Positions 1 to 64,000 of a DNA stretch of 64,000 bases are shown piece after piece; position 1 is the stretch's first letter; every line of letters begins with the position of its first letter. A program made the translations under genes and the position numbers. Source of the stretch: a virus; IMG/VR virus record IMGVR_UViG_3300045988_133728, positions 37,250 to 101,249 of that record; one strand, written 5' to 3'. Below the pieces are notes generated by a model, which did not search any database, was not told the origin of the DNA, and worked only from the letters and a program-made list of their open reading frames with translations.

Positions 1-1
1 G

Positions 2-2821
2 GATCTTTCTTCTGATGGTGTTACGAGAGCCATACAAGGAGAGATCAGTTCAGTGTTGGATGATACGGTCATTAACGCGATTGCCGGCACAAAAGAAGGC
101 AAGAGGGTTATGAAGGAAATAGAATCTATAAAACAGAATCATCCTGAACTTTATTCTCCTATTAATGAATGGCATGCTTTGGACCCTTATTACAAATGGA
201 GGTCAGATGGTAAAGCAGGATCAAGGTTGGGAGGTCTTCATTATTCTCCTTATGTCGATTATACTAAGGAGATAAATAAGCTGGTCAGTGATTTTAGGAA
301 AAACAACGAAGGCAAGAAGATTCAGACAACAGAATATGATGTTAAAGGTAATCCTACTGGTGGAATCATAGAAGTCAACGTAGATGAGCTTACTGATTCC
401 CAGATAAGGAATTTTGTGTCTGCTAACTTATCTGAAAACATGAGGAATCAGATGAGAATAGAAGCATCATACATGGCAGCTACCAATCCGGTGTTCAGTA
501 ATCCAGATTTGGTTAGTCAATACATTGGGTCTTATGTCGAAAGATACGATAGGCACATAGGAGCATTGGAAGCAAAAAAGAAATCAGTAGGGGATAATAA
601 GGATATTATTGATCGTATTGACAGTCAGATACAGGAAGCTAAAAATCAGAAAGCAGAAGCCAAGAGGGAGGCAGATATGATAATAGCTTCATCAGATCCG
701 GTAGCGGCTGCTAATTTTGTTGTTACCAATAATCTTTTCGATAAGATGACTGATGCATGGAGATACGACAATACAAGTTTTGAAAGGAAGAAAGATGATC
801 TTTATTTTGCAAGGTTGGCAGAGGATAGGGCTCAGCAAAAGTTTTTGACTGATAATGCTAAGTCTATGGTTGAAATATCGTTGGCAAAAGAGCAACTTGC
901 ACAGGCTAAGATTGAAACCGAATACATGCGTACTTACGGTTCCAAGATGGGCACTGAAAGCTCATCCGGAGGCACAAGAGGAGCAGGCGGTGTAGGAGTG
1001 CCGATGGCTCCTATGGACGGGCCTACGGCTATCAATTCTGGAACGGGTAAGATAGGATCTGTTAATTTGGCTAATATCCCTTATGAACAACTCACATCTT
1101 CTTCCACAGAGCGTAGAGCAAATTTATTGAAATTATATAATTCATTATCTCCTACAGACAGAAGTAATATCGTTGCAGCATCATACGAAGAAGAAAAAAC
1201 TGACCCAGGATTGTATGCTAATATGACTCCTGAAGAACGGATATATTCTTATTTAAAAAATAATGGAGGTCAGAAAAACGGATATTTTGGACAAGGAAAT
1301 AACAGATTGTCTGAAGCTTATGATGCTTTACTTCTTTCTGATTCTAAGGCAAATGGAGCTACAAAGGCTATAAATAACATAACTGATTATCAAATAGATA
1401 ATATAGTTACTAAAAAAAATAAGGATATTATCAGTAAAGTTCGTAATGCTAAGTTTATGAAAGGAAATTCTTTTATAAATCTTACCGATACAGATGATAA
1501 GGCTGGAGCCTTCCTGCTCGCCACAGCCATAACAACTGGTGTATCTGATGCCGTAGGGTTCAGAGAATACATGATGGACCCTTCAAGAGGAATAGATATT
1601 CTTAGTGCTATATCTCCGTCATTAGGGGCTAAGGTGAGTGCCGGCAAGTTGGGGAAAAACATATCTGATGCTATTACAAGCGAGAATAATGGTTCCTCTA
1701 CTGGTACATTAGCTCTTATTAATGGAATGAAGAAACTCAACGGCGATCCTGATTTTAATATATCTGATTATATGACCATAGATAAGGATGGTGATATAGA
1801 TTTAAAAGATTATCAGGAAGGTGAACCATTAACTATTACCCAGCTAAGATATGCTGAGAAAAACAGTAGAGTGTCTGATATGATAGCAGGTCAGATGCAG
1901 GATGAGATAAAAATGTCTGTATCTCCTGATCAGATTTCTGATAAGTTATCTCAGTATCATTACCTTGATTCTTACAAAAGATACAATTGGAATGCCGATT
2001 CACCGGAAAAGTCTTTGCAGAAGGCTCAGTTTAGAAGATTGTCTGGTTACATGGCAGGAAAGGTAAATAATCTGGATCCTACTGCTATTAATGCCATTAA
2101 TATGGATGCCGAGATAGATAATGGCACTGTTAGAAGATTCTTGACTGCTCAAGTAGGTTCCGGTGAAAATTCTTATGTTACAGAAAGGGTTGAGATTACG
2201 AATGACGAGCTTCTTAAGGCGGGTATAGATCCTTCGGTCGAGGAGCGTAATTATCCGGTGGATGGTTACAAATCAAGTTTTGGAACCTGTGATTTTGTAG
2301 ATACCGGAAAGAAGGAAGGTTATTCTTATGATAAGTATCTTATACGTAATGGTCTTCCCCGTTTGGCTTCTAAGGCTGATGTTAAGAATGATCTTTATGA
2401 TATAGTAAAGGTTCATGGTTCTTACCTTAAGCCAGAAGAAATGAATGTTGTTAAAACCCTTGTTGATAATTTTATTGACATGTCTGATAATATATCAGTT
2501 CAGTTGGAGGGAATGGACGATAGGGGTTCAAGAGAGGTAGCGGTCAATTTCTATGACAAAAGGACTAAAAATTCTAAAAATCCTGCATTGTTGTTCTCGG
2601 ATTTTGTTCCTTTGGATCCAGGTAATGATGAGTATGCGGATTACTGGAATAGCATTCACCAGAAGTGTCCTCAGTACTTCTTTGTAAAATATGTGAAGGA
2701 GGCTGTTCAAGAACGTCTTGATCAGATGAGGGATCCGTATATGAGAGGAATAAATATCACGCCCAATATGAATGACAAGTTTAGTAAGTTGAACGATTTT
2801 TTGCAGAAAATTTATGGCTGA
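2..2821 (+). CDS. large virion-associated or structural-like protein, 5'-truncated by the window edge (at least 922 aa)
   Basis: The reading frame is open from nt 2 with no stop before the first Met at 53. The protein has K/E/A-rich coiled-coil-like stretches and a Gly-rich patch (GGTRGAGGVGVP). Its stop overlaps the start of the next giant ORF (ATGGCTGA at 2814-2821). Confidence 0.6.
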   Translation, partial: DLSSDGVTRAIQGEISSVLDDTVINAIAGTKEGKRVMKEIESIKQNHPELYSPINEWHALDPYYKWRSDGKAGSRLGGLHYSPYVDYTKEINKLVSDFRKNNEGKKIQTTEYDVKGNPTGGIIEVNVDELTDSQIRNFVSANLSENMRNQMRIEASYMAATNPVFSNPDLVSQYIGSYVERYDRHIGALEAKKKSVGDNKDIIDRIDSQIQEAKNQKAEAKREADMIIASSDPVAAANFVVTNNLFDKMTDAWRYDNTSFERKKDDLYFARLAEDRAQQKFLTDNAKSMVEISLAKEQLAQAKIETEYMRTYGSKMGTESSSGGTRGAGGVGVPMAPMDGPTAINSGTGKIGSVNLANIPYEQLTSSSTERRANLLKLYNSLSPTDRSNIVAASYEEEKTDPGLYANMTPEERIYSYLKNNGGQKNGYFGQGNNRLSEAYDALLLSDSKANGATKAINNITDYQIDNIVTKKNKDIISKVRNAKFMKGNSFINLTDTDDKAGAFLLATAITTGVSDAVGFREYMMDPSRGIDILSAISPSLGAKVSAGKLGKNISDAITSENNGSSTGTLALINGMKKLNGDPDFNISDYMTIDKDGDIDLKDYQEGEPLTITQLRYAEKNSRVSDMIAGQMQDEIKMSVSPDQISDKLSQYHYLDSYKRYNWNADSPEKSLQKAQFRRLSGYMAGKVNNLDPTAINAINMDAEIDNGTVRRFLTAQVGSGENSYVTERVEITNDELLKAGIDPSVEERNYPVDGYKSSFGTCDFVDTGKKEGYSYDKYLIRNGLPRLASKADVKNDLYDIVKVHGSYLKPEEMNVVKTLVDNFIDMSDNISVQLEGMDDRGSREVAVNFYDKRTKNSKNPALLFSDFVPLDPGNDEYADYWNSIHQKCPQYFFVKYVKEAVQERLDQMRDPYMRGINITPNMNDKFSKLNDFLQKIYG

Positions 2822-5800
2822 CAATAATATAGATAGATATAATCCTGCTGCTAAAACCACTTACGAAGATGTGGCAAGGCAAAGGAAATTAGCCGAAGAA
2901 GAGAATTACACTCCGGCTACATTACCAGAGACGACAACACCTCTGGTTCCTAATTATATGCCTGGTGAAGGTGTGTATGCCCAACCTAAATTTCCGGATT
3001 ACGCATCAAGGATAGCTGCTGCCGAATACGAAGAACCGTATATAGCCAAGGAGATAAGCAACAGCTACTCGGAGGCACTGGCTCGTAACAGCTACAGGGG
3101 GGCTACACCTGCCCCGCCGCCTCTTAATCCCTATGGACCGAAGGTAAGTATCCGTGAAAGTCATCAGATGGGTAATGATGGGGTATGGCGTACAAAATAT
3201 CCCAACTATATTCCGGGTATAAACAATGAGGATTATTATGCCAGAAGACAGAGCGGATGGAGTAAGTTTTGGAATGGTGTAGGCAAATTCGCTTTAAAGT
3301 CCGCATTGTACGGTGCGCAAGGAGTTGTGTCATTGCCTGACAAACTTATCAATATGGCATCTGAGGGAAGTTACAAAGCTGCGTTAAACACTAACATGGA
3401 TAAGTTTGTAGGTGATCTTGACCAGCAAATAGACATGCTTCTTCCCCATTATTACAAGAAAGAGGTAGAAGATTATAATTTTGGTCAGAAGCTTTTTAAG
3501 GATACCGGTAATTTCTTGTGGAATGACGTCCTTGGTAATGGTATGTCTTTTACCGTAGGAGCCATGATATCAGCGTACATGACCGGAGGACTTGGAGTTG
3601 GATCATTGGGTAATATAGGCGCTAAATTAGGTGGAAGAATCGGAGCTAAGTTAGCAGCAAGGCAAGCTGCCAATAGGGGCATAGGAAGCCTTAAAAGCGT
3701 GTTTAACGACTATGTAAGAAAAGGAGTTGCTACCGGAAGAAATGTAGGGGAGGCGGCTAAGACCATGACGTTGTTGGCTACCAGTGCCGGATTCGAGTCA
3801 TCGGTTGAAGCAAATTCTTTTATGAAGCAATCTGAGTCTGATTTCAAGGATTATTATCGTAAGATTTATGGTCGTGATCCCAATGCAGAGGAAATGGCTG
3901 TTTTTCGTAATTCTAATGCTGATGTAGGTAGTGCTATATTTGCCGCCAATATGGGTATCATAGGATTATCTAACTGGCTTCTTTTTGGTAAGTATATAGG
4001 GTTAGGAGGCAAGGCTATACCAGGGTTGGAAAAGAGGCTCAACAAGCATTTATTTGGATTAGGGACGGAAGTTGCTAAGCCGGGAGAGATGGCTATTAAA
4101 ATAACCAATCCCAATATAGGACAGAAGATAGCAGGCAATGTTTTCAATATCATGAAAAGACCGGTATCTGAAGGCTTATGGGAAGAAGGATCTCAAGGTG
4201 CTGTTCAGAATACGGCTGAGGAATATGTTAAGTCAAGATATGATAATGTCGCCATGAACGGAGCCGTTGATGTTCTTGATGCTATTTCTGAAGGATTTAA
4301 AAAGCAATATACGTCTAAAGAAGGATGGACTGAAATAGGAATCGGTGCTATTATCGGTTCTTTGTTTGGTATGAGAGAAGGCTTCTTTGGGGTGAAAGAG
4401 TATAGTAATAGTCAGATCTTGCTGGAAAGGCAAGTGAATGAATATAACAAAGCATCTTCTAATCTTAACACGGCGGCTTTGAATACGTTGAAAAAATCAA
4501 TGAGTTTAGGGCCTCAAGTTCGTTCCGATGCCCAGTCTATGACTGGTAAGGAGCTTGATGATGCTATGTTTGAAAAGATGTCTATTGACAACCAAATGGG
4601 AACCTTAGAGGATTCGGCTGAAAATTTCCGGCAGATGATTGATATGATGCCTATTTCGGAAATAGCCGAAGCTAATGGAATGTCTTTAGAAGAGGCAAAG
4701 AAATACAAGGATTCTATTATTGATAATTATAACAATCGTCTTTCGGATTTCAGATCTGCCCAGAGTTTTGCCGAAGATCTTATAGGTGATGACTCTAAGA
4801 TTGAATTTAGAAAATACGTGGCTCGTAATGCCTTCCTTGGTCTTCAATCAGAATCAAGAATGAAAGACATAGCTTCTGTCATAGAAACGCTTTCAGGACA
4901 GCCTCGCGTGGCAGATGCGCTAAGTACGTTCTCCCGGCTGTCGGACAGAGCAAGGGAGCGGGCGATGGCTATCCGTGGCATACGGTCAAGGATAGAAGAA
5001 CTTGAATCCGAAATAGAAGATCTTGCTACCCGCCCTCGTAACGTAGAAGGGAAAGATCCACAAGCTGAATCCATACAACGAAAAACCAAAGAATTGGAAA
5101 GCCTTAGAACCAATTATAATAATTCGTTGTCTGAGTTATCAACGTTAATAGGAAAAGAGTTTTCGATAGAAGAGCTGGTAAGTAAAACCGAATCTGTTTT
5201 ATCTTCTCCTCTTTCTCCCATAAGTTCACAAGATGTGATAGAAGCCTATGATACGCTTGTGGCTTTTGATGATTATTTTAATGTAAAATCAAGACAGGAA
5301 AAGAAGTTTACAGCCAAAGACAAAGCCATGAGATCCTTGGTAAATGAATACCGAAGGAGTTTGATGGACTATAGGAATATGAATAACTTCTTGTCTAAGA
5401 TGCTTGATAAAAGATTCTTAGCTGAGGAAAATAGGGGATTTTCAAAAGCGCTGTCTTCTCTATGGTCTACTCCTTATAAAGGGGATGACAAGGTTCCTGA
5501 TTTTGCAGAGCCTAATAAAGTTGGTGAATATGACACTGATGAGGTAGTAGATCAAGCTGTGTCAGAAGGTAAGATTTCGGAAGACGAAGCTTGGACTATC
5601 AAGGCTTTTATGCATGCTCTTGATAAAGTAAGGGAAGATAGGATGAAGGAAGCAGAAGATGATATAAAAGAGTCACCGCTTACGGAGTCTGTATCGGATG
5701 AAGATTATGAGGCTGCTATGGATAATCCTATTATGGATAATCCTATTATGGTTCCGGCCGTAAGGCAGTCTATAATTGATAAACTATATACAGGTAATGC

Positions 5801-8800
5801 CGATCTTCTTACTGCGAGAGAAAAAGATGTGTATGATAAATACAAACAAGATTTTGATGATTATGTATCGTCTTTGGGTGACAGTCCTGTTAATCTCATA
5901 AAATCATTATCTGAGAAGGCTGATAGGCTTACAAGTCCGAGATCTGTGTATGAGGATAATAAAGCTATTATTGATATGGCTAAATCCAATTTAGAACCAG
6001 ATCAAAGGAAGGAACTTGATGATGCTATTTCTTCGTATGTTGATATAATGAACAGACGGGATAAAGGGGAGAAGGTTGACGAAGATAAGCTTGCCGATTC
6101 TGTATTTACCATAGAAGATCTTGGCCAGGTTGGAAACATCACAGATCTCCTTCCTTATATCGAACAAAACAGGATTATTGATAAAGGTCGTATTTCCGAA
6201 TCTACGTTAAGTAATTTTGGGGAGGATGATACCAATATAGATTCTCTTGTAAATGAGTTAGATGAATCCGATAATACGCCTGGAGCTAACATAGATAGTG
6301 CCCAAAATCCAGAGACGTTGATGGTTAGAAGAATATCCAACGATGGCAACGAAAGGTATGAAATTGCGGGTCTTAGAGCCGATAAATTTATATCTTCTAT
6401 AAAATCATTGGTTCCTATTCAAATAAGCTCTGAAACGAACGCTAATGGCACTAAAAGGTATTCTCTTAACATAGGTGGAGAAACGGCTACTATAATTGAA
6501 CTGCCTTATCATGCGAGATGGTCTATAGACAAAGAATCGGCTCGTGTTCTTAACCGTTACACAGACGTGTCTATTCAGGACGTGGGTAATTCCTATTCTT
6601 TGGTTTATAAGCGTCTTGATTCAGATGAATTGGTTCCGTACAGAACGGGTGTCGGATTCGGAGAGAATGAGGTAGATAAAATAGATCAGGAAGCATTATC
6701 TTCTTTGAAAAAAGGAGATAAGGTTAATCTCGAAATAGATGTAAATGATACTTATAATCAGTCTCTTTTTGCCGAATACAATGATGCTGTTCAGTCCGGC
6801 GATAAAAAAAGAATAGAATCTGCTGAGAATAAACTGGTGTCCAATATGGTTATCAAGGTCATGAGTGGGAACAGATTCGTTTCTGTTGTAAAAGCTGATA
6901 CAGGAGGCATAGATGGTATAAGTAAAATAAGAAGAACGGCTTTTAACAAGTGGAAGAAGGACGCCGGCCGGTCGGCTACCATCGGCGTCGGCACGCATGT
7001 TGTTGCCCAGACCCTTCCCGGAAGACCGGTGTTTAACATGAAGGTGAACGGTCAAGGATATGGCCAGATAGAAAATCTCCCTATTACCGAAAAAGGTGCT
7101 GAAAAAGTATCTGATGTTGGATATGTATTAAATGGCAAAGTCGTGCTTAAGAACGGATCTAAATACACAGGCTTCCCATTTGCTTATTCTATATTAAATG
7201 ACAAGGGGAATAATTACAAAAATGTAAGAGTTCCGGTAGTCGTCATCAAAGGTAAAAACGGTCTTAATTATCTTTTCCCAGTTAGCCTACGTTCTGTAGA
7301 ATCAGAGGAAGGGCAGAAATGGATGTTTTTTATAGATATGCTGCTTGAATCTGGTGATTCTGAATTGCCACAGATGGGTCAAGATGACATACAAGATCTT
7401 AATGCGTATCTAACCAAGTTAGGTCTTGATCCGGCTTCGTATCAAGTATCGTATTTGAATCCTATTTCAGGGCTTAGAAAAGCTCGTGAGGCTATAGAAA
7501 AATTATCTACGGTTCCTGATGTTGTTAAGTGGGTAGAAGATGAAAGCAGGAATGTGAAAGACATTGTGACGTCTGAAGTAGAATCTGGAATAGATTTCGA
7601 AGGTGAGATGTTTGTCGCTCCTAAGATCAGGATTCAGTTTGGCAAATCATCTTCCAGACCTAAATCGCTTATAGAGGATGATCTTCCTTTCTCTGATGAG
7701 GGTAAGACCGTTACTTCTAAGGTAGAAGATGTGGAAGTTTATGAAGAGGAAATGCCAGAGGAAGGGGCTGCCCGGGAGACTCAGCCGGTGCCATTAGCTC
7801 AGCCGGCTCCTGCGGCACAAGCTACGCAGTCTTTACCTGGCAAGAAGCGTACCTCCAGGAAAAACTTCTCTCTTATGTTAAACGAAATAGAATCTCATAT
7901 AGAAAAAGAAGGATTGCCGTCTTATGCTAATATTTTTGATTTTATAGCAAGGAAGATTGTAGGAGGTGATTTGAGGTTTCTTCGTGAGAGAGGTAATCCT
8001 AAAAGCCTTAAGGAAGAAATGGGATTAGAACCTAAAGGAACAGTAGGTGATAAAATATCCACTCCTTCCAGTAAAGGTGGTAAGACCTTAGAAGAATACG
8101 TTTCTTGGCTTCGTTCTCAAACAGATCAGGTGGTGGTTGATTATGTTGGGCCAAGATTTGATGAACAAATTATATCAGAGTTGAAAAACTTTTTGAAATA
8201 TATTAATTTTGTTCCAAGTAAGGCTTTGAATTATTCTCTTAGAGTCAATGGTATGGATACCCTAAAAGAATATGGCACAAAAGAGGAAGTAGAAAAAATG
8301 GAATCTGACATCAATAGTTTGGTTTCTGAAGTTTTGCCTACGGTAGATAATCAAACTGTAGAAGATGTTTCTACTGCAATAGAATCAAATAACTTGCCTG
8401 CCATATGGGAGCCTATGGAAAGCCTTGATATGACAAACGAGGAAAAAATAGAGTTTTTGAATAACGTAGCAGATTTCCTTAGTGGCATTCCAGAGTATGA
8501 TGCTGTTGTGGAGTCTATAGAGTCAGAATCAGATAATATTTTAAATAATGGAAAAGAAGGAAGTGCAGAAGGCGGTGCAGTACGCACTGAGGAAGATGGC
8601 GATAAAAAGGGAGATGGAGAAGGCAAAGGACAATCCAGAACAAATGTCGAAGTTAAAGGAAATGTCGAATTACCTGGATCTCAAGAAGGAAGAGTAGATA
8701 ACTATAGAAAGAACGGAGATAAGTTCTCTGACATTGCTGAAGTTACTTTATGGCTACTTAGAAGGGCTTCCGGCATAACCTCTATTCCGGAAGGAGAAGA

Positions 8801-9473
8801 GGTTTATGTAGAGGGAGATGAGGTTAATAGCATTATGACCGATATGGAATCAAGGTACGGGATAGACACCATCAACCACTCGCATACGACTAAGGCTATA
8901 AGGGATCTTAACGGCGTGTCGGGTTATAAAGTAGAATACGGCTTAACCTTTTTGACATACGATCCTTTTATTAGAATATCCAATCCAAGGAAAGAATCTA
9001 AGGCTGAGAAAGATGAGCTTCGTATATCCGAAGAGCCGCTTACTCACATATCAAGGGTAACAACCCCTTATTTCCTGTACGGCGGTGATGAAGCATATAC
9101 ATCTGTTCCGGCTAAGGTAGAGCCTATACCGGAGAAGATAATGGGTCGTAATGGTATTAAATTGGGTATGAGTGTAACTGAGCTAACCAAATTAGGGTAC
9201 AAAAAAGCTGGTGGAAACTGGATATATAAATCCTATATGAACTCAGGTGTGTATGATTTGTATAATATCAGTACCGGTGAAGCGTTTAGGGCGAAACCGG
9301 ATCTTGGAGTTAAGATAAGCTCCAGCGCATTCATCCGCTCTTTATCTCAATCTGGTAGAAAAATACAAAATATGATGAGCAACATGAGCCAGGAAGAGAT
9401 AGATAGGAATAAGAATCTTGTAGAAGGTTCTGATAATTCGGATTCGATAAATGAGTTAAATAAAGAGTGTTGA
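2814..9473 (+). CDS. giant protein (2219 aa), possibly a virion internal, ejection or tape-measure-like cargo protein
   Basis: A single uninterrupted 6.66 kb ORF. The N-terminal third has Gly-rich amphipathic/hydrophobic segments (GGLGVGSLGNIGAKLGGRIGAKLAARQAANRGIGSL). It has long coiled-coil regions and acidic low-complexity linkers (EDGDKKGDGEGKG). It is translationally coupled to the upstream and downstream genes. No polymerase motif was recognised. Confidence 0.75.
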   Translation: MADNNIDRYNPAAKTTYEDVARQRKLAEEENYTPATLPETTTPLVPNYMPGEGVYAQPKFPDYASRIAAAEYEEPYIAKEISNSYSEALARNSYRGATPAPPPLNPYGPKVSIRESHQMGNDGVWRTKYPNYIPGINNEDYYARRQSGWSKFWNGVGKFALKSALYGAQGVVSLPDKLINMASEGSYKAALNTNMDKFVGDLDQQIDMLLPHYYKKEVEDYNFGQKLFKDTGNFLWNDVLGNGMSFTVGAMISAYMTGGLGVGSLGNIGAKLGGRIGAKLAARQAANRGIGSLKSVFNDYVRKGVATGRNVGEAAKTMTLLATSAGFESSVEANSFMKQSESDFKDYYRKIYGRDPNAEEMAVFRNSNADVGSAIFAANMGIIGLSNWLLFGKYIGLGGKAIPGLEKRLNKHLFGLGTEVAKPGEMAIKITNPNIGQKIAGNVFNIMKRPVSEGLWEEGSQGAVQNTAEEYVKSRYDNVAMNGAVDVLDAISEGFKKQYTSKEGWTEIGIGAIIGSLFGMREGFFGVKEYSNSQILLERQVNEYNKASSNLNTAALNTLKKSMSLGPQVRSDAQSMTGKELDDAMFEKMSIDNQMGTLEDSAENFRQMIDMMPISEIAEANGMSLEEAKKYKDSIIDNYNNRLSDFRSAQSFAEDLIGDDSKIEFRKYVARNAFLGLQSESRMKDIASVIETLSGQPRVADALSTFSRLSDRARERAMAIRGIRSRIEELESEIEDLATRPRNVEGKDPQAESIQRKTKELESLRTNYNNSLSELSTLIGKEFSIEELVSKTESVLSSPLSPISSQDVIEAYDTLVAFDDYFNVKSRQEKKFTAKDKAMRSLVNEYRRSLMDYRNMNNFLSKMLDKRFLAEENRGFSKALSSLWSTPYKGDDKVPDFAEPNKVGEYDTDEVVDQAVSEGKISEDEAWTIKAFMHALDKVREDRMKEAEDDIKESPLTESVSDEDYEAAMDNPIMDNPIMVPAVRQSIIDKLYTGNADLLTAREKDVYDKYKQDFDDYVSSLGDSPVNLIKSLSEKADRLTSPRSVYEDNKAIIDMAKSNLEPDQRKELDDAISSYVDIMNRRDKGEKVDEDKLADSVFTIEDLGQVGNITDLLPYIEQNRIIDKGRISESTLSNFGEDDTNIDSLVNELDESDNTPGANIDSAQNPETLMVRRISNDGNERYEIAGLRADKFISSIKSLVPIQISSETNANGTKRYSLNIGGETATIIELPYHARWSIDKESARVLNRYTDVSIQDVGNSYSLVYKRLDSDELVPYRTGVGFGENEVDKIDQEALSSLKKGDKVNLEIDVNDTYNQSLFAEYNDAVQSGDKKRIESAENKLVSNMVIKVMSGNRFVSVVKADTGGIDGISKIRRTAFNKWKKDAGRSATIGVGTHVVAQTLPGRPVFNMKVNGQGYGQIENLPITEKGAEKVSDVGYVLNGKVVLKNGSKYTGFPFAYSILNDKGNNYKNVRVPVVVIKGKNGLNYLFPVSLRSVESEEGQKWMFFIDMLLESGDSELPQMGQDDIQDLNAYLTKLGLDPASYQVSYLNPISGLRKAREAIEKLSTVPDVVKWVEDESRNVKDIVTSEVESGIDFEGEMFVAPKIRIQFGKSSSRPKSLIEDDLPFSDEGKTVTSKVEDVEVYEEEMPEEGAARETQPVPLAQPAPAAQATQSLPGKKRTSRKNFSLMLNEIESHIEKEGLPSYANIFDFIARKIVGGDLRFLRERGNPKSLKEEMGLEPKGTVGDKISTPSSKGGKTLEEYVSWLRSQTDQVVVDYVGPRFDEQIISELKNFLKYINFVPSKALNYSLRVNGMDTLKEYGTKEEVEKMESDINSLVSEVLPTVDNQTVEDVSTAIESNNLPAIWEPMESLDMTNEEKIEFLNNVADFLSGIPEYDAVVESIESESDNILNNGKEGSAEGGAVRTEEDGDKKGDGEGKGQSRTNVEVKGNVELPGSQEGRVDNYRKNGDKFSDIAEVTLWLLRRASGITSIPEGEEVYVEGDEVNSIMTDMESRYGIDTINHSHTTKAIRDLNGVSGYKVEYGLTFLTYDPFIRISNPRKESKAEKDELRISEEPLTHISRVTTPYFLYGGDEAYTSVPAKVEPIPEKIMGRNGIKLGMSVTELTKLGYKKAGGNWIYKSYMNSGVYDLYNISTGEAFRAKPDLGVKISSSAFIRSLSQSGRKIQNMMSNMSQEEIDRNKNLVEGSDNSDSINELNKEC

Positions 9474-9488
9474 GTATGAGAAGGAGAT
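9411..9488 (+). repeat. junction repeat J, copy 1 (3' end of the giant ORF plus the 5' end of paralog A)
   Basis: About 78 bp, about 94% identical to 10123-10200. Confidence 0.8.
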
Positions 9489-10054
9489 ATGAAGATGTTT
9501 CAGGTCTTGTTCAGTATCAGTTGAAGACCAATCAGCAGGGGAATATAGAGGTTTATGTTGATGACGGGTTTGTTGGAAACGTAAGTGAAGGAGTCTGTAA
9601 TTGGAAGGATGTTGAATACAAGAGTAAGGTTACTATATCTTTGAAAGGAGTCGAGAATAAGGCTAAAACTTCAAGTAAAAGAGTCGGTCCCTATTGTCAC
9701 ATTTATAGCATATTTGGAGGAAATGAATCTTATCATGAAGGTCCGGATAGTAATATAAAAAAGAGTCCGGTTACCACCTTTATAATGTATTGTTATAAAA
9801 ATGGGGATATTACAACTACCACCACTTATACTAAAAATTTATCTGGAACTCTTCATATAGGTAAAACACAATTGACTATCAATTACAAACAAAGTAAAAG
9901 TCAGTCTTTTTCTGGTGGTGATAAAGATTATGTAACATCCGTATCTGATTTCCCTTTTGTTACTGGTCCAGGAGATAATAGCGTTGAGTTTGAAGGAGAG
10001 GGAAGATTAATAGTTGAAACAAAGGCTTCGCATTATGAAATAGAAGTTTCATAA
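9476..10054 (+). CDS. MRRR[FY]-family small protein, paralog A (about 192 aa)
   Basis: The ATG lies 2 nt after the TGA of the giant ORF, consistent with translational coupling. The 5' end ATGAGAAGGAGATAT is shared with three other genes (10188, 28601, 29223). It has a Thr-run (TTTTTYTKN) and is beta-rich. Confidence 0.6.
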   Translation: MRRRYEDVSGLVQYQLKTNQQGNIEVYVDDGFVGNVSEGVCNWKDVEYKSKVTISLKGVENKAKTSSKRVGPYCHIYSIFGGNESYHEGPDSNIKKSPVTTFIMYCYKNGDITTTTTYTKNLSGTLHIGKTQLTINYKQSKSQSFSGGDKDYVTSVSDFPFVTGPGDNSVEFEGEGRLIVETKASHYEIEVS

Positions 10055-10092
10055 TTTCTATTTTTATAGTATTTTGTCTAAAATATTTATCA

Positions 10093-10121
10093 CTATGGGT
10101 GTCAAATGTCAGATAGAAAAA
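10093..10121 (+). repeat. repeat X, copy 1 (orphan copy of the first 27 nt of the 752-aa gene)
   Basis: CTATGGGTGTCAAATGTCAGATAGAAAAA is identical to 10743-10771 apart from one base before the ATG. It reads as the mini-ORF MGVKCQIEK followed by a stop. Confidence 0.8.
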
Positions 10122-10122
10122 T

Positions 10123-10200
10123 AAGAATCTCGTAGAAGGTTCTGATAATTCGGATTCGATAAATAAGTTAAACAAGGAGTGTTGAGTATGAGAAGGAGAT
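10123..10200 (+). repeat. junction repeat J, copy 2 (orphan copy of the giant-ORF 3' end fused to the start of paralog B)
   Basis: It reproduces the last roughly 20 codons of the 2219-aa ORF, including the stop and MRRR start context, although no giant ORF precedes it. Confidence 0.8.
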
Positions 10201-10718
10201 TTTTTAATGCTGCGGATAATTTCGTGGGAGGATGTTATAATAAGTTATCTAATGAGGATATAAAAAGGCTTGGAGGAAAAAGATCTTATGTATGTCAGTT
10301 TAATAAAATTCATATACATATAGGACCTGTATTAAAAGATAATGATTCCGAAGAAAGTTATATAATGTTTAATAGTGATTGGAATCATGGTGGTTATGAA
10401 TCTATAGTTTATCACCATAGTAATAATGGTATTTTTATATTAGGTGAAAATAAAATTGGTAATAGAGAAGATCATATACAGGATCTAACATATTGGTACG
10501 AATATGATCCAAACATTAATGAAAATTATTGTTATTGTTATTATGAAGCTGATAACAGCGGAAATGCTATTAAGTTGAGCCGTGAGTTTGGTGATGTTTG
10601 CACTGTTTTTAATATTCCCAGTTTGAAAGTTACTACTCTTCGTGATGGCGGTTTAAGTTTTCCAGAGATTTATATAGAAGGAGTTTGGGATCCGTTATTG
10701 TATAAGTCGGTTTTATAA
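10188..10718 (+). CDS. MRRR[FY]-family small protein, paralog B (about 176 aa)
   Basis: It starts with MRRRFF. It is preceded by a roughly 78-bp copy (10123-10200, about 94% identical) of the junction sequence at 9411-9488. The body is not similar to paralog A. Confidence 0.6.
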   Translation: MRRRFFNAADNFVGGCYNKLSNEDIKRLGGKRSYVCQFNKIHIHIGPVLKDNDSEESYIMFNSDWNHGGYESIVYHHSNNGIFILGENKIGNREDHIQDLTYWYEYDPNINENYCYCYYEADNSGNAIKLSREFGDVCTVFNIPSLKVTTLRDGGLSFPEIYIEGVWDPLLYKSVL

Positions 10719-10742
10719 TTAACTTTGCAAAAAAGTTAATCA

Positions 10743-10771
10743 TTATGGGTGTCAAATGTCAGATAGAAAAA
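10743..10771 (+). repeat. repeat X, copy 2 (authentic start of the 752-aa gene)
   Basis: See copy 1. Confidence 0.8.
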
Positions 10772-13003
10772 AAGGAAAATGAAATAAAACGGGTTAAGGC
10801 TCCTAACGGGGAGCCTTCCGTTCTTTACGAAAGTGCCTTAAAATTATTAGGAAACAGCGAGCGGGCCCTTCAGGTATGGGCTAAGGCTTACACTCCTGGT
10901 TTTTTGTCGTATTACGGTCATTGGAATAACCCGGCTCCAGGGGAGATGTTTAATACCGATTCCAATGGTGAACCTCTTTTAGAAGACGTGCTGTCGTATA
11001 TGAAGCGTCAAACTTATTTTGCCGATCCTCTAACGGATCAGGATGTTAAGGATGTAAGAGATTTTCTTTTATCTACCTATGGTGTTTATACGGCACCATC
11101 ATTATCCAACATCATTCTTCATTATTTTTATGTAGATGGTAGTTTGATACTGAATGAGCAGAATTTAAGAAGATCAGGCTTGTATAATGAAACAGAGATA
11201 AGTAGAATCTTATCTGATCCTTCTGTTCTTAATGAAGTTTCGACATCCATGAGGGAGTTATTGGATTATTCCAATAACGAACATGATAGGGAAAAAGATA
11301 ATTATTTTATGTCTGTTGACTATCAGTATGGTCCTATTGTTTACAAGGAGGGAGTGTTTAACCAATTTGGTAAAAAAGTACCATATAATCCTTCTGAGCT
11401 TTATTATGCTATGCGTAAAACAGTAGCCGGCATAAAAAAATTTTCTGAATTTTCATCTGCTTTTGAATCGTTGAGAAACTCATATCCTGAACTGGTTGAG
11501 AAATTTGTTTCTGATAAAGAATTTGCCGAATCTATGTTTGATGAGTTTTTATCTACGAATAAGATTCCGGTAATAAACATAGAAGGGGATGATGTGGTAG
11601 AAGGCAAGAGAAGATCCTTGTCTAAGCTACAAGATCTGTCTTATTACAATCCTGGCAAAATAGAGTTCCTAAGAGCTCGTATATCAGCTTATTTAAATAG
11701 GGCTAACGCTGACACCGAATCTGATTTAAGAAGCATGATATGGGATATAGAAGAGGCTTGTACGTGGTTTGGCATAGATATAATAGGGGCGTCAGAAACT
11801 TATGATGGCACAGAAGAATCTTTGAATAAGATAGATAATTTGATGCTGGATCTTGATATTTATGTGGCCAGGCACAATGATGTAAATTATGCTCCTACGT
11901 TGGCATCTTCTATTGATGATGTTCTTGGTGATAGTACAGACTATTATTTTGGATTATTGCCGGAGTATATGGATAATTTGAATATCGTTTATTCTGAATC
12001 AAATATAGACCCAGTAGAAGCATTTGAGAAACATTCATTGCTTAAGGTAGGAGATAATCTATATCAAAGGATCAGCAAAGATGATCTTAACGAGATGTAT
12101 CAAATATCAACAGTGTTAGCCAAGCACAACCTAACTCACTTTCCTGCTAAAATATATCCTGAATCTTGTTTTAAGAACGGCGTTTTGGATAAAGAGAAAG
12201 TACGGAACGTAGATAATAATACGCTCATGGATTCCATTAAAAAATACGTCAGATCGTTCATGGATTCTCAGAACACGGAGGACATGATAATGACCAGGAT
12301 GGCGTTTGGGCACCCGGCGGTACTTGATGTTTCTTACGCGGATGTGGATCGGGAATTTAGTCGGTACATGAACAAAAAACAAGATAGCGAAAACCCATTA
12401 TCCTTATTCGATTTATACCAATATTACCTTGACAACAAACTCCATAAAACAAAATTATATGATAATGCCTATAAGTATCTTGACTTCAAATCTGGTCCAT
12501 CTTTGGGTCTTATTTCTGATGATCCTGATATTTTGAAATCAATAGAATTATCTTTATCTGGAAAAGACAGGTTGATGTTGTTTGATTATAGCATGACCAG
12601 TACCGACCCTTCTTTATCAGAATTGTTTTATTTGGATAGGTATGACCCTTCGTATGCCGGGAATGATTTTGAACACTATTTTTACACCAGGCACCCGTAT
12701 TTGTTAAAAGAAAAATCGGGCCCTAATATCGTAGAGCAAGATGGTGTTATAACAGCCGAAGGTATTTATGATAATTTTATAAGAGTAGGTAATAAGATAT
12801 GGTCTAAAGTAAGCGAGAGTAGTTCCGGCTCTATCTACCAAAATCTGACAGGAACCGAATCGGAGGTGAAATACGATTCTACCCAGAAGGCTAAGACAGT
12901 AGAAACCGATTACGCTCCATACCAAAACAGATCTGGCTTGACGCAAGATATGACCATAAGCAAGTCTGAATTGGATGATCTTAACAAATTAGAATGCAAA
13001 TAA
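10745..13003 (+). CDS. hypothetical protein (752 aa)
   Basis: A long ORF with an ATG start. Its first 27 nt (ATGGGTGTCAAATGTCAGATAGAAAAA) are duplicated at 10095-10121. A hairpin terminator follows it. Confidence 0.65.
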   Translation: MGVKCQIEKKENEIKRVKAPNGEPSVLYESALKLLGNSERALQVWAKAYTPGFLSYYGHWNNPAPGEMFNTDSNGEPLLEDVLSYMKRQTYFADPLTDQDVKDVRDFLLSTYGVYTAPSLSNIILHYFYVDGSLILNEQNLRRSGLYNETEISRILSDPSVLNEVSTSMRELLDYSNNEHDREKDNYFMSVDYQYGPIVYKEGVFNQFGKKVPYNPSELYYAMRKTVAGIKKFSEFSSAFESLRNSYPELVEKFVSDKEFAESMFDEFLSTNKIPVINIEGDDVVEGKRRSLSKLQDLSYYNPGKIEFLRARISAYLNRANADTESDLRSMIWDIEEACTWFGIDIIGASETYDGTEESLNKIDNLMLDLDIYVARHNDVNYAPTLASSIDDVLGDSTDYYFGLLPEYMDNLNIVYSESNIDPVEAFEKHSLLKVGDNLYQRISKDDLNEMYQISTVLAKHNLTHFPAKIYPESCFKNGVLDKEKVRNVDNNTLMDSIKKYVRSFMDSQNTEDMIMTRMAFGHPAVLDVSYADVDREFSRYMNKKQDSENPLSLFDLYQYYLDNKLHKTKLYDNAYKYLDFKSGPSLGLISDDPDILKSIELSLSGKDRLMLFDYSMTSTDPSLSELFYLDRYDPSYAGNDFEHYFYTRHPYLLKEKSGPNIVEQDGVITAEGIYDNFIRVGNKIWSKVSESSSGSIYQNLTGTESEVKYDSTQKAKTVETDYAPYQNRSGLTQDMTISKSELDDLNKLECK

Positions 13004-13048
13004 TTTTTGTATATATATAATATAGTTTTTTCATAGTTATAATTTGGG

Positions 13049-13080
13049 AAGTGAGGCTTGTGAAAGTCTCACTTTTCTCA
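13049..13080 (+). terminator. rho-independent terminator
   Basis: A 7-bp stem aagtgag/ctcactt with a 12-nt loop is followed by TTTTCTCA, 45 nt after the stop of the 752-aa gene. Confidence 0.45.
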
Positions 13081-13713
13081 TATATGCACGTATATCAATA
13101 ACATACAAGAAAAGTTAGATTTTCATTGTTTATGAATTATTTTTATTAAGTTTGCAATATTAGTTTCAGGAAGGGATTATAGAAATAGGAAAAAGTAAGA
13201 ACCGGACGTAACTAATAACAGTAGGAAATGAGAATCAGTACCATCAAACGTAATAACAGCATTCATCTTATGTATAAAAACATTATGAATGATTTAGGTC
13301 AATTAAGAACTGTAGTTTCAAAATCCTATATTTATAATCTGATACAAAATCAAACCGGATTAAGTATCAGAACTATATCCCATGTCTCGAATCATACAAA
13401 AGAACAGGATACAGATTCTTTGTGAAAGGCATACATTTTCATATATTTGTGTGTTCTTTAGTTTTTAGATTTAAGTTTTTTCATGGTATTAGTTTAGATT
13501 AGTGTAGATCAGGGTTAGCAGTGATGCGGGCCCTGGTTTGATTTAAAAAGTATTAAAATATTTGCTATTTAAAATCCTGTTCCTATCTTTGCTCCAGAAA
13601 CAATGAACAACGAGATCCCACCTCTGGTTGTTTGATGTTGAAAGATATTTTTGGCTCATTAGGGTTTGTCATAGTGGGATCTGACATTCTCTTTTGGGCC
13701 TATTTTTTTTATC

Positions 13714-14598
13714 ATGGATAAAGTTTCTGTTTTTGAAAGTTCGGATTTTGGAGAGCTTAGAATTATTGTAGATCCAAAAGGAGATGTTTGGTTTGTGGCG
13801 TCAGATGTGGCTAAATCTCTTGGATATATAAATGCTAAAGATGCGGTAAAAAGACATGTAGATGATGATGATTCTATGCTTTTGCAAGTATCTGATAATC
13901 AATGGGGCGTAAAACGATCTATATTGAAAACCAGATATATAGATAGTATAAGAATAATTAATGAATCTGGTTTATATTCTCTTATATTATCTTCAAAATT
14001 AGAGTCTGCTAAGAGATTTAAGAAATGGGTAACATCTGAGGTTCTTCCTTCTATTCGTAAAACAGGAGAATATAAAACAAGTTCCGGTGGAAAGGGAATT
14101 TTGGTCCCTGACTTTTCTAATCCGGCAGATGCAGCAAGAGCCTGGGCTGATCAGTATGAAGCTGCTCAGAGAGCTATAGCCGAAAAGTCGCAGGCAGAGG
14201 CAGAGAAGCAACAAGCTTTGAAAACAATAGAAGAACACAAGCCCGATGTAGAATTTGCCGAGTCTTTTAGGAAAGTAGACCATAACAATATGTGGCTGAT
14301 TCGTGATATTGCAAAGAAGTTAGAGCAAAATGGTGTTATTATTGCTGAAAAGAATCTTCGCTCATTCCTTGAAGAAGCTAAATTCATGTTTAGGAACGGT
14401 CTTGGCAAATGGGAGCTATATAGCAATGTTGTAGTTAAAGGGTATGGAGTGTATAGGTCTTATTTCATAGACAAGTATTCTGGTGATAGAATCAATCAAC
14501 AAACCATATACATGACAGGCTCCGGATATGAAGTGACCTTAAATGGTATAAAAGGAAAACTCAAAAATGTGTTTCTAAAATATGGCAAGTTTGCTTAA
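13714..14598 (+). CDS. Bro-N domain protein (phage anti-repressor-like) with a C-terminal extension
   Basis: The N-terminus FESSDFGELRIIVDPKGDVWFVASDVAKSLGY...ESGLYSLILSSKLESAKRFKKWVTSEVLPSIRKTGEY matches the conserved Bro-N (BRO family N-terminal) pattern. Confidence 0.7.
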   Translation: MDKVSVFESSDFGELRIIVDPKGDVWFVASDVAKSLGYINAKDAVKRHVDDDDSMLLQVSDNQWGVKRSILKTRYIDSIRIINESGLYSLILSSKLESAKRFKKWVTSEVLPSIRKTGEYKTSSGGKGILVPDFSNPADAARAWADQYEAAQRAIAEKSQAEAEKQQALKTIEEHKPDVEFAESFRKVDHNNMWLIRDIAKKLEQNGVIIAEKNLRSFLEEAKFMFRNGLGKWELYSNVVVKGYGVYRSYFIDKYSGDRINQQTIYMTGSGYEVTLNGIKGKLKNVFLKYGKFA

Positions 14599-14608
14599 GT
14601 TTATTTAC

Positions 14609-14650
14609 AGGTGGTGTTTTGAAAGAATAAAAAACACTACCTTTTTTTTG
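14609..14650 (+). terminator. strong rho-independent terminator
   Basis: An 11-bp stem ggtggtgtttt/aaaacactacc (one G-U pair) is followed by T8, 11 nt after the Bro-N stop. Confidence 0.6.
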
Positions 14651-14718
14651 TTTCTGTTTTTGCTGAAAATATTTCTCTTCTATAAGAAATAAACACACCT
14701 ATATTCCACCTTACAATC

Positions 14719-15783
14719 ATGAACTTTGTTACGTGCTTCATGCACGTATGTTTAACAATTAAATACTATAAAATTATGGGTGGTGATAAAATCGTCCTTT
14801 TAGATGGAGCCGGGGCTAACGGTGGTGGTGCAGCCACTAACGGTCTTCTTTCAATGATTCCCGGCATGTTTGCTAATTTGATAGGTGGTAATAAAATGGA
14901 TCCGAATCTGGTGGCGGCTTTGATGAACGGTCGTAACAACCAGGACGGTTTCGGTGGGGCTAACGGTTGGTGGCTCTGGATAATTGTTTTGTTCTGGCTG
15001 TGGGGTGGACGCGGCTTCGGTAACGGTTTTGGAAATGGCGGTGATTGTTGTGCCAATGGTTTGCCGGCTCAGTTGAATAACGATTACGGTCGTGAACTTT
15101 TGATGCAGGCAATTCAAGGTAATCGTAGCGCCATAGATCAGATTGCTTCTGCTTTGAACTGCTCTACTACTCAACTTCAGAACGCTATCTGCAACGTACA
15201 GGGTGCTATTGATAAAGTAGCTGGTCAGGTAGGTATGACTTCTCAGGCTGTTATCAACGCAGTTCAACAACAAGGTTGTGAAATAGGAAATCAAATCAGC
15301 TCTTGCTGCTGCAATCTGAGTTCGTTGATCAATCAAAGCACTTGCCAGACTCAGGGAATGATTACTCAGCAAGGTTTTGATAACCAGCTTCGCACGTTGG
15401 AACAAACCAATATCTTGCAGAACGGTCTCAACCAAGGTCTGGCTAACAATCGTGAGCAAGCTACAAGCCAATTCAATATCTTGTCTGCGAAACTTGACGC
15501 TCAAACCGTTATGATCAACGACAAATTCTGTCAGTTGGAAATGAGGGAGATGCAGAACACTATTGCTCAACTTCGTGAAGAAAAAGCGGCTTTGACAGCT
15601 TCGGCATTATCTCAGCAACAAACCCAGAATATCGTTGGTCAATTACGCCCGACGGCCGTCCCAGCCTACCCCTCTTGTTCTCCTTACCAGGCTTATTCTT
15701 GGGGACAGGTATTCGGAGGAGGTTACTGCAATAACGGATGTGGATGTAACAACGGATGTTGCAATAACAACGCTGCTGTCTGA
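14719..15783 (+). CDS. Gly/Gln/Cys-rich membrane protein
   Basis: It has a Gly/Asn-rich N-terminus and one very hydrophobic Trp-rich segment (WWLWIIVLFWLWGG). The middle is Gln/Asn-rich with coiled-coil character, and the tail is Cys-rich (GGGYCNNGCGCNNGCCNNNAAV). An alternative ATG at 14776 (MGGDK) sits 12 nt after the repeated 21-bp motif. Confidence 0.55.
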   Translation: MNFVTCFMHVCLTIKYYKIMGGDKIVLLDGAGANGGGAATNGLLSMIPGMFANLIGGNKMDPNLVAALMNGRNNQDGFGGANGWWLWIIVLFWLWGGRGFGNGFGNGGDCCANGLPAQLNNDYGRELLMQAIQGNRSAIDQIASALNCSTTQLQNAICNVQGAIDKVAGQVGMTSQAVINAVQQQGCEIGNQISSCCCNLSSLINQSTCQTQGMITQQGFDNQLRTLEQTNILQNGLNQGLANNREQATSQFNILSAKLDAQTVMINDKFCQLEMREMQNTIAQLREEKAALTASALSQQQTQNIVGQLRPTAVPAYPSCSPYQAYSWGQVFGGGYCNNGCGCNNGCCNNNAAV

Positions 15784-15806
15784 TTTTATTAAGAGAGGAG
15801 GCTAAT

Positions 15807-16220
15807 ATGGCTTGTGTTTCTAAAATAGGATCGTTGTATGAGATGGTTACGAAGAATGTTATTGTCAGTACGACAAATACAATCTTCGGTATTAACCCAC
15901 GGGCTTGGATCGCCCTTCCGTGTGAGGGTCTTATCCTTCTTAAGATAAGGCAAGTAGTCCCCACAGCCGGAAGTGCTCTACCGGTACAGATTGCGGTCCC
16001 GGCAAACAGCACAGTTTCAACAGTAGGAGCCGACACCTGTTGCTCGGTTACGGGAGTGAATGTCGTGAACCCTATTAACGTAGCTGTAACGGGTGCTGCT
16101 ATGGTAAATGGCACAGAACGCCTTCTGTACTTCAATAAAGTTCGTGGCGTGTTAAGATTAATGGATTGCTGTGTTCCAGTAGCGGCAGCCCAGGCGTCTG
16201 AAGTTAAAGCAGGTAAATGA
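15807..16220 (+). CDS. hypothetical protein
   Basis: ORF with AGGAGG 8 nt upstream, followed by a hairpin at 16228-16250. Confidence 0.45.
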   Translation: MACVSKIGSLYEMVTKNVIVSTTNTIFGINPRAWIALPCEGLILLKIRQVVPTAGSALPVQIAVPANSTVSTVGADTCCSVTGVNVVNPINVAVTGAAMVNGTERLLYFNKVRGVLRLMDCCVPVAAAQASEVKAGK

Positions 16221-16227
16221 TTTCAGT

Positions 16228-16258
16228 AGGGTGATGGAGATCATCACCCTATTTTCAC
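16228..16258 (+). terminator. putative terminator hairpin
   Basis: A 9-bp stem agggtgatg/catcaccct with loop gaga is followed by ATTTTCA (a weak T-run). Confidence 0.4.
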
Positions 16259-16270
16259 CTAAATAATATT

Positions 16271-16765
16271 TTGATCATGTTTTCAGATTTGAAGAAAGGG
16301 TTTCAGGTACATACCCTTGATACTAATACAGTACCTAAATACGAATTGGGAAAGGTAGTAGCCGTATCCGAACCCAGGTATCTTCCTCCTCAGCCGGGTC
16401 AGTATCAGGCGATGCAGACCCGCGTGGTGGATCTGACGGTAGAGCTCACTGGCGAAACCAAGACCTATACGGTTCCGGAATCCCAGAATGTGGCTAAGGC
16501 TATGGGTATAACATTATCTATCAGCATAGATCCGATTATGAACGAACTGAATGCTATAAAAAGCACCAGTCAAGACATAATAGACAGCGTAGATACCCAT
16601 CGTGCCAAGATAGAGGCTTGTGAATCTATATTAGAAGACATCAATCCGGCATTCAAACAAACGAGAGAGCAGGATCGTAAAATAGCTGGTATAGAAAATA
16701 AGGTGAATGACCTTACTGATTCATTCGAAGATTTAAAGAAGTTAATTGTAGAACGTTTGAAATAA
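16271..16765 (+). CDS. hypothetical protein
   Basis: ORF of 164 aa in the co-directional gene series. Confidence 0.55.
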   Translation: MIMFSDLKKGFQVHTLDTNTVPKYELGKVVAVSEPRYLPPQPGQYQAMQTRVVDLTVELTGETKTYTVPESQNVAKAMGITLSISIDPIMNELNAIKSTSQDIIDSVDTHRAKIEACESILEDINPAFKQTREQDRKIAGIENKVNDLTDSFEDLKKLIVERLK

Positions 16766-16772
16766 GTATAAT

Positions 16773-17150
16773 ATGATAGTATATGATTTAAATTCAGGAC
16801 ACAGAGAATATCCTGGATATGACGAGATAGAAGACAGACGAGGTGGAGGCAGAGGCAGAAGCCGTCGTTCTGATGGGACGTACATGGAGTACGGACATGG
16901 GTTCCTTCCTCCTTATGATCATTACGGTATGCATGAGAAGATGAAGGAAATGGAAGAACGCGAAAACGAGCTGGAAGAAAGGGAAAGAAGGCTTGAGGAG
17001 CGCGAACGTCGTCATGAAATGGAGGACCGGGAATACCGGAGGATGGGTTACGAATCCTACCCGACCGATTACTATGGAGACGACAGATACTACGGTGACG
17101 GACCTCAGATGCGTAGAGGTCGCGGACGTGGCAGAGGTCGTTCTTATTGA
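16773..17150 (+). CDS. low-complexity RG/RGG and Glu-Arg repeat protein
   Basis: It has RRGGGRGRSRRSDG near the N-terminus, a central E/R charge-repeat segment (ENELEERERRLEERERRHEMEDREYRR), and a C-terminal RRGRGRGRGRSY tail with Tyr/Gly/Asp repeats. Confidence 0.5.
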   Translation: MIVYDLNSGHREYPGYDEIEDRRGGGRGRSRRSDGTYMEYGHGFLPPYDHYGMHEKMKEMEERENELEERERRLEERERRHEMEDREYRRMGYESYPTDYYGDDRYYGDGPQMRRGRGRGRGRSY

Positions 17151-17243
17151 GGAGCAGACGCAGAGGATCCAGCTTATCAGAAATATGTAGATACTTACGG
17201 CTACCATTTTTCTAATGCTCTTGCTGATGAGGCGGTAAAGAAG

Positions 17244-17537
17244 ATGGTCAACGTCGATGGATCCAAGAGGATCTGGAAGCAGCCGGAAATAAAAGATATT
17301 TTTGAAAAGTGCGGAGCGAAGAAGCCGGATAAAGCGACATGGGGCGATGTCCAATATGTCTTTGCAATGTACTATTCGGATGGTTTTCCGAAGGTCTTCA
17401 AATGTGAGAACGAGTTGGTGAAAGCTACGTTAATGTATTTGGATGATCCGGATGCTCCCGAAGGAGTAGCCTTTATAAGATGGCTTGCCGTGCAAGATTA
17501 CCTCGGCGAAAAAATAAACTGGAAGGATCTGACCTGA
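17244..17537 (+). CDS. hypothetical protein
   Basis: ORF of 97 aa. Confidence 0.5.
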   Translation: MVNVDGSKRIWKQPEIKDIFEKCGAKKPDKATWGDVQYVFAMYYSDGFPKVFKCENELVKATLMYLDDPDAPEGVAFIRWLAVQDYLGEKINWKDLT

Positions 17538-17702
17538 GATCCAGGCCCAGGCCCTTCCGGTGGTGCGGGAGCCATAGTAAAAAATATGATTCCCGCATTC
17601 CCGTTTTTCCCGTTTGGAAAAAAAGGAATAAAAATGTTATACCGGTCGGCGGGCAATAGAATACCCGTGGCCGGTTTGTTTCACATAACTTTTTTTTTGG
17701 AT

Positions 17703-17879
17703 ATGAATATGGCACACGAATCTAAATCAAATAAAACCCCATTGTATTTAATAGGAGAGTTGATTGGCGTACCGAATACGGTTATGGACTCAGCATTGCA
17801 TGAACTGAAAGATAGAATAGACAAAGACCCTAAATATAAAGATGTTAAAAATTGGCTCGAATCTTTACCCAAGATCTGA
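17703..17879 (+). CDS. small hypothetical protein (start uncertain; the frame stays open back to 17586 through a T9 tract)
   Basis: The ORF ends immediately before a strong terminator hairpin. The upstream part of the frame contains a T9 tract and direct repeats that look intergenic. Confidence 0.35.
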   Translation: MNMAHESKSNKTPLYLIGELIGVPNTVMDSALHELKDRIDKDPKYKDVKNWLESLPKI

Positions 17880-17903
17880 ACCTATTTTTTTTTCAATACC
17901 AGG

Positions 17904-17938
17904 CCCGATGCGATTTTAACGTATCGGGTTTTTATTTT
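17904..17938 (+). terminator. strong rho-independent terminator
   Basis: A 9-bp stem cccgatgcg/cgtatcggg (one G-U pair) with loop attttaa is followed by TTTTTATTTT. Confidence 0.55.
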
Positions 17939-18008
17939 AATTCATATTGTTTTATTTTAAATCTAATTAATTCATGAATGTCGTACTTTTGTTGAAAAAG
18001 TATTCTAT

Positions 18009-18236
18009 ATGGAAAATAAGGAAGATTACGTTGGTTACGAAGATCAAGAACTGTGTAACCGGTATTACAAAGAGGCTGAAGCCATGAGGCAAAAGCAGGA
18101 CTGGTCTCGGCTTAGGGCTGTCCCTGCTCCGGCCAAGGGAACGCCATCGCCCGGCTGGGGTCAGCTTGGACGTGGAAATGATGTCCGTGTTAAGTACGTT
18201 AGCATCAATTCAGGATTAGGAGGGGACAGATTATGA
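18009..18236 (+). CDS. hypothetical protein
   Basis: ORF of 75 aa. Confidence 0.4.
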   Translation: MENKEDYVGYEDQELCNRYYKEAEAMRQKQDWSRLRAVPAPAKGTPSPGWGQLGRGNDVRVKYVSINSGLGGDRL

Positions 18237-18448
18237 CTGTAGAAGAATTGGCTAATAAAAGATACAGTGGCGAATTTGTTTTCATGCTTGGTCATTTGGA
18301 AGGTATAACAAGATTCGTTTTTGAATGTTTTGATCCCAGACCTGATCACGAAGGTAAAAATACTTATATGGTTTCCTATTTTGATAAGGGACTTCGTAGA
18401 AGAGATGTGGTAGATGTGCCATGTTATATGAATGTTTTAGCAAAATAA
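18233..18448 (+). CDS. hypothetical protein
   Basis: ORF of 71 aa whose start overlaps the previous stop (ATGA), consistent with coupling. Confidence 0.45.
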   Translation: MTVEELANKRYSGEFVFMLGHLEGITRFVFECFDPRPDHEGKNTYMVSYFDKGLRRRDVVDVPCYMNVLAK

Positions 18449-18468
18449 ATTAAAATATTGTAAATATC

Positions 18469-19101
18469 GTGGTTAGAATCGCATATTTCGGAACCGATGG
18501 CTGCCCTGGTTATCACGTTATTCCAATACGAGGTAAATTTACGGAAGAGGATGTTAAGGTAATAGAATCTGTAGATTGTGATGATTTCTATAAGGTGTTT
18601 GACGTTATGCGTTTTAAGATAGCTGAGTTTAAAGGATGGACGATATTTGGCATCCCGGTAAGCTTAGACGATCATAGACCTGGAAGCAAAACTGTTATTT
18701 TCATAGAAGGCAAAGCCGACGAATCCAATTTTGTGGAAGTCATACAAGAGTTTCCTTTTCTTGAAAAGAAAGTAAAGAAGCTTATTGAGCTATGCTATGA
18801 TGAAGAGTTGCTTACAACCGGTAAAATAAATCAAGATTTACCTAATAAGGAACAGTTTCAATTTACGTTAGACAAGGATGATATTATTAACATGATTAGG
18901 GGAGTCGATTTAGATCCTTATTCTGATGTGGCGAATGAAATGGAGAAAATCGGATTGGGATCATCATCTGATTCTTCATATGAGGGTCCCACATGGTCTT
19001 GGTTTGTTAACAAAGTAGAACTTTGGCAGAAGAATAATGTATGGGATAGTTTCTCCGCTGAGTTTTTGTGGGGTTTGTATTGTAGGATAAAGAAAGTATA
19101 G
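18469..19101 (+). CDS. hypothetical protein
   Basis: ORF of 210 aa, with a possible GTG start. Confidence 0.5.
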   Translation: MVRIAYFGTDGCPGYHVIPIRGKFTEEDVKVIESVDCDDFYKVFDVMRFKIAEFKGWTIFGIPVSLDDHRPGSKTVIFIEGKADESNFVEVIQEFPFLEKKVKKLIELCYDEELLTTGKINQDLPNKEQFQFTLDKDDIINMIRGVDLDPYSDVANEMEKIGLGSSSDSSYEGPTWSWFVNKVELWQKNNVWDSFSAEFLWGLYCRIKKV

Positions 19102-19124
19102 TAACAATTAATTTAAAACAAATC

Positions 19125-20000
19125 ATGGAATTAAAAGATTTTAAAGATGTGGTTAGAGTAATGACAAAAGAAGAGTTCGAATCAACAATCGAAGAAGATA
19201 TTAAATTCGTTGAGGGATTCAAGAATTTCTTAAAACATGATGATGCCACGAGGATAGTAGAGCATATCAAGTCTGTGTTAGAAGCATCAGTAGATTACTA
19301 CTATCCTAATCATCCTGAAGTAGAATTTGAAAAAGATTTTAATATACAATACGATGTCAATAATATCTTGAACAAATACGGCCACACCGAAATGGGTATG
19401 TATAAAATACAGCTCTATATAGAGAATATTTTGGGTAGTATTCAAAACAAGAAGCCTGTAGACGTGGGAGAAGTCTCTGACGGATACCACACTTTCAATG
19501 AATTGTATCGGTATCGCATGTTGTATAACGCTGCCTTCTTTAATCTATTAGCCAGAAGCGGACAGGTTGAAGTTTGCAAATCAAGGAGACACAGCGACGG
19601 AGAAAAATGCTTCGGTTCTGATGATTGGTTTATTGTGATGGCGATCCTGCCTACCGGTCAGGTATCTAATCACTATGAAAGCAAATACTGGGATTTGTTT
19701 GATGTTCCTGAAAGAGAAACCGCTTTCGAATACGATGGCCATACACCAAATGAAGCCGCCTACAGACTTGAAAAGTATCTCAAACTGCCTCGTCATGGCA
19801 TGACATTCGAAAAGGCTTTAGAACAGCTTAAATTAGGTCGTAAGATAAAAAGAATCGATTGGGGTAAAAAGTATATCTGTATGTTTATTGTAGAATCTGA
19901 CGTAAATATATTGATGGTAGATACAGGTCAAAAAGTAGCATCAAATTGGAATCCAACCGAACATGATATTATGTCTAATGACTGGGAGATTGCGGGATGA
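19125..20000 (+). CDS. hypothetical protein
   Basis: ORF of 291 aa. Confidence 0.55.
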   Translation: MELKDFKDVVRVMTKEEFESTIEEDIKFVEGFKNFLKHDDATRIVEHIKSVLEASVDYYYPNHPEVEFEKDFNIQYDVNNILNKYGHTEMGMYKIQLYIENILGSIQNKKPVDVGEVSDGYHTFNELYRYRMLYNAAFFNLLARSGQVEVCKSRRHSDGEKCFGSDDWFIVMAILPTGQVSNHYESKYWDLFDVPERETAFEYDGHTPNEAAYRLEKYLKLPRHGMTFEKALEQLKLGRKIKRIDWGKKYICMFIVESDVNILMVDTGQKVASNWNPTEHDIMSNDWEIAG

Positions 20001-20272
20001 GTTTGTTTGTATATTCAAAATGTGGCTGTATAGATAATACAGCCACGTCCTGTTACTGGGCTCTTGTGAGACCTTGTAAGAATCGTGTCTATGATGAGTC
20101 GCTAAAGGGATATGAGGGCAAGCCTCTTTGTTCTGAATGTGCCGCTATTGAATATAGTAGGGGAGGCGAAGTGGTGGTAGTTCCTGGAACGTGGCACGGT
20201 AAGTTCAAGAAAGAATGGCCTACTGAAGAAGAAAAGAAGCATATTGGTAAAAACGGTATTTTAAATTATTGA
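19997..20272 (+). CDS. Cys-rich small protein (putative zinc-binding)
   Basis: Its start overlaps the previous stop (ATGA). It has Cys pairs CGC...C...C...CSEC. Confidence 0.45.
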   Translation: MSLFVYSKCGCIDNTATSCYWALVRPCKNRVYDESLKGYEGKPLCSECAAIEYSRGGEVVVVPGTWHGKFKKEWPTEEEKKHIGKNGILNY

Positions 20273-20275
20273 TTT

Positions 20276-20581
20276 ATGTGTGATAAGGAAATTGTTGTAT
20301 GTGCAGCTATATGGGTTCAAGATCACAAGAACAAGCCTCACGGTCCAGTAAATATACCATCTGGAACCGTATTTTGTGGATTGAGACACTGTTCCATAAT
20401 ATCGCAACTTGCGGCATACGGAATAGCTCATAAAAACCGCAGTGTTCAAGGATTTTTGACAAGCAAGAATCGGTTTTTAACAAGAGAGGAAGCGTCTGAA
20501 CTTGTTAGAAACAATAATCAGGAGATGGTGGTAGATAGAAATGCCATTAGAGAACAGTTGTATTCAGAAGATTTGTATTAA
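20276..20581 (+). CDS. hypothetical protein
   Basis: ORF of 101 aa. Confidence 0.45.
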   Translation: MCDKEIVVCAAIWVQDHKNKPHGPVNIPSGTVFCGLRHCSIISQLAAYGIAHKNRSVQGFLTSKNRFLTREEASELVRNNNQEMVVDRNAIREQLYSEDLY

Positions 20582-20599
20582 CTAAAAAAATAAAACAAT

Positions 20600-20950
20600 A
20601 TGGGATTTATAATCAGAAAGTCAATATTTTATGATATGATGGACGGCAATCAGTTAGAGTATGAATTTGACAACAGGGATTTAGATCATATCACATTTAA
20701 AGGTGATGGTAAAGAATCTTTTTCATTTAACAGAGCACTTGTTGAAAATTTAATTGAGACATTTGAAACCATGCATGATACATATTCCGATAATTACAAG
20801 CTTAAGGTTTATACTGGTAATTGCATAATTCAATTGAGCGAAGATTCAAAGGACTTAAGTAAATCCTTTTTTGACGTATATGATAAAGATGAAATGAAAA
20901 TGATATACGCAATAAATATCAGTATCTTGAAAGAAATGTTTGTCATATGA
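20600..20950 (+). CDS. hypothetical protein
   Basis: ORF of 116 aa. Confidence 0.5.
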   Translation: MGFIIRKSIFYDMMDGNQLEYEFDNRDLDHITFKGDGKESFSFNRALVENLIETFETMHDTYSDNYKLKVYTGNCIIQLSEDSKDLSKSFFDVYDKDEMKMIYAINISILKEMFVI

Positions 20951-21264
20951 TCACCAAGCAAGATATACAAGCAGCAACATCGTATATTTTCCGAAGCAGT
21001 TTTGTCTCGGAGGACCAGGCAAGGAAAGCAATGGTAAGAGCCGGCAATAACGCTACCAAGAACCTCGTCAAGACCTTTAGAGGCAAGTTGTTCAAGAAAG
21101 CTTTTGAAAGAGCCCGTAGAGGAAAGGATATCAGTTTTTTTGAAAGACAGGAAAAAGAAAGTGGTTTCAACTTTCTTTACAATCCTAATAATGGTCGTAT
21201 GCAAAGCGGTCATATTATAATAGATGGAATTGATCTGTTTAAACAAATAATTCATGAAAGGTAA
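20947..21264 (+). CDS. basic small protein
   Basis: ORF of 105 aa, Lys/Arg-rich, overlapping the previous stop. Confidence 0.45.
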   Translation: MITKQDIQAATSYIFRSSFVSEDQARKAMVRAGNNATKNLVKTFRGKLFKKAFERARRGKDISFFERQEKESGFNFLYNPNNGRMQSGHIIIDGIDLFKQIIHER

Positions 21265-21424
21265 AAAAGTTGATATTCGTTTAGGTAGAGGTCTGGCGAA
21301 TCAGATTAAGATAAACAAAACCATTCCAGTGTCTCATAAACCAAAAGAAGAACGTCGAATGATGTTTATTTGTGGTGATGATATTGCTTCTCTTATAAAG
21401 CGGTTTGAAAATGAATCAAAGTAA
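21254..21424 (+). CDS. small ORF (56 aa) missed by the 60-aa cutoff
   Basis: It has an ATG start and overlaps the previous gene end. It ends 4 nt before the hairpin terminator at 21429. Confidence 0.3.
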   Translation: MKGKKVDIRLGRGLANQIKINKTIPVSHKPKEERRMMFICGDDIASLIKRFENESK

Positions 21425-21428
21425 TATA

Positions 21429-21461
21429 AAGTCGGGCATGTGTCTTGTCCGACTTTTTTTA
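21429..21461 (+). terminator. rho-independent terminator
   Basis: A 7-bp stem aagtcgg/ccgactt with a 13-nt loop is followed by T7. It argues that the 21405 ORF really starts later, for example at MARGYYW at 21473. Confidence 0.5.
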
Positions 21462-21472
21462 TATATTTGTGG

Positions 21473-21797
21473 CATGGCAAGAGGTTATTATTGGATACCG
21501 CAGACAGATGAAACGTTAAATGGCAGAAGCTATTACGTGGCTAAGATAGTAGGGGATATCACGTTTGATACTAAACGAAAAAGAATCGTATTTCAAGCTG
21601 ATAGGTATTTCCCTGTAGGATCTGTTTTCCATTTTACGCACAATTGCTTCAATTATATCATAACTTGCCGACTTCGTAAGCCGGGGCTTTGGTTTGAAGC
21701 CAGGAGAGAGGATTCGGGCCCTATTTGCCCTGAAGATATTGAGCGCTTTGAATCGGGAAGGTTTATACACCGAGATGGGTATATGCATTACATATAA
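21473..21797 (+). CDS. hypothetical protein
   Basis: The ORF is trimmed to the first ATG after the terminator. Confidence 0.4.
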
Positions 21798-21939
21798 GCT
21801 GAACTTGACGATTTTTCGTCAGATTATAATTTTTTTTCATATCATTTTTAAGCCATCAGACTGAGAAATTAGATGGCTTTATTTTTTATGATATGCTTGA
21901 TTTTTAACTACCTTTGTCTCATAACAAAAATGTTTTATC

Positions 21940-24900
21940 ATGGTATCAACGTGTATTATTAAAAGAGATAATAAAAAGAAAGTTGTTTCTGTCTCTACCA
22001 GATCAGGGGACAGGTCTATGTTGTTTGATAAAATAGCATCTGTTCCTCTTATGGAGAACAGGGAGCGGGCTACTACTGTTTTTAAAACCGTATTTTCCAA
22101 CAAGTTCTTAAAGGCTTTTGGCGACTGGAGAAAGAGAGTGCCTATCAACAAACAGGCTTATAATAAGGTAAAATCCAACATCGATCTTATCCCAGAAGCC
22201 TATAGAGAAAGGGTGCTGGATAAGGCTTCTAAGATGAGTAATCCTGTTCTTGTATCAAAATCAGATGCACCTTATGGGATTCAAGAATCAGGCTTCGGAT
22301 TCTATAGCCAAGATCTGGGTGATAATATTATGTTGGTGGATGCTATGATCCCATCAAGTATTTCCGTACCGGAAGAACCAGGAATAGACGCCGGGCAGTA
22401 TTTACAAGATGCTATATCTTCGGACTTCACTCCCGTATCTATGGTACAGGATAAGGGTGTTAATTATATGGTTATAAAAGACGGTCTTAAGATATTTAGC
22501 CCAGAAGAGCTACCACAGACAGATTCTAATCCTGTGGGTGTAACGTATCAGACCGGAGAGCCTCGTTTGTTTTTCATGAACGATCGTAGTCAATTATTTG
22601 AAGATTACGGAGAAGCTCTTCGCTCTGGCGGGAATGATATCAGAATAGGGTTCTTATCAGGCACCGTTCAAGAATCTACCGTGGATGGCGTGGCAGACAT
22701 TACTTACAAAGCTGGAAAGTATGTTCTTAATAATCCCAAATCTTTTATACCGGTCATGACCGCTTCTGCTTCTACTTCTTTATCAACAAAAGGTGGTATA
22801 ATTAACTACCTTATAAAGAAAGGTCTTTTGTCCGGATCTAAGATATTCGATCCTGAAACAAGAAGCTATTATCTTACAGGAGAAGGTCATACAGGACAAA
22901 TTAGACTTTTCAATTCAGCCTTATCATACACCGAGCTCCGTAATCATTTTGGTTCCGATGTTTCCATGAACGACCAAGGTATGATAACCATAAGCTCGTT
23001 GGATAACAGTAAGGTAACTATGAGACTCGCCACCGGAGGAACGGAAAGGATTAGTAGGAAACAGATAAAGAACGATCTTAAGTCAGGAAGATACAATGAA
23101 TTGGACGCCAAGTACGATCATTTTGATGCGCTTGTAGTTTCATTCATATTAGAAGATAACGATCTTTATGCTGATACTAAAGCTAAGATCGTATCAGATT
23201 ATAGCGGGCAGGAACGTGACCAACGAAATTCTATTGTCGAGATACTGAAAACGCTTGGCGTTAGTGTCATAGGTATGACCGACTATATAGAGAAGTACCA
23301 AACCAAATACGGGCACGAACCTTCTGCTAAGGCATTGGCGGATATTGCTAATAACGTAATAGCAGTTGGTGAAGATGCTACTTTATCTGATTTAGTAGAA
23401 GAAACAGCCCACTTTCTTGTAGAGGCATACAGAGATCAGAATGCTGTTGAGGCTGTTCTGCAAGATGTAGAAGGTACGGAAGAGTGGAACCAGTATGCAG
23501 GTCAGTATTATAATACATACGGTAAAGCGTATGAAGGAGCTGAGCTTGATAATGCTGTTAGGAGAGAAATTCTTGGAAAGATCCTCGCCAGGGAGATGCA
23601 GGCCGGCACAGCACAGGCGCCGGTAGAGCCCACCTCCTTCCTGGGGCGCGTCCGGCAGCTTTTCTCTGGAATCGTAAGCTGGCTTAAATCAGCTTTATCA
23701 ACCCAAAGACAAGATTTGAATAACGTTATTAAAAACATTCGTGATCTTGCCATTACTGACATAGATAAAGGATTTGACACCTCTCTGTTAAAGGATAATG
23801 ACTTTACATTATACTCCCTTTCTTCTATGAACAAGAACAAGTTTCTTGAGTCTAAGATCAGATCACTAAGAAAAACATTAAGAGACTTACGTCAGATAAG
23901 CTCTGATAGGGCTGTAACTACGTCTATGACCCTTGCGCAGCTTAAGACCATAGAAGATAAGATAAATAAGGTAGAGACCGAAATAGACAAGAATGAGATG
24001 GCGGCTGCCATGAACAGCATGATCTCCACAGCCGAAGCTCAGGTCAGATACTTAAGCAATGTGGTGAACACCATCCTTCATGGTGATACCAAAGACGGCA
24101 AGCTTCACTTCAATACCAATGATCGAAAGAACGTAGATATTATCAACAATCAGGTTCTTCCGATCATGAACGATCTTCGAGGATATATCCGTAACAGAAG
24201 TACCGAATTTGATGAACGTGAAAAGCAGGATTATACAAATAGGATCAACACCGTCATTGCCGACATCAATGGTATTCAGTCTGATATTAAATCAGTACAA
24301 GACCTTGATGAAAGTACGTTGCTTGATAAGTTAATGAACGAACTTCATGTGCCGGCAGATAAGGTAAAGAGAGTAAAAGAATTTTTCGACAAGGTTCAAC
24401 ACGATGTTTCTTGGATAAGTAGGTGGTTTGGTATATTAGAGCATTCTTCCAGTCCGTTCAATAACGCTCTTGGAGCTATGATTGCCAAAGACAATTACAA
24501 TGCGATGGTGAATGCCCAGCCCGCCATATCCGATTTCCTGGCATATGCGAAAAAGCATGGTTTTAACAAATCTGAATTTGAAAAACTGCTTCAGAAAGTA
24601 GACGGCAAAACTTCTAATTACCTTCGTAGTGCTCTTGATATGGCTAAATACGATCGTAATAAGAAGCTGGCGCAGATGCGAGCGTTTGCGACCGCCATGA
24701 ACATAGAGATATCAGAAGAAGAAATCAATGATGTGGTTGACAATAACCGTAATTACGTATTTAAAAGAGAAGTAGTTGACAAGGACGGAAATACGGTTAC
24801 TGAGAACGCTAAATTTAAACCGTCGTCCGATAGGGTTAATACCGATATTTTTACTATCGAACAGGAAAAAATCTATACGGAACAGATGGAAAAATGGGAT

Positions 24901-27900
24901 GCTGAAAATTCGGAACTGGAATTTAGCGAAAGTTATGCCACAAGAATGGAATCCATATACAAAAAGGCTGAAGAAGAATTAGGGCATCCGGTTTCTCAAA
25001 CAACCAAAGAATACCTTAATGCTCTTTCTCGGCAGAAGCGGATATTGAGGCAGCCTTTTATTGATAGCAATGGTAATTTTGATGAGGTTGCTTACTATAA
25101 GAGTAGTAACTACGAAGAAGAAGGACTGCTTCGTAAACAACGTAAGGAAGCAGCTTCAGAATACATATATGTAGGAACCAGGAGAGTGGAAAAAACTGGC
25201 GACCAACTTAAGATGGCCAAAGAAATACAAGCCATAAATGAAGTTTGGAGAAAAGAATCAAATAATGCCACTAATGCCGTATCAGAATCGTTTTTGCAAA
25301 AATTAAGAACGATTCAGAACGAGTCAGGAGGAGAAGCTGCGTTGAAGACACTTATGTTGGGAGGGCACCTGTCATTTAACGATCGGTTTTGGAATGACAT
25401 AGAATCAGAACAGTCGGCACGTACCGAATCAAATAACAAGGCTTCGTATCTTAAAATGGCACAAGACATCATTAGTTCTACGACAAGTGATAGAGATGCG
25501 ACTGACGTGGATTCGATTGTAAAAGATATAGAAAAAAATAAGGCTATTATCAAGGAAATAATCAGCAACAACCGTGACGTGGCTGATATCGGAGAAATCA
25601 ATGAAGCAACATTTACCTCATCTGAAAGAGATGCTTTTAGGGCCGCATCTGAAGCTATTGAAGCCGATTACGCTATTTTGATAGATTATGCTAAGATGGT
25701 GGGTCTTGAAGATATTGATAAGTACCTTACTAAAAGCAGTAAGGCTGAAAACGAAGTAAATCAGTCTTATTTAAATGCTCTTGCTGACTCCAAGGAAGTG
25801 GAATGGAAGTTCGTACAACGTCATACTACGGCGAAGAAAGCAAAAAGGATTCAGGCTTTAAGGGATAAGCTGTTTAAGGCTGCTGATAACCGATATCTGT
25901 TTACCGTATCTGAAACCAACTACCTGTCAGAAAAGCTTGGAATAAGCAAAGAATTAGACGGTAGAGATTTCAGGAATGCTGTTAATACTAAGATGGCCAG
26001 CTTATTTTTAAATAATACAAGAGAAGAGGGTATAGAAGCTGACATAAAAGCAGGTATAGAAGAAGCTAATGCGATCGTTAATGAATTTGCCAGGAGCCAG
26101 GTCTTTTCGTACTATAAACGCATGGCACCTACCGGATATACGGCTATGATTGGTAAAATAGGCCGCGGTGAGATAGATGTGGCGCAGATGGTTAAAGACG
26201 TACAGAACGGAACATCCACCCAAGATTATGGCATGGACATATCATACCTGTCTTTCGACCCTGCAAGGGCATGGGTGGCTGAATCTGAAGCCGAAAATAG
26301 CGGTCGTAACCCTGATTATGTAAAAGATCATGGGTATGGTCATCGTATGCCCAAGAAAAGCCTGTATCGTGATGAATCGTATTTCAATGACTTTGGTATC
26401 AAGTATGATGCTGACGGTAATGAGGTTGCTACTAAAAACGTAGAGCAATGGAATATGATTCAAAAACTTAAGGAAATAAAAAGACAATCCCTTTCCTTAT
26501 ACAAAGAGCAGAGCCCGAACCTGTATGCTATTCCACAGATATCCAAACAAGATATAGAACGTGTGGAAGGATTGGGTATCAGCCTTAAAAGTACGGTCAG
26601 GAACTTCGTATCCGACTTATGTCTTGATCGCGTAGATGACTCCCTGTATGGTAAAACACGCCAGGGTGAGGTATATGATCCGGAAGATAGGGTTCGGTCC
26701 ATACCTAAATACTACATATATGAATTAGAGAACCAAGATGACGTATCTCATGATTTTGGTTACTCTTATTCGATGCTTATGATGCAGTCATCGTTATACA
26801 ACGAAAAGCAGAAGTCTATAGAGCTCGCTCAAGGACTGGGGCAGATGTTACTGAATAAACAATTTGAAGGTGGTAAAAAGGCTGAAGCAACCCAAGCATA
26901 TCAGATGTTCAGGGACTTCTTCAACGATCATTATTATGGCATTAGGATGAACACCAAAAAACTTACGGTGAACATCGGAGGATATACGGTAGACCTTACA
27001 AGAATTATGATGGCTGTTGAAAGATTTATGTCGGTCATGAACTTGGCACTGTCTCCGTTTGTGGCAGCTACCGGCGCCTTAACAGGTCATATCAACCTCA
27101 TCATGGAATCTGCCGTAGGACAGTATATAAGCAAAGACTCCCTTAAATACGCATCGGCTGAATTTTCACGCCTTGCTCCATCTTGTATAGCAGAAACCGG
27201 AGACATAGATAGGAAAAGCAAATTATATGTCATAGGTGAGAGAATGGGGATATTCAATATCCGAAATCGTATGTATGGTGCCGGATACAATAGAGTGGCC
27301 AGGACCTTAATGCGTTCACCTATGTATGCTTTTATGGAAATCCTGAACTACCCTCTTGATCCGCAGGTTATGATTGCTACTATGGACAATGTTCGTTATT
27401 ACAAAGGTCGGTTCTACACGTTCCAAGATTTCAAGATGGAAAAAGAACGCAATAAAGAACAGAGTACCATAAAAAGAGAATGGAATGCATTAAAAGATCA
27501 TACTTTATGGAGTATGGTAGATGTCGTGGATGGGAAGGTGGTTGTAAAGCCCAGATCGGGTGTTACTGTTGAGGAAGTTGAAACCCAGATGGCTATAACC
27601 AGAAATCAAGTTCGTAGCTTGTCGCAGATATGTAACGGATCTTTGAATGAAGAAAACCGAACTGCTGCATCGCGCAACTGGATAGCCAGGTTCATGACCG
27701 CCCACCGAGGATGGTTGGTGCTGGCGGCTCAACGTCTGTGGAAAAGACGTGGCTTCAATTTCCAGACAATGCAAGAAGAGGAAGGGTTGTCAATTACGTT
27801 AAAGAATATGATAGCCAAAACATTTAGCTTAGCTTCCGAGTCTGGTATGAAAAACATCATAGATGCCTGGAACGAAAATAAAGACAATATGAATGAGGTA

Positions 27901-28386
27901 GAGAAAACCAATATAAAACGTCTCAGTGTCTATGCCGGCACGTTCCTTATCATGCAAGCCGTATCCATGCTTCTTGCCGGATGGCGTGATGATGATGAAA
28001 ACGAAGAAAGTTGGCTTACTCAATTTGGATCCTATGTCGGATTCAGAACCATAAACGAAATAGCTTCACAGATGCCGTTTATTATGGAGCTTAATGTGGT
28101 AGATATCATTAACGATCCGTTTGTTATGGGGCGGAAGTTGAAGGATCTTACTGATCTTAGGAATTACTCACTTGATAAAGTAACATCCGGCACATACAAA
28201 GGAGAGTCTAAGTTATTTAGGCAACTCGCCAAACAGACGTTTATCAAACAATGGTATAATATCAAGACGCCGGAAGACATAGCGCGCGCCTATAATTGGT
28301 GGCAGCAGACAAACAACAAGTCAATGATGTTCTTCATCGGCGCTACTCCTGATTCGGAAGGGGACGATGACGTTAGTTACAAATAG
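21940..28386 (+). CDS. giant protein (2148 aa), second putative virion cargo or internal protein
   Basis: A 6.4 kb uninterrupted ORF with extensive coiled-coil segments. No DxDGD, Walker or other catalytic motif was recognised by eye. An MRRRF-family gene follows it, as for the first giant ORF. Confidence 0.75.
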   Translation: MVSTCIIKRDNKKKVVSVSTRSGDRSMLFDKIASVPLMENRERATTVFKTVFSNKFLKAFGDWRKRVPINKQAYNKVKSNIDLIPEAYRERVLDKASKMSNPVLVSKSDAPYGIQESGFGFYSQDLGDNIMLVDAMIPSSISVPEEPGIDAGQYLQDAISSDFTPVSMVQDKGVNYMVIKDGLKIFSPEELPQTDSNPVGVTYQTGEPRLFFMNDRSQLFEDYGEALRSGGNDIRIGFLSGTVQESTVDGVADITYKAGKYVLNNPKSFIPVMTASASTSLSTKGGIINYLIKKGLLSGSKIFDPETRSYYLTGEGHTGQIRLFNSALSYTELRNHFGSDVSMNDQGMITISSLDNSKVTMRLATGGTERISRKQIKNDLKSGRYNELDAKYDHFDALVVSFILEDNDLYADTKAKIVSDYSGQERDQRNSIVEILKTLGVSVIGMTDYIEKYQTKYGHEPSAKALADIANNVIAVGEDATLSDLVEETAHFLVEAYRDQNAVEAVLQDVEGTEEWNQYAGQYYNTYGKAYEGAELDNAVRREILGKILAREMQAGTAQAPVEPTSFLGRVRQLFSGIVSWLKSALSTQRQDLNNVIKNIRDLAITDIDKGFDTSLLKDNDFTLYSLSSMNKNKFLESKIRSLRKTLRDLRQISSDRAVTTSMTLAQLKTIEDKINKVETEIDKNEMAAAMNSMISTAEAQVRYLSNVVNTILHGDTKDGKLHFNTNDRKNVDIINNQVLPIMNDLRGYIRNRSTEFDEREKQDYTNRINTVIADINGIQSDIKSVQDLDESTLLDKLMNELHVPADKVKRVKEFFDKVQHDVSWISRWFGILEHSSSPFNNALGAMIAKDNYNAMVNAQPAISDFLAYAKKHGFNKSEFEKLLQKVDGKTSNYLRSALDMAKYDRNKKLAQMRAFATAMNIEISEEEINDVVDNNRNYVFKREVVDKDGNTVTENAKFKPSSDRVNTDIFTIEQEKIYTEQMEKWDAENSELEFSESYATRMESIYKKAEEELGHPVSQTTKEYLNALSRQKRILRQPFIDSNGNFDEVAYYKSSNYEEEGLLRKQRKEAASEYIYVGTRRVEKTGDQLKMAKEIQAINEVWRKESNNATNAVSESFLQKLRTIQNESGGEAALKTLMLGGHLSFNDRFWNDIESEQSARTESNNKASYLKMAQDIISSTTSDRDATDVDSIVKDIEKNKAIIKEIISNNRDVADIGEINEATFTSSERDAFRAASEAIEADYAILIDYAKMVGLEDIDKYLTKSSKAENEVNQSYLNALADSKEVEWKFVQRHTTAKKAKRIQALRDKLFKAADNRYLFTVSETNYLSEKLGISKELDGRDFRNAVNTKMASLFLNNTREEGIEADIKAGIEEANAIVNEFARSQVFSYYKRMAPTGYTAMIGKIGRGEIDVAQMVKDVQNGTSTQDYGMDISYLSFDPARAWVAESEAENSGRNPDYVKDHGYGHRMPKKSLYRDESYFNDFGIKYDADGNEVATKNVEQWNMIQKLKEIKRQSLSLYKEQSPNLYAIPQISKQDIERVEGLGISLKSTVRNFVSDLCLDRVDDSLYGKTRQGEVYDPEDRVRSIPKYYIYELENQDDVSHDFGYSYSMLMMQSSLYNEKQKSIELAQGLGQMLLNKQFEGGKKAEATQAYQMFRDFFNDHYYGIRMNTKKLTVNIGGYTVDLTRIMMAVERFMSVMNLALSPFVAATGALTGHINLIMESAVGQYISKDSLKYASAEFSRLAPSCIAETGDIDRKSKLYVIGERMGIFNIRNRMYGAGYNRVARTLMRSPMYAFMEILNYPLDPQVMIATMDNVRYYKGRFYTFQDFKMEKERNKEQSTIKREWNALKDHTLWSMVDVVDGKVVVKPRSGVTVEEVETQMAITRNQVRSLSQICNGSLNEENRTAASRNWIARFMTAHRGWLVLAAQRLWKRRGFNFQTMQEEEGLSITLKNMIAKTFSLASESGMKNIIDAWNENKDNMNEVEKTNIKRLSVYAGTFLIMQAVSMLLAGWRDDDENEESWLTQFGSYVGFRTINEIASQMPFIMELNVVDIINDPFVMGRKLKDLTDLRNYSLDKVTSGTYKGESKLFRQLAKQTFIKQWYNIKTPEDIARAYNWWQQTNNKSMMFFIGATPDSEGDDDVSYK

Positions 28387-28600
28387 ACGAAGAATATCAG
28401 ACTTGCATTGTTTTTGTATGATTCCAATATGTTATATTAGCATCGTCAAAGAGTAGATTGTACGTTTTTTTGTTCTTACTTGAAAGATTATGTAGGTTTA
28501 ATTTTTTCTGAAATTGTTTTCTTACCGGTTCTCAGTCAGAGATGATAGAGAACCGGTTTCTTTTATGTTGTCAATTATTGCTATCTTGCAAACAAAAATC

Positions 28601-29218
28601 ATGAGACGAAGATTTCAAATAGGGATGGGGGTAAATCCCTCGCTTATAATCAATAAAGGCATATACATCCAACATGTAGATGGAGGATTATATACAAAAG
28701 AAAATTGGTCTAATAAAGGATATTCCAATGATCTATGCAATGGAATAGCTCTTGTAGATAAAGTGTGTTTTGTTATAGCCACCGAATATATTGGCACATT
28801 TAGTTGGGGTAAGGATGGAAGAGTAGACAATGTATTTGCACAAAATAGTTCTTATATGGAGACCGTTAAAAAGGATTATTGGGGGCGTGAAAATCAGAAT
28901 GCGTATCTTGAATATGATACCAGTAATGAAAATTACGCTTTTAATAAAGCTAATAGCTATTTATTTAAAAATGGTCAAAATGGATATGTAGGTGGCGCCG
29001 GAGAGTTTTTTTTGATATCATTGTATGCTAATGAAATAAACGAATGCCTTTTAATGGTAGGAGGTACGATAATGAGTAATAAAATGTGGACATCCACTCA
29101 ATCTACACAATTTACCTATTCGTGGTATTATGATATAAACATCCAAGGAGATCATTTGGATACAAGTATAAGGAGTAATCCACGTTATGTCCGCCCCTTT
29201 ACCGAATTAATTTTATGA
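28601..29218 (+). CDS. MRRR[FY]-family small protein, paralog C
   Basis: The ATG begins ATGAGACGAAGATTT (MRRRFQ). The tool ORF extends upstream to 28514, but the shared 5' signature supports a 28601 start. Confidence 0.55.
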   Translation: MRRRFQIGMGVNPSLIINKGIYIQHVDGGLYTKENWSNKGYSNDLCNGIALVDKVCFVIATEYIGTFSWGKDGRVDNVFAQNSSYMETVKKDYWGRENQNAYLEYDTSNENYAFNKANSYLFKNGQNGYVGGAGEFFLISLYANEINECLLMVGGTIMSNKMWTSTQSTQFTYSWYYDINIQGDHLDTSIRSNPRYVRPFTELIL

Positions 29219-29222
29219 AATT

Positions 29223-29958
29223 ATGAGAAGAAGATTTGAAAATAATGCTAAACTATATGAGTATAAGATAGTTAGCGATTGTATAGGGGGGGGTAATCGT
29301 AGAAGGAAAGAAAGTAGGCACCATTCCACAGGGCGGGCAATTTATCTTTCTGTCTAAAAAAGAACGGCTGGATTCCATAAGTGTCCAAGGCGGTGTTCCA
29401 ATGGAAGATAGGCAAGAGATCGATAGTCAGGTTGATACGACAGAGGAATTGCTTGAACAGGATTCGGTGGTTCTTGCTATTGCTTTAAAAACCTCTCCTT
29501 ATTATGGATTTAGAGTAAGTGTGATAGCACCTGATGAGTTTACGCTAAGAACAACCAATAGGATTAATAGAACCTTTTTAATAACAAGCTTTACTCCACC
29601 TGCTGCTATATACGGTGTAAACTTTGGTGATCCTATTGTCCTTAATTATGATAGTTACCAATATGAGATGCCAGATCTTGTAATTGATGGACCTCATGAT
29701 AGAATAGTTAGGGTAGATCCTAATCTTACTTGGGTTGTAAGATGTACAGACGCCGACTTTACACCTTTGCCATATCCAGAATCATGGTCTGGCCAAGGTT
29801 TAAATTCTATGTTCTTATCAGAAATGAAACGTCTTGCTCCTGGTGATCATCATGTATCATATACAGCTTATATTAATTTGGACTTGATAGATGATGGCGG
29901 AAGTAAAGTTCATACTGAATATCTGATATTAGAAAAAACATTTAATTTTACGATATGA
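29223..29958 (+). CDS. MRRR[FY]-family paralog D, split by a G8 tract (29223-29357 in frame 0 and 29287-29958 in frame 1)
   Basis: It begins ATGAGAAGAAGATTTGAA (MRRRFE). Eight G's at 29286-29293 are followed by an open +1 frame running without stops into the 29401 ORF (GGVIVEGKKVGTIPQGG...MEDRQEID). A 1-nt loss in the tract would fuse both into one protein of about 245 aa. Confidence 0.45.
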
Positions 29959-30004
29959 CAACAATCCCTAACCGTACGCCTATTGTATGGTTGGGGATTG
30001 TTGT
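29958..30004. terminator. long hairpin at the convergence point of the rightward and leftward gene blocks (putative bidirectional terminator)
   Basis: acaacaatccctaacc / ggttggggattgttgt form a stem of about 16 bp with two G-U pairs around a 15-nt loop. It lies between the last + strand gene (end 29958) and the first - strand gene (end 30048). Confidence 0.5.
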
Positions 30005-30047
30005 AGTTACCATCTTTTCTTGTATAAGCAGAACATGAAATAAGTTT

Positions 30048-30536
30048 CTAAGCATTAACTTCATGACCTTCCCTATCTGTGAAAACTAAACCAATACCTT
30101 CTATGATATGTCCTACTACAGGAGCTTTGTCAAATTCCTCCTTCGTAGCCCAAGTAGCATTATCAGGCATCAGATCCTTGAATGCGTCCGAAACATCACC
30201 TTGACACCAGCAGTTATTTGATGTAACAATGCCTTTCCCTTCGATATTGACATACATTTTTCTTCCACCACATCCAAGGCTGTTCCATCCGCTCGGTACG
30301 TTTTCCACCATAGGCTTAAGCACCCAGCTTACACCGTCTATCCTAACCCATCCAGGATCGTCTTTGTGCTTGTCGTACAAGTTTTGCCAAAAAGAACATT
30401 CGTAGCACCATCCCCTGTCTTCCATAACAGTTCTTATCTCACACCTTTCAAATCCATCTGCATCCATCGTGTGCGGAGAATGAGGCCGGTGAGGGGTGCC
30501 ACATTTTGGACATACGAGTTTTAAATTATTTTCCAT
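30048..30536 (-). CDS. hypothetical Cys/His-containing protein
   Basis: ORF of 162 aa with CPKCG...H...C...C near the N-terminus. Confidence 0.5.
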   Translation of the reverse strand: MENNLKLVCPKCGTPHRPHSPHTMDADGFERCEIRTVMEDRGWCYECSFWQNLYDKHKDDPGWVRIDGVSWVLKPMVENVPSGWNSLGCGGRKMYVNIEGKGIVTSNNCWCQGDVSDAFKDLMPDNATWATKEEFDKAPVVGHIIEGIGLVFTDREGHEVNA

Positions 30537-30537
30537 A

Positions 30538-30771
30538 TTATTTTACTTTCACGATCTTAATAGAATCTCCTATATTGTATTCCCCTTGGTATCCAACGAA
30601 TTTTATAAATCTATTACTGTTAAATATTGAAAATCTTCCGTCTTTACCATAATACATTATACATCCACCATCTAAAGGATGTAGATCATATATAACCCAT
30701 CCGTCATTAACCCGAATATCATGCGAACATGATGATAACACAAGTGCCATCAATAAAACAAAATACCTCAT
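30538..30771 (-). CDS. small lipoprotein
   Basis: Signal peptide plus lipobox MRYFVLLMALVLSSC|S, with a mature part of about 60 aa. Confidence 0.5.
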   Translation of the reverse strand: MRYFVLLMALVLSSCSHDIRVNDGWVIYDLHPLDGGCIMYYGKDGRFSIFNSNRFIKFVGYQGEYNIGDSIKIVKVK

Positions 30772-30778
30772 ATTATTT

Positions 30779-30970
30779 TCAGCATAAAAATTTGTAACCT
30801 GGTTTTACGGCCTCTGCTTCTTCTCTCGTATCAAACATTAAGGTAGTGACAGCTCCTATGCCTTCACAAACGTAAGATACTTTCACCCACCACCTAAAAA
30901 TCCCAGAGCCGTAATCATCATAATACGGCTCGGAAAGAACTTCTTCTACATACCCATCCAAATAATTCAT
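30779..30970 (-). CDS. hypothetical protein
   Basis: ORF of 63 aa in the packed operon. Confidence 0.4.
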   Translation of the reverse strand: MNYLDGYVEEVLSEPYYDDYGSGIFRWWVKVSYVCEGIGAVTTLMFDTREEAEAVKPGYKFLC

Positions 30971-31689
30971 GATCGTTCCTCCTTGTTTTTAGATTCTGCC
31001 TCCTCGAGTATGCTGATCACCTTGTCAACAATATCCGAATCAGACATTTTCTCAATAAAAACATCCATTGCCTTAGTTATGTCATTGGCTTCTTTTTCTT
31101 CAAGAGCTATTTCTCCACCGGTAATAGCATCAGACAATGATGTAGATAAGTGTCTTATCTTATCAATGCTCATAAACGTAAATGGATTACCACCTTGACC
31201 ACCACCCATTTCTTTCATAATCTGATATCCACCTGAAATAAGTCTGCCGGATGTCAGAGCCAAGGAAGACACGATAAGGGCCAGGACCGCCGCTTCCGTC
31301 CGCTCCTCGGACACGCCCTTCGACCACACGGCTGCCCTTATAGCGCCGGCCAGGTCGTCTATGTATGGCATGAGGCAATCTTCCATCGCTTGTGTTATAT
31401 CAGCTATAACCTCACTACGCTCTTTATTTATGTAGTAGATAGAAGCATTATACCTCTTTATCTCCTTATCCATATCATTTAAAAAGCGCTTGATGTTGTG
31501 CTTATACATAGGACTGCCTTTAATTACCTCCTTCAGTTTAATAATGTAATTATAAGCCTGGTCGTTTACAAATAACGTCATGGTCTCAACCGTTGAATGA
31601 AGCGTGTTAAGGCTGTTAAGAATCTTATCGAAATTGTTTATCAAATAAGCTTTTCTGGCTTTTGCTGCATAGTTAATCATCGTATTCAA
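30967..31689 (-). CDS. hypothetical protein
   Basis: ORF of 240 aa with overlapping start and stop with its neighbours. Confidence 0.55.
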   Translation of the reverse strand: MNTMINYAAKARKAYLINNFDKILNSLNTLHSTVETMTLFVNDQAYNYIIKLKEVIKGSPMYKHNIKRFLNDMDKEIKRYNASIYYINKERSEVIADITQAMEDCLMPYIDDLAGAIRAAVWSKGVSEERTEAAVLALIVSSLALTSGRLISGGYQIMKEMGGGQGGNPFTFMSIDKIRHLSTSLSDAITGGEIALEEKEANDITKAMDVFIEKMSDSDIVDKVISILEEAESKNKEERS

Positions 31690-32194
31690 ATTTTAGATTT
31701 TCAAGTTCGTGTATTTGTAACTTAAGAGACTTAATTAAATCCGTTCTCTGTTCCTCTGCATATTTCAAAGCTTCTTCTTTATTTTTAAAAGCTTGATACC
31801 CTATCGTATAAGGAGCGAACCGATTAGGGGTGTCGGCTAATAAAGTACCATCATAATCTTCTATTTTAGCTTTTACTTTTCTTATCTTACCATCTTGCAG
31901 ACATGTATCTGTAATCCACACAAATGTATCATACATTTCTTCATATAATTCATACCATTCCGGCTTAGGAAATCTTAATGTGAATCTAATTTCGGTATCT
32001 TTTTCTAAGACATTAATATCATACGCCTCCGGCCACAGTTCTTTTATGCTGTCTTCATCTTCAGCATACGCTACCAATACAAATGAATTACTGGATTCTG
32101 CGCTACACCAATATGGATATTTTATAGGCCATTTGACTGGACGGTAATCATTGTCACAGTCATCCTTTCTAATGTAAAATCTTGCTCTAATCAT
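31673..32194 (-). CDS. hypothetical protein
   Basis: ORF of 173 aa. Confidence 0.55.
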   Translation of the reverse strand: MIRARFYIRKDDCDNDYRPVKWPIKYPYWCSAESSNSFVLVAYAEDEDSIKELWPEAYDINVLEKDTEIRFTLRFPKPEWYELYEEMYDTFVWITDTCLQDGKIRKVKAKIEDYDGTLLADTPNRFAPYTIGYQAFKNKEEALKYAEEQRTDLIKSLKLQIHELENLKFEYDD

Positions 32195-32195
32195 G

Positions 32196-32504
32196 TTATT
32201 CTACTTTTTTGATTTCGCTCAAATCGTCTTCATACACCAAATAAGATCCTCTTCCAGGTCTTCCTTCTTTATTAGCTTTCTGGATTGTAAATATAACTGT
32301 TCCAGTATTCGTGATTTGCACGTTCTTAAAGAAACCAACAATAGGCTCTTTCGAACGTTTGTAAAGAACACTCACTTTATCTCCCTTCTTTAACCCATAA
32401 ACAGAATCGAAATATTCCTTTTTAATTCTTTCAATATTACTTCTATGTTTGTTCATTGCATCAAACTCGTCGTCTAACAGTTGAATCATTTGTTCTTTTG
32501 TCAT
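32196..32504 (-). CDS. hypothetical protein
   Basis: ORF of 102 aa. Confidence 0.5.
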   Translation of the reverse strand: MTKEQMIQLLDDEFDAMNKHRSNIERIKKEYFDSVYGLKKGDKVSVLYKRSKEPIVGFFKNVQITNTGTVIFTIQKANKEGRPGRGSYLVYEDDLSEIKKVE

Positions 32505-33244
32505 TTCTTTTCCTCCTTATTTAATGGTATTAATCCTTTTCCGTGTTTATCATACCACAACATAGTTATCACATTCCATGCGACCGCAGCTAAATGGTGT
32601 ACGTTCGTCTCTTTATCCATTCTCTCTCCTTTCAGGTACGCCATCATGTGTCGAAACGTCGCCGCACGGTACCGTTCAAAGCCGTCGTCAAGATCCTGCC
32701 AAGTATTAGGCCCATATTTCTTGGCTCCGGCATGATAGACTTTTACAATGTCCTCAATTTCTTCCATCGGAAGCAAATCCCATCGTAGTTTATCATCAAT
32801 GATGTCATTTTTCACTGATTTCCCTTCTTTTTCACTATTGCCTTTTTCTGAACTAACAGGTTCTAATAATTCTAAGGGCATACAAGTCTTTCCCCCTTCA
32901 TAATATATGACAGCCATAACATCTACATTATAGACATCTTCCGCCAACTCAACTATAGCTCCTCCAGGAACAATGTTATCTTTAAAAGAATAATCCTTTT
33001 TAACAAAAAGCAATTCTCCCTCTTTGAAAAGGATATTATTACTCTTCAGTATATATTCAATTGGTATATCGATTTCCATACGACCTTCATATGACAGCGT
33101 AGCCTCCTTATCTCCCTTTTTGATATCTTTTTCACACACAACTTTAAGTCCTTTTTGGGCTACTAATGTTTTATAAGCATAAACATCTTTGTTAATAACC
33201 ACGCTTTCCCCCTTTGGGATAATAATATCATCCATCTTTTCCAT
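32501..33244 (-). CDS. protein with a C-terminal dATP/dGTP diphosphohydrolase-like (MazG-associated N-terminal type) domain
   Basis: The C-terminal half LRWDLLPMEEIEDIVKVYHAGAKKYGPNTWQDL...ERYRAATFRHMMAYLKGERMDKETNVHHLAAVAWNVITMLWY matches the remembered RxDLIP...KYG.NW...HL.A.AW pattern of that phage domain family. The N-terminal 130 aa are a separate beta-rich domain. Confidence 0.5.
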   Translation of the reverse strand: MEKMDDIIIPKGESVVINKDVYAYKTLVAQKGLKVVCEKDIKKGDKEATLSYEGRMEIDIPIEYILKSNNILFKEGELLFVKKDYSFKDNIVPGGAIVELAEDVYNVDVMAVIYYEGGKTCMPLELLEPVSSEKGNSEKEGKSVKNDIIDDKLRWDLLPMEEIEDIVKVYHAGAKKYGPNTWQDLDDGFERYRAATFRHMMAYLKGERMDKETNVHHLAAVAWNVITMLWYDKHGKGLIPLNKEEKK

Positions 33245-33288
33245 TGTTTTATCGTCGTTTTAATTGTTTGATATAATAATATAGTCCA

Positions 33289-33630
33289 TCATTTTTCTTT
33301 TGCAAAGCGATCAAATTCTTCTCCGCTCATAACAATGCGGTTAATAATAATTATGCCGTTATCGCTATAATCGTCATTTTTAACTCCCATATCATCAAGC
33401 TCCTTCTTTAATTCTTCAAATGTGGGACCGGTCTTGCTTTTAAAAAATAAAGTAGCATGTACAATCTTTTCGTTGTTTAGTTTTGCTCTCACGGTATAGA
33501 CATATCCTTTTTCCTCTTCATCCTTTTTGTTGACACCATCAAGGATGCTATTTATCATGTTCTTGTCCTCACGTGATAGGTTAGATATGGCTATTCTGCC
33601 CTTCAACCTAAATATTTCGTTTTCGTTCAT
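33289..33630 (-). CDS. hypothetical protein
   Basis: ORF of 113 aa. Confidence 0.5.
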   Translation of the reverse strand: MNENEIFRLKGRIAISNLSREDKNMINSILDGVNKKDEEEKGYVYTVRAKLNNEKIVHATLFFKSKTGPTFEELKKELDDMGVKNDDYSDNGIIIINRIVMSGEEFDRFAKEK

Positions 33631-33914
33631 GACTTTCTGTTTTTATTGTTTTCAAAATATTGTCTTACAGCTTCTATAGCCTTATCATCATCAAAAGCCT
33701 CTTCAAACTCCGTATAGAACCTATCTCGTTCCATGCAGAACGTGTTTTTCCCTTCTGGTATAGGACGGAATACAACCACCCTCTCTTCAGCGTGATTGGT
33801 TCCTATTATGTTATTATCTAAGACAATAGAATACCTTTTTGAACTTTTGTTGATAACAACATCATGCTGAAGACCATACAATTTAAGTATTTCCCTTAAT
33901 TCACTTGTTTCCAT
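33627..33914 (-). CDS. hypothetical protein
   Basis: ORF of 95 aa, overlapping by 4 nt. Confidence 0.45.
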   Translation of the reverse strand: METSELREILKLYGLQHDVVINKSSKRYSIVLDNNIIGTNHAEERVVVFRPIPEGKNTFCMERDRFYTEFEEAFDDDKAIEAVRQYFENNKNRKS

Positions 33915-33918
33915 TATT

Positions 33919-34710
33919 TTAAGATTTTATATTTTTAGAAGACACTGCTCCCGATCCCCACTTTTTCTTATATATAGTCCCCATCATGTTTATTAAATCG
34001 GAAAAAGAAGATATGGTTCCCATTTCTATACAAAATGCAAGATTGGATTGAAGCATTTCAAGTTCTTTTAACTGCTCTTGAGTTGCTCTGTTTCTTATCA
34101 TGCTCTCATGTTCGTTAAAAACGATCCAATTGAGGCCTTTAGCCATTCTTGTATAATCTGCATCAGGAAATCTTGATATAGCCCTTGATAGGACATTATA
34201 TTTATCTCCTGCCTCTATCCTATTTAAAATAAGTTTGTCCGTCAACCATGTTACTACTTCAGCATACAGCATAGGGTTAAGCTCCATAGCTACAAGAACC
34301 CATATATAAGGATTGCACATCGTTCTCCTATTCTCTCCTCTTCCCATAGTTTTATAAGCCCCCATCTTTTTCATCACTTTTATAAGTGATTCTTTTTCAA
34401 CAGATTGGATAAAACCAGGAAATCCTGCTTCTATTGTATATCCTTGTTTTTCAAGGATATAGTATATTCGTTCAGCACTTTCTTTGTTGGACAGAATGTT
34501 TTCTATTCTCTTTTCATTCCATCCCATTTCTATCCTTTTTCTCGTATAAGCCTCTTGTAGGTCTGTTAAGGACATAAATGATGTTTTGGTGTCTTGTTTA
34601 ATTATAACACCAAACAGTTCCCGATCTTTCGATACCATTGTAACATTTGTTTTCATGAAATATAACACTAAAAAAAATATCATGATGCAAATATATGCAT
34701 CATTATACAT
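33919..34710 (-). CDS. hypothetical protein (possible DNA-binding)
   Basis: ORF of 263 aa. The N-terminal hydrophobic stretch is probably before the real start. Confidence 0.5.
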   Translation of the reverse strand: MYNDAYICIMIFFLVLYFMKTNVTMVSKDRELFGVIIKQDTKTSFMSLTDLQEAYTRKRIEMGWNEKRIENILSNKESAERIYYILEKQGYTIEAGFPGFIQSVEKESLIKVMKKMGAYKTMGRGENRRTMCNPYIWVLVAMELNPMLYAEVVTWLTDKLILNRIEAGDKYNVLSRAISRFPDADYTRMAKGLNWIVFNEHESMIRNRATQEQLKELEMLQSNLAFCIEMGTISSFSDLINMMGTIYKKKWGSGAVSSKNIKS

Positions 34711-34758
34711 TAATAAAAGATTATAGTGTTAAATTTTACTTATAGTGTTTTTATGGAC

Positions 34759-35115
34759 TCACATTATTCCTTCCAAATTTACTTTAATAGAACCATTTAT
34801 AGTTTTAATGCTCCCATCTATGGTTGAAATCACATCATCTAAATCATTTATAATACTTTCTATGTCATCAACCACCTCCTCCATATCAGTTACAGCCTGA
34901 TCTGATTCCCAATATCTTTCTGAGTCTTGTAACGATTCCGGTATATTATCTCTCGCCTCAGTCTCTTCATCTAAAATCATATCAACATCATCCTTGGCTG
35001 AATTTATGTTGTACTTCAACTCCGATAACTTTGATTTGATGTATTCAAAATCTGTTTTATACTTATTTACGTTTTTGACAACATCTGATATTTTTTTTCT
35101 TCTCTTGTTGTTCAT
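34759..35115 (-). CDS. acidic hypothetical protein
   Basis: ORF of 118 aa, highly acidic. Confidence 0.5.
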   Translation of the reverse strand: MNNKRRKKISDVVKNVNKYKTDFEYIKSKLSELKYNINSAKDDVDMILDEETEARDNIPESLQDSERYWESDQAVTDMEEVVDDIESIINDLDDVISTIDGSIKTINGSIKVNLEGIM

Positions 35116-36533
35116 GCCTTTATCCTATTATAATATTCGATAATCTTTTCTTTCCTATCTCCCGGTTTTACTGCCATATTCTCAGCTAAGAACCTAAAAT
35201 ACGACACTGGTATGTCCTTGAATCTAATTCCTTCATATTTTCCAAACCACATTATTATGCTGTCAAGATCGTCTTCTCTCCTACCATCTCCATTCACAGA
35301 TTTAAGCGAGGCTGCCCGACGAAGGATCTCGTCTTTGGTAATAATATCACCCATCCTTATATTGGACAGAAGTTGATCGCCGGCAAACATACACCATCCC
35401 TTAGAAGGGAATTGTTCGATTGTCAAGTCTTCTATCCGACCGAAACGCCTCATGTTGTCGCAGCAATCAACTATCAGTGCCTCTTTCTTGTCAGGATGGA
35501 TGCGGACGGCTCGGCCTAATATTTGGTAATACGTTGAATATGAGAAAGTTGGGCGACCAAACATCACACAATCAAGTTCAGGAAAATCAAATCCGGTAGC
35601 AAGCGTTGAATAATTAAAAACCACCTTCAACTTACCTTCTTTGAAATCTGATATGATTTGCTCTCTTTTCTTTTTGGTTGTTAGCGATGTTACGACACCT
35701 GTTATGGCTCCCATTTTGGCATTCATAAACTCTGATATTCTATTACATGATTCGATAGAATCCATACAAACCAAAATGGCTTTACGCTCGTTCATAAGCT
35801 GAAGAAGGCGCTTGTAGATAGAGTTGTTTAAGCCATTTCGTACGATGCTTTCTTTAATAGATTCGTTGGTATATTCGGCTCCGGTACTGTTTAACATCAG
35901 AGCCGATTCATCAAATGACCATCGTTCGTACTTAAGTGGACACCAAAAACCTTGAGAAGTTAGCTCTTGTATTTGTATTACATGAACTAACTTCTTGAAG
36001 AAGTTATGCTCGTCTTTTGTCAGCATATTAAGTTTGCTATAGTTTCCTTCCAGCATGGAACTGTAGGCTCTGAGGCGGCAGGGAGTGGCGGTGAAGCCCA
36101 GCACCTTCGCCTCGGGAAACTCGCTCATAAACTCCATAAATTCAGAACCTTCCTCAGGGGAATACCCCGAGTGGCATTCGTCCACCAATAAGGTGTCTAT
36201 CCCTATATCTTTCAACCTTGCTACGTCTTTCTTTATGCTCTTTAATGTTGCATAAGTCATAGCCGACAGTTCCTTTATACCACATGAAGCAGAATATATG
36301 GTAGGTTTAGAACCGAATGATACAGCCTTAGCATAATTCTGCTCCAGAATTTCTTTTGATGGCTGCAATACTAACGTTGGTCTATTTATCTCATGCGCTA
36401 TCTTGGATATCAGAAGGCTCTTACCCGCTCCGCATGGGGCTACGATTATGCCAGGCTTCTTAGATCTTCCTGTAAGAAACTTAAGCCCGGCATCTACTGC
36501 CTCTTTTTGGTAAGGTCTAAGTTCAAAGCCCAT
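35112..36533 (-). CDS. SF2 DEAD/DEAH-box DNA helicase (type III restriction Res-like / phage helicase)
   Basis: Motif I APCGAGKS, motif II LLVDECHSG, motif III GFTATPCR and motif VI QILGRAVR are present. Confidence 0.75.
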   Translation of the reverse strand: MGFELRPYQKEAVDAGLKFLTGRSKKPGIIVAPCGAGKSLLISKIAHEINRPTLVLQPSKEILEQNYAKAVSFGSKPTIYSASCGIKELSAMTYATLKSIKKDVARLKDIGIDTLLVDECHSGYSPEEGSEFMEFMSEFPEAKVLGFTATPCRLRAYSSMLEGNYSKLNMLTKDEHNFFKKLVHVIQIQELTSQGFWCPLKYERWSFDESALMLNSTGAEYTNESIKESIVRNGLNNSIYKRLLQLMNERKAILVCMDSIESCNRISEFMNAKMGAITGVVTSLTTKKKREQIISDFKEGKLKVVFNYSTLATGFDFPELDCVMFGRPTFSYSTYYQILGRAVRIHPDKKEALIVDCCDNMRRFGRIEDLTIEQFPSKGWCMFAGDQLLSNIRMGDIITKDEILRRAASLKSVNGDGRREDDLDSIIMWFGKYEGIRFKDIPVSYFRFLAENMAVKPGDRKEKIIEYYNRIKA

Positions 36534-36900
36534 CGCAATCTATTTTACTGTTTTTTGAAAGTTTTATTATTGCCTCCTTTAGCATCTCTCTTGCTTTATC
36601 TTCGTTATCTTCAAGCAAGCATACACTGCACGATATGCCCATACGATCCCCATAAGCCTCGGCATTACCTAATGTGAATGCGCAGCAGTAATCATAATCC
36701 ATGTTTTTTGCTACGGCAATAAACTGATTATCTTCTATCAGTACAGCATATTCAGCATCAGTTTCACACATGATAATGGCTTTATCTTTTTTTATAGACA
36801 ACACCTTGTTTCTGAAAAGTCCGTTATAAATCCATAGTTCTTTTCCTGTATTTTTATAAAACACAGCCATATCTTCCTTGATTGTGACTTCTTTTTTCAT
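36523..36900 (-). CDS. hypothetical protein
   Basis: ORF of 125 aa. Confidence 0.5.
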   Translation of the reverse strand: MKKEVTIKEDMAVFYKNTGKELWIYNGLFRNKVLSIKKDKAIIMCETDAEYAVLIEDNQFIAVAKNMDYDYCCAFTLGNAEAYGDRMGISCSVCLLEDNEDKAREMLKEAIIKLSKNSKIDCDGL

Positions 36901-36903
36901 GAC

Positions 36904-37233
36904 TTACTTGTGTTTAACATCAGTAATTAAAATGTATTTTTTAACAATATCTTCAAGACTCACAGAAGAACGTATATATAGTTTTTCTTCGTACTCATAT
37001 AGAACGTACCCTTCTTTTATGTCTAATATCTTAATCACATGCTTGCCTCTTTCAAATGGATCCTCAAAGTAGTTCTTATGTTCGTATCTTTGACCTACTT
37101 TGATTTTGTCAGTTTTCTTCTTTATCTTATAACGATCTACTGCTCTACCTGTTTTTATGAAAGCTGTCGTGAGCAAGTATAATAAAACTAAATACAAAAG
37201 GATCGCTACTCCACATATTAGATCTTCTTTCAT
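36904..37233 (-). CDS. small membrane protein
   Basis: N-terminal transmembrane helix ILLYLVLLYLLTTAFI. Confidence 0.5.
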   Translation of the reverse strand: MKEDLICGVAILLYLVLLYLLTTAFIKTGRAVDRYKIKKKTDKIKVGQRYEHKNYFEDPFERGKHVIKILDIKEGYVLYEYEEKLYIRSSVSLEDIVKKYILITDVKHK

Positions 37234-37399
37234 TGGACTCCCTTTAAGTAGTTAAACCATATATCCTCCAGCTTCTCCTGAAGTTCAAATGCTTTCTTGA
37301 AATTCCCACATCTTACAGCAACGTCTCTCATATATTCTACGTTTATAACTTCCGGATCTTGCCGGTATTTTGTTCTTAACTTTTGAACGTCCTCGTATT

Positions 37400-38419
37400 T
37401 CATCGTTTTATCTTTTTAGACGGATCCCAATCCGAAGAGAAAGGGCATTCGTTTTTGTTATGTAATCCAAAGTCACAATAGTAACACAGTGCTGACGGGC
37501 AGGGTAGCTTGTTTTGTGGAACAGGCTGGCTTAGGGTGGCACGCCGCTTGCTATACCTGGCTCCTTCTGCTCCCTGGATGTATGCCTGAAATGTTTTTAC
37601 ACTATTATCTTCAAAATCATACATTTTAGACAAAGTGTCATTTAGCATCTCTATAGATTTTGTTTTACGTTCCTCATCCACCTTAACCTTTTGGTATTGT
37701 CTGGTTCTGGTAAAGAAATAGATGTTCATATCTGGTAGAACTCCACCATATTTTCTATAGATGTAAAATGAATATATAGGATGCTGTAAATTCGTTTCCA
37801 ACTTCTTAGAATCAAAAACCTTATTACCTGATTTCCAATCTATGACATAATGGTGAACTACGTTCTTGCTTTTTATAGCCAGATGAAGGTCTACCGATCC
37901 TACTATGTACACATGAGTATGAATTACTCCATTTATGTTAACAGGCTTAGGAAGACGGTACGGCAGCACAAAATCTTCTTCGACTCCAACTATAGCGCCG
38001 TGTCTGATAAGTTTCTCGCAGGGATTAAGATCACTATCAGCTATCATAAACCTATTGCCGTCTTTTTTGAACAGATCCACAATCCAAGCAAGAAGCTCTC
38101 CAGATTGCTTCATGGCTATCATCATATTTTCCGGTGATTGCCAAGGTATGTCTTCTTGGTAAGCATAGTAACTTATAGCTTCCCCCAGGTCTTTGCCAGA
38201 AGGCTGTCTTCCGTTCTTGAAGAAGTATTCCAGTGTCTTATGAATAACCGTACCATAAGACGTAGCTTCTTGTTTTTCCGTAGACCTTTTGCCCTCCACG
38301 TAAGTCTTATACCATTTCATTGGACAAGTAAGAAACGTATCTATCTGGGAATAAGATATGGCAAGACGTTTCACGCCATTAAACTCCTTATATAGCAAAT
38401 GCGTTTCCGGGACCATCAT
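37400..38419 (-). CDS. PD-(D/E)XK nuclease, RecB/Cas4-like with a Cys cluster
   Basis: GSVDLHL...YVIDWKSG is the RecB-family D...DxK[ST]G motif. There is an N-terminal Cys (TCPMKWY) plus a C-terminal CPSALCYYC...C cluster, typical of Cas4-like Fe-S nucleases. Confidence 0.6.
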   Translation of the reverse strand: MMVPETHLLYKEFNGVKRLAISYSQIDTFLTCPMKWYKTYVEGKRSTEKQEATSYGTVIHKTLEYFFKNGRQPSGKDLGEAISYYAYQEDIPWQSPENMMIAMKQSGELLAWIVDLFKKDGNRFMIADSDLNPCEKLIRHGAIVGVEEDFVLPYRLPKPVNINGVIHTHVYIVGSVDLHLAIKSKNVVHHYVIDWKSGNKVFDSKKLETNLQHPIYSFYIYRKYGGVLPDMNIYFFTRTRQYQKVKVDEERKTKSIEMLNDTLSKMYDFEDNSVKTFQAYIQGAEGARYSKRRATLSQPVPQNKLPCPSALCYYCDFGLHNKNECPFSSDWDPSKKIKR

Positions 38420-38763
38420 AAGTCATTGTCTTTAAATCCTTCCGGGTAATATACGACATACTTCTTACCGTCCTCCGGCGTCATGGCGAACTGCATGTAG
38501 TTATTACGATTACGATGCTTGCCATCTAATCCTCGTTTCCAATACAGGATACCGTCTATATCCACATAAGACCGTCCGCGTTCGGCTCTAACCACGTCCG
38601 TGTGTAGCAGATACCCGTCGGAAGACACAATCCACACTTTATCCCCTTTGTTTAAATAAGATATTCTTTTTCTTACTATAATCTTTTTCTTATTATCCAA
38701 TACAAATTCCTCGTCAGTCATACTCTTCATCCTCCTCTTCTTCTGTTTCAAAATCAATTCCAT
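38416..38763 (-). CDS. hypothetical protein
   Basis: ORF of 115 aa. Confidence 0.5.
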   Translation of the reverse strand: MELILKQKKRRMKSMTDEEFVLDNKKKIIVRKRISYLNKGDKVWIVSSDGYLLHTDVVRAERGRSYVDIDGILYWKRGLDGKHRNRNNYMQFAMTPEDGKKYVVYYPEGFKDNDL

Positions 38764-39302
38764 ATCTCATATTCTATTAAATATATTTAAAGCTATTCAT
38801 ATGTTTTAATACATCCCCTCGGAGACCTTCCGGTCTCCTTGGTAGATGTAAATCCCGTTAGGGATAAGTCAGGATTTCTCCTGTAAGTACCCATCGCCAA
38901 TGTTATAAGAGGTTTTATATAATGGCAACACTGTTTCGTCAAATACACTACTCCTGTTTAATCACCATCCTTAGAGCAAGAAACTTGGATAAACATTCCT
39001 TGGTAACTATTTATTCTCAAATAACGTAGCCTCTGTTTCGAGGCTTAGGCTAATAACCCGATCTCTGAAAGAGATGTATTAAACTTTTATAATAGAATTA
39101 TATTGGGTTAATACTATTTGGGGTTATAACACCGATCATAATGCTTGGTCAGTTCTTCTGGTTCTAAATCTTGTCCAAAATCCATGTTAAAAATATCGTA
39201 ATTAGTAAAGCACTTAAAATCACTGTCCCTGCCGGCAGGAAATCTATGAATGCTGCTTTTGCTTCTTCAATTAGGCCCAAGTGTAACCTTGGGCCATTGT
39301 AT

Positions 39303-41003
39303 TTATTTTTTGTCATCTCCTTTTAACTTCTTTAAAGTATCTGCAATCGGAAGCTGATCAATGACTCCCAATGCCGGAGCGACGGTCTTAACAACATTGT
39401 TAAGAAAATTACCGGTACTGTTCTGACCGCCGTCAAATACCGTGATATTTCCGAGGTTAATGTGCTCAAATGCCTTAACCTGTTCTCCGGCAATTTCTTT
39501 CCACTGATTAACCATCTTGTACTGGATGGCGATCTGAGGATTGGATTCTGCTGCTTCCACCATAGCCTTAAATCCGTCGGCTTCTGCCATTAACGACTTT
39601 TTCTTACCTTCGGCTTCTGCCTCCAGTTTCATCTGAATAGCCTTTGCCTCTGCCTCAGCTTTTGCCAAATGTGCTGCCGCCTCAGCCTCAGCCCGGCGTT
39701 TGATCTTCTCTGCCTCAGCATCAGCTTGTAATATAGCCTCTTCCTTCTGGGTTTCAGCCGGCACAATCTTTTCAGCCTTAAGCGCAGCCTGAACTTTCTT
39801 AGCCTTAGCTTCTTCCACTTCTTTGTCGGCAAGCTCTTTTGCTGTTTTTACAGCCGCTTCCGATTTAACTTTTTCTTCTCCGGCCTTCTTCTCTGATTGA
39901 GCTTTGATAATCTGTAGTTCTGATACTGACACAGCAACCTCCTTCTGGGCATTGTTGTATCCTATAGACGCATTTTTCTCAGCCTCAGCCTTCTTAATCT
40001 GAGCTTCAGAGTCTTGTATTGCTATAGCTGCTTCCTTGTCAGCTTCAGCCTTATTCTTTCCGACTTCTTCCATCCTTTCAGCCTCGGCTTTATTTACTTC
40101 AAGTTCTGCCTTAGATCTTACAATCGCCGATTCCTTGTCGGTTAAAGTTTTTGCGATAACCGCAGCCCTGTCTCTATCTGCTTGAGCTACGCCGATCTGT
40201 TTTTCTTTATCGGTTAAAGCCAAGGCTATTTCTTTTTCTTTCTTCGTTTCAGCTACTATCGTTTCCTTTTCTTTTTCAGTACAAGCAATTTGAATCTCTT
40301 GTTCTTTTTTGGTATTAGCTACAGCCGTTTCTTTCTCCTTCTGCTGTACAGCAATCTTAATAGCACCCAGTTTCTCCTGTTCTTCGATATTAGCCTGTGC
40401 TTCGTTCAGAGCCCTACTTTCAGCCTCCTTACCAAGGTTCATAATATAACCGGCTTCGTCTCTGATGTCACTGATGTTGATGTTCAGGAGGTAAAGACCT
40501 AACTTATTAAGCTCGTTATCAATGTTCTTTCTTGCCTTATCCAAAAACTCATCCCTGTCAGAATTAAGTTTTTCGATTGTCATTTCAGCAATAATCAAAC
40601 GCATCTGACCGTAAACGATGTCCGTAATAAGATTTTCAGTAGATTCGGTATCCATCCCCAAAAGTCTTTCTGCCGCATTTTGCATGATTTCGGGATTTGT
40701 ACTGATAGCTACTGTAATGGTCGTAGGTACATCTACTCTAATATTCTGAGATGACAAAGCACCGGTAAGCTTGCAATCTATTTGCATAGGCTCCATTGAC
40801 AAAACATCATAGCTTTGAATAATAGGCAAGACAAATGCCGCTCCACCATGATATAATTTTGCCGACTTCTTTTCCCCACCTGTCTTACCGTAAACGACCA
40901 AGACCTGATTAGGCTTACATCTACGATACCTTGATAAGACTCCGATGATTGTCAAAATAATCACTACAGCTAAGATAGCTGACACGTACATGATTGTTGT
41001 CAT
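39303..41003 (-). CDS. flotillin-like SPFH/band-7 protein (YqiK/FloT-like)
   Basis: There is an N-terminal transmembrane segment followed by an SPFH core (PNQVLVVYGKTGG...AAFVLPIIQSYDVLSMEPMQID...). A long Glu/Ala/Lys-rich flotillin-type coiled-coil repeat region (KEKETAVANTKKEQEIQIA...) follows. Confidence 0.7.
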   Translation of the reverse strand: MTTIMYVSAILAVVIILTIIGVLSRYRRCKPNQVLVVYGKTGGEKKSAKLYHGGAAFVLPIIQSYDVLSMEPMQIDCKLTGALSSQNIRVDVPTTITVAISTNPEIMQNAAERLLGMDTESTENLITDIVYGQMRLIIAEMTIEKLNSDRDEFLDKARKNIDNELNKLGLYLLNINISDIRDEAGYIMNLGKEAESRALNEAQANIEEQEKLGAIKIAVQQKEKETAVANTKKEQEIQIACTEKEKETIVAETKKEKEIALALTDKEKQIGVAQADRDRAAVIAKTLTDKESAIVRSKAELEVNKAEAERMEEVGKNKAEADKEAAIAIQDSEAQIKKAEAEKNASIGYNNAQKEVAVSVSELQIIKAQSEKKAGEEKVKSEAAVKTAKELADKEVEEAKAKKVQAALKAEKIVPAETQKEEAILQADAEAEKIKRRAEAEAAAHLAKAEAEAKAIQMKLEAEAEGKKKSLMAEADGFKAMVEAAESNPQIAIQYKMVNQWKEIAGEQVKAFEHINLGNITVFDGGQNSTGNFLNNVVKTVAPALGVIDQLPIADTLKKLKGDDKK

Positions 41004-41035
41004 AACTTTTAAAATTTAATTGTTGATAAAAAAAA

Positions 41036-41530
41036 TTAGATACTTAATTCTCCTTCTTCATATTTTATATTCGCCTTGTCGCCGTTTTTGTAGGTTTTTC
41101 CAGACAAGCATCTTACTCTCATTTGCTCTTGTCTTCCATTTTTCGAAATATTTACCATATAATGATTCTTCCCTGATCTAAATACTATCTCCACTTCTCT
41201 TCCGTTTAAATCTTCCGGACATTCGTACACCATTTCTTGCTTTAACTTAAGAAGTAACTTATATACGTAAAACAAAACGATAAAGAAAAACGACCCTATC
41301 ACAACCCCTACTAAATGGGAACCCGAAAAGTAGGTAGTCCAGCTATATCCAAGAATAAAATGTGTTATGCCCTTGAATGATATGATGTCCGACAAAGACA
41401 TGCTTAAATCAGAAGCACTGTCAATGTCAATATCCGTATCCAGATCAGATCCTAATATCGACAACAAAAACTGTATAACAAAAGCAAATGACGCTATTAA
41501 AGCCATGCATAAAATTATATCACTTCCCAT
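41036..41530 (-). CDS. NfeD-like membrane protein (YqiJ-like partner of SPFH proteins)
   Basis: It has N-terminal transmembrane helices and a C-terminal beta/OB-like soluble domain (GREVEIVF...MRVRCLSGKTYKNGDKANI). It is positioned immediately upstream of the flotillin gene, as in bacterial nfeD-flotillin operons. Confidence 0.55.
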   Translation of the reverse strand: MGSDIILCMALIASFAFVIQFLLSILGSDLDTDIDIDSASDLSMSLSDIISFKGITHFILGYSWTTYFSGSHLVGVVIGSFFFIVLFYVYKLLLKLKQEMVYECPEDLNGREVEIVFRSGKNHYMVNISKNGRQEQMRVRCLSGKTYKNGDKANIKYEEGELSI

Positions 41531-41771
41531 ACCCTTCTGTTATTATTTTGTAAACAAGATCAGTCATATCTTTGATGGTCTCCATATCATAATCAATAAT
41601 AACAATATTGAATTTTTGTTCCACCATCACATCAAGCTCAATTCGATCAACAGAATCTAATCCAAGTTCTTTAAACGTCACATCTTCTTTATGAACTATA
41701 TCTATTTCCGAATTAAGAAACTGAGTAATAATTATATCCTCTATTATCTTTCTGATTCTTACTTTTTCCAT
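41520..41771 (-). CDS. acyl carrier protein-like (phosphopantetheine-binding) small protein
   Basis: It has the canonical ACP helix-II motif FKELGLDSVDRIELDVMVEQKFNIVI, with the DSL/DSV serine; it is 83 aa and acidic. Confidence 0.6.
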   Translation of the reverse strand: MEKVRIRKIIEDIIITQFLNSEIDIVHKEDVTFKELGLDSVDRIELDVMVEQKFNIVIIDYDMETIKDMTDLVYKIITEGYGK

Positions 41772-42472
41772 TGCTTTCTAATTTTGTTAAATAAATACGT
41801 TTTTATGTTTTTCAACCTCTCTTTGTCTGTTTCCGAACTTCCGGTAAACAAATAATCCGGATTGCCTTTAGCCGGCGGCGTAGGCAATTTAGATACGGCA
41901 AACAACCAATCCATTTCCTTATTCTTCTTAGACTCCAAATAAGGCTCGGTAGCGATCTTAAATTTTTCAGCTATTAAGTCAAAGAGCTTTGAATTTTTAA
42001 GGTTCATATGGACTGAAAAAGCCTGAGAAGGCGGTTTCCATATGAAGTTGCATAAGCTCATCGTATAATCTCCTGACTCTGCTATATAAGATTCCGTTAC
42101 CTGAAGTATGACCTCTTTCTTGAATGAGGTGTTACCCATAAACCAACACAATCTGGATTCCGCTTCTTTTCTGCTGACACCTATGTCTTTTGAATATGAT
42201 TCGTACATCCCTATCATAATCTTCAACGTTTCCAGAACCTCGTCTGTCATTTCCGGAGTCTCTATATAATTCACAAAAGACGTTCCTTTGTTGGTCAATC
42301 TCATCACGCCTGATTTTAATTTCTCAACCAGGCCAAGCTCTATATACCTCCCAGCATCTTCTTCCGGCATGGCTTCGATCATAACCGTATCCTTCTGTCT
42401 TATGGCAAGAAGATTAGCAAGATCATTAGGAGTCATGTCTGATGCTGCAAGTTGTCTGAAATTGATGTACAT
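41759..42472 (-). CDS. hypothetical protein
   Basis: ORF of 237 aa. Confidence 0.55.
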   Translation of the reverse strand: MYINFRQLAASDMTPNDLANLLAIRQKDTVMIEAMPEEDAGRYIELGLVEKLKSGVMRLTNKGTSFVNYIETPEMTDEVLETLKIMIGMYESYSKDIGVSRKEAESRLCWFMGNTSFKKEVILQVTESYIAESGDYTMSLCNFIWKPPSQAFSVHMNLKNSKLFDLIAEKFKIATEPYLESKKNKEMDWLFAVSKLPTPPAKGNPDYLFTGSSETDKERLKNIKTYLFNKIRKQWKK

Positions 42473-42474
42473 AC

Positions 42475-42672
42475 CTAATCAGCTTTAATGAAAATAACAT
42501 TCTTGTTATCTTGTCTATCAATATGTTCACATGGGCCAATAATCATGTCTGTACATGAACAATAATTGTATTTTTCAAATATACACCTATCGCATGTATC
42601 ACCTTCCACACATTTTAATCTTACAAGTCCGGCAACAAATACTTCTCCTACTTTAAATTCCTTCTTTTCCAT
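42475..42672 (-). CDS. Cys-rich mini-protein (CDRCIF family)
   Basis: KCVEGDTCDRCIFEKYNYCSC is paralogous to the 63481-63741 protein (SCDRCIFYDCYKDKC). Confidence 0.45.
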   Translation of the reverse strand: MEKKEFKVGEVFVAGLVRLKCVEGDTCDRCIFEKYNYCSCTDMIIGPCEHIDRQDNKNVIFIKAD

Positions 42673-42687
42673 ATTTCCTCCTTGTTT

Positions 42688-43290
42688 TTAACTGTTGTAC
42701 CCTTCTTTGATAATCGAATTTCTACCGGTAGACACCGACTGACGAAGATCATCATGTACAGAATCTACCGTAGAATACTTGTTTCTGGTTGTAAAAATCA
42801 CTTCCAGCATCTCCTTGTAATCACCTAAAGCCACTTCGTATCTTGGATCCACTTTGGCTTTTCTTTCAGCCTCGGCATTACTTTTAGCCAGCTCTCGGTC
42901 GAGAAGGTCTTCTTTGATCCGGTCAGCAATCATATCAAGTTCTTTTTTAATAACTTCTCCTGCTGCCCGAAGTTGACCTTCTACGTCACCAAGCTGGTCT
43001 TGGACGGTACCTATTTCTTTCTTTAGACGATCGTATTCGTTAATCATACCCATATCACCTGCATAGCCGGAAAAGTCCTTGATTATTCTGGTCCCTTCTT
43101 TAAGGAGCTCAATGACTCGTCTTTTGCGTTCTCTGCTTATTAAAGACGGAAGACGATAATTCATATCCGCTACTGCTTTATCATGTATGGAGTTGATTAA
43201 AAACATCTCTCTTTCATCCCCTGCGAACTCAGTAAGAACCAAAAGGAACTTACTTATCAGGTATTCGTTTTCTTCTACGGTAAGTCTCAT
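42688..43290 (-). CDS. hypothetical coiled-coil protein
   Basis: ORF of 200 aa. Confidence 0.5.
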   Translation of the reverse strand: MRLTVEENEYLISKFLLVLTEFAGDEREMFLINSIHDKAVADMNYRLPSLISRERKRRVIELLKEGTRIIKDFSGYAGDMGMINEYDRLKKEIGTVQDQLGDVEGQLRAAGEVIKKELDMIADRIKEDLLDRELAKSNAEAERKAKVDPRYEVALGDYKEMLEVIFTTRNKYSTVDSVHDDLRQSVSTGRNSIIKEGYNS

Positions 43291-43303
43291 ACGTTTCTTT
43301 TTT

Positions 43304-44437
43304 TTAATATACTGACTGTTCTTCCTTTACCTCTTGTTCTTGATCTTGATTGTTCGTAACGTCTTCCACAGTATAGAGCTTGGGCGGCGTCGGCGGCTGG
43401 TTGGGGTTCACGAACTTCGTCCCTCCCTCCCCGTACATCCATCCATGCCCCGGCAGGATCTCTGGGTGGATTGTATTAGTAAGCTCTTCCATACTAACTT
43501 GCCTTACCTTCAGTATATGATGAAACACCAGTCCGGCTGTCCTGAATGATGTTTTGTTTTCAGTTTTAAACCGGTCAAGAGTCTGATACCAGTCTTTCCC
43601 AAATATCATATACTTGTCCAGCCCGTATCTGCGAGGATTATGCAAACCTATCATTAACGTACATAGTTGCCCCAGCGTATCAGACTGATAAAAGTCAGAA
43701 AGACGGGGAGGCTGCTCTTGAGGGCTTTTTATCCTTCCTTCTATCTCTCTGTTGAATTGGGATATGATGAGGAAAAATATGTTTTTATATACTAATTTAG
43801 CCTCGTTCATAACCGCCACCAAATCATCTATAGCCGACTTAGGATCCAATCCCATTCTTTTTATCAAAGCAATATGATCGACTTTAAATATTATAAGACG
43901 TTTGTCTTTGTGTTTGGTAGCTATATGATACACGGCCGCCTCAAACTCTTTTACCGTACACGGAGCATCGATGTATATTATATTATTTCTAATTTCACCT
44001 TGAAGGATTTCAAACATCCTCATCTCTTCTACTGTATTAGAATCTTGCCTTCTTAATATTTCAGGAGCCCGTTTTTTCATATCCTGGCTCATTCTGCGAA
44101 GAAGAAGATCTTGAGGATTCATTTCGAACTCGCAATTGACAAGAAAATAATCTTCTGCTTGCGGGTTGATCATCGGATTCATCACATTTTCCAATATCTT
44201 TTGGGCCACATACGATTTACCTACAGACGGGCGGGCTCCTATGGCAATAGCATGCTGAGGGAAAATACCTCCAAGCAAAGCCTCATCAATATAATCGTAT
44301 CCGGTTTTAGCGGGGATAAGCTCTCCCCGCCTGTATTTCAAGATATTCTCATACGCCTCTTCCATAACTTGTTTAGAGGTCTTGAATATCCTTCTTATAT
44401 CTATCCTATTTGCTATCTCCTCTTGCATTTTTGTCAC
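43304..44437 (-). CDS. DnaB-like replicative helicase (RecA-fold C-terminal domain)
   Basis: Walker A GARPSVGKSYVAQ. The upstream region GYDYIDEALLGGIFPQHAIAIG resembles the DnaB linker/H1 region. A primase gene lies nearby. Confidence 0.65.
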   Translation of the reverse strand: MTKMQEEIANRIDIRRIFKTSKQVMEEAYENILKYRRGELIPAKTGYDYIDEALLGGIFPQHAIAIGARPSVGKSYVAQKILENVMNPMINPQAEDYFLVNCEFEMNPQDLLLRRMSQDMKKRAPEILRRQDSNTVEEMRMFEILQGEIRNNIIYIDAPCTVKEFEAAVYHIATKHKDKRLIIFKVDHIALIKRMGLDPKSAIDDLVAVMNEAKLVYKNIFFLIISQFNREIEGRIKSPQEQPPRLSDFYQSDTLGQLCTLMIGLHNPRRYGLDKYMIFGKDWYQTLDRFKTENKTSFRTAGLVFHHILKVRQVSMEELTNTIHPEILPGHGWMYGEGGTKFVNPNQPPTPPKLYTVEDVTNNQDQEQEVKEEQSVY

Positions 44438-44684
44438 CTTTCGTATCCGACTTGGATCCCCTATTAGCTTTTACTGATTTATACCTAAGACCATTCTTGG
44501 TATGAGAACAATCCTTGCCTTTCCTCCAGCCCTTGCCCTTCTTCTTGTCCGTTTCGTAGTTTTTACGACCAAGCTCCCGGCGTTTGGCTTTCTGTTCCGG
44601 TCTGGCATTTATCTCCTTGTCCTTTTTAGCCTTTTTCTTCCTGGCTTCGGGATGAGTCCTGTAGTACTCTGTCGATCTACCCAT
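44406..44684 (-). CDS. highly basic Lys/Arg-rich small protein (possible nucleic-acid-binding)
   Basis: 92 aa, about 35% K+R. Confidence 0.4.
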   Translation of the reverse strand: MGRSTEYYRTHPEARKKKAKKDKEINARPEQKAKRRELGRKNYETDKKKGKGWRKGKDCSHTKNGLRYKSVKANRGSKSDTKGDKNARGDSK

Positions 44685-44736
44685 GTGCTTATGTTTTTTT
44701 TGATTAATAATAGCACAAAGATAGGCAATTCGCGCC

Positions 44737-45303
44737 CTATTTCAATCTGCCGTAACTCATATCAGGATCACACCAGACATACCCGTCTTTCTCATCATGA
44801 AGATACTCAGGGCATCCTCTGCATGCGCTACTGCCTGACACTATTTGGTTGTTCTTATTAGGGCACTTATCTCCAGGCTTATGCCATTCTATTCTCGAAC
44901 CTGATCGTTCTTTGTTTACATGACAGAACTGAAAGACTTTTCCCATCGTCTTCTCGCCGAACATACCTATATGTGTGTATTCTTCCGGTATAGATAGAAA
45001 TTCGGATAAATCTTTATACATCCTTTCCCGTTCCTCCGGCGTAGACCATAGTCTATCAAGTTCGGCATGGACTCTTATCTTAAGAGACCTCAGTGATGGC
45101 CCCGCAAGCCGGCCTTTAGCTTTTCCCTTATTCGGCCCTGATTCATGAACACCGACATAAGCATTGCATGGTTTACACATCATAACCATCCCTAAGCCTT
45201 TTCTGCTATATATTTTATCGGCATTGACCAACTCGGTTTCTCTTCCGCAATAAGGGCAAATTTCGCCTCTTAAAATCCGTTGTTGCCGCACATTGAGTTC
45301 CAT
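44737..45303 (-). CDS. zinc-ribbon domain protein
   Basis: An N-terminal CPYCG...CKPCNAYVGVH zinc ribbon, as seen in phage DUF3268-like proteins, and a C-terminal Cys cluster. Confidence 0.5.
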   Translation of the reverse strand: MELNVRQQRILRGEICPYCGRETELVNADKIYSRKGLGMVMMCKPCNAYVGVHESGPNKGKAKGRLAGPSLRSLKIRVHAELDRLWSTPEERERMYKDLSEFLSIPEEYTHIGMFGEKTMGKVFQFCHVNKERSGSRIEWHKPGDKCPNKNNQIVSGSSACRGCPEYLHDEKDGYVWCDPDMSYGRLK

Positions 45304-45548
45304 ACTCTATCCTTTTGTTTCTCTTTAAACTTTTCATACAAACTGCTTTCAGTTTCCATTTCCGAGATCTCCACCTCTACGTCCTCTCTTTTGAAAATTA
45401 CTTTCTTGGCTGTAGGATACGCACATTTAGAGATACGAATAGCATTACGAATAGCGTAAACAAAATACGTTTCTGGTGATGATTCGATCACCACTACCTC
45501 ATTTAAAGTGTTTTTATAATTTTCCATGTTGTTATCTACTTGCTTCAA
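45270..45548 (-). CDS. hypothetical protein
   Basis: ORF of 92 aa. Confidence 0.45.
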   Translation of the reverse strand: MKQVDNNMENYKNTLNEVVVIESSPETYFVYAIRNAIRISKCAYPTAKKVIFKREDVEVEISEMETESSLYEKFKEKQKDRVWNSMCGNNGF

Positions 45549-45885
45549 TTACACACCCTGGATTATCTTCACATGCCTCTTTGTATTCGATAAGAAACTT
45601 AAGAAATGAATCATAAGACCCCCATCCGTTTTCTGGTTCGTATCTCAAAAGACTCTTTCTCTTGGAGATCATAATATATATACCTTTTGCGAGTATCTTC
45701 ACCATCTCCTTAGTATCTATTTCCCTGCCCAATTCTTCCGGTCTCCAAACATAATCGTATAGTGTTTCTTTGTTTTCTGATACGAATATTTTTTGTGCCA
45801 TCTTGTTCATGTTGTGGGTGATGTTTGCAACCCATTTACGATCCTCTTCTTTCTTCTTGCTCTTAATATAAACGTCCAGGCTCAT
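45532..45885 (-). CDS. hypothetical protein
   Basis: ORF of 117 aa. Confidence 0.5.
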   Translation of the reverse strand: MSLDVYIKSKKKEEDRKWVANITHNMNKMAQKIFVSENKETLYDYVWRPEELGREIDTKEMVKILAKGIYIMISKRKSLLRYEPENGWGSYDSFLKFLIEYKEACEDNPGCVIEASR

Positions 45886-46876
45886 AATATTTGTCTTTTA
45901 CTTTGTTATTAATTATCAAATCTGCCACATCATCTCCGTCCCCTACATTCTCAACACTCTGAAGATAGTCCGATACTTTTATCCTTGACTTCATCATCAT
46001 CCCATCTATCTTTTTACTCCATGTCTCAAATGCTTGTCCTTTGTCCGGAAAAGCTACAGTCTTTCTATCTTTTAAAACATCTATCACTTCCGGTCTTAAG
46101 TTCTGCAACCCACCGGTAGCTACAAATAACTCATCTGGTTTATTCACGGCGCATATAATAGCCGTCTTTTCTGACTCCACCAAATTAACTACCTTATCCG
46201 GATACTGGCTTAAAAGATGCTCTCCGAACAGGCATTGTCTAAACAAGAAGTCTCTTGCATGCAACGAGTGATAAAACATGACATGAGGTCGCTCATTGTC
46301 ACCGTCTTTTTCCTTCACTCTTTTTACATCAATCTCATTCCCCTGGCTGTCGGTCTTTATATAAAAATCCATAATCTTGCCGGTTCTACACACAAAGTCC
46401 TTATCTATCTGCCAGAATATACAACACCCTTTCCATCCCCATAAGTCCATTGTTCCAACATGATACCTTCTAAATACGTCAGATACCCTTTCTTTTCCCC
46501 ATAGAGACGATAAAAATCTAAATACGGTGTTTCTATCGTCTGGAACTACAGTCCTCTCAAACTCGCTAAAAGGTATGTAATTTACAACGTCAGGATTTAC
46601 AGGAGGACGATAAGCTCTTATGCACTTATTTCCCGAAATCCAAAGATCTTTGTCACCTACATCCTTGCCGGTAGGTCGTTTATCATAACCGCAAGTTCGT
46701 TCATGATCGCATCTTCCAAACTCATTGCCAACGACCTGACCGGTCGCCACATCAATATAAGGGGTAAGGCACCGGCTTTTCCCGCAAGCCGGGCAGGTTA
46801 GCTTCAGTCGGCTCCTGCCAGGCCTGCGGTCAAGTTGAAACCGGGGTACATTTTCGTATTTTCTAAAATCAAGCAT
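45863..46876 (-). CDS. putative DNA primase (zinc ribbon plus TOPRIM-like)
   Basis: It has an N-terminal zinc ribbon CPACGKSRC...CDHERTCGY. A TOPRIM-like Glu (VVNLVESEKTAIICAV...FVATGG) is followed by ...VAFPDKGQA. It lies beside the DnaB-like helicase. Confidence 0.55.
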   Translation of the reverse strand: MLDFRKYENVPRFQLDRRPGRSRLKLTCPACGKSRCLTPYIDVATGQVVGNEFGRCDHERTCGYDKRPTGKDVGDKDLWISGNKCIRAYRPPVNPDVVNYIPFSEFERTVVPDDRNTVFRFLSSLWGKERVSDVFRRYHVGTMDLWGWKGCCIFWQIDKDFVCRTGKIMDFYIKTDSQGNEIDVKRVKEKDGDNERPHVMFYHSLHARDFLFRQCLFGEHLLSQYPDKVVNLVESEKTAIICAVNKPDELFVATGGLQNLRPEVIDVLKDRKTVAFPDKGQAFETWSKKIDGMMMKSRIKVSDYLQSVENVGDGDDVADLIINNKVKDKYYEPGRLY

Positions 46877-46885
46877 AATGCTTAT

Positions 46886-48202
46886 TTATATTACAAATCT
46901 TTTAGACATTTCCTCAGCAATATCATATACAACAATATGATCCTCTTCATTGTACGGCTTATTGATATTCAGCACTCCTTTTCTCACTTTAAACCTCTTA
47001 TCTTTTCTGATATGATTCAACATCCCTTGTTGGAACACACAGTCCGCTTTCTCCATAGCAGCATTTTTATCAGACCATTCTTTTAGCGTATAACCTTTAC
47101 TGTTCGTGCTTTTTGGAGAAAAATTCATAATACGTGCATCAATTCCGTACCAGTTTTTAACCATTCTCCTTTCAGCCTCCAATTGAAAAGCATGTTCATT
47201 TCGTATGTCACCTGATTTAAAATCTAAGATAACAATCTCTTCTTTCTCCACTTCTCTCACTTCCTTCTTCGGATCTCCTTTTTTGAACTGCCCCGTAGCC
47301 CTTTGATACACGGCTCCAAAATAACCTTCTTCTTTGTATTTGAATGTCATTTTAACCATCGCATCTATCGGCGTAGCTACCAAATAATCTTCTAATGACA
47401 ATATTCTTTCAATCATCATCGGCTTAACCTTATACTCCGAACAAAACTTAGCAAACTTCATAACTCTGACAATCATATCGTCAAGATCATCTATGCTACC
47501 AAAGAATTTGTCAAGATTCTTTTTTGATATTTTAAGCTTGCCTTCTTGCACTGTCTTAACTATAAAACTTCGATTTAAGACCATATCTCTACCCGTCAAG
47601 TACAATCCGTATAGGTAGTGCATGATCGTTCCTTTATCTGCATCATATTCTGATACTTCTTCCGGATTGCGACCAATCATCCTCATCTCCTGTCTCCATT
47701 CTTGAAGAGCCGTCTTGTCATCTACGAATCCGTCTCTGATCATGGTTGTTACCGAAGCATATATCTTGGCTGTCCCATCATCCATCTTTCTTACATAAAA
47801 ACGATTACCGTCTAATGTCAATCTTACGAATTTGGGAGTCTCGATCTTCTTTAACTCATCACAGATATAAAACGGCTCTAACGTTTCCTGATTTTCTGTA
47901 AACGGATTCGAATCTTCTTCTCCAGGGTTAGGAGCGGCTTCCTCTGCCAGAGCTTCTGGTTCCTCCTTCTGGGCCTGCTCTGGCTCAGGCGCCGGCTCTT
48001 CAACTACTGGAACCTGTCCACCTCTTTCCGCTATGTCTCTGTTCTTTATTAAAGACATAACCTCCTTCTTCAACTGCTCTGGTGTTTGGTTAGGATCTGA
48101 CACCGACATCACAACATCGTTCATTCTAAACAACGTATTTCCTTCTCCTTCCACCATGGGTACAAATCCTAAATCTGTCAATATTTTTATTTTTTCTTTC
48201 AT
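46886..48202 (-). CDS. putative PD-(D/E)XK nuclease-domain protein (RecB-like motif) with an acidic low-complexity N-terminal linker
   Basis: IVILDFKSGDIRNEHAFQ carries the D-[FYW]-K-[ST]-G motif, with an upstream DYLVATPIDAMVK. The N-terminal PEPEQAQKEEPEALAEEAAPNPGEED linker is acidic and low-complexity. Confidence 0.5.
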   Translation of the reverse strand: MKEKIKILTDLGFVPMVEGEGNTLFRMNDVVMSVSDPNQTPEQLKKEVMSLIKNRDIAERGGQVPVVEEPAPEPEQAQKEEPEALAEEAAPNPGEEDSNPFTENQETLEPFYICDELKKIETPKFVRLTLDGNRFYVRKMDDGTAKIYASVTTMIRDGFVDDKTALQEWRQEMRMIGRNPEEVSEYDADKGTIMHYLYGLYLTGRDMVLNRSFIVKTVQEGKLKISKKNLDKFFGSIDDLDDMIVRVMKFAKFCSEYKVKPMMIERILSLEDYLVATPIDAMVKMTFKYKEEGYFGAVYQRATGQFKKGDPKKEVREVEKEEIVILDFKSGDIRNEHAFQLEAERRMVKNWYGIDARIMNFSPKSTNSKGYTLKEWSDKNAAMEKADCVFQQGMLNHIRKDKRFKVRKGVLNINKPYNEEDHIVVYDIAEEMSKRFVI

Positions 48203-48384
48203 GATCTTCCTCTAATCAATTCTTCTTTAATGCAATGTAACACTGTTTCCACTTCATCTTTATCTCTATCTTTCACTGCGATAGCTATATCCTTACCATA
48301 ATTCTCTCTTCGTATGTGAGCATAAAAGATAGTTTCATCGTCAGCTTCTATTCTTATTTTATAAAGTTTTCTCATATCTGTCAA
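48199..48384 (-). CDS. hypothetical small protein
   Basis: ORF of 61 aa, overlapping. Confidence 0.35.
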   Translation of the reverse strand: MTDMRKLYKIRIEADDETIFYAHIRRENYGKDIAIAVKDRDKDEVETVLHCIKEELIRGRS

Positions 48385-48874
48385 TTATTTCAATAATTAA
48401 TCTACCTCTTTCTTTAATCATTCCCCTGCTTTCCATATCCAGCACCTTCTTTACCGCATACTTCCATACAAAAGGAAATTCTGTTTCAAGTTTATCAAAT
48501 TCCATCCGGTCAAGATACATGTCGAATACCGTATGCTCCGATTCATGAAGGAAAACTATATTATCCCTGCAAGTAGCAACCGACTTATATATCCTTTTCG
48601 GAAGTATGTGACATACGTTACATACTGTAGGAAAATGAATAGCCTTACCAGTCATAGACATTTGAATACTACCCAACTCCTCCAACATAAGACGAAAAAA
48701 CCCGGATAAATCCGGGTTCTCTAACTTTTTCTTCTTGCTGCTGTTTTTGATGGATGTAATTCTGTCTTTTTTCTTCGGAGTCAACTCTTTGCTCCTGCAA
48801 GCCTGGCATAAGCCATGACTTCTTATCATCACTTTTCGTCCACATCTTTTGCAGACGTATAATTTCTTTCCCAC
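48359..48874 (-). CDS. zinc-ribbon protein, possible HNH-like nuclease
   Basis: The N-terminus has CKRCGRK...CQAC. Downstream, CHILPKRIYKSVATCRDNIVFLHESEH shows H...N...H spacing reminiscent of HNH. Confidence 0.4.
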   Translation of the reverse strand: MGKKLYVCKRCGRKVMIRSHGLCQACRSKELTPKKKDRITSIKNSSKKKKLENPDLSGFFRLMLEELGSIQMSMTGKAIHFPTVCNVCHILPKRIYKSVATCRDNIVFLHESEHTVFDMYLDRMEFDKLETEFPFVWKYAVKKVLDMESRGMIKERGRLIIEIIDRYEKTL

Positions 48875-49080
48875 TTTTTATATTTCAATACAAGCGATAT
48901 ATATTTAGATATAAGCGATATAGTTGAAAAGGATAACGCCGTTAAAGACAACGTATATGGTAAGTTCATTAACCATCTTGGTACCTCTTCTGTCTTAATC
49001 ACTATCAGCAAAGTAGCACCTGCCACTACCAATAATACACTTGCCGTCGCAAGTGCTACACGGGAAACAACATCAATCAT
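48829..49080 (-). CDS. small membrane protein
   Basis: Two hydrophobic helices. Confidence 0.35.
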   Translation of the reverse strand: MIDVVSRVALATASVLLVVAGATLLIVIKTEEVPRWLMNLPYTLSLTALSFSTISLISKYISLVLKYKKWERNYTSAKDVDEK

Positions 49081-49543
49081 CAGTTTTCTTTTCTCCCAAT
49101 TTTTCTACGCCTTTTTGCAGATCGTATTTAAACACTTCAATGATTTTCGTTTCTGCAATAGACTCACAATTCCAGTCTCCTAACGTGCCCTGCATACCTT
49201 TAGTTAACACAGCTTCGGCATCCTTAGGATTGCCGGCCTGGACATACATATAGCATGGAGTTTTCTTTTCTTTACCTTTCTTTTCATCCAGTGTAATGTA
49301 ATTTACCTTACACTTATACCAGTACTCAGCTTCTCCATTGAAGAAGATTTCCGACACTTTAATAGGATTTATTTTAACAATATCGAATACTTTAAATAAA
49401 TCCTTGAAAATCTCCAAAGATCTTGATTCTGCCTCTGTATAAGACAAGGCATCTACCAAATACTTTTCAGTTACTTTCTTCTTTTTGCCGTTCTCGATAT
49501 TATCAATCTCGGCTTTTACCGTAATTTCAAACCAGCGATTCAT
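49073..49543 (-). CDS. hypothetical protein
   Basis: ORF of 156 aa. Confidence 0.5.
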   Translation of the reverse strand: MNRWFEITVKAEIDNIENGKKKKVTEKYLVDALSYTEAESRSLEIFKDLFKVFDIVKINPIKVSEIFFNGEAEYWYKCKVNYITLDEKKGKEKKTPCYMYVQAGNPKDAEAVLTKGMQGTLGDWNCESIAETKIIEVFKYDLQKGVEKLGEKKTDD

Positions 49544-49554
49544 TGTATTAATAT

Positions 49555-49809
49555 TTAATTAGTTGATTTCTTTCCTTTCTCTATACTGTTTTTAAATCTT
49601 TCAGAACACCACTGCAAAACGTCCATCATCATCATCTCATTATTAGATAAGATACCTTTTATAACTAACGCCAATTGATGCTGTGACATTCGTTGGCTCA
49701 TATCAAATCTTCTTTCCTCTTCATTTACTATCGTAGCCACGAAATACTTACACCCCTCCAAATGTGTCAGGGCTTCAATCATGGCTTCTTTAATCTCTTT
49801 TTCTTCCAT
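49555..49809 (-). CDS. hypothetical protein
   Basis: ORF of 84 aa. Confidence 0.45.
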   Translation of the reverse strand: MEEKEIKEAMIEALTHLEGCKYFVATIVNEEERRFDMSQRMSQHQLALVIKGILSNNEMMMMDVLQWCSERFKNSIEKGKKSTN

Positions 49810-49884
49810 CCTGTTTTTTTGGACAAAGATATGTCTTTTGATAATAAAAAAGATTCAAAATGATTTAATTTAGCTTAATTGCTG

Positions 49885-50559
49885 CTATTTTAATTCGTCA
49901 GGTATAGGAACTGGTATAGACATGTCGAACTTTTTTCTGATAAACACCTCTGTTTCTTCATTGAATGGATAGGCCTCCTTGATAAAATTCATAGCCACCT
50001 CCATGTCGCCGTCTGCTATATCCTTATACCTCTCAAAGATGCCAACCATGTCGTTGTTATATGAACGCTCTTGTTTTATATTGTACACGTATTTCAACAC
50101 CCTGTCTTTAATTTCATTGGCTTTTTTCACGGTGTCATTGAAGGTATTTATACCTGTCAATTCAGGGTTTTTATTTTTCTCATCTATCTTATCAAACTCT
50201 TCCTCGCTATATCCTGTTTCTCCTTTAACAGCCGGGCAAACACCCTCCTTCATGATCCAAAACTGTTCATACGATCCTTCCAGATATCTCGATTCTGTTT
50301 TAAATGCATTATACTTGACAAGCAAATTAGCCACCTCAGTTGCACCTTCTATGGTTCTAAAACCGATGCCGATATCTTTTAATACAAATAATGGAACTCC
50401 TGTTTTGGGGTACGAGATTTCTTTTTTGTTCTTTATATTCCAGTTTTTAGCTTCAATTGGAATACCTTTATTAGCAAGCTCTTTGTCTATATACAGACTT
50501 ATGTCTTCGTCTGTCAATGCCACAATCTCATCTCTGCTTAAATCAAAAACTGTTTTCAT
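49885..50559 (-). CDS. hypothetical protein
   Basis: ORF of 224 aa. Confidence 0.5.
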   Translation of the reverse strand: MKTVFDLSRDEIVALTDEDISLYIDKELANKGIPIEAKNWNIKNKKEISYPKTGVPLFVLKDIGIGFRTIEGATEVANLLVKYNAFKTESRYLEGSYEQFWIMKEGVCPAVKGETGYSEEEFDKIDEKNKNPELTGINTFNDTVKKANEIKDRVLKYVYNIKQERSYNNDMVGIFERYKDIADGDMEVAMNFIKEAYPFNEETEVFIRKKFDMSIPVPIPDELK

Positions 50560-50759
50560 TTTTCTTTATTTATTAAATTAAACAACTTACTTCTTTGTTC
50601 AGGCTCCGTATATTCTACCCATATATCGGCTGCCACATTTCTAAGAAATTCCATAAAGTCATGATGATCCCTATATTCAACAGAATCGACTTTTCTCACA
50701 AAACTTAGGATTTCCTTTAACATCTTATTGTTTTCTTCAAGAAGTTCTCTGTCGGTCAT
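50556..50759 (-). CDS. hypothetical protein
   Basis: ORF of 67 aa, overlapping by 4 nt. Confidence 0.4.
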   Translation of the reverse strand: MTDRELLEENNKMLKEILSFVRKVDSVEYRDHHDFMEFLRNVAADIWVEYTEPEQRSKLFNLINKEK

Positions 50760-50944
50760 AACCTTTCAAATTTTCTTCTTAATTTATTCATTCTTCTATT
50801 TTCTTTAAAACAAGGAAATGGCTTATCTTTTACCGATAAATAACCATCTTGAATACAGTCGCTTATAGCTTTAGAGGATAGTATTTTTACTAATTTTGTA
50901 CCCGATCTATCATTAGGATCGTCAAGTCCTAAAACGTTTTGCAT
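50756..50944 (-). CDS. hypothetical protein
   Basis: ORF of 62 aa. Confidence 0.35.
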   Translation of the reverse strand: MQNVLGLDDPNDRSGTKLVKILSSKAISDCIQDGYLSVKDKPFPCFKENRRMNKLRRKFERL

Positions 50945-51150
50945 TCCGGTATTAGACCTCGCCTCTACGAATTAAATAACATTCTCCTTTTTTATTAGGA
51001 TGCTTCTTAAACGGATCTTTTGGCAAATATATGTATTCATACTTATCAGTATATTTTTTTTGTTTCTCCAAATTGGATGAAGTGTTTTTCCTTTTTTGTC
51101 TCATAACTCTAACTTTTAAAAATGAATAATTAATTGAGGTATATAATTAC

Positions 51151-51417
51151 CTAAGGTAACAGATCACCTATGTAAGCATACCTTATTATCTTGTTTTCTG
51201 CCATGAATACATTCCAATAAGAAACTACATCTGCACGCTCAATTTTCCATATATTGTAAGACACACTGCGTTTCGTTTTAAATTCAACTAAGATGTATCC
51301 TGACTTTATAATGACTTCTTTTGCATCATGCCACACACTGTTGATGCGCCATTCTGCACCTGCTATGAAATCTTCACGGCAATTATCCTTGCGTAGAACA
51401 TAATCGTCTGCATCCAC
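51151..51417 (-). CDS. hypothetical protein
   Basis: ORF of 88 aa. Confidence 0.4.
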   Translation of the reverse strand: MDADDYVLRKDNCREDFIAGAEWRINSVWHDAKEVIIKSGYILVEFKTKRSVSYNIWKIERADVVSYWNVFMAENKIIRYAYIGDLLP

Positions 51418-51561
51418 TTCTTTGAGAACTCTTCTCCGAAAATGTGTTTTACCTACGGAATAATCTTTTGCTGCTTTTTCAATATCTTCTCATTTCATTT
51501 CTTTTCAGTTATTAGTAGCGGGACAGCTCTCATACCATCCCGCTACATAATTACAACCGTT

Positions 51562-51765
51562 TCAATCCTCCTTTGTATTATCATTGTAAGTTACTTCCAC
51601 AGAATCAAGTTGCTCATCAGATATTTCAATATTATTATTAATCTGCCAAGCTCTTATTCTCTTGTGGATTCTTTCGTTTTCACATTCTGTTACAAACCCA
51701 TTAAGACGTAAGAACACCCTGCAATAACAGGCTATTGCCAATTTCATTCTATTATTCATATTCAT
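51562..51765 (-). CDS. hypothetical protein
   Basis: ORF of 67 aa. Confidence 0.35.
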   Translation of the reverse strand: MNMNNRMKLAIACYCRVFLRLNGFVTECENERIHKRIRAWQINNNIEISDEQLDSVEVTYNDNTKED

Positions 51766-51771
51766 TTCTTT

Positions 51772-52248
51772 TTAGTTGTTAGGTAATTTCATAAAACACA
51801 TCCACATAGTTTTACCGCTCCGACCGGTTGTATGTCCGAATAAAGGCTGTCGGTCAATAGCTTTCAAAACCTCTTTAACGGTTACTTGGTCTTCATTCCA
51901 TTTGAAAACAAGAATACCGTAATCATCGAGCACCCGAAAGCACTCGTTGAACCCCTGTTTCAGCAATCTTGGCCAATCTTCTGACAGTTTGCCGTATTTC
52001 TTAGCTAACCAACTATTCTCACCAACCTTAACCAGATGGGGCGGATCGAATACAACCAGCTTGAAACTCTTAGCAAGGAAAGGAAGATTGGTAAAATCCG
52101 CGATGAGATCAGGATGAACTTTCAAATTTCTGCCATCACAAAGAATATGTTCTTCGTTCCGGATATCAACAAACAAGGCTGCTGGATTATTTTTATCAAA
52201 CCAAAACATCCTGGAGCCACAACAGGCATCCAATATAATTTTATCCAT
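51772..52248 (-). CDS. small DNA methyltransferase (amino-methyltransferase, N6A or N4C type)
   Basis: Motif I ILDACCGSRMFW is followed by catalytic motif IV VFDPPHL (DPPH/DPPY class). It is 158 aa, with no adjacent restriction-enzyme-like gene. Confidence 0.6.
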   Translation of the reverse strand: MDKIILDACCGSRMFWFDKNNPAALFVDIRNEEHILCDGRNLKVHPDLIADFTNLPFLAKSFKLVVFDPPHLVKVGENSWLAKKYGKLSEDWPRLLKQGFNECFRVLDDYGILVFKWNEDQVTVKEVLKAIDRQPLFGHTTGRSGKTMWMCFMKLPNN

Positions 52249-52412
52249 TCGACTCAGCTCTTTTTAAAGTTTATCTATTATTTTGTCACCCATTTCCTGC
52301 CATTCATTACTCACGCTTATAACCAATCCTATGACAGTGAATGATAATAACAACGTAAAAATAAGCCATAACAGAAAGCAGATAAAAACACATACATACC
52401 TCATGATTTTTT

Positions 52413-53159
52413 TTAGTTGTTAGATAAAAGCAAAATCGGTTCATTTGACTCCGCAATTGCTTTTATTTGTTCTGGATTGATAAAACTCTTAACTTGTTCG
52501 CTTATATTACAAATGGACTTGATCATATCAACGAATAATTTCGAGGTACATTCATTACACTCCACTTCCATTACCTGTTTATGTCTATTGTATGATATGC
52601 TCGTTACACAATTCAGCCAGTGCGCATAGGTTCCTTTTTCTGTATTTAACCTGCTGTATTCTACTTTTGTCTCTCCATTTCCATATTCAATTACTCTTTT
52701 TAGAAATGGTTTTGCATAAACACTAAAACCGAAAGGTTGGGCGTTTAAGGCATCTAAACGGGAAGTTCCATCCCTCCATTCTCCATTTTCATCGCCTCCT
52801 GTCCATTCCTTAGAGGGGTTAGGGACAATATTTCCGTTTTTGTCATATGAAAACAGGCAATTCGTTTCCAGTTGATACTTAATAACAGGCACTTCTTCTA
52901 CTATTTTATAACTCAAACATCTCTTCAGAACTTCCCTGATTTGACTCACCAGATCAGAAAATGATGTGCTATTGAAATATCCTTCGTTACCTAATCTGTT
53001 TGTAGGTAATTTGATCCCATAAGAACGAATCTTATCCACATCTTCTTTTGATAAAGTAACGGTAAGCACTCCTTTTTTGGTGATATTCACTTTAACAGTT
53101 ACAGACAAACTGTTATTAGCGTTCTTTTCCGTTATATTTAGTGTTGTTAATGCTGCCAT
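52413..53159 (-). CDS. hypothetical protein
   Basis: ORF of 248 aa. Confidence 0.5.
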   Translation of the reverse strand: MAALTTLNITEKNANNSLSVTVKVNITKKGVLTVTLSKEDVDKIRSYGIKLPTNRLGNEGYFNSTSFSDLVSQIREVLKRCLSYKIVEEVPVIKYQLETNCLFSYDKNGNIVPNPSKEWTGGDENGEWRDGTSRLDALNAQPFGFSVYAKPFLKRVIEYGNGETKVEYSRLNTEKGTYAHWLNCVTSISYNRHKQVMEVECNECTSKLFVDMIKSICNISEQVKSFINPEQIKAIAESNEPILLLSNN

Positions 53160-53177
53160 AATCAGATATTTTTAAAA

Positions 53178-53429
53178 TCAATTCGAATAAATATAATACA
53201 TTCCTGCTTCATATACCTTATGTACATCAGGGTCATTCTTGTCTTCCGGTTCCAATTCACTCTCTTCACAAGTATAATCCCATTCAGTATTATAGTACAA
53301 ATCCTCGTCTGTTTTCTCCAAGGAACAATCTTTCATTAGATTCATATTTTCTCCCCAAACTGCAACTTCTTGCTGTTGCTCTTCTTCTGTCATAAGGGAT
53401 ATTTTGTCTTTTAATTCTTTCCAGGTCAT
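53178..53429 (-). CDS. acidic hypothetical protein
   Basis: ORF of 83 aa. Confidence 0.45.
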   Translation of the reverse strand: MTWKELKDKISLMTEEEQQQEVAVWGENMNLMKDCSLEKTDEDLYYNTEWDYTCEESELEPEDKNDPDVHKVYEAGMYYIYSN

Positions 53430-53453
53430 GATTTTTAAAAGATGATTAATAAT

Positions 53454-53837
53454 TCATTCTACATCAAAAAGTTGATCTAACACCAATAATTCGGCATCCA
53501 TATCTTCATCTTTCGGGAAACGAACTTTTATGTTTCCGAATTTAGATGTCTTAAACAAGATGTAGGGGTTCATGTCTTCGGCAGTCACCGGCTTATATTC
53601 CTTAACCTCCGACATCTTGAGATACCAGTCGCCTATTTTCACAAACCCGGAGAAGACAGAACACAGATGCACTTTCACGGACAGTATTTCCCTTTTATCT
53701 TTAAAGGGTATAATTTCCTCCTTCCCTCTTATCCTGATTGACAAGAAAGGACGAATGTTATCTGTTTCATTTTGAAATTTGAAGCCTGTTATGGCTTGCT
53801 TGGGGATTCTTCTTCCCATTAATATAAAATAGCTCAT
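53454..53837 (-). CDS. hypothetical protein
   Basis: ORF of 127 aa. Confidence 0.45.
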   Translation of the reverse strand: MSYFILMGRRIPKQAITGFKFQNETDNIRPFLSIRIRGKEEIIPFKDKREILSVKVHLCSVFSGFVKIGDWYLKMSEVKEYKPVTAEDMNPYILFKTSKFGNIKVRFPKDEDMDAELLVLDQLFDVE

Positions 53838-54148
53838 TGTGATAAGTGATTTTGTTTTATATCAGGTAAGTAATTTGTAATAACATCAAGTGATATCCAT
53901 AACTCTGGCTCTATGCTGTTTTTTATTCTATCACTGAAAAGAGAATTATCATCACAATCACAATGAGAGATTGTGATATAACAATCTTGATAATCCCACC
54001 AATGAGCCGATTTAAAATCGTCTCCTCCATTCCAAAACCCTATTCTTATACCTCTTGGGTTGAAATCTTCATCTATCCAACTTGGGTGATAAGCCAACAC
54101 TTCTTCTCCCTCTGAAGGTTTTTCCTCTTTGAATTTCTTCCAGTTCAT
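53834..54148 (-). CDS. hypothetical protein
   Basis: ORF of 104 aa, overlapping by 4 nt. Confidence 0.45.
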   Translation of the reverse strand: MNWKKFKEEKPSEGEEVLAYHPSWIDEDFNPRGIRIGFWNGGDDFKSAHWWDYQDCYITISHCDCDDNSLFSDRIKNSIEPELWISLDVITNYLPDIKQNHLSQ

Positions 54149-54248
54149 CTCACCTTTAATTAATTAGACACAAATATACAAGTTTTACTAAGATGCCCTT
54201 CTGTCATCTCTTTGACATACTCCCACACCTAAAGTTCGCGGTAGTATG

Positions 54249-54602
54249 TCAATCTATTGATTTCTTCCCAATCTTTTTAATCTTTGTTGGTCTTGACAAT
54301 CGATAATCCTTTTCTATCGGCCTATCGAATACGTCATTCCTATATCCTTTATATCCTTTCTCGTAAATACTAACCCTTGCACAAAACTCAACCACATCGC
54401 CTGGTAATAAATCGGCGCTTTCGAATCCTTTTGTCAAATCAAACCACAAATGATCTGTTACTATTTTACCATCGAGTAACACGTCTTGTAAAAGTATTGT
54501 CTTTACAGGTCCTTTATACCCATCCCTGAATCCAAAACGAATGAATGTCGCTGTAAATACGTGCCGATCTCTTGATCCTATTATTTTCAGTTCTTTTCTC
54601 AT
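54249..54602 (-). CDS. hypothetical protein (possible partner of the ABC ATPase)
   Basis: ORF of 117 aa immediately downstream of the ATPase gene. Confidence 0.45.
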   Translation of the reverse strand: MRKELKIIGSRDRHVFTATFIRFGFRDGYKGPVKTILLQDVLLDGKIVTDHLWFDLTKGFESADLLPGDVVEFCARVSIYEKGYKGYRNDVFDRPIEKDYRLSRPTKIKKIGKKSID

Positions 54603-54608
54603 TCTCTT

Positions 54609-55415
54609 TCATTTATTTGTTTCACTTATGAAATTGACAACATCCTTTAGATATCCTTCTGTCATCTCTATGAAATTCACACAATCTAATTTGCTTAATT
54701 TGTAAATCAATGCCGGATTGTGTACTATGGCTATAATTTGCGTTTGTGGTTTATGGAATGACAATACATTATAAATTTGCATTATATTGTCAATGTCAAG
54801 ATTCCTGTCTGGCTCATCCATGAGAACCGTGTATTCAAAACTGCTTTCTGTTAATGTTATGCGGTTTCTTTTATAATACTTCAACAGACTATCAATTCTT
54901 TTAATCCAAAACGCATTTGATTTTTTCTTGTATTCTACAAGATCTTGTATTGGAAACGTATAATCCTTTTGACCGAACATTAAATTGAAAAGTGATTCCA
55001 ATGATAACACCACTTTCTCTCCATAAGATCTTCTAATATTATTCACATACAAATCTAAGTTGCTGATGTTTTTCAATACACTATCTCGATTCATCTCCGC
55101 CGATGGCAATAAACGGAATACTTTCCCTGCATAATCGGATGATATGTCAATCCCATCAAGAACCTTGTCATCATCATCAAATATAGGTGGAAAATCCAGT
55201 GCCTCGATCGGTATTTCAGAGCACATGGATTTCTCACATAACGCATACATTGATATGATGTTAAGCAAAGTTGATTTTCCACTACCGTTTTTACCTACAA
55301 TCACATTCACTCCTGGCTTGAAAATAAATTCTCTACTATTTTCAAACGCTTCTATGTCAGAAGCATATTCAAAAGGAGTTTTTGTATTGTCTTTTATTTT
55401 TACTTTATATATCAT
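54609..55415 (-). CDS. stand-alone ABC-type ATPase (minimal SMC/RecF-like AAA_21-type)
   Basis: Walker A VIVGKNGSGKST, signature-like RSYGEK, Walker B TVLMDEPDRNLD and H-loop IAIVHNP are present. It is 268 aa with no transmembrane or substrate-binding domain. Confidence 0.65.
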   Translation of the reverse strand: MIYKVKIKDNTKTPFEYASDIEAFENSREFIFKPGVNVIVGKNGSGKSTLLNIISMYALCEKSMCSEIPIEALDFPPIFDDDDKVLDGIDISSDYAGKVFRLLPSAEMNRDSVLKNISNLDLYVNNIRRSYGEKVVLSLESLFNLMFGQKDYTFPIQDLVEYKKKSNAFWIKRIDSLLKYYKRNRITLTESSFEYTVLMDEPDRNLDIDNIMQIYNVLSFHKPQTQIIAIVHNPALIYKLSKLDCVNFIEMTEGYLKDVVNFISETNK

Positions 55416-55687
55416 TTTATACTGGCTATGTTATAAAACATACGGATGTTATTTAATTTCATATTTTTCTTCTCTAACTTTGTTTTACTCAATCGAATCA
55501 TATAGTCCCTTGTTTCGGACAAGACGGTTGGGTAAAAGAGGTCTTTGATATAAGGTTTTACCCTAAAAAAAATATTCGTTGGGTAAGTAAAATCAAAAAC
55601 GTTTTGTTTAGTAAAAGAATCCGGTGATCTCACTTTCGAGCAACCGGTAGAGGGTATTGGTGATACCCAGTATGAAGTTTCATACAA
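55412..55687 (-). CDS. hypothetical protein
   Basis: ORF of 91 aa. Confidence 0.35.
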   Translation of the reverse strand: MYETSYWVSPIPSTGCSKVRSPDSFTKQNVFDFTYPTNIFFRVKPYIKDLFYPTVLSETRDYMIRLSKTKLEKKNMKLNNIRMFYNIASIK

Positions 55688-55757
55688 ATGTATATTGTTT
55701 TACGCTTTTTTGCGTAAAGTGGTGTATAATCACCTTGATGTTATCATTGTAATCCTT

Positions 55758-56612
55758 TTAAAAATCAATTACCGCCCGAACCATGTCTCCGATGTGCTTG
55801 TTGCCAGTGCCCGTGAGGCCACTGGAGAAGACCACGTACCACGCGACGGCCTGGCTGCTCTCAGTACTGGACCAATACCACGTCGAGGAGAGGGGAGATG
55901 CCGAAACATAAGCGAATGCTTTGTTTAGTTCGTTCATATAATGGGCCATTAAATTTAATTGACCAAGAGATGGTATATACTCGCCATCTTCCAGCAGATT
56001 TCTCAATTTTGGATTTCTGGCTACAAGGCGTTCCGTATTGCCGCGTCCGTCAATGTCAAACAGCGCATCACATTCACGTTCGTAATATGTCCCACTTCCG
56101 GATTCTTCACGGCTATCATCGTCAAGCAATTGTACGATATCATGCTCCGTCAGTGAGATTGCAAATGACATGTATCTGTGCTTCAACCCGATGTATCGTA
56201 CACAATCTTTGGAGTTATCGCCGGTAAACGGCTCTGCATGTCCGTCTTCGTAGATTATATATAGTCCGTCAGTTGACTCTTTCTTATCCTCTTCGGATGG
56301 TACTCTGTTTTCACATGTACATTTCTCACTTTTGGATCTTACGATTATATTCAATTCATTTAATACATGATTCCTGATGACATTCTCGCACGCTCTTCTT
56401 ACAAAATCATGATCTCTTTGTTTGAGTTCATCATTCACCATGCATCTGATCCAGTTTTCTATCTGGTTGTCACCTCCATATGTATTAACCATGTACCGTT
56501 TTACGTGTTTCTCCAATAACGGCTCTATGTTTTTGATTATATCTTCTTTGGTAAGGTGAAGTTCATTTAATATACAGTTCCTTACCGCCCTGTATTCTTT
56601 ACTTGTGCTCAT
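55758..56612 (-). CDS. DUF1566 (Lcl C-terminal / Fib_succ_major-like) domain protein
   Basis: The C-terminus GEYIPSLGQLNLMAHYMNELNK...SSTWYWSSTESSQAVAWYVVFSSGLTGTGNKHIGDMVRAVIDF matches the remembered w.lPs..eL...yWSST...aw.v.f..G......k.....VRcV pattern. Confidence 0.5.
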   Translation of the reverse strand: MSTSKEYRAVRNCILNELHLTKEDIIKNIEPLLEKHVKRYMVNTYGGDNQIENWIRCMVNDELKQRDHDFVRRACENVIRNHVLNELNIIVRSKSEKCTCENRVPSEEDKKESTDGLYIIYEDGHAEPFTGDNSKDCVRYIGLKHRYMSFAISLTEHDIVQLLDDDSREESGSGTYYERECDALFDIDGRGNTERLVARNPKLRNLLEDGEYIPSLGQLNLMAHYMNELNKAFAYVSASPLSSTWYWSSTESSQAVAWYVVFSSGLTGTGNKHIGDMVRAVIDF

Positions 56613-56623
56613 GATATGCCCAT

Positions 56624-57091
56624 TTAATACTGTGAATCATATTTTCTTTCTCTCCCGCTGTCTTCCCCTATAGGATTATCCCATCCGTATTTTACAGCCG
56701 TAGCTTTAAATAGAGGTAGCCCGTAAAATCTATAATCATCCTCATCCCAGTCTTCAAGACCTTCTTCCAGGATGTAGTTCCACATCATTACACATTCAAA
56801 CATTAAACTGGCTGATATTCCTCTCTGATTTAATGCCTTTTCAAAACCGAATCTTACATCTTCTTCAAGCTGTTTCAAAACATTCTCCCTGGTAAATTCA
56901 ACTACAGTACTGTTCCACCTTTCTTCGTTATTGTATTCTTCGTTCGGCTCCATACCGAAATCCTTTATCATGTTATATGGGATAAATTTAGCCAGTCTGT
57001 TAAAATCTCTACCGTCTAAACATTTTGATGCTAATCCTTTAAGTTGTTCTAATGTTTTCATAAGCAATTTTGTTTTATAGGTTAATCCCAT
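56624..57091 (-). CDS. hypothetical protein
   Basis: ORF of 155 aa. Confidence 0.5.
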   Translation of the reverse strand: MGLTYKTKLLMKTLEQLKGLASKCLDGRDFNRLAKFIPYNMIKDFGMEPNEEYNNEERWNSTVVEFTRENVLKQLEEDVRFGFEKALNQRGISASLMFECVMMWNYILEEGLEDWDEDDYRFYGLPLFKATAVKYGWDNPIGEDSGRERKYDSQY

Positions 57092-57267
57092 CCTCCAGTA
57101 GTGTACAAAGATACATCTTCCTCCTCTACGTTTACACCTTTAATAGCCTGTAGAAGTTTTTTCTTTGTCTCCCGGCACATATTGTAACCATATCCTTTAT
57201 ACCGATATGAGCGCTCCCATGTACTTACTGGAAAAGGAATATTTTCGTCAATGACCAGCCTCTTCAT
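57082..57267 (-). CDS. hypothetical protein
   Basis: ORF of 61 aa. Confidence 0.35.
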   Translation of the reverse strand: MKRLVIDENIPFPVSTWERSYRYKGYGYNMCRETKKKLLQAIKGVNVEEEDVSLYTTGGWD

Positions 57268-57442
57268 ATGAAGATGTTCGAAGAATTTCTCATGATAGAG
57301 TAGTTTGTACTCGTATGCTACTATACTTGCAGATGAGAATGGAAAATAATCATAATATTTGTATCGTTTTCATTGTTCACTATCTAACTAATATACGACC
57401 CTGGCCACAGACAGCCAGGCCGACCTCATGGCAGGCTCCACC

Positions 57443-57631
57443 TTACCCTGGCTGTTCTGCCCACTCCCTGTACCCTACGTTAAAACCAATAGGATCATAC
57501 CTTTTGATCATAGTGCCGTAATTCTCTCTACCGCAATACCTGTTCTTTCCTCCAATGATCCATGTTTCATCGTCTCTATCTGGAGATATGGAGTTAAGAA
57601 ACTTCTCATAATCTTTTCTACTCTTTCCCAT
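57443..57631 (-). CDS. hypothetical protein
   Basis: ORF of 62 aa. Confidence 0.35.
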   Translation of the reverse strand: MGKSRKDYEKFLNSISPDRDDETWIIGGKNRYCGRENYGTMIKRYDPIGFNVGYREWAEQPG

Positions 57632-57986
57632 CTTTGTCTTGATTTAAACAATAGTTAATAAAATAAGCAACCTGTTCATTTTCCCCTGTATTATCATAAT
57701 CACCTAAAGTCATATCATCATAATCCAGCAGAACTATACGAAAATCGTTTTTTTTGACATACACTTCCGTTAAATACATAGGAATCCCAGCAATTTCTAT
57801 TATCACCGGAAACTGATCATCGAAGTCAAACGCATCATTAGTTTCTTTAAACTCTTTAAATTCTTTGAATTTTAGCTTTATACTTCCACCGTTCTCCACT
57901 AATGCCTCTTTGATGTACTTTAATCTTTTTGCATTCAGATCAACCTCTGCTTTTTCTATTTCTTTGTACAATTCATTCAGATCCAT
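57618..57986 (-). CDS. acidic hypothetical protein
   Basis: ORF of 122 aa. Confidence 0.45.
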   Translation of the reverse strand: MDLNELYKEIEKAEVDLNAKRLKYIKEALVENGGSIKLKFKEFKEFKETNDAFDFDDQFPVIIEIAGIPMYLTEVYVKKNDFRIVLLDYDDMTLGDYDNTGENEQVAYFINYCLNQDKDGKE

Positions 57987-58488
57987 ATTCCACTATATTT
58001 ATGTTATCGAATTTTTCTTTTATAACATCCAAGGCACCACACTCGTTTGTTACCATAACATACTTTCCTGGCTTCATTCTCCACAGATTGAAATACCTTG
58101 TCACATTTATAATGTTATTAAATAATGATATTTCGTATCTTGTGTTCCCATTTTCATCATGTCCAGCTTTTTTAAAATAACATAGGGTCGGCTTGTATTT
58201 GAAATAATTAAAAAGCCTATACCATCCCTTTCCGTTACATGTTTCACGATTCCATATTCCAGTAAGCTTCCTATATCCCCTTACCGGTATTTTCTCTATT
58301 TCTTTTGGTACAATCTTGACATACTCTCCTTCTCCGATTGGTATAGTCATATTACCTGCCTCTTCCGTGCAAAAGTATTCTATTTCAGATGCCATTCCTT
58401 TATACACATAGAACCGGTATGGGTTCCCGTCAGGGTCTACCCGATCCATATAGTATAATATCACTTTGTCTACTTTTATCTTTTTCAT
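57973..58488 (-). CDS. hypothetical protein
   Basis: ORF of 171 aa. Confidence 0.5.
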   Translation of the reverse strand: MKKIKVDKVILYYMDRVDPDGNPYRFYVYKGMASEIEYFCTEEAGNMTIPIGEGEYVKIVPKEIEKIPVRGYRKLTGIWNRETCNGKGWYRLFNYFKYKPTLCYFKKAGHDENGNTRYEISLFNNIINVTRYFNLWRMKPGKYVMVTNECGALDVIKEKFDNINIVEYGSE

Positions 58489-58736
58489 TCCTTTATTCTC
58501 CTTATCTTTAAATCGTTATTCCCACAGTATTCCTTCAACCAACTATCCGTTAGATAACGATTAACTCTATCGTATTTCTTTTTCGGACCCTTGCTCCAGA
58601 ATTTCCATTCGTTTGTGATATTGTACCCATATTTATCAAACCAATGGATATAATACACTACGTTACCGTACAAATCCACTCTTTTTCTTTCCTGTATGAC
58701 TACCTCGTAAGGCATCTTCTTGCCTCTTTTCTCCAT
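58485..58736 (-). CDS. hypothetical protein
   Basis: ORF of 83 aa. Confidence 0.45.
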   Translation of the reverse strand: MEKRGKKMPYEVVIQERKRVDLYGNVVYYIHWFDKYGYNITNEWKFWSKGPKKKYDRVNRYLTDSWLKEYCGNNDLKIRRIKE

Positions 58737-58814
58737 CTTTGTCCTCCTTTCTTGAATAAAAAAAACGGCACCTATCTTCGCAGACCAGTGCCGGTAACTA
58801 ACTTACATGGAAAA

Positions 58815-59225
58815 CTATTTTACTTCAACTAATTCTACAGAGCTGTAGAATTTAGTGAAGCTACCAACAAATTCTCTTATATTTTTATATTCTTCTGGTC
58901 GTTTTCTGTTACCGTCTTTTATATAATTTACCCACAGTCTATCTTCTATGCTCTTAATCGCATTTTCTATAGTAAATTCGTCGCTGACACACATTAAACA
59001 CGAAGATCCGGTTTTCTTATGTGGTTTATACACCCTTGAAAAAGACCACATTTTTATCCTGTCGTATATATATCCGTTGTTTGGATAAACGAATCCTATC
59101 CGGCTGTCACCTTCTTTAGCATAAAACACACCTGGCTCTTTCCCGCCTTTCTTATACACAATAAATCCTTTTTCTTTTAGGATCTTAACCACTTTATCTA
59201 ATTTATTTTCTACGTTCATTTTCAT
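58815..59225 (-). CDS. hypothetical protein
   Basis: ORF of 136 aa. Confidence 0.45.
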   Translation of the reverse strand: MKMNVENKLDKVVKILKEKGFIVYKKGGKEPGVFYAKEGDSRIGFVYPNNGYIYDRIKMWSFSRVYKPHKKTGSSCLMCVSDEFTIENAIKSIEDRLWVNYIKDGNRKRPEEYKNIREFVGSFTKFYSSVELVEVK

Positions 59226-59676
59226 GCAAAAATTTAAAAACGACCTTCATTACATTTCCAAAGTTCTCCACCTTAACCCACTCGTGAGCTACTGCTCTAA
59301 GTACGGATGTTTCGTATGTCGGAATATCGTCTTCTTCAACCACCTTACAAGAAGCCAGAACTCCTTCAGTCGGCTTTAGTCCGAGGTCATGCAGCTCGCA
59401 GAGACCGCCCGGCTGGCGGAATGCGCACCACCCGTCTTTCTCTGTTGGCTGGATCATCGCTATTGGTTTTTCTTTCACTGCAAGATACCCTACCATCCAC
59501 ATTGTTTCTTTTAACCTGTCAGCGTATCCGGCATCTATGATAGCCTCTATGTCTTTTGGCGTACCAATACAAGGAACTTTACACATGTTTTTACATTTAT
59601 CACATGTACAAGGTTGCTCCCATCTGTTATGATCTATGCCTACCAACTTCTTTATCCGTTCTACTTCTTCTTTCAT
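59203..59676 (-). CDS. Cys-rich protein (possible metal-chelating CxxC-type)
   Basis: CTCDKCKNMCKVPC followed by further Cys residues. Confidence 0.45.
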   Translation of the reverse strand: MKEEVERIKKLVGIDHNRWEQPCTCDKCKNMCKVPCIGTPKDIEAIIDAGYADRLKETMWMVGYLAVKEKPIAMIQPTEKDGWCAFRQPGGLCELHDLGLKPTEGVLASCKVVEEDDIPTYETSVLRAVAHEWVKVENFGNVMKVVFKFLHENERRK

Positions 59677-59677
59677 A

Positions 59678-59959
59678 TTATACTATCTCTGTTAGTTTTT
59701 CATAATACAACTTCATTTCCGGTGAAGCATATTCCATGAATGCTTCGAATAAGTAGGGTACCTCTATTATCATATTCACATTACAACCTTCTGCCTGTGA
59801 AAGAGATTCAAGATCATTGCTGTATGAACACGTTACATGAGCTCCTACATTAAACACATGTAAATCTAATCTTACATATTCCATACATAAATCTAACGCT
59901 TTAAACAAGTTTTCTACCTCAATCTCCTGAAATAGGTCTATAAACATCCTTAAATCCAT
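59678..59959 (-). CDS. hypothetical protein
   Basis: ORF of 93 aa. Confidence 0.4.
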   Translation of the reverse strand: MDLRMFIDLFQEIEVENLFKALDLCMEYVRLDLHVFNVGAHVTCSYSNDLESLSQAEGCNVNMIIEVPYLFEAFMEYASPEMKLYYEKLTEIV

Positions 59960-60342
59960 TATTTTACTACCCTTTCTATGTGTTTAATTAATACTACTGC
60001 CATCCCCTTACCTGTTTTTATCGCACATTCCGATCCTTTTATCCATTCTACACACCCTACATACTTTTCCGTAACATGAAATCCGGGATTGTATTTTCCA
60101 GATGTACTGAACTCTACCGTATCCCCGACCTTCAGATCATCAAAAGCGACAGACCATGTGGTCCAAATTCTATCATGTCTCCCAGGCTGAATAGCTCCGA
60201 TTACGCCTTTTTTACGACCGTTTTTTATCGCCCTTAGTATTATCTTCCTATCACCTTCGATAAGGCTGCAAAAGCGCCCGTAAAAGGTCAAATCAACCTG
60301 TTTTCCTCCTATTTCTTCTCTTATTTTTGTTATTCTGTTCAT
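59959..60342 (-). CDS. hypothetical protein
   Basis: ORF of 127 aa. Confidence 0.45.
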   Translation of the reverse strand: MNRITKIREEIGGKQVDLTFYGRFCSLIEGDRKIILRAIKNGRKKGVIGAIQPGRHDRIWTTWSVAFDDLKVGDTVEFSTSGKYNPGFHVTEKYVGCVEWIKGSECAIKTGKGMAVVLIKHIERVVK

Positions 60343-60586
60343 TTTCTGATTTTGTTTTATTTTTTTCTTTGTTTTTTCTATCTTCTATAGAAGATGATAA
60401 TAACATTATCTTTTCTATGTTACTTTTTGACTGTAAAAAAGAATCGCATTTCATTACTACTACCACCTTCTTAAGTTCCCCATTATCATACAGCGATACA
60501 CGCATCATGTTTTGCGCCTCGTCCACTATCAGACCTGGAGTAGTCTTAGCCATTTTGCGTAGCTTATTATACTCCGGTCTTTCCAT
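60293..60586 (-). CDS. small protein with a basic Lys/Asn/Arg-rich tail
   Basis: C-terminus KNKEKNKTKSENEQNNKNKRRNRRKTG. It overlaps the previous gene, so it could be spurious. Confidence 0.3.
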   Translation of the reverse strand: MERPEYNKLRKMAKTTPGLIVDEAQNMMRVSLYDNGELKKVVVVMKCDSFLQSKSNIEKIMLLSSSIEDRKNKEKNKTKSENEQNNKNKRRNRRKTG

Positions 60587-60816
60587 TTCCTCTGTTTATT
60601 ACTCTATAGTATTTATCCTTGTCCCCTTCTTTCAACTTCTCCAGATAGAAAATTCCATCATGTAAATGAGACAAACAAAACCTGTATCCGTATTTCTGTA
60701 CTCTTCTTACATGATCCCGCAGTCTTATCTCTTCACTTTTGTCTTGTACTTTGATCTTAATACTGTCTCCTTCTTTGATTGTGTATAAAATAGTTTGAAT
60801 CTCTTCTTTTTTCATC
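60567..60816 (-). CDS. hypothetical protein (ATG start at 60816; the tool ORF used an upstream GTG)
   Basis: Begins MKKEEIQTIL. Confidence 0.4.
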
Positions 60817-60878
60817 TTATAAAATATTTTAACGGCAGCACCTATACTCACGCACCACTACTGCCTTATGTTTAACAA

Positions 60879-61688
60879 TTAAATACTTAACTCTTCAATG
60901 GTCAAGCCTTTTTCTTTTGCCCATTTTAACATTGCGCATAATTCTGTTTCTGACTTATATTTCGGATCACGCCACGCCCATCCGAATTTATCCAGGACAT
61001 GATGATATAATTCGTCGGCCTTTGCCGTGTAAATGTCTTTGAATAAATGCTCTGAACCTTCCGGTATAAGCATCTCTGTTGTTGCAAAATCAGAATATGA
61101 TAAACATTCGTAAGCATGTACTGTTATTTCACTCCACGCTTCTCCGGCTTTAAATCCAAATTCTTTTACAAAAGCCAAAGTTAGATACATATTTAATAAT
61201 ATTGTTACATCATATCCAGAATCCGACTTTCTTTCTATTATTTCCTTTTCAAATTCCTTTAAATCTTCAGGCCCTAAAAAGATGTATCCTGATACCGACC
61301 TATAATTAGCCTCCGCATACTTCTTGCATTTATCATCATTGATAATCTTACCAATGTTAGATGACATCTTTTGCCTCCATTCATCACAAAACTCTACCTC
61401 TACGTTCATCCAATCAGTATCATAATTATATTCTCTCGGATGTCCGACCGATGTTACCTTTATGTTATTCACGCCATATCCGTAAAGGCGTTCACTTACC
61501 TCATTCGCCCATTCCTGTACAAAAGGAATAAACTTATTGCAATAAGAATCAAAATCAAAATCCGATTCTTCCTCATATTCCGGCATCTCTTCATAATCCT
61601 GTTCAAAGAAATATCGAGGATCTGCTATTGTTTCGTAGAAACTTACGTTAATGAAACAAAACTCGTTAGTTGTCGTTTTTAATATCAT
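60879..61688 (-). CDS. hypothetical protein
   Basis: ORF of 269 aa. Confidence 0.55.
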   Translation of the reverse strand: MILKTTTNEFCFINVSFYETIADPRYFFEQDYEEMPEYEEESDFDFDSYCNKFIPFVQEWANEVSERLYGYGVNNIKVTSVGHPREYNYDTDWMNVEVEFCDEWRQKMSSNIGKIINDDKCKKYAEANYRSVSGYIFLGPEDLKEFEKEIIERKSDSGYDVTILLNMYLTLAFVKEFGFKAGEAWSEITVHAYECLSYSDFATTEMLIPEGSEHLFKDIYTAKADELYHHVLDKFGWAWRDPKYKSETELCAMLKWAKEKGLTIEELSI

Positions 61689-61939
61689 AACTTTTTGTAT
61701 TTACGTACATTTTTCTTGCCATAGAATCTACACATGGCACGAATCTGACTATAAAATACTTTTGTCCTCCTGGCCTCAAAGTATTTAAACATTTCTTCAT
61801 TCTTTGTTTCCCAAACGTAATCCGTTTGGGAACTCATGCGATCTTTCTCCTTGCGTGAATAATGGTAATATGATACCACAACTCGTTTCGCACCATTCCT
61901 TACAGGTACGATATTCACATCTATGTTATTATCTGTCAT
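61685..61939 (-). CDS. hypothetical protein
   Basis: ORF of 84 aa, overlapping by 4 nt. Confidence 0.45.
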   Translation of the reverse strand: MTDNNIDVNIVPVRNGAKRVVVSYYHYSRKEKDRMSSQTDYVWETKNEEMFKYFEARRTKVFYSQIRAMCRFYGKKNVRKYKKL

Positions 61940-62058
61940 ATTATTATTGTTTTATGTATTATACAAATACAAAGAGCGCATACCTTCACAGGCCGGCGCT
62001 CCTTTCAATAAAAATGAAAAAACTAATATTACATAAACATATTGTTTTCTACTCTTTA

Positions 62059-62292
62059 TTACAATACTTTTGTTCCGCAATTATTATATCTTCCGTACTC
62101 TTTTTTCGTATCATTCAAGATTTCAAAAACCATCTTCTTGTGATCTTCGTTTGGTAACCTATCCTTAACAGCCGATATTACGCCCGCTATAGACGTAAAG
62201 CCTGAATCTGTTATTGAACACAGCAACACGCCTCTGTCGGCTCCGGTGCTTATTGCTGACGCCTTTATAATATCATTCTTATATATTCTCAT
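62059..62292 (-). CDS. hypothetical protein
   Basis: ORF of 77 aa. Its ATG lies about 25 nt downstream of tRNA-like element 1. Confidence 0.45.
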   Translation of the reverse strand: MRIYKNDIIKASAISTGADRGVLLCSITDSGFTSIAGVISAVKDRLPNEDHKKMVFEILNDTKKEYGRYNNCGTKVL

Positions 62293-62312
62293 AACTTTTT
62301 TGTTTTATTGTT

Positions 62313-62420
62313 TGTGAGATGCCCAGAATCGAACCAGGACCGGCACATACGCACCGGCACGCCGCGTCATCCCCTCTATGATGCAGAAATAGGCATGCCT
62401 ATCCTCACGAACCGACATGC
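62313..62420 (-). tRNA. tRNA-like element 1 (possible non-canonical tRNA, or a tRNA 3'-half remnant)
   Basis: In minus-strand sense the sequence reads ...CCTGGTTCGATTCTGGGCATCTCACAAAC. That gives a T-arm (CCTGG/TTCGATT/CTGGG, with two G-U pairs) plus a 7-nt acceptor-like 3' strand. I could not fold a full cloverleaf by eye. Further in, it contains a GGCATG/CATGCC hairpin and the ATAGGCATGCCTAT palindrome. Confidence 0.3.
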
Positions 62421-62467
62421 CAAAACCCAAAACTTAATTTGATGAATAAAATAGATTAACAAAAATA

Positions 62468-62782
62468 CTATTCTAATTCTTTTATAATATCTTTCACAAT
62501 ATTCAGCCTTACCTCCTTCGTTTCTGGACTAATACAACCAAACCACCCATAAAACTTTCTTGTTTCCTCTGGTTCTGTGGCCATACTTATCTTCTCCTCC
62601 AATTCCGGGAAATATATTCTCACCATTTCGTCTGAACGAAACTCATAGACATTTTTATGTGTTTTGAAATACATAAACACTACATTTCTTAACGCAACAC
62701 ATATGTATTCCCCATCCTCTAACCTATCAATCATCTCATATACCTTTTTCCATATGAATAATCGCTCTTCTTTTGTAAACAT
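62468..62782 (-). CDS. hypothetical protein
   Basis: ORF of 104 aa. Confidence 0.45.
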   Translation of the reverse strand: MFTKEERLFIWKKVYEMIDRLEDGEYICVALRNVVFMYFKTHKNVYEFRSDEMVRIYFPELEEKISMATEPEETRKFYGWFGCISPETKEVRLNIVKDIIKELE

Positions 62783-62796
62783 ATCCTTCTTTATTT

Positions 62797-63138
62797 TTAT
62801 GGTATTATTTGACTGTATGCAGACTTTTCCATGTACACAATATTATGCTCCTGTCCAAATATCTTCTTTGCCACCTCTTTCTTTATCGCACAATATCTTC
62901 CTGTACGATACGGATTCTTTTGATCTGATCCATCCTCGACTTCGATAATAAAACAGCCTCCGTCATCTATTATCTTTTTGCAATCGTCACATACTCCGCC
63001 CGTGCATATATGATGCGGCGCCTGACCTTTGATATTATTTCCTAATAAAGCAATGCCCATCTCTGCACCACATATCATGCAGACTTCTATAGACGGATTC
63101 AATCCGTGCTCTGGGTGTAATGTGATACCATCTTTCAT
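62797..63138 (-). CDS. Cys-rich putative zinc-binding protein (start at the ATG at 63138, preceded by the AAGGAGGAAAG ribosome-binding site)
   Basis: MKDGITL... with C..C...HHIC...C..C...C. The upstream part of the tool ORF overlaps the tRNA-like element. Confidence 0.45.
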   Translation of the reverse strand: MKDGITLHPEHGLNPSIEVCMICGAEMGIALLGNNIKGQAPHHICTGGVCDDCKKIIDDGGCFIIEVEDGSDQKNPYRTGRYCAIKKEVAKKIFGQEHNIVYMEKSAYSQIIP

Positions 63139-63165
63139 TTTCTTTCCTCCTTTGTTTTTAATGTT

Positions 63166-63265
63166 GTGTGAGATCGCCGGAATCGAACCGACTTGCTGCA
63201 CCATGAATCCCATAAATCAAATGCTCCGATCTTCGCAGATGGGAGCATTCTGTCTAAAGCATAAG
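63166..63265 (-). tRNA. tRNA-like element 2 (paralog of element 1)
   Basis: In minus-strand sense the sequence reads ...GTCGGTTCGATTCCGGCGATCTCACACAAC. The T-arm GTCGG/TTCGATT/CCGGC is followed by a 7-nt acceptor-like strand. The 5' partner AAGATCG pairs in 6 of 7 positions, but the span is only about 64 nt, too short for a canonical tRNA. Confidence 0.3.
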
Positions 63266-63480
63266 AAAATTAATGAAGAAAATTTTTCTCACTTACGCCA
63301 TAGCATCTAAAATAGCTATCAACACTATTTCTATGACAAGCATAATAGAGAATGTCTTAAATATCTTTTTCATATCTCCTCCTTTTTTATCTGTTCTTTT
63401 CACGTTCCACAATAAACTGTTCCGGATCTGCTCCGACCTACGCTCCACCTACAACCGCAGACCTTAGCCCAAGGCGCCGC

Positions 63481-63741
63481 CTACTCCCCCTCTATGGCAG
63501 CCTGTTCGTACTTACAAATCCAATCTCCATCTATACAACTATCACTACGCGATAATAAACATTTATCCTTATAACAATCATAAAAAATACACCTATCACA
63601 ACTGTAATCCTTAACGTCTACACAGCTAACTACCTTAGCATATACTATTCCATCACTGCCTTCTATTCCTTTTACCCCGAAAATAGAACCTTCTACCTCC
63701 TTACTCAAATCTAAGTCAGGCGCAAAGTCATATACGTTCAT
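63481..63741 (-). CDS. Cys-rich mini-protein (CDRCIF family paralog)
   Basis: VVSCVDVKDYSCDRCIFYDCYKDKC...C..C, paralogous to the 42475-42672 protein. Confidence 0.45.
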   Translation of the reverse strand: MNVYDFAPDLDLSKEVEGSIFGVKGIEGSDGIVYAKVVSCVDVKDYSCDRCIFYDCYKDKCLLSRSDSCIDGDWICKYEQAAIEGE

Positions 63742-63824
63742 GTTGTTTATGTTTTAATTGTTAAACATTCCGATTGAAAAAAAAATACTCACATAATGCA
63801 GTCCTTAACTCTTACCTACAGAAT

Positions 63825-64000
63825 ACTGTTTTAAAAACGCTGTAAGTCTTAATTTTGTTGGAAAATCCTACATTGTGCTGTTTTAAAGCACTGCAATCCT
63901 TAATTTTGTTGGAAGAAACTACAAAATGCTGTTTTAAAGCTCTGATCTATTGAATTTTGTTGGAAGAAACTACAAAATGCTGTTTTAAAGCTCTGATCTA
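63825..64000. repeat. tandem direct repeats, period about 51 bp, at least 3.4 units, truncated by the window end
   Basis: Units start at 63825, 63877, 63928 and 63979. All share CTGTTTTAAAGC...AATTTTGTTGGAAGAAACTACAAAATG, with a variable core of about 12 nt. Confidence 0.7.

Follow-up and report, generated by a model that had tools for sequence, protein, structure and literature searches.

The two tRNA-like elements and their surroundings

The window analysed here is a 64,000-nucleotide stretch of DNA from an epsilon crAss-like phage with 95% identity to crAssE-Sib. Two tRNA-like elements, E1 and E2, lie on its minus strand, each before a leftward ORF (Table 1), where a first-pass annotation of the sequence had located them. 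In both, an acceptor-like stem of 6–7 bp is coaxial with a T-stem of 5 bp that closes a UUCGAUU T-loop, and the T-arms which that annotation had described were confirmed. The window has just two copies of the string GGTTCGATTC, at 62326-62335 and 63180-63189. A 28-nt consensus, GGTTCGATTCYGGSSATCTCACAMAACA, hits the E1 and E2 sites (0/100 shuffles). With CM R1, E1 scores 106 bits and E2 29.3 bits; with CM R2, the score of E2 is 74 bits.

Several details of the earlier description had to be revised. The shared tail had been quoted as the 22-nt consensus TTCGATTCYGGSCRATCTCACA, which has one letter too many and finds no match even with 3 mismatches; the corrected string is TTCGATTCYGGSSATCTCACA. 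The tails had also been taken as common to both elements, but they are not identical, that of E1, ATCTCACAAACA, being one base shorter than that of E2, ATCTCACACAACA. The distance from the tail to the ATG is 18 nt for E1 (ATG at 62292) and 26 nt for E2 (ATG at 63138), rather than about 20–25 nt, and E2 measures 42–44 nt, not about 64 nt, its 5′ partner being GGGAUU at 63211-63206.

Pfam and PHROG searches with the genes adjoining E1 and E2 were uninformative. A 138-aa ORF that runs through E2 is treated as spurious, since the commonest E2 variant, GGTGCGGTAGG, has an in-frame TAG.

Table 1. Positions and structure of E1, E2 and the neighbouring features in the window.
Feature	Position	Strand	Description
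E2 upstream hairpin	63219-63251	-	9-bp lower stem, 1x1 internal loop, 4-bp upper stem, GCGA (GNRA) tetraloop
U-rich tract after E2 hairpin	63213-63221	-	UUUGAUUUA
E2 tRNA-like minihelix	63212-63169	-	UGGGAUU, 13-nt linker CAUGGUGCAGCAA, T-arm, GAUCUCA
E2 acceptor-like stem	63212-63206 with 63175-63169	-	
E2 T-arm	63192-63176	-	GUCGG UUCGAUU CCGGC
E2 leader	63139-63168	-	C then A-rich ACAACAUUAAAAACAAAGGAGGAAAGAAA, to ATG 63138-63136
ORF downstream of E2	62797-63138	-	113 aa, zinc-ribbon-like
E1 upstream hairpin	62392-62421	-	8-bp lower stem, 1x1 internal loop, upper stem GUUC/GGAU, GUGA (GNRA) tetraloop
E1 tRNA-like element	62374-62315	-	cloverleaf-like outline, without anticodon loop
E1 acceptor-like stem	62373-62368 with 62321-62316	-	flanking G62374/A62315 mismatched
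E1 mini hairpin	62367-62359	-	3 bp, CGG loop
E1 central hairpin	62358-62339	-	8 bp, GUAU tetraloop
E1 T-arm	62338-62322	-	CCUGG UUCGAUU CUGGG
E1 leader	62293-62314	-	C then AAACAAUAAAACAAAAAAGUU, to ATG 62292-62290
ORF downstream of E1	62059-62292	-	77 aa

Conservation of the element family, its hairpins and its borders

The motif is present in more than 119 IMG/VR stretches, with three copies per genome, all on the same strand as the genes. The third paralogue, E3, lies 1.7–2.3 kb upstream, beyond the window, and the order E3-E2-E1 is kept in 64 loci. E3 begins right at the stop codon that ends the preceding ORF, and so it must be read through. From the end of the stem to the ATG there are 22–31 nt in E1–E4. 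Nucleotide diversity inside the elements is low, 0.01–0.08. More distant relatives have additional types, E4, E5 and E2′; phages whose neighbour protein is 50–54% identical retain such elements with new stem sequences, and in E2′, the distant orthologue of E2 (L287), both sides of the stem have changed (GGGACU/AGUCUC). Among GenBank phages, similar sequences were found in crAssE-Sib only, and neither Rfam nor the literature on tRNA-like elements in crAss-like phages yielded a family or a description. The third paralogue and the wide conservation were absent from the first-pass annotation, as were the GNRA-capped hairpins and the breakpoints at the tails described below.

Pairing was assessed in CM-based alignments and in a spliced one, which holds 38 distinct minihelices and represents six types (E1, E2, E3, E4, E5 and E2′); MAFFT, applied to E1 and E2, put the 5′ strands in the wrong place. 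In the 38-minihelix alignment, 93% of the pair cells are paired, compared with 73.6% in shuffles (0/500 reach 93%) and at most 60% with slid partners, although these statistics are somewhat inflated because the 5′ partners of E4, E5 and E2′ were picked by complementarity. Ten of its 12 minihelix pairs change on both sides with pairing kept. As counted from the pairing table, 89 of 456 cells (about 20%) are G-U, which shows that the helix forms on the gene-sense strand only and that the structure is RNA. The T-loop is UUCGAUU in almost every copy, whereas the central domains are unrelated across types: E2 has a 13-nt linker, E1 a cloverleaf-like arrangement that includes an 8-bp hairpin, and E3 a stretch of 32 nt. 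The folding energies of the isolated elements are no better than those of shuffles (z = +0.40 and −0.50); the stability of the bare minihelix is thus not significant, and the evidence for the structure is comparative.

Each element in the window is preceded by a GNRA-capped hairpin, a layout of hairpin plus element that is repeated in E1, E2, E2′, E4 and E4′; in E4, the acceptor 5′ strand begins 1 base past the hairpin. The lower stem of the E2 hairpin shows compensatory changes in relatives (AAUGC/GCAUU, AGUGC/GCACU and AACGC/GCGUU), and in the E1 hairpin variants GGCAUGCC, GACAUGCC and GGCAUGUC the pairing is kept through wobble or Watson-Crick changes. An intrinsic terminator is a GC-rich hairpin with a U tract directly after it; the hairpins here are stable and are followed by UUUGAUUUAU in E2 or by the U-rich UAUUUCU in E1. 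A simple terminator scan does not list them, since its rules do not allow for their loop and internal loop.

The tails of the elements coincide with mosaic breakpoints relative to crAssE-Sib, at 63153-63156 in the E2 tail and 62298-62309 in the E1 tail, and nucleotide diversity rises from 0.05 to 0.30 at 62299. Extra genes have been inserted directly behind each element and have AATAAAAC at their flanks. In one contig E2 and E1 form a hybrid with its junction within the T-loop. Homologous recombination in the conserved tails can explain the breakpoints.

Comparison with known RNA and DNA classes

ARAGORN and an Infernal scan with tRNA and tmRNA models had been among the recommended checks. ARAGORN finds 0 tRNA and 0 tmRNA genes in the whole window, and an Rfam scan of 62000-64000 gives no tRNA match even at E ≤ 10 (gathering threshold 29 bits) and no significant match to E1 or E2 at the gathering threshold. 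The earlier remark that neither element folds into a full cloverleaf therefore holds. Likewise, E3 is not called as a tRNA in crAssE-Sib, where six real tRNAs score 43–68 bits. The elements do share with tRNA a T-arm of 5 bp with a 7-nt UUCRANY loop and G53-C61, set on an acceptor stem of usually 6 bp instead of 7 bp, with position 1:72 mismatched. However, E1 has a central hairpin of 8 bp with a 4-nt loop and E2 a 13-nt linker, and no 7-nt anticodon loop is present in either. Together with the negative searches and the complete difference between the two central domains, this argues against real tRNAs, including the divergent or intron-containing tRNAs first suggested.

The sole Rfam model to touch E1 is tmRNA, at 6.5 bits and E = 7.2 against a gathering threshold of 47; it aligns GGGGAUGA..GG and the T-arm/acceptor, so that only the tRNA-like ends are matched, and ARAGORN is negative. 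E1 and E2 resemble the tRNA-like domain of tmRNA (RF00023) in having an acceptor and T-arm but no anticodon arm, a short GG analogue of the D-loop and G3-U70. They differ from tmRNA in having no mRNA-like domain, pseudoknots or tag ORF, and G3-U70 is not family-wide. YrlA (RF02553) is also a non-decoding tRNA-like module found in bacteria and phages, but it gives no match at E ≤ 10; the flanks UCAUAGAG and ACAAACAAUA are unpaired by inspection and form no Ro-binding stem, and the location is different, the Ro60 locus being outside the window.

The first-pass annotation had also offered tRNA 3′-half remnants, such as att-core-like sequences. An attP core derived from the 3′ end of a host tRNA should match the 3′ part of a host tRNA gene, have an integrase close by and need no 5′ strand of its own, but a scan of one genome per species, covering 185,579 bacterial and archaeal species, turned up no tRNA gene sharing this 3′ half. 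Its 10 hits comprise 9 chance matches without a T-stem and 1 true match, a 3.9-kb phage-like contig. The elements moreover have their own covarying 5′ acceptor strands and sense-only G-U pairs, and this option was rejected as well.

N4-type virion RNA polymerase promoters are template-strand DNA hairpins, with a 5–7 bp stem and a 3-nt loop, upstream of the start. The elements do not fit this description, as their loop is 7 nt, their wobble-containing stem forms on the sense strand only, and E3 directly follows an ORF. Promoter scans (sigma-70 type and Bacteroidetes TTTG..TAnnTTTG) gave no enrichment and nothing at the elements.

Structurally, the elements match the functional class of t-elements and mascRNA, being non-decoding structures of the sense strand that lie before or between ORFs and follow a hairpin. 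In plant mitochondria, RNase P/RNase Z cleavage at non-decoding tRNA-like structures, the t-elements, sets mRNA 5′ and 3′ ends (PMC1920247), and real tRNAs play this part in the transcripts of animal mitochondria. As in t-elements and the tRNA punctuation of animal mitochondria, E1 and E2 place tRNA-like structures between coding regions of polycistronic RNA, and as in t-elements the acceptor/T-arm portion is retained. The differences are that here the setting is a bacteriophage, with three sites per genome, an upstream GNRA hairpin and putative cleavage.

Wilusz, Freier and Spector reportedly found in 2008 that the 3′ end of MALAT1 is made by RNase P 5′ of the tRNA-like mascRNA; RNase Z and the CCA-adding enzyme are said to mature that small RNA. 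E1, E2 and E4 share the logic of MALAT1 and MEN-beta, a tRNA-like structure just downstream of a 3′-end-protecting structure. MALAT1, however, is a eukaryotic nuclear lncRNA protected by a triple helix, whereas here the protector would be a hairpin and an ORF follows 22–31 nt after the element. In phage T7, RNase III sites between the early genes are structured intercistronic signals whose cleavage leaves hairpin-stabilised 3′ ends; they involve another enzyme and long irregular hairpins rather than tRNA mimics.

A closer precedent lies within the same virus order. Bacteroides phage crAss001 has tRNA genes 1–18 nt before and 3–4 nt after same-strand ORFs, such as tRNA-Gly (5164-5236), with a CDS following at 5238, and tRNA-Met (5721-5807), with one following at 5826 after an A-rich leader, ACUAAAUUAAAGUGAAUAAU-AUG. 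These tRNAs are complete and ARAGORN-positive, with anticodons, whereas E1, E2 and E3 no longer have an anticodon domain. tRNA–mRNA co-transcripts like those of crAss001 are the likely evolutionary source of the elements.

Proposed function and alternatives

Of the three options offered at first, the processing or regulatory signal is the one that fits all the evidence, with cleavage as a candidate step, and the other two do not. We tentatively suggest, with a confidence slightly short of even, that E1 and E2 are tRNA-derived signals for cleavage by RNase P and RNase Z, and that they punctuate a multi-gene transcript. They may well be members of an anticodon-less, tRNA-derived RNA family within leftward gene-sense transcripts. 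The part of the tRNA that is retained, an acceptor/T-stem minihelix with a canonical T-loop, is what tRNA-processing enzymes recognise, and a nearby GG could imitate the D-loop.

The data show the RNA structure of the elements, their strand, conservation and position, and that they are not tRNAs; from there we infer the following cleavages and consequences. Host RNase P would cleave at the 5′ edge of the minihelix, and the upstream RNA would then end just past the GNRA-capped hairpin, which would protect its 3′ end. RNase Z or exonucleases would cleave after the discriminator, freeing the downstream mRNA with an unstructured A-rich leader of 20–29 nt; such a leader fits the rare use of Shine-Dalgarno sites in this genome. 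In this way the elements would punctuate the polycistronic transcript and delimit exchangeable gene cassettes, although with only three copies per genome they are not a general punctuation system. In the phage's own tRNAs the CCA is not encoded, and the trailers are of the N73-C kind seen in the elements. Some observations count against this mechanism. Should the upstream hairpins terminate efficiently, E1 and E2 would receive little read-through RNA. Position 1:72 is mismatched in 27 of the 38 distinct sequences, so that the acceptor stack is usually 11 bp, not 12, and the folding energies given above do not favour the proposal either.

It is unlikely, but worth considering, that the functional product is the excised minihelices of 42–60 nt themselves, as stable trans-acting tRNA-like small RNAs. 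With a CCA tail they could act as decoys for defence nucleases that target tRNA, or they could be tmRNA-domain/alanine-minihelix mimics that engage AlaRS, EF-Tu or SmpB. G-U at 3:70 in E1, E2 and the distant E2′ is consistent with such a role, as is the fact that only tmRNA touched E1 in Rfam. Furthermore, the genes of the relative crAssE-Sib include those for a nucleotidyltransferase of the CCA-adding/poly(A)-polymerase type, for Ro60 and for a YrlA-like RNA, and the crAss-like phage phi14:2 has a tmRNA-like gene in its early region. The central domains are conserved within each type, with CGCGGCGUGCCGG invariant among 24 aligned E1 variants (from contigs that are all closely related), and this could indicate a function beyond that of a cleavage signal. 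However, among the 38 distinct sequences 3:70 is GU in 22, GC in 10, AU in 4 and UG in 2. It is G-C in E3, U-G in E4 and A-U in E5, and A-U or G-C even in some E1 and E2 variants; alanine identity is not supported as a trait of the family. The tmRNA score is far below its threshold, there is no tag reading frame, and no terminator follows the elements, which run directly into an ORF. In the window, the nucleotidyltransferase is cut to its C-terminal 87 residues; it is therefore not required by the elements, and dependence on it was rejected. More doubtful still is a dual role, in which CCA-matured minihelices act in trans as tRNA/tmRNA-domain decoys besides marking cut sites. With their G3-U70, E1 and E2 could then be charged by AlaRS, or titrate SmpB, EF-Tu or host tRNA-targeting defence nucleases early in infection, and there would be a phage-encoded, anticodon-less mini-tRNA system in a highly abundant human gut virus group.

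We consider it equally improbable that the elements act in cis without being cleaved, as 5′-UTR or intercistronic structures that stabilise the mRNA or control translation. Variants of this idea are a flush 5′ helix, left by RNase P cleavage, that blocks 5′-end-dependent decay, and a platform for a tRNA-binding factor beside the ribosome-binding region. A generic stabiliser does not predict the retention of an exact minimal substrate of RNase P/Z with free variation elsewhere, since any stable hairpin would suffice, and Pfam and PHROG revealed no candidate binding protein among the neighbouring ORFs. On the other hand, the short, fixed spacing to the start codon and the joint conservation of element and leader agree with a role in cis, and the coupling of each element to an upstream hairpin suggests a composite structured leader.

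A role at the DNA level is very unlikely, whether as part of a terminator–promoter module, an N4-like hairpin promoter or a recombination/att-like site of cassette exchange (likened to the PeSL modules of T4-type phages). The G-U cells would become A-C mismatches on the opposite strand, a covarying acceptor 5′ strand is of no use to a promoter or an att core, the ORF next to E3 leaves no space for a promoter, and no sigma-70-like or Bacteroidetes-type match stands out. The breakpoints lying exactly at both tails, with added genes after each element, and the hybrid joined in the T-loop would suit a cassette site, but recombination between conserved tails can account for the breakpoints; the authors of the crAssE-Sib paper found integration into a host genome impossible to decide, and the scan of 185,579 species genomes gave a single true match. 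Early promoters have yet to be described for the virion RNA polymerases of crAss-like phages, and an AT-rich stretch that precedes the E1 hairpin is nearly invariant (diversity 0.002), both of which leave some room for a promoter.

Least probable of all is that the elements are tRNA pseudogenes in decay, or real tRNAs of a very unusual kind, and at present serve no function themselves. Their T-arm and 3′ trailer do resemble those of tRNAs from the same phage (for example the T-arm GGCGGUUCGAUUCCGCC of tRNA-Cys), and crAss-like phages have tRNA arrays interleaved with ORFs. However, several independent types have lost the anticodon domain in different ways while keeping the minihelix, substitutions preserve the structure in over 100 contigs as well as in distant relatives, diversity is as low as in coding sequence, no anticodon loop can be drawn, and ARAGORN and Rfam are negative.

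The Crassvirales are among the most abundant human gut viruses, and their gene expression is poorly understood. Anticodon-less tRNA mimics before ORFs offer a testable handle on how mRNAs are cut and stabilised in crAss-like phages, and they mark the exact borders of accessory gene cassettes exchanged between strains. The family, which is absent from Rfam, is a possible new model for annotating gut viromes. If cleavage by RNase P and RNase Z is correct, tRNA punctuation, as in mitochondria and MALAT1-type RNAs, would extend to bacteriophage mRNAs.

Structure of E1 and E2

Read on the minus strand, E1 and E2, the two anticodon-less tRNA-like elements of the window, each have a canonical 7-nt T-loop on a 5-bp T-stem. 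The strand immediately 3' of this T-arm pairs with a 5' strand that lies 42-58 nt upstream. Each element forms a coaxial acceptor/T-arm minihelix, confirming for both the T-arm with 5-bp stem and the acceptor-like strand seen in the first-pass annotation. The sequence GGTTCGATTC occurs exactly twice in the 64-kb window, and a 28-nt consensus matches only the E1 and E2 sites there and nothing in 100 shuffles; the 22-letter consensus proposed earlier has one surplus letter and zero matches. The tail is indeed common to both elements, but that of E1 is one base shorter, and E2 is 42-44 nt long rather than about 64 nt. The RNAalifold structure of 24 E1 variants has a cloverleaf-like outline with an 8-bp stem and tetraloop at the anticodon position, where a 13-nt linker is all that E2 has, in keeping with the earlier remark that neither gives a full cloverleaf. 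A GG lies near the minihelix within CRYGGYG in both, and between the minihelix and the ATG come a C and then an A-rich, single-stranded leader 20-29 nt long.

Location and composition of the elements and of other features
Feature	Location	Strand	Sequence or score
E1	window 62374-62315	minus	GGGGAUG-ACGCGGCGU-GCCGGUGCGUAUGUGCCGGU-CCUGG-UUCGAUU-CUGGG-CAUCUCA
E2	window 63212-63169	minus	UGGGAUU-CAUGGUGCAGCAA-GUCGG-UUCGAUU-CCGGC-GAUCUCA
E3	crAssE-Sib 508-568	minus	UGGUUGU-32 nt-UCCGG-UUCGAUU-CCGGA-GCAACCU
E4	distant phage L285	gene strand	acceptor strands UUUCGCU/AGCGGAA
E4'	distant phage L287	gene strand	UUUCGUU/AACGGAG; both sides changed vs E4
E2'	distant phage L287	gene strand	acceptor strands GGGACU/AGUCUC
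E5	distant phage L287	gene strand	acceptor strands GGACUUG/CAAGUCC
AT-rich stretch	window 62422-62479	minus	
51-nt tandem array	window 63816-64000		
Giant ORF, 2219 aa	window 2814-9473	plus	
Giant ORF, 2148 aa	window 21940-28386	plus	
Nucleotidyltransferase remnant	window 57085-57345	minus	
HEARO (IscB omega-type) RNA	window 38883-39127	minus	95.2 bits vs gathering 83 (Rfam)
YrlA-like (Y RNA-like) RNA	OR575929 72601-72705 (L122 22601-22705)	plus	28.5 bits, E=7e-4, below gathering
crAss001 minihelix, 92 nt	MH675552 (L293) 4142-4233	plus	
phi14:2 tmRNA-like gene	NC_021806 (L283) 4031-4502	plus	46.0 bits vs gathering 47, E=2.6e-16 (Rfam)
phi14:2 second tRNA-like fragment	1773-1848		

E1 and E2 are not tRNAs. 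ARAGORN found no tRNA and no tmRNA in the whole window, and at gathering thresholds the sole Rfam match in the window was a HEARO RNA elsewhere, with none on E1 or E2, which gives no support to divergent or intron-containing tRNAs. At E≤10, tmRNA was the only related model to reach the E1/E2 region (6.5 bits, E=7), and in E1 it aligns with the acceptor and T-arm alone. A scan of 185,579 species genomes excluded a host-tRNA or att origin and gave no support to the suggested tRNA 3' half or att core: of 10 matches, nine had no T-stem and the tenth was a phage-like contig of 3.9 kb that had been placed in the bin of a Veillonella MAG. Single-sequence folding energies of bare E1 and E2 were no better than those of shuffles, so the argument for structure must be comparative.

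Conservation and covariation of the family

A motif scan of IMG/VR matched at least 119 stretches, most of which, among the matches listed, carry two copies spaced about 850 or 1250 nt. An E1-based covariance model recovers E2 at 29 bits and, in the related phage crAssE-Sib, a third paralogue, E3, at 20.7 bits (E=0.004). The stop codon of the preceding ORF marks the start of E3, and 25 nt separate the end of E3 from the following ATG. At 64 loci the order on one strand is E3-E2-E1, and E3, being 1.7-2.3 kb upstream of E2, falls just beyond the window. Run on the window with filters off, the family model found no members besides E1 and E2; the hit ranking after them scored 12.8 bits (E=2.7). 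More distant phages, found via homologues (50-59% identical) of the 269-aa protein at window 60879-61688, carry the further types E4, E4', E2', and E5. No Rfam family matches the elements.

Within E1 alone, all substitutions are structure-compatible (97.8% of cells paired vs ≤53% with slid partners), and every change is one-sided. The types were compared in a spliced alignment of 38 distinct sequences, in which the 5' and 3' acceptor strands flank the T-arm. Pairing holds in 93.0% of cells, compared with 73.6% when shuffled (reached in 0 of 500) and ≤59.6% with slid partners, the 5' partners of the new types having been chosen by complementarity. Ten of 12 pairs are changed on both sides (reached by 1 of 500 shuffles) and the covariation score is 0.671 vs 0.268, a few paralogue types contributing much of this signal. 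The pairing is independently confirmed by comparing E4 with E4' and E2 with E2'. Because position 1:72 is mismatched in 27 of the 38 sequences, the usual stack has 11 bp. G-U or U-G occupies 89 of the 456 cells counted in this alignment; these would be A-C mismatches on the complementary strand, where pairing would drop to the shuffled level. Thus, the helix is a feature of the sense-strand RNA.

Upstream hairpins, cassette boundaries, and genomic context

A hairpin of common design precedes each of E1, E2, E2', E4, and E4'. A small internal loop separates its lower stem (5-9 bp) from a 4-bp upper stem, which usually has a G-U closing pair and carries a GNGA tetraloop (GCGA, GUGA, or GAGA); a U-rich tract follows. 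The lower stem of the E2 hairpin shows clear compensatory changes, and in E4 the acceptor 5' strand is the U-rich tract itself, beginning one base past the hairpin. Homology with crAssE-Sib breaks exactly at both tails (window 62298-62309 and 63153-63156); crAssE-Sib has an extra gene directly after each element, bounded by AATAAAAC. Nucleotide diversity rises from 0.05 to 0.30 at 62299, and one contig carries an E2/E1 hybrid with its junction in the T-loop.

The AT-rich intergenic stretch adjoining the E1 hairpin upstream is near-invariant in 49 contigs (diversity 0.002-0.03, below coding sequence). It possibly holds a promoter; promoter consensus scans gave no match in it. The tandem array (at least 3.5 copies, 82-88% matching) runs to the window end within a noncoding stretch of about 700 nt between E3 and E2, and the ends of many IMG/VR contigs fall 650-1300 nt upstream of the E2-proximal gene. 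Either the array is a breakpoint of assembly or a genome terminus is nearby; it could consist of regulatory, origin, or promoter repeats.

The window is 95% identical to crAssE-Sib (OR575929, 151 kb, human gut), an epsilon crAss-like phage described in PMC11054128. Its plus strand encodes giant virion proteins, and its minus strand a long block of replication genes and small genes of unknown function. The 2148-aa ORF matches a PHROG virion structural protein family, and the virion RNA polymerase discussed for crAssE-Sib presumably corresponds to one of the two giant ORFs. Few minus-strand genes have a Shine-Dalgarno-like motif (9 of 54, vs a background of about 10%), and A-rich leaders with an AUAAAAC motif recur in the window. 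The phage's real tRNAs have no encoded CCA and carry N73-C trailers like those of the elements.

The HEARO RNA coincides almost exactly with a 360-nt segment (38765-39125) missing from crAssE-Sib; it lies among exonuclease-like and flotillin-like ORFs with no obvious IscB and looks like a solo guide-RNA insertion. The nucleotidyltransferase annotated in crAssE-Sib as poly(A) polymerase/CCA-adding enzyme is represented in the window only by its C-terminal 87 residues (98% identity), the N-terminal catalytic part being replaced. The YrlA-like RNA of crAssE-Sib, outside the window and just upstream of tRNA-Tyr, tRNA-Lys, and an annotated Ro60-related gene, seems to form a phage Ro60/Y-RNA module together with that gene.

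In Bacteroides phage crAss001, complete tRNA genes lie 1-18 nt before and 3-4 nt after same-strand ORFs, so tRNA-mRNA co-transcripts are a feature of the virus order. Its tRNA array also contains an acceptor/T-arm minihelix with no ARAGORN call or tRNA annotation, which could be an unusual tRNA or an element of the E1/E2 kind. The tmRNA-like gene of Cellulophaga phage phi14:2 (ARAGORN-predicted tag GSSVQKLAMVA) occupies early-region DNA stripped of all earlier ORF annotations, upstream of the CDS at 4602; there is also a second tRNA-like fragment. The phi14:2 preprint describes unexplained, highly abundant early noncoding RNAs from two long intergenic regions in the same part of the genome.

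Possible function

Every type keeps the acceptor/T-arm minihelix with an intact T-loop and nearby GG, the remainder of the tRNA having been lost differently in each. For RNase P, RNase Z, and the CCA-adding enzyme, no more than such a minihelix is needed as substrate. As the best explanation, we suggest that E1-E3 are descendants of ORF-adjacent tRNAs that survive as processing signals, a reading that falls a little short of an even chance. RNase P would cut the 5' edge, leaving an upstream RNA that ends at the protective hairpin, and RNase Z would cut the 3' edge, freeing an mRNA with a short A-rich leader. The proposed RNase P cut would follow the logic of the MALAT1/mascRNA module and have the same outcome as the RNase III sites between T7 early genes.

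A rival explanation is that the elements are uncleaved, cis-acting leader structures. G3-U70 in E1, E2, and E2' suggests a trans-acting decoy, or mimic of the alanine tRNA or tmRNA domain, as do the weak tmRNA alignment to E1 and the RNA-repair and Ro60/YrlA genes of relatives. This reading is weakened by the truncation of the nucleotidyltransferase in the window and by G3-U70 not being shared across the family. The wobble-pair asymmetry between strands, the covarying 5' strand, and the position of E3 against an ORF contradict a promoter or recombination module acting at the DNA level; a functionless tRNA relic is contradicted by structure-preserving evolution and low diversity.

Such elements are already known in mitochondria and eukaryotic long noncoding RNAs; in the literature searched for tRNA-like elements of crAss-like phages, we found no description of them. 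What is new is that they form a conserved family in a gut phage, where they are coupled to GNRA hairpins and mark the boundaries of cassettes.
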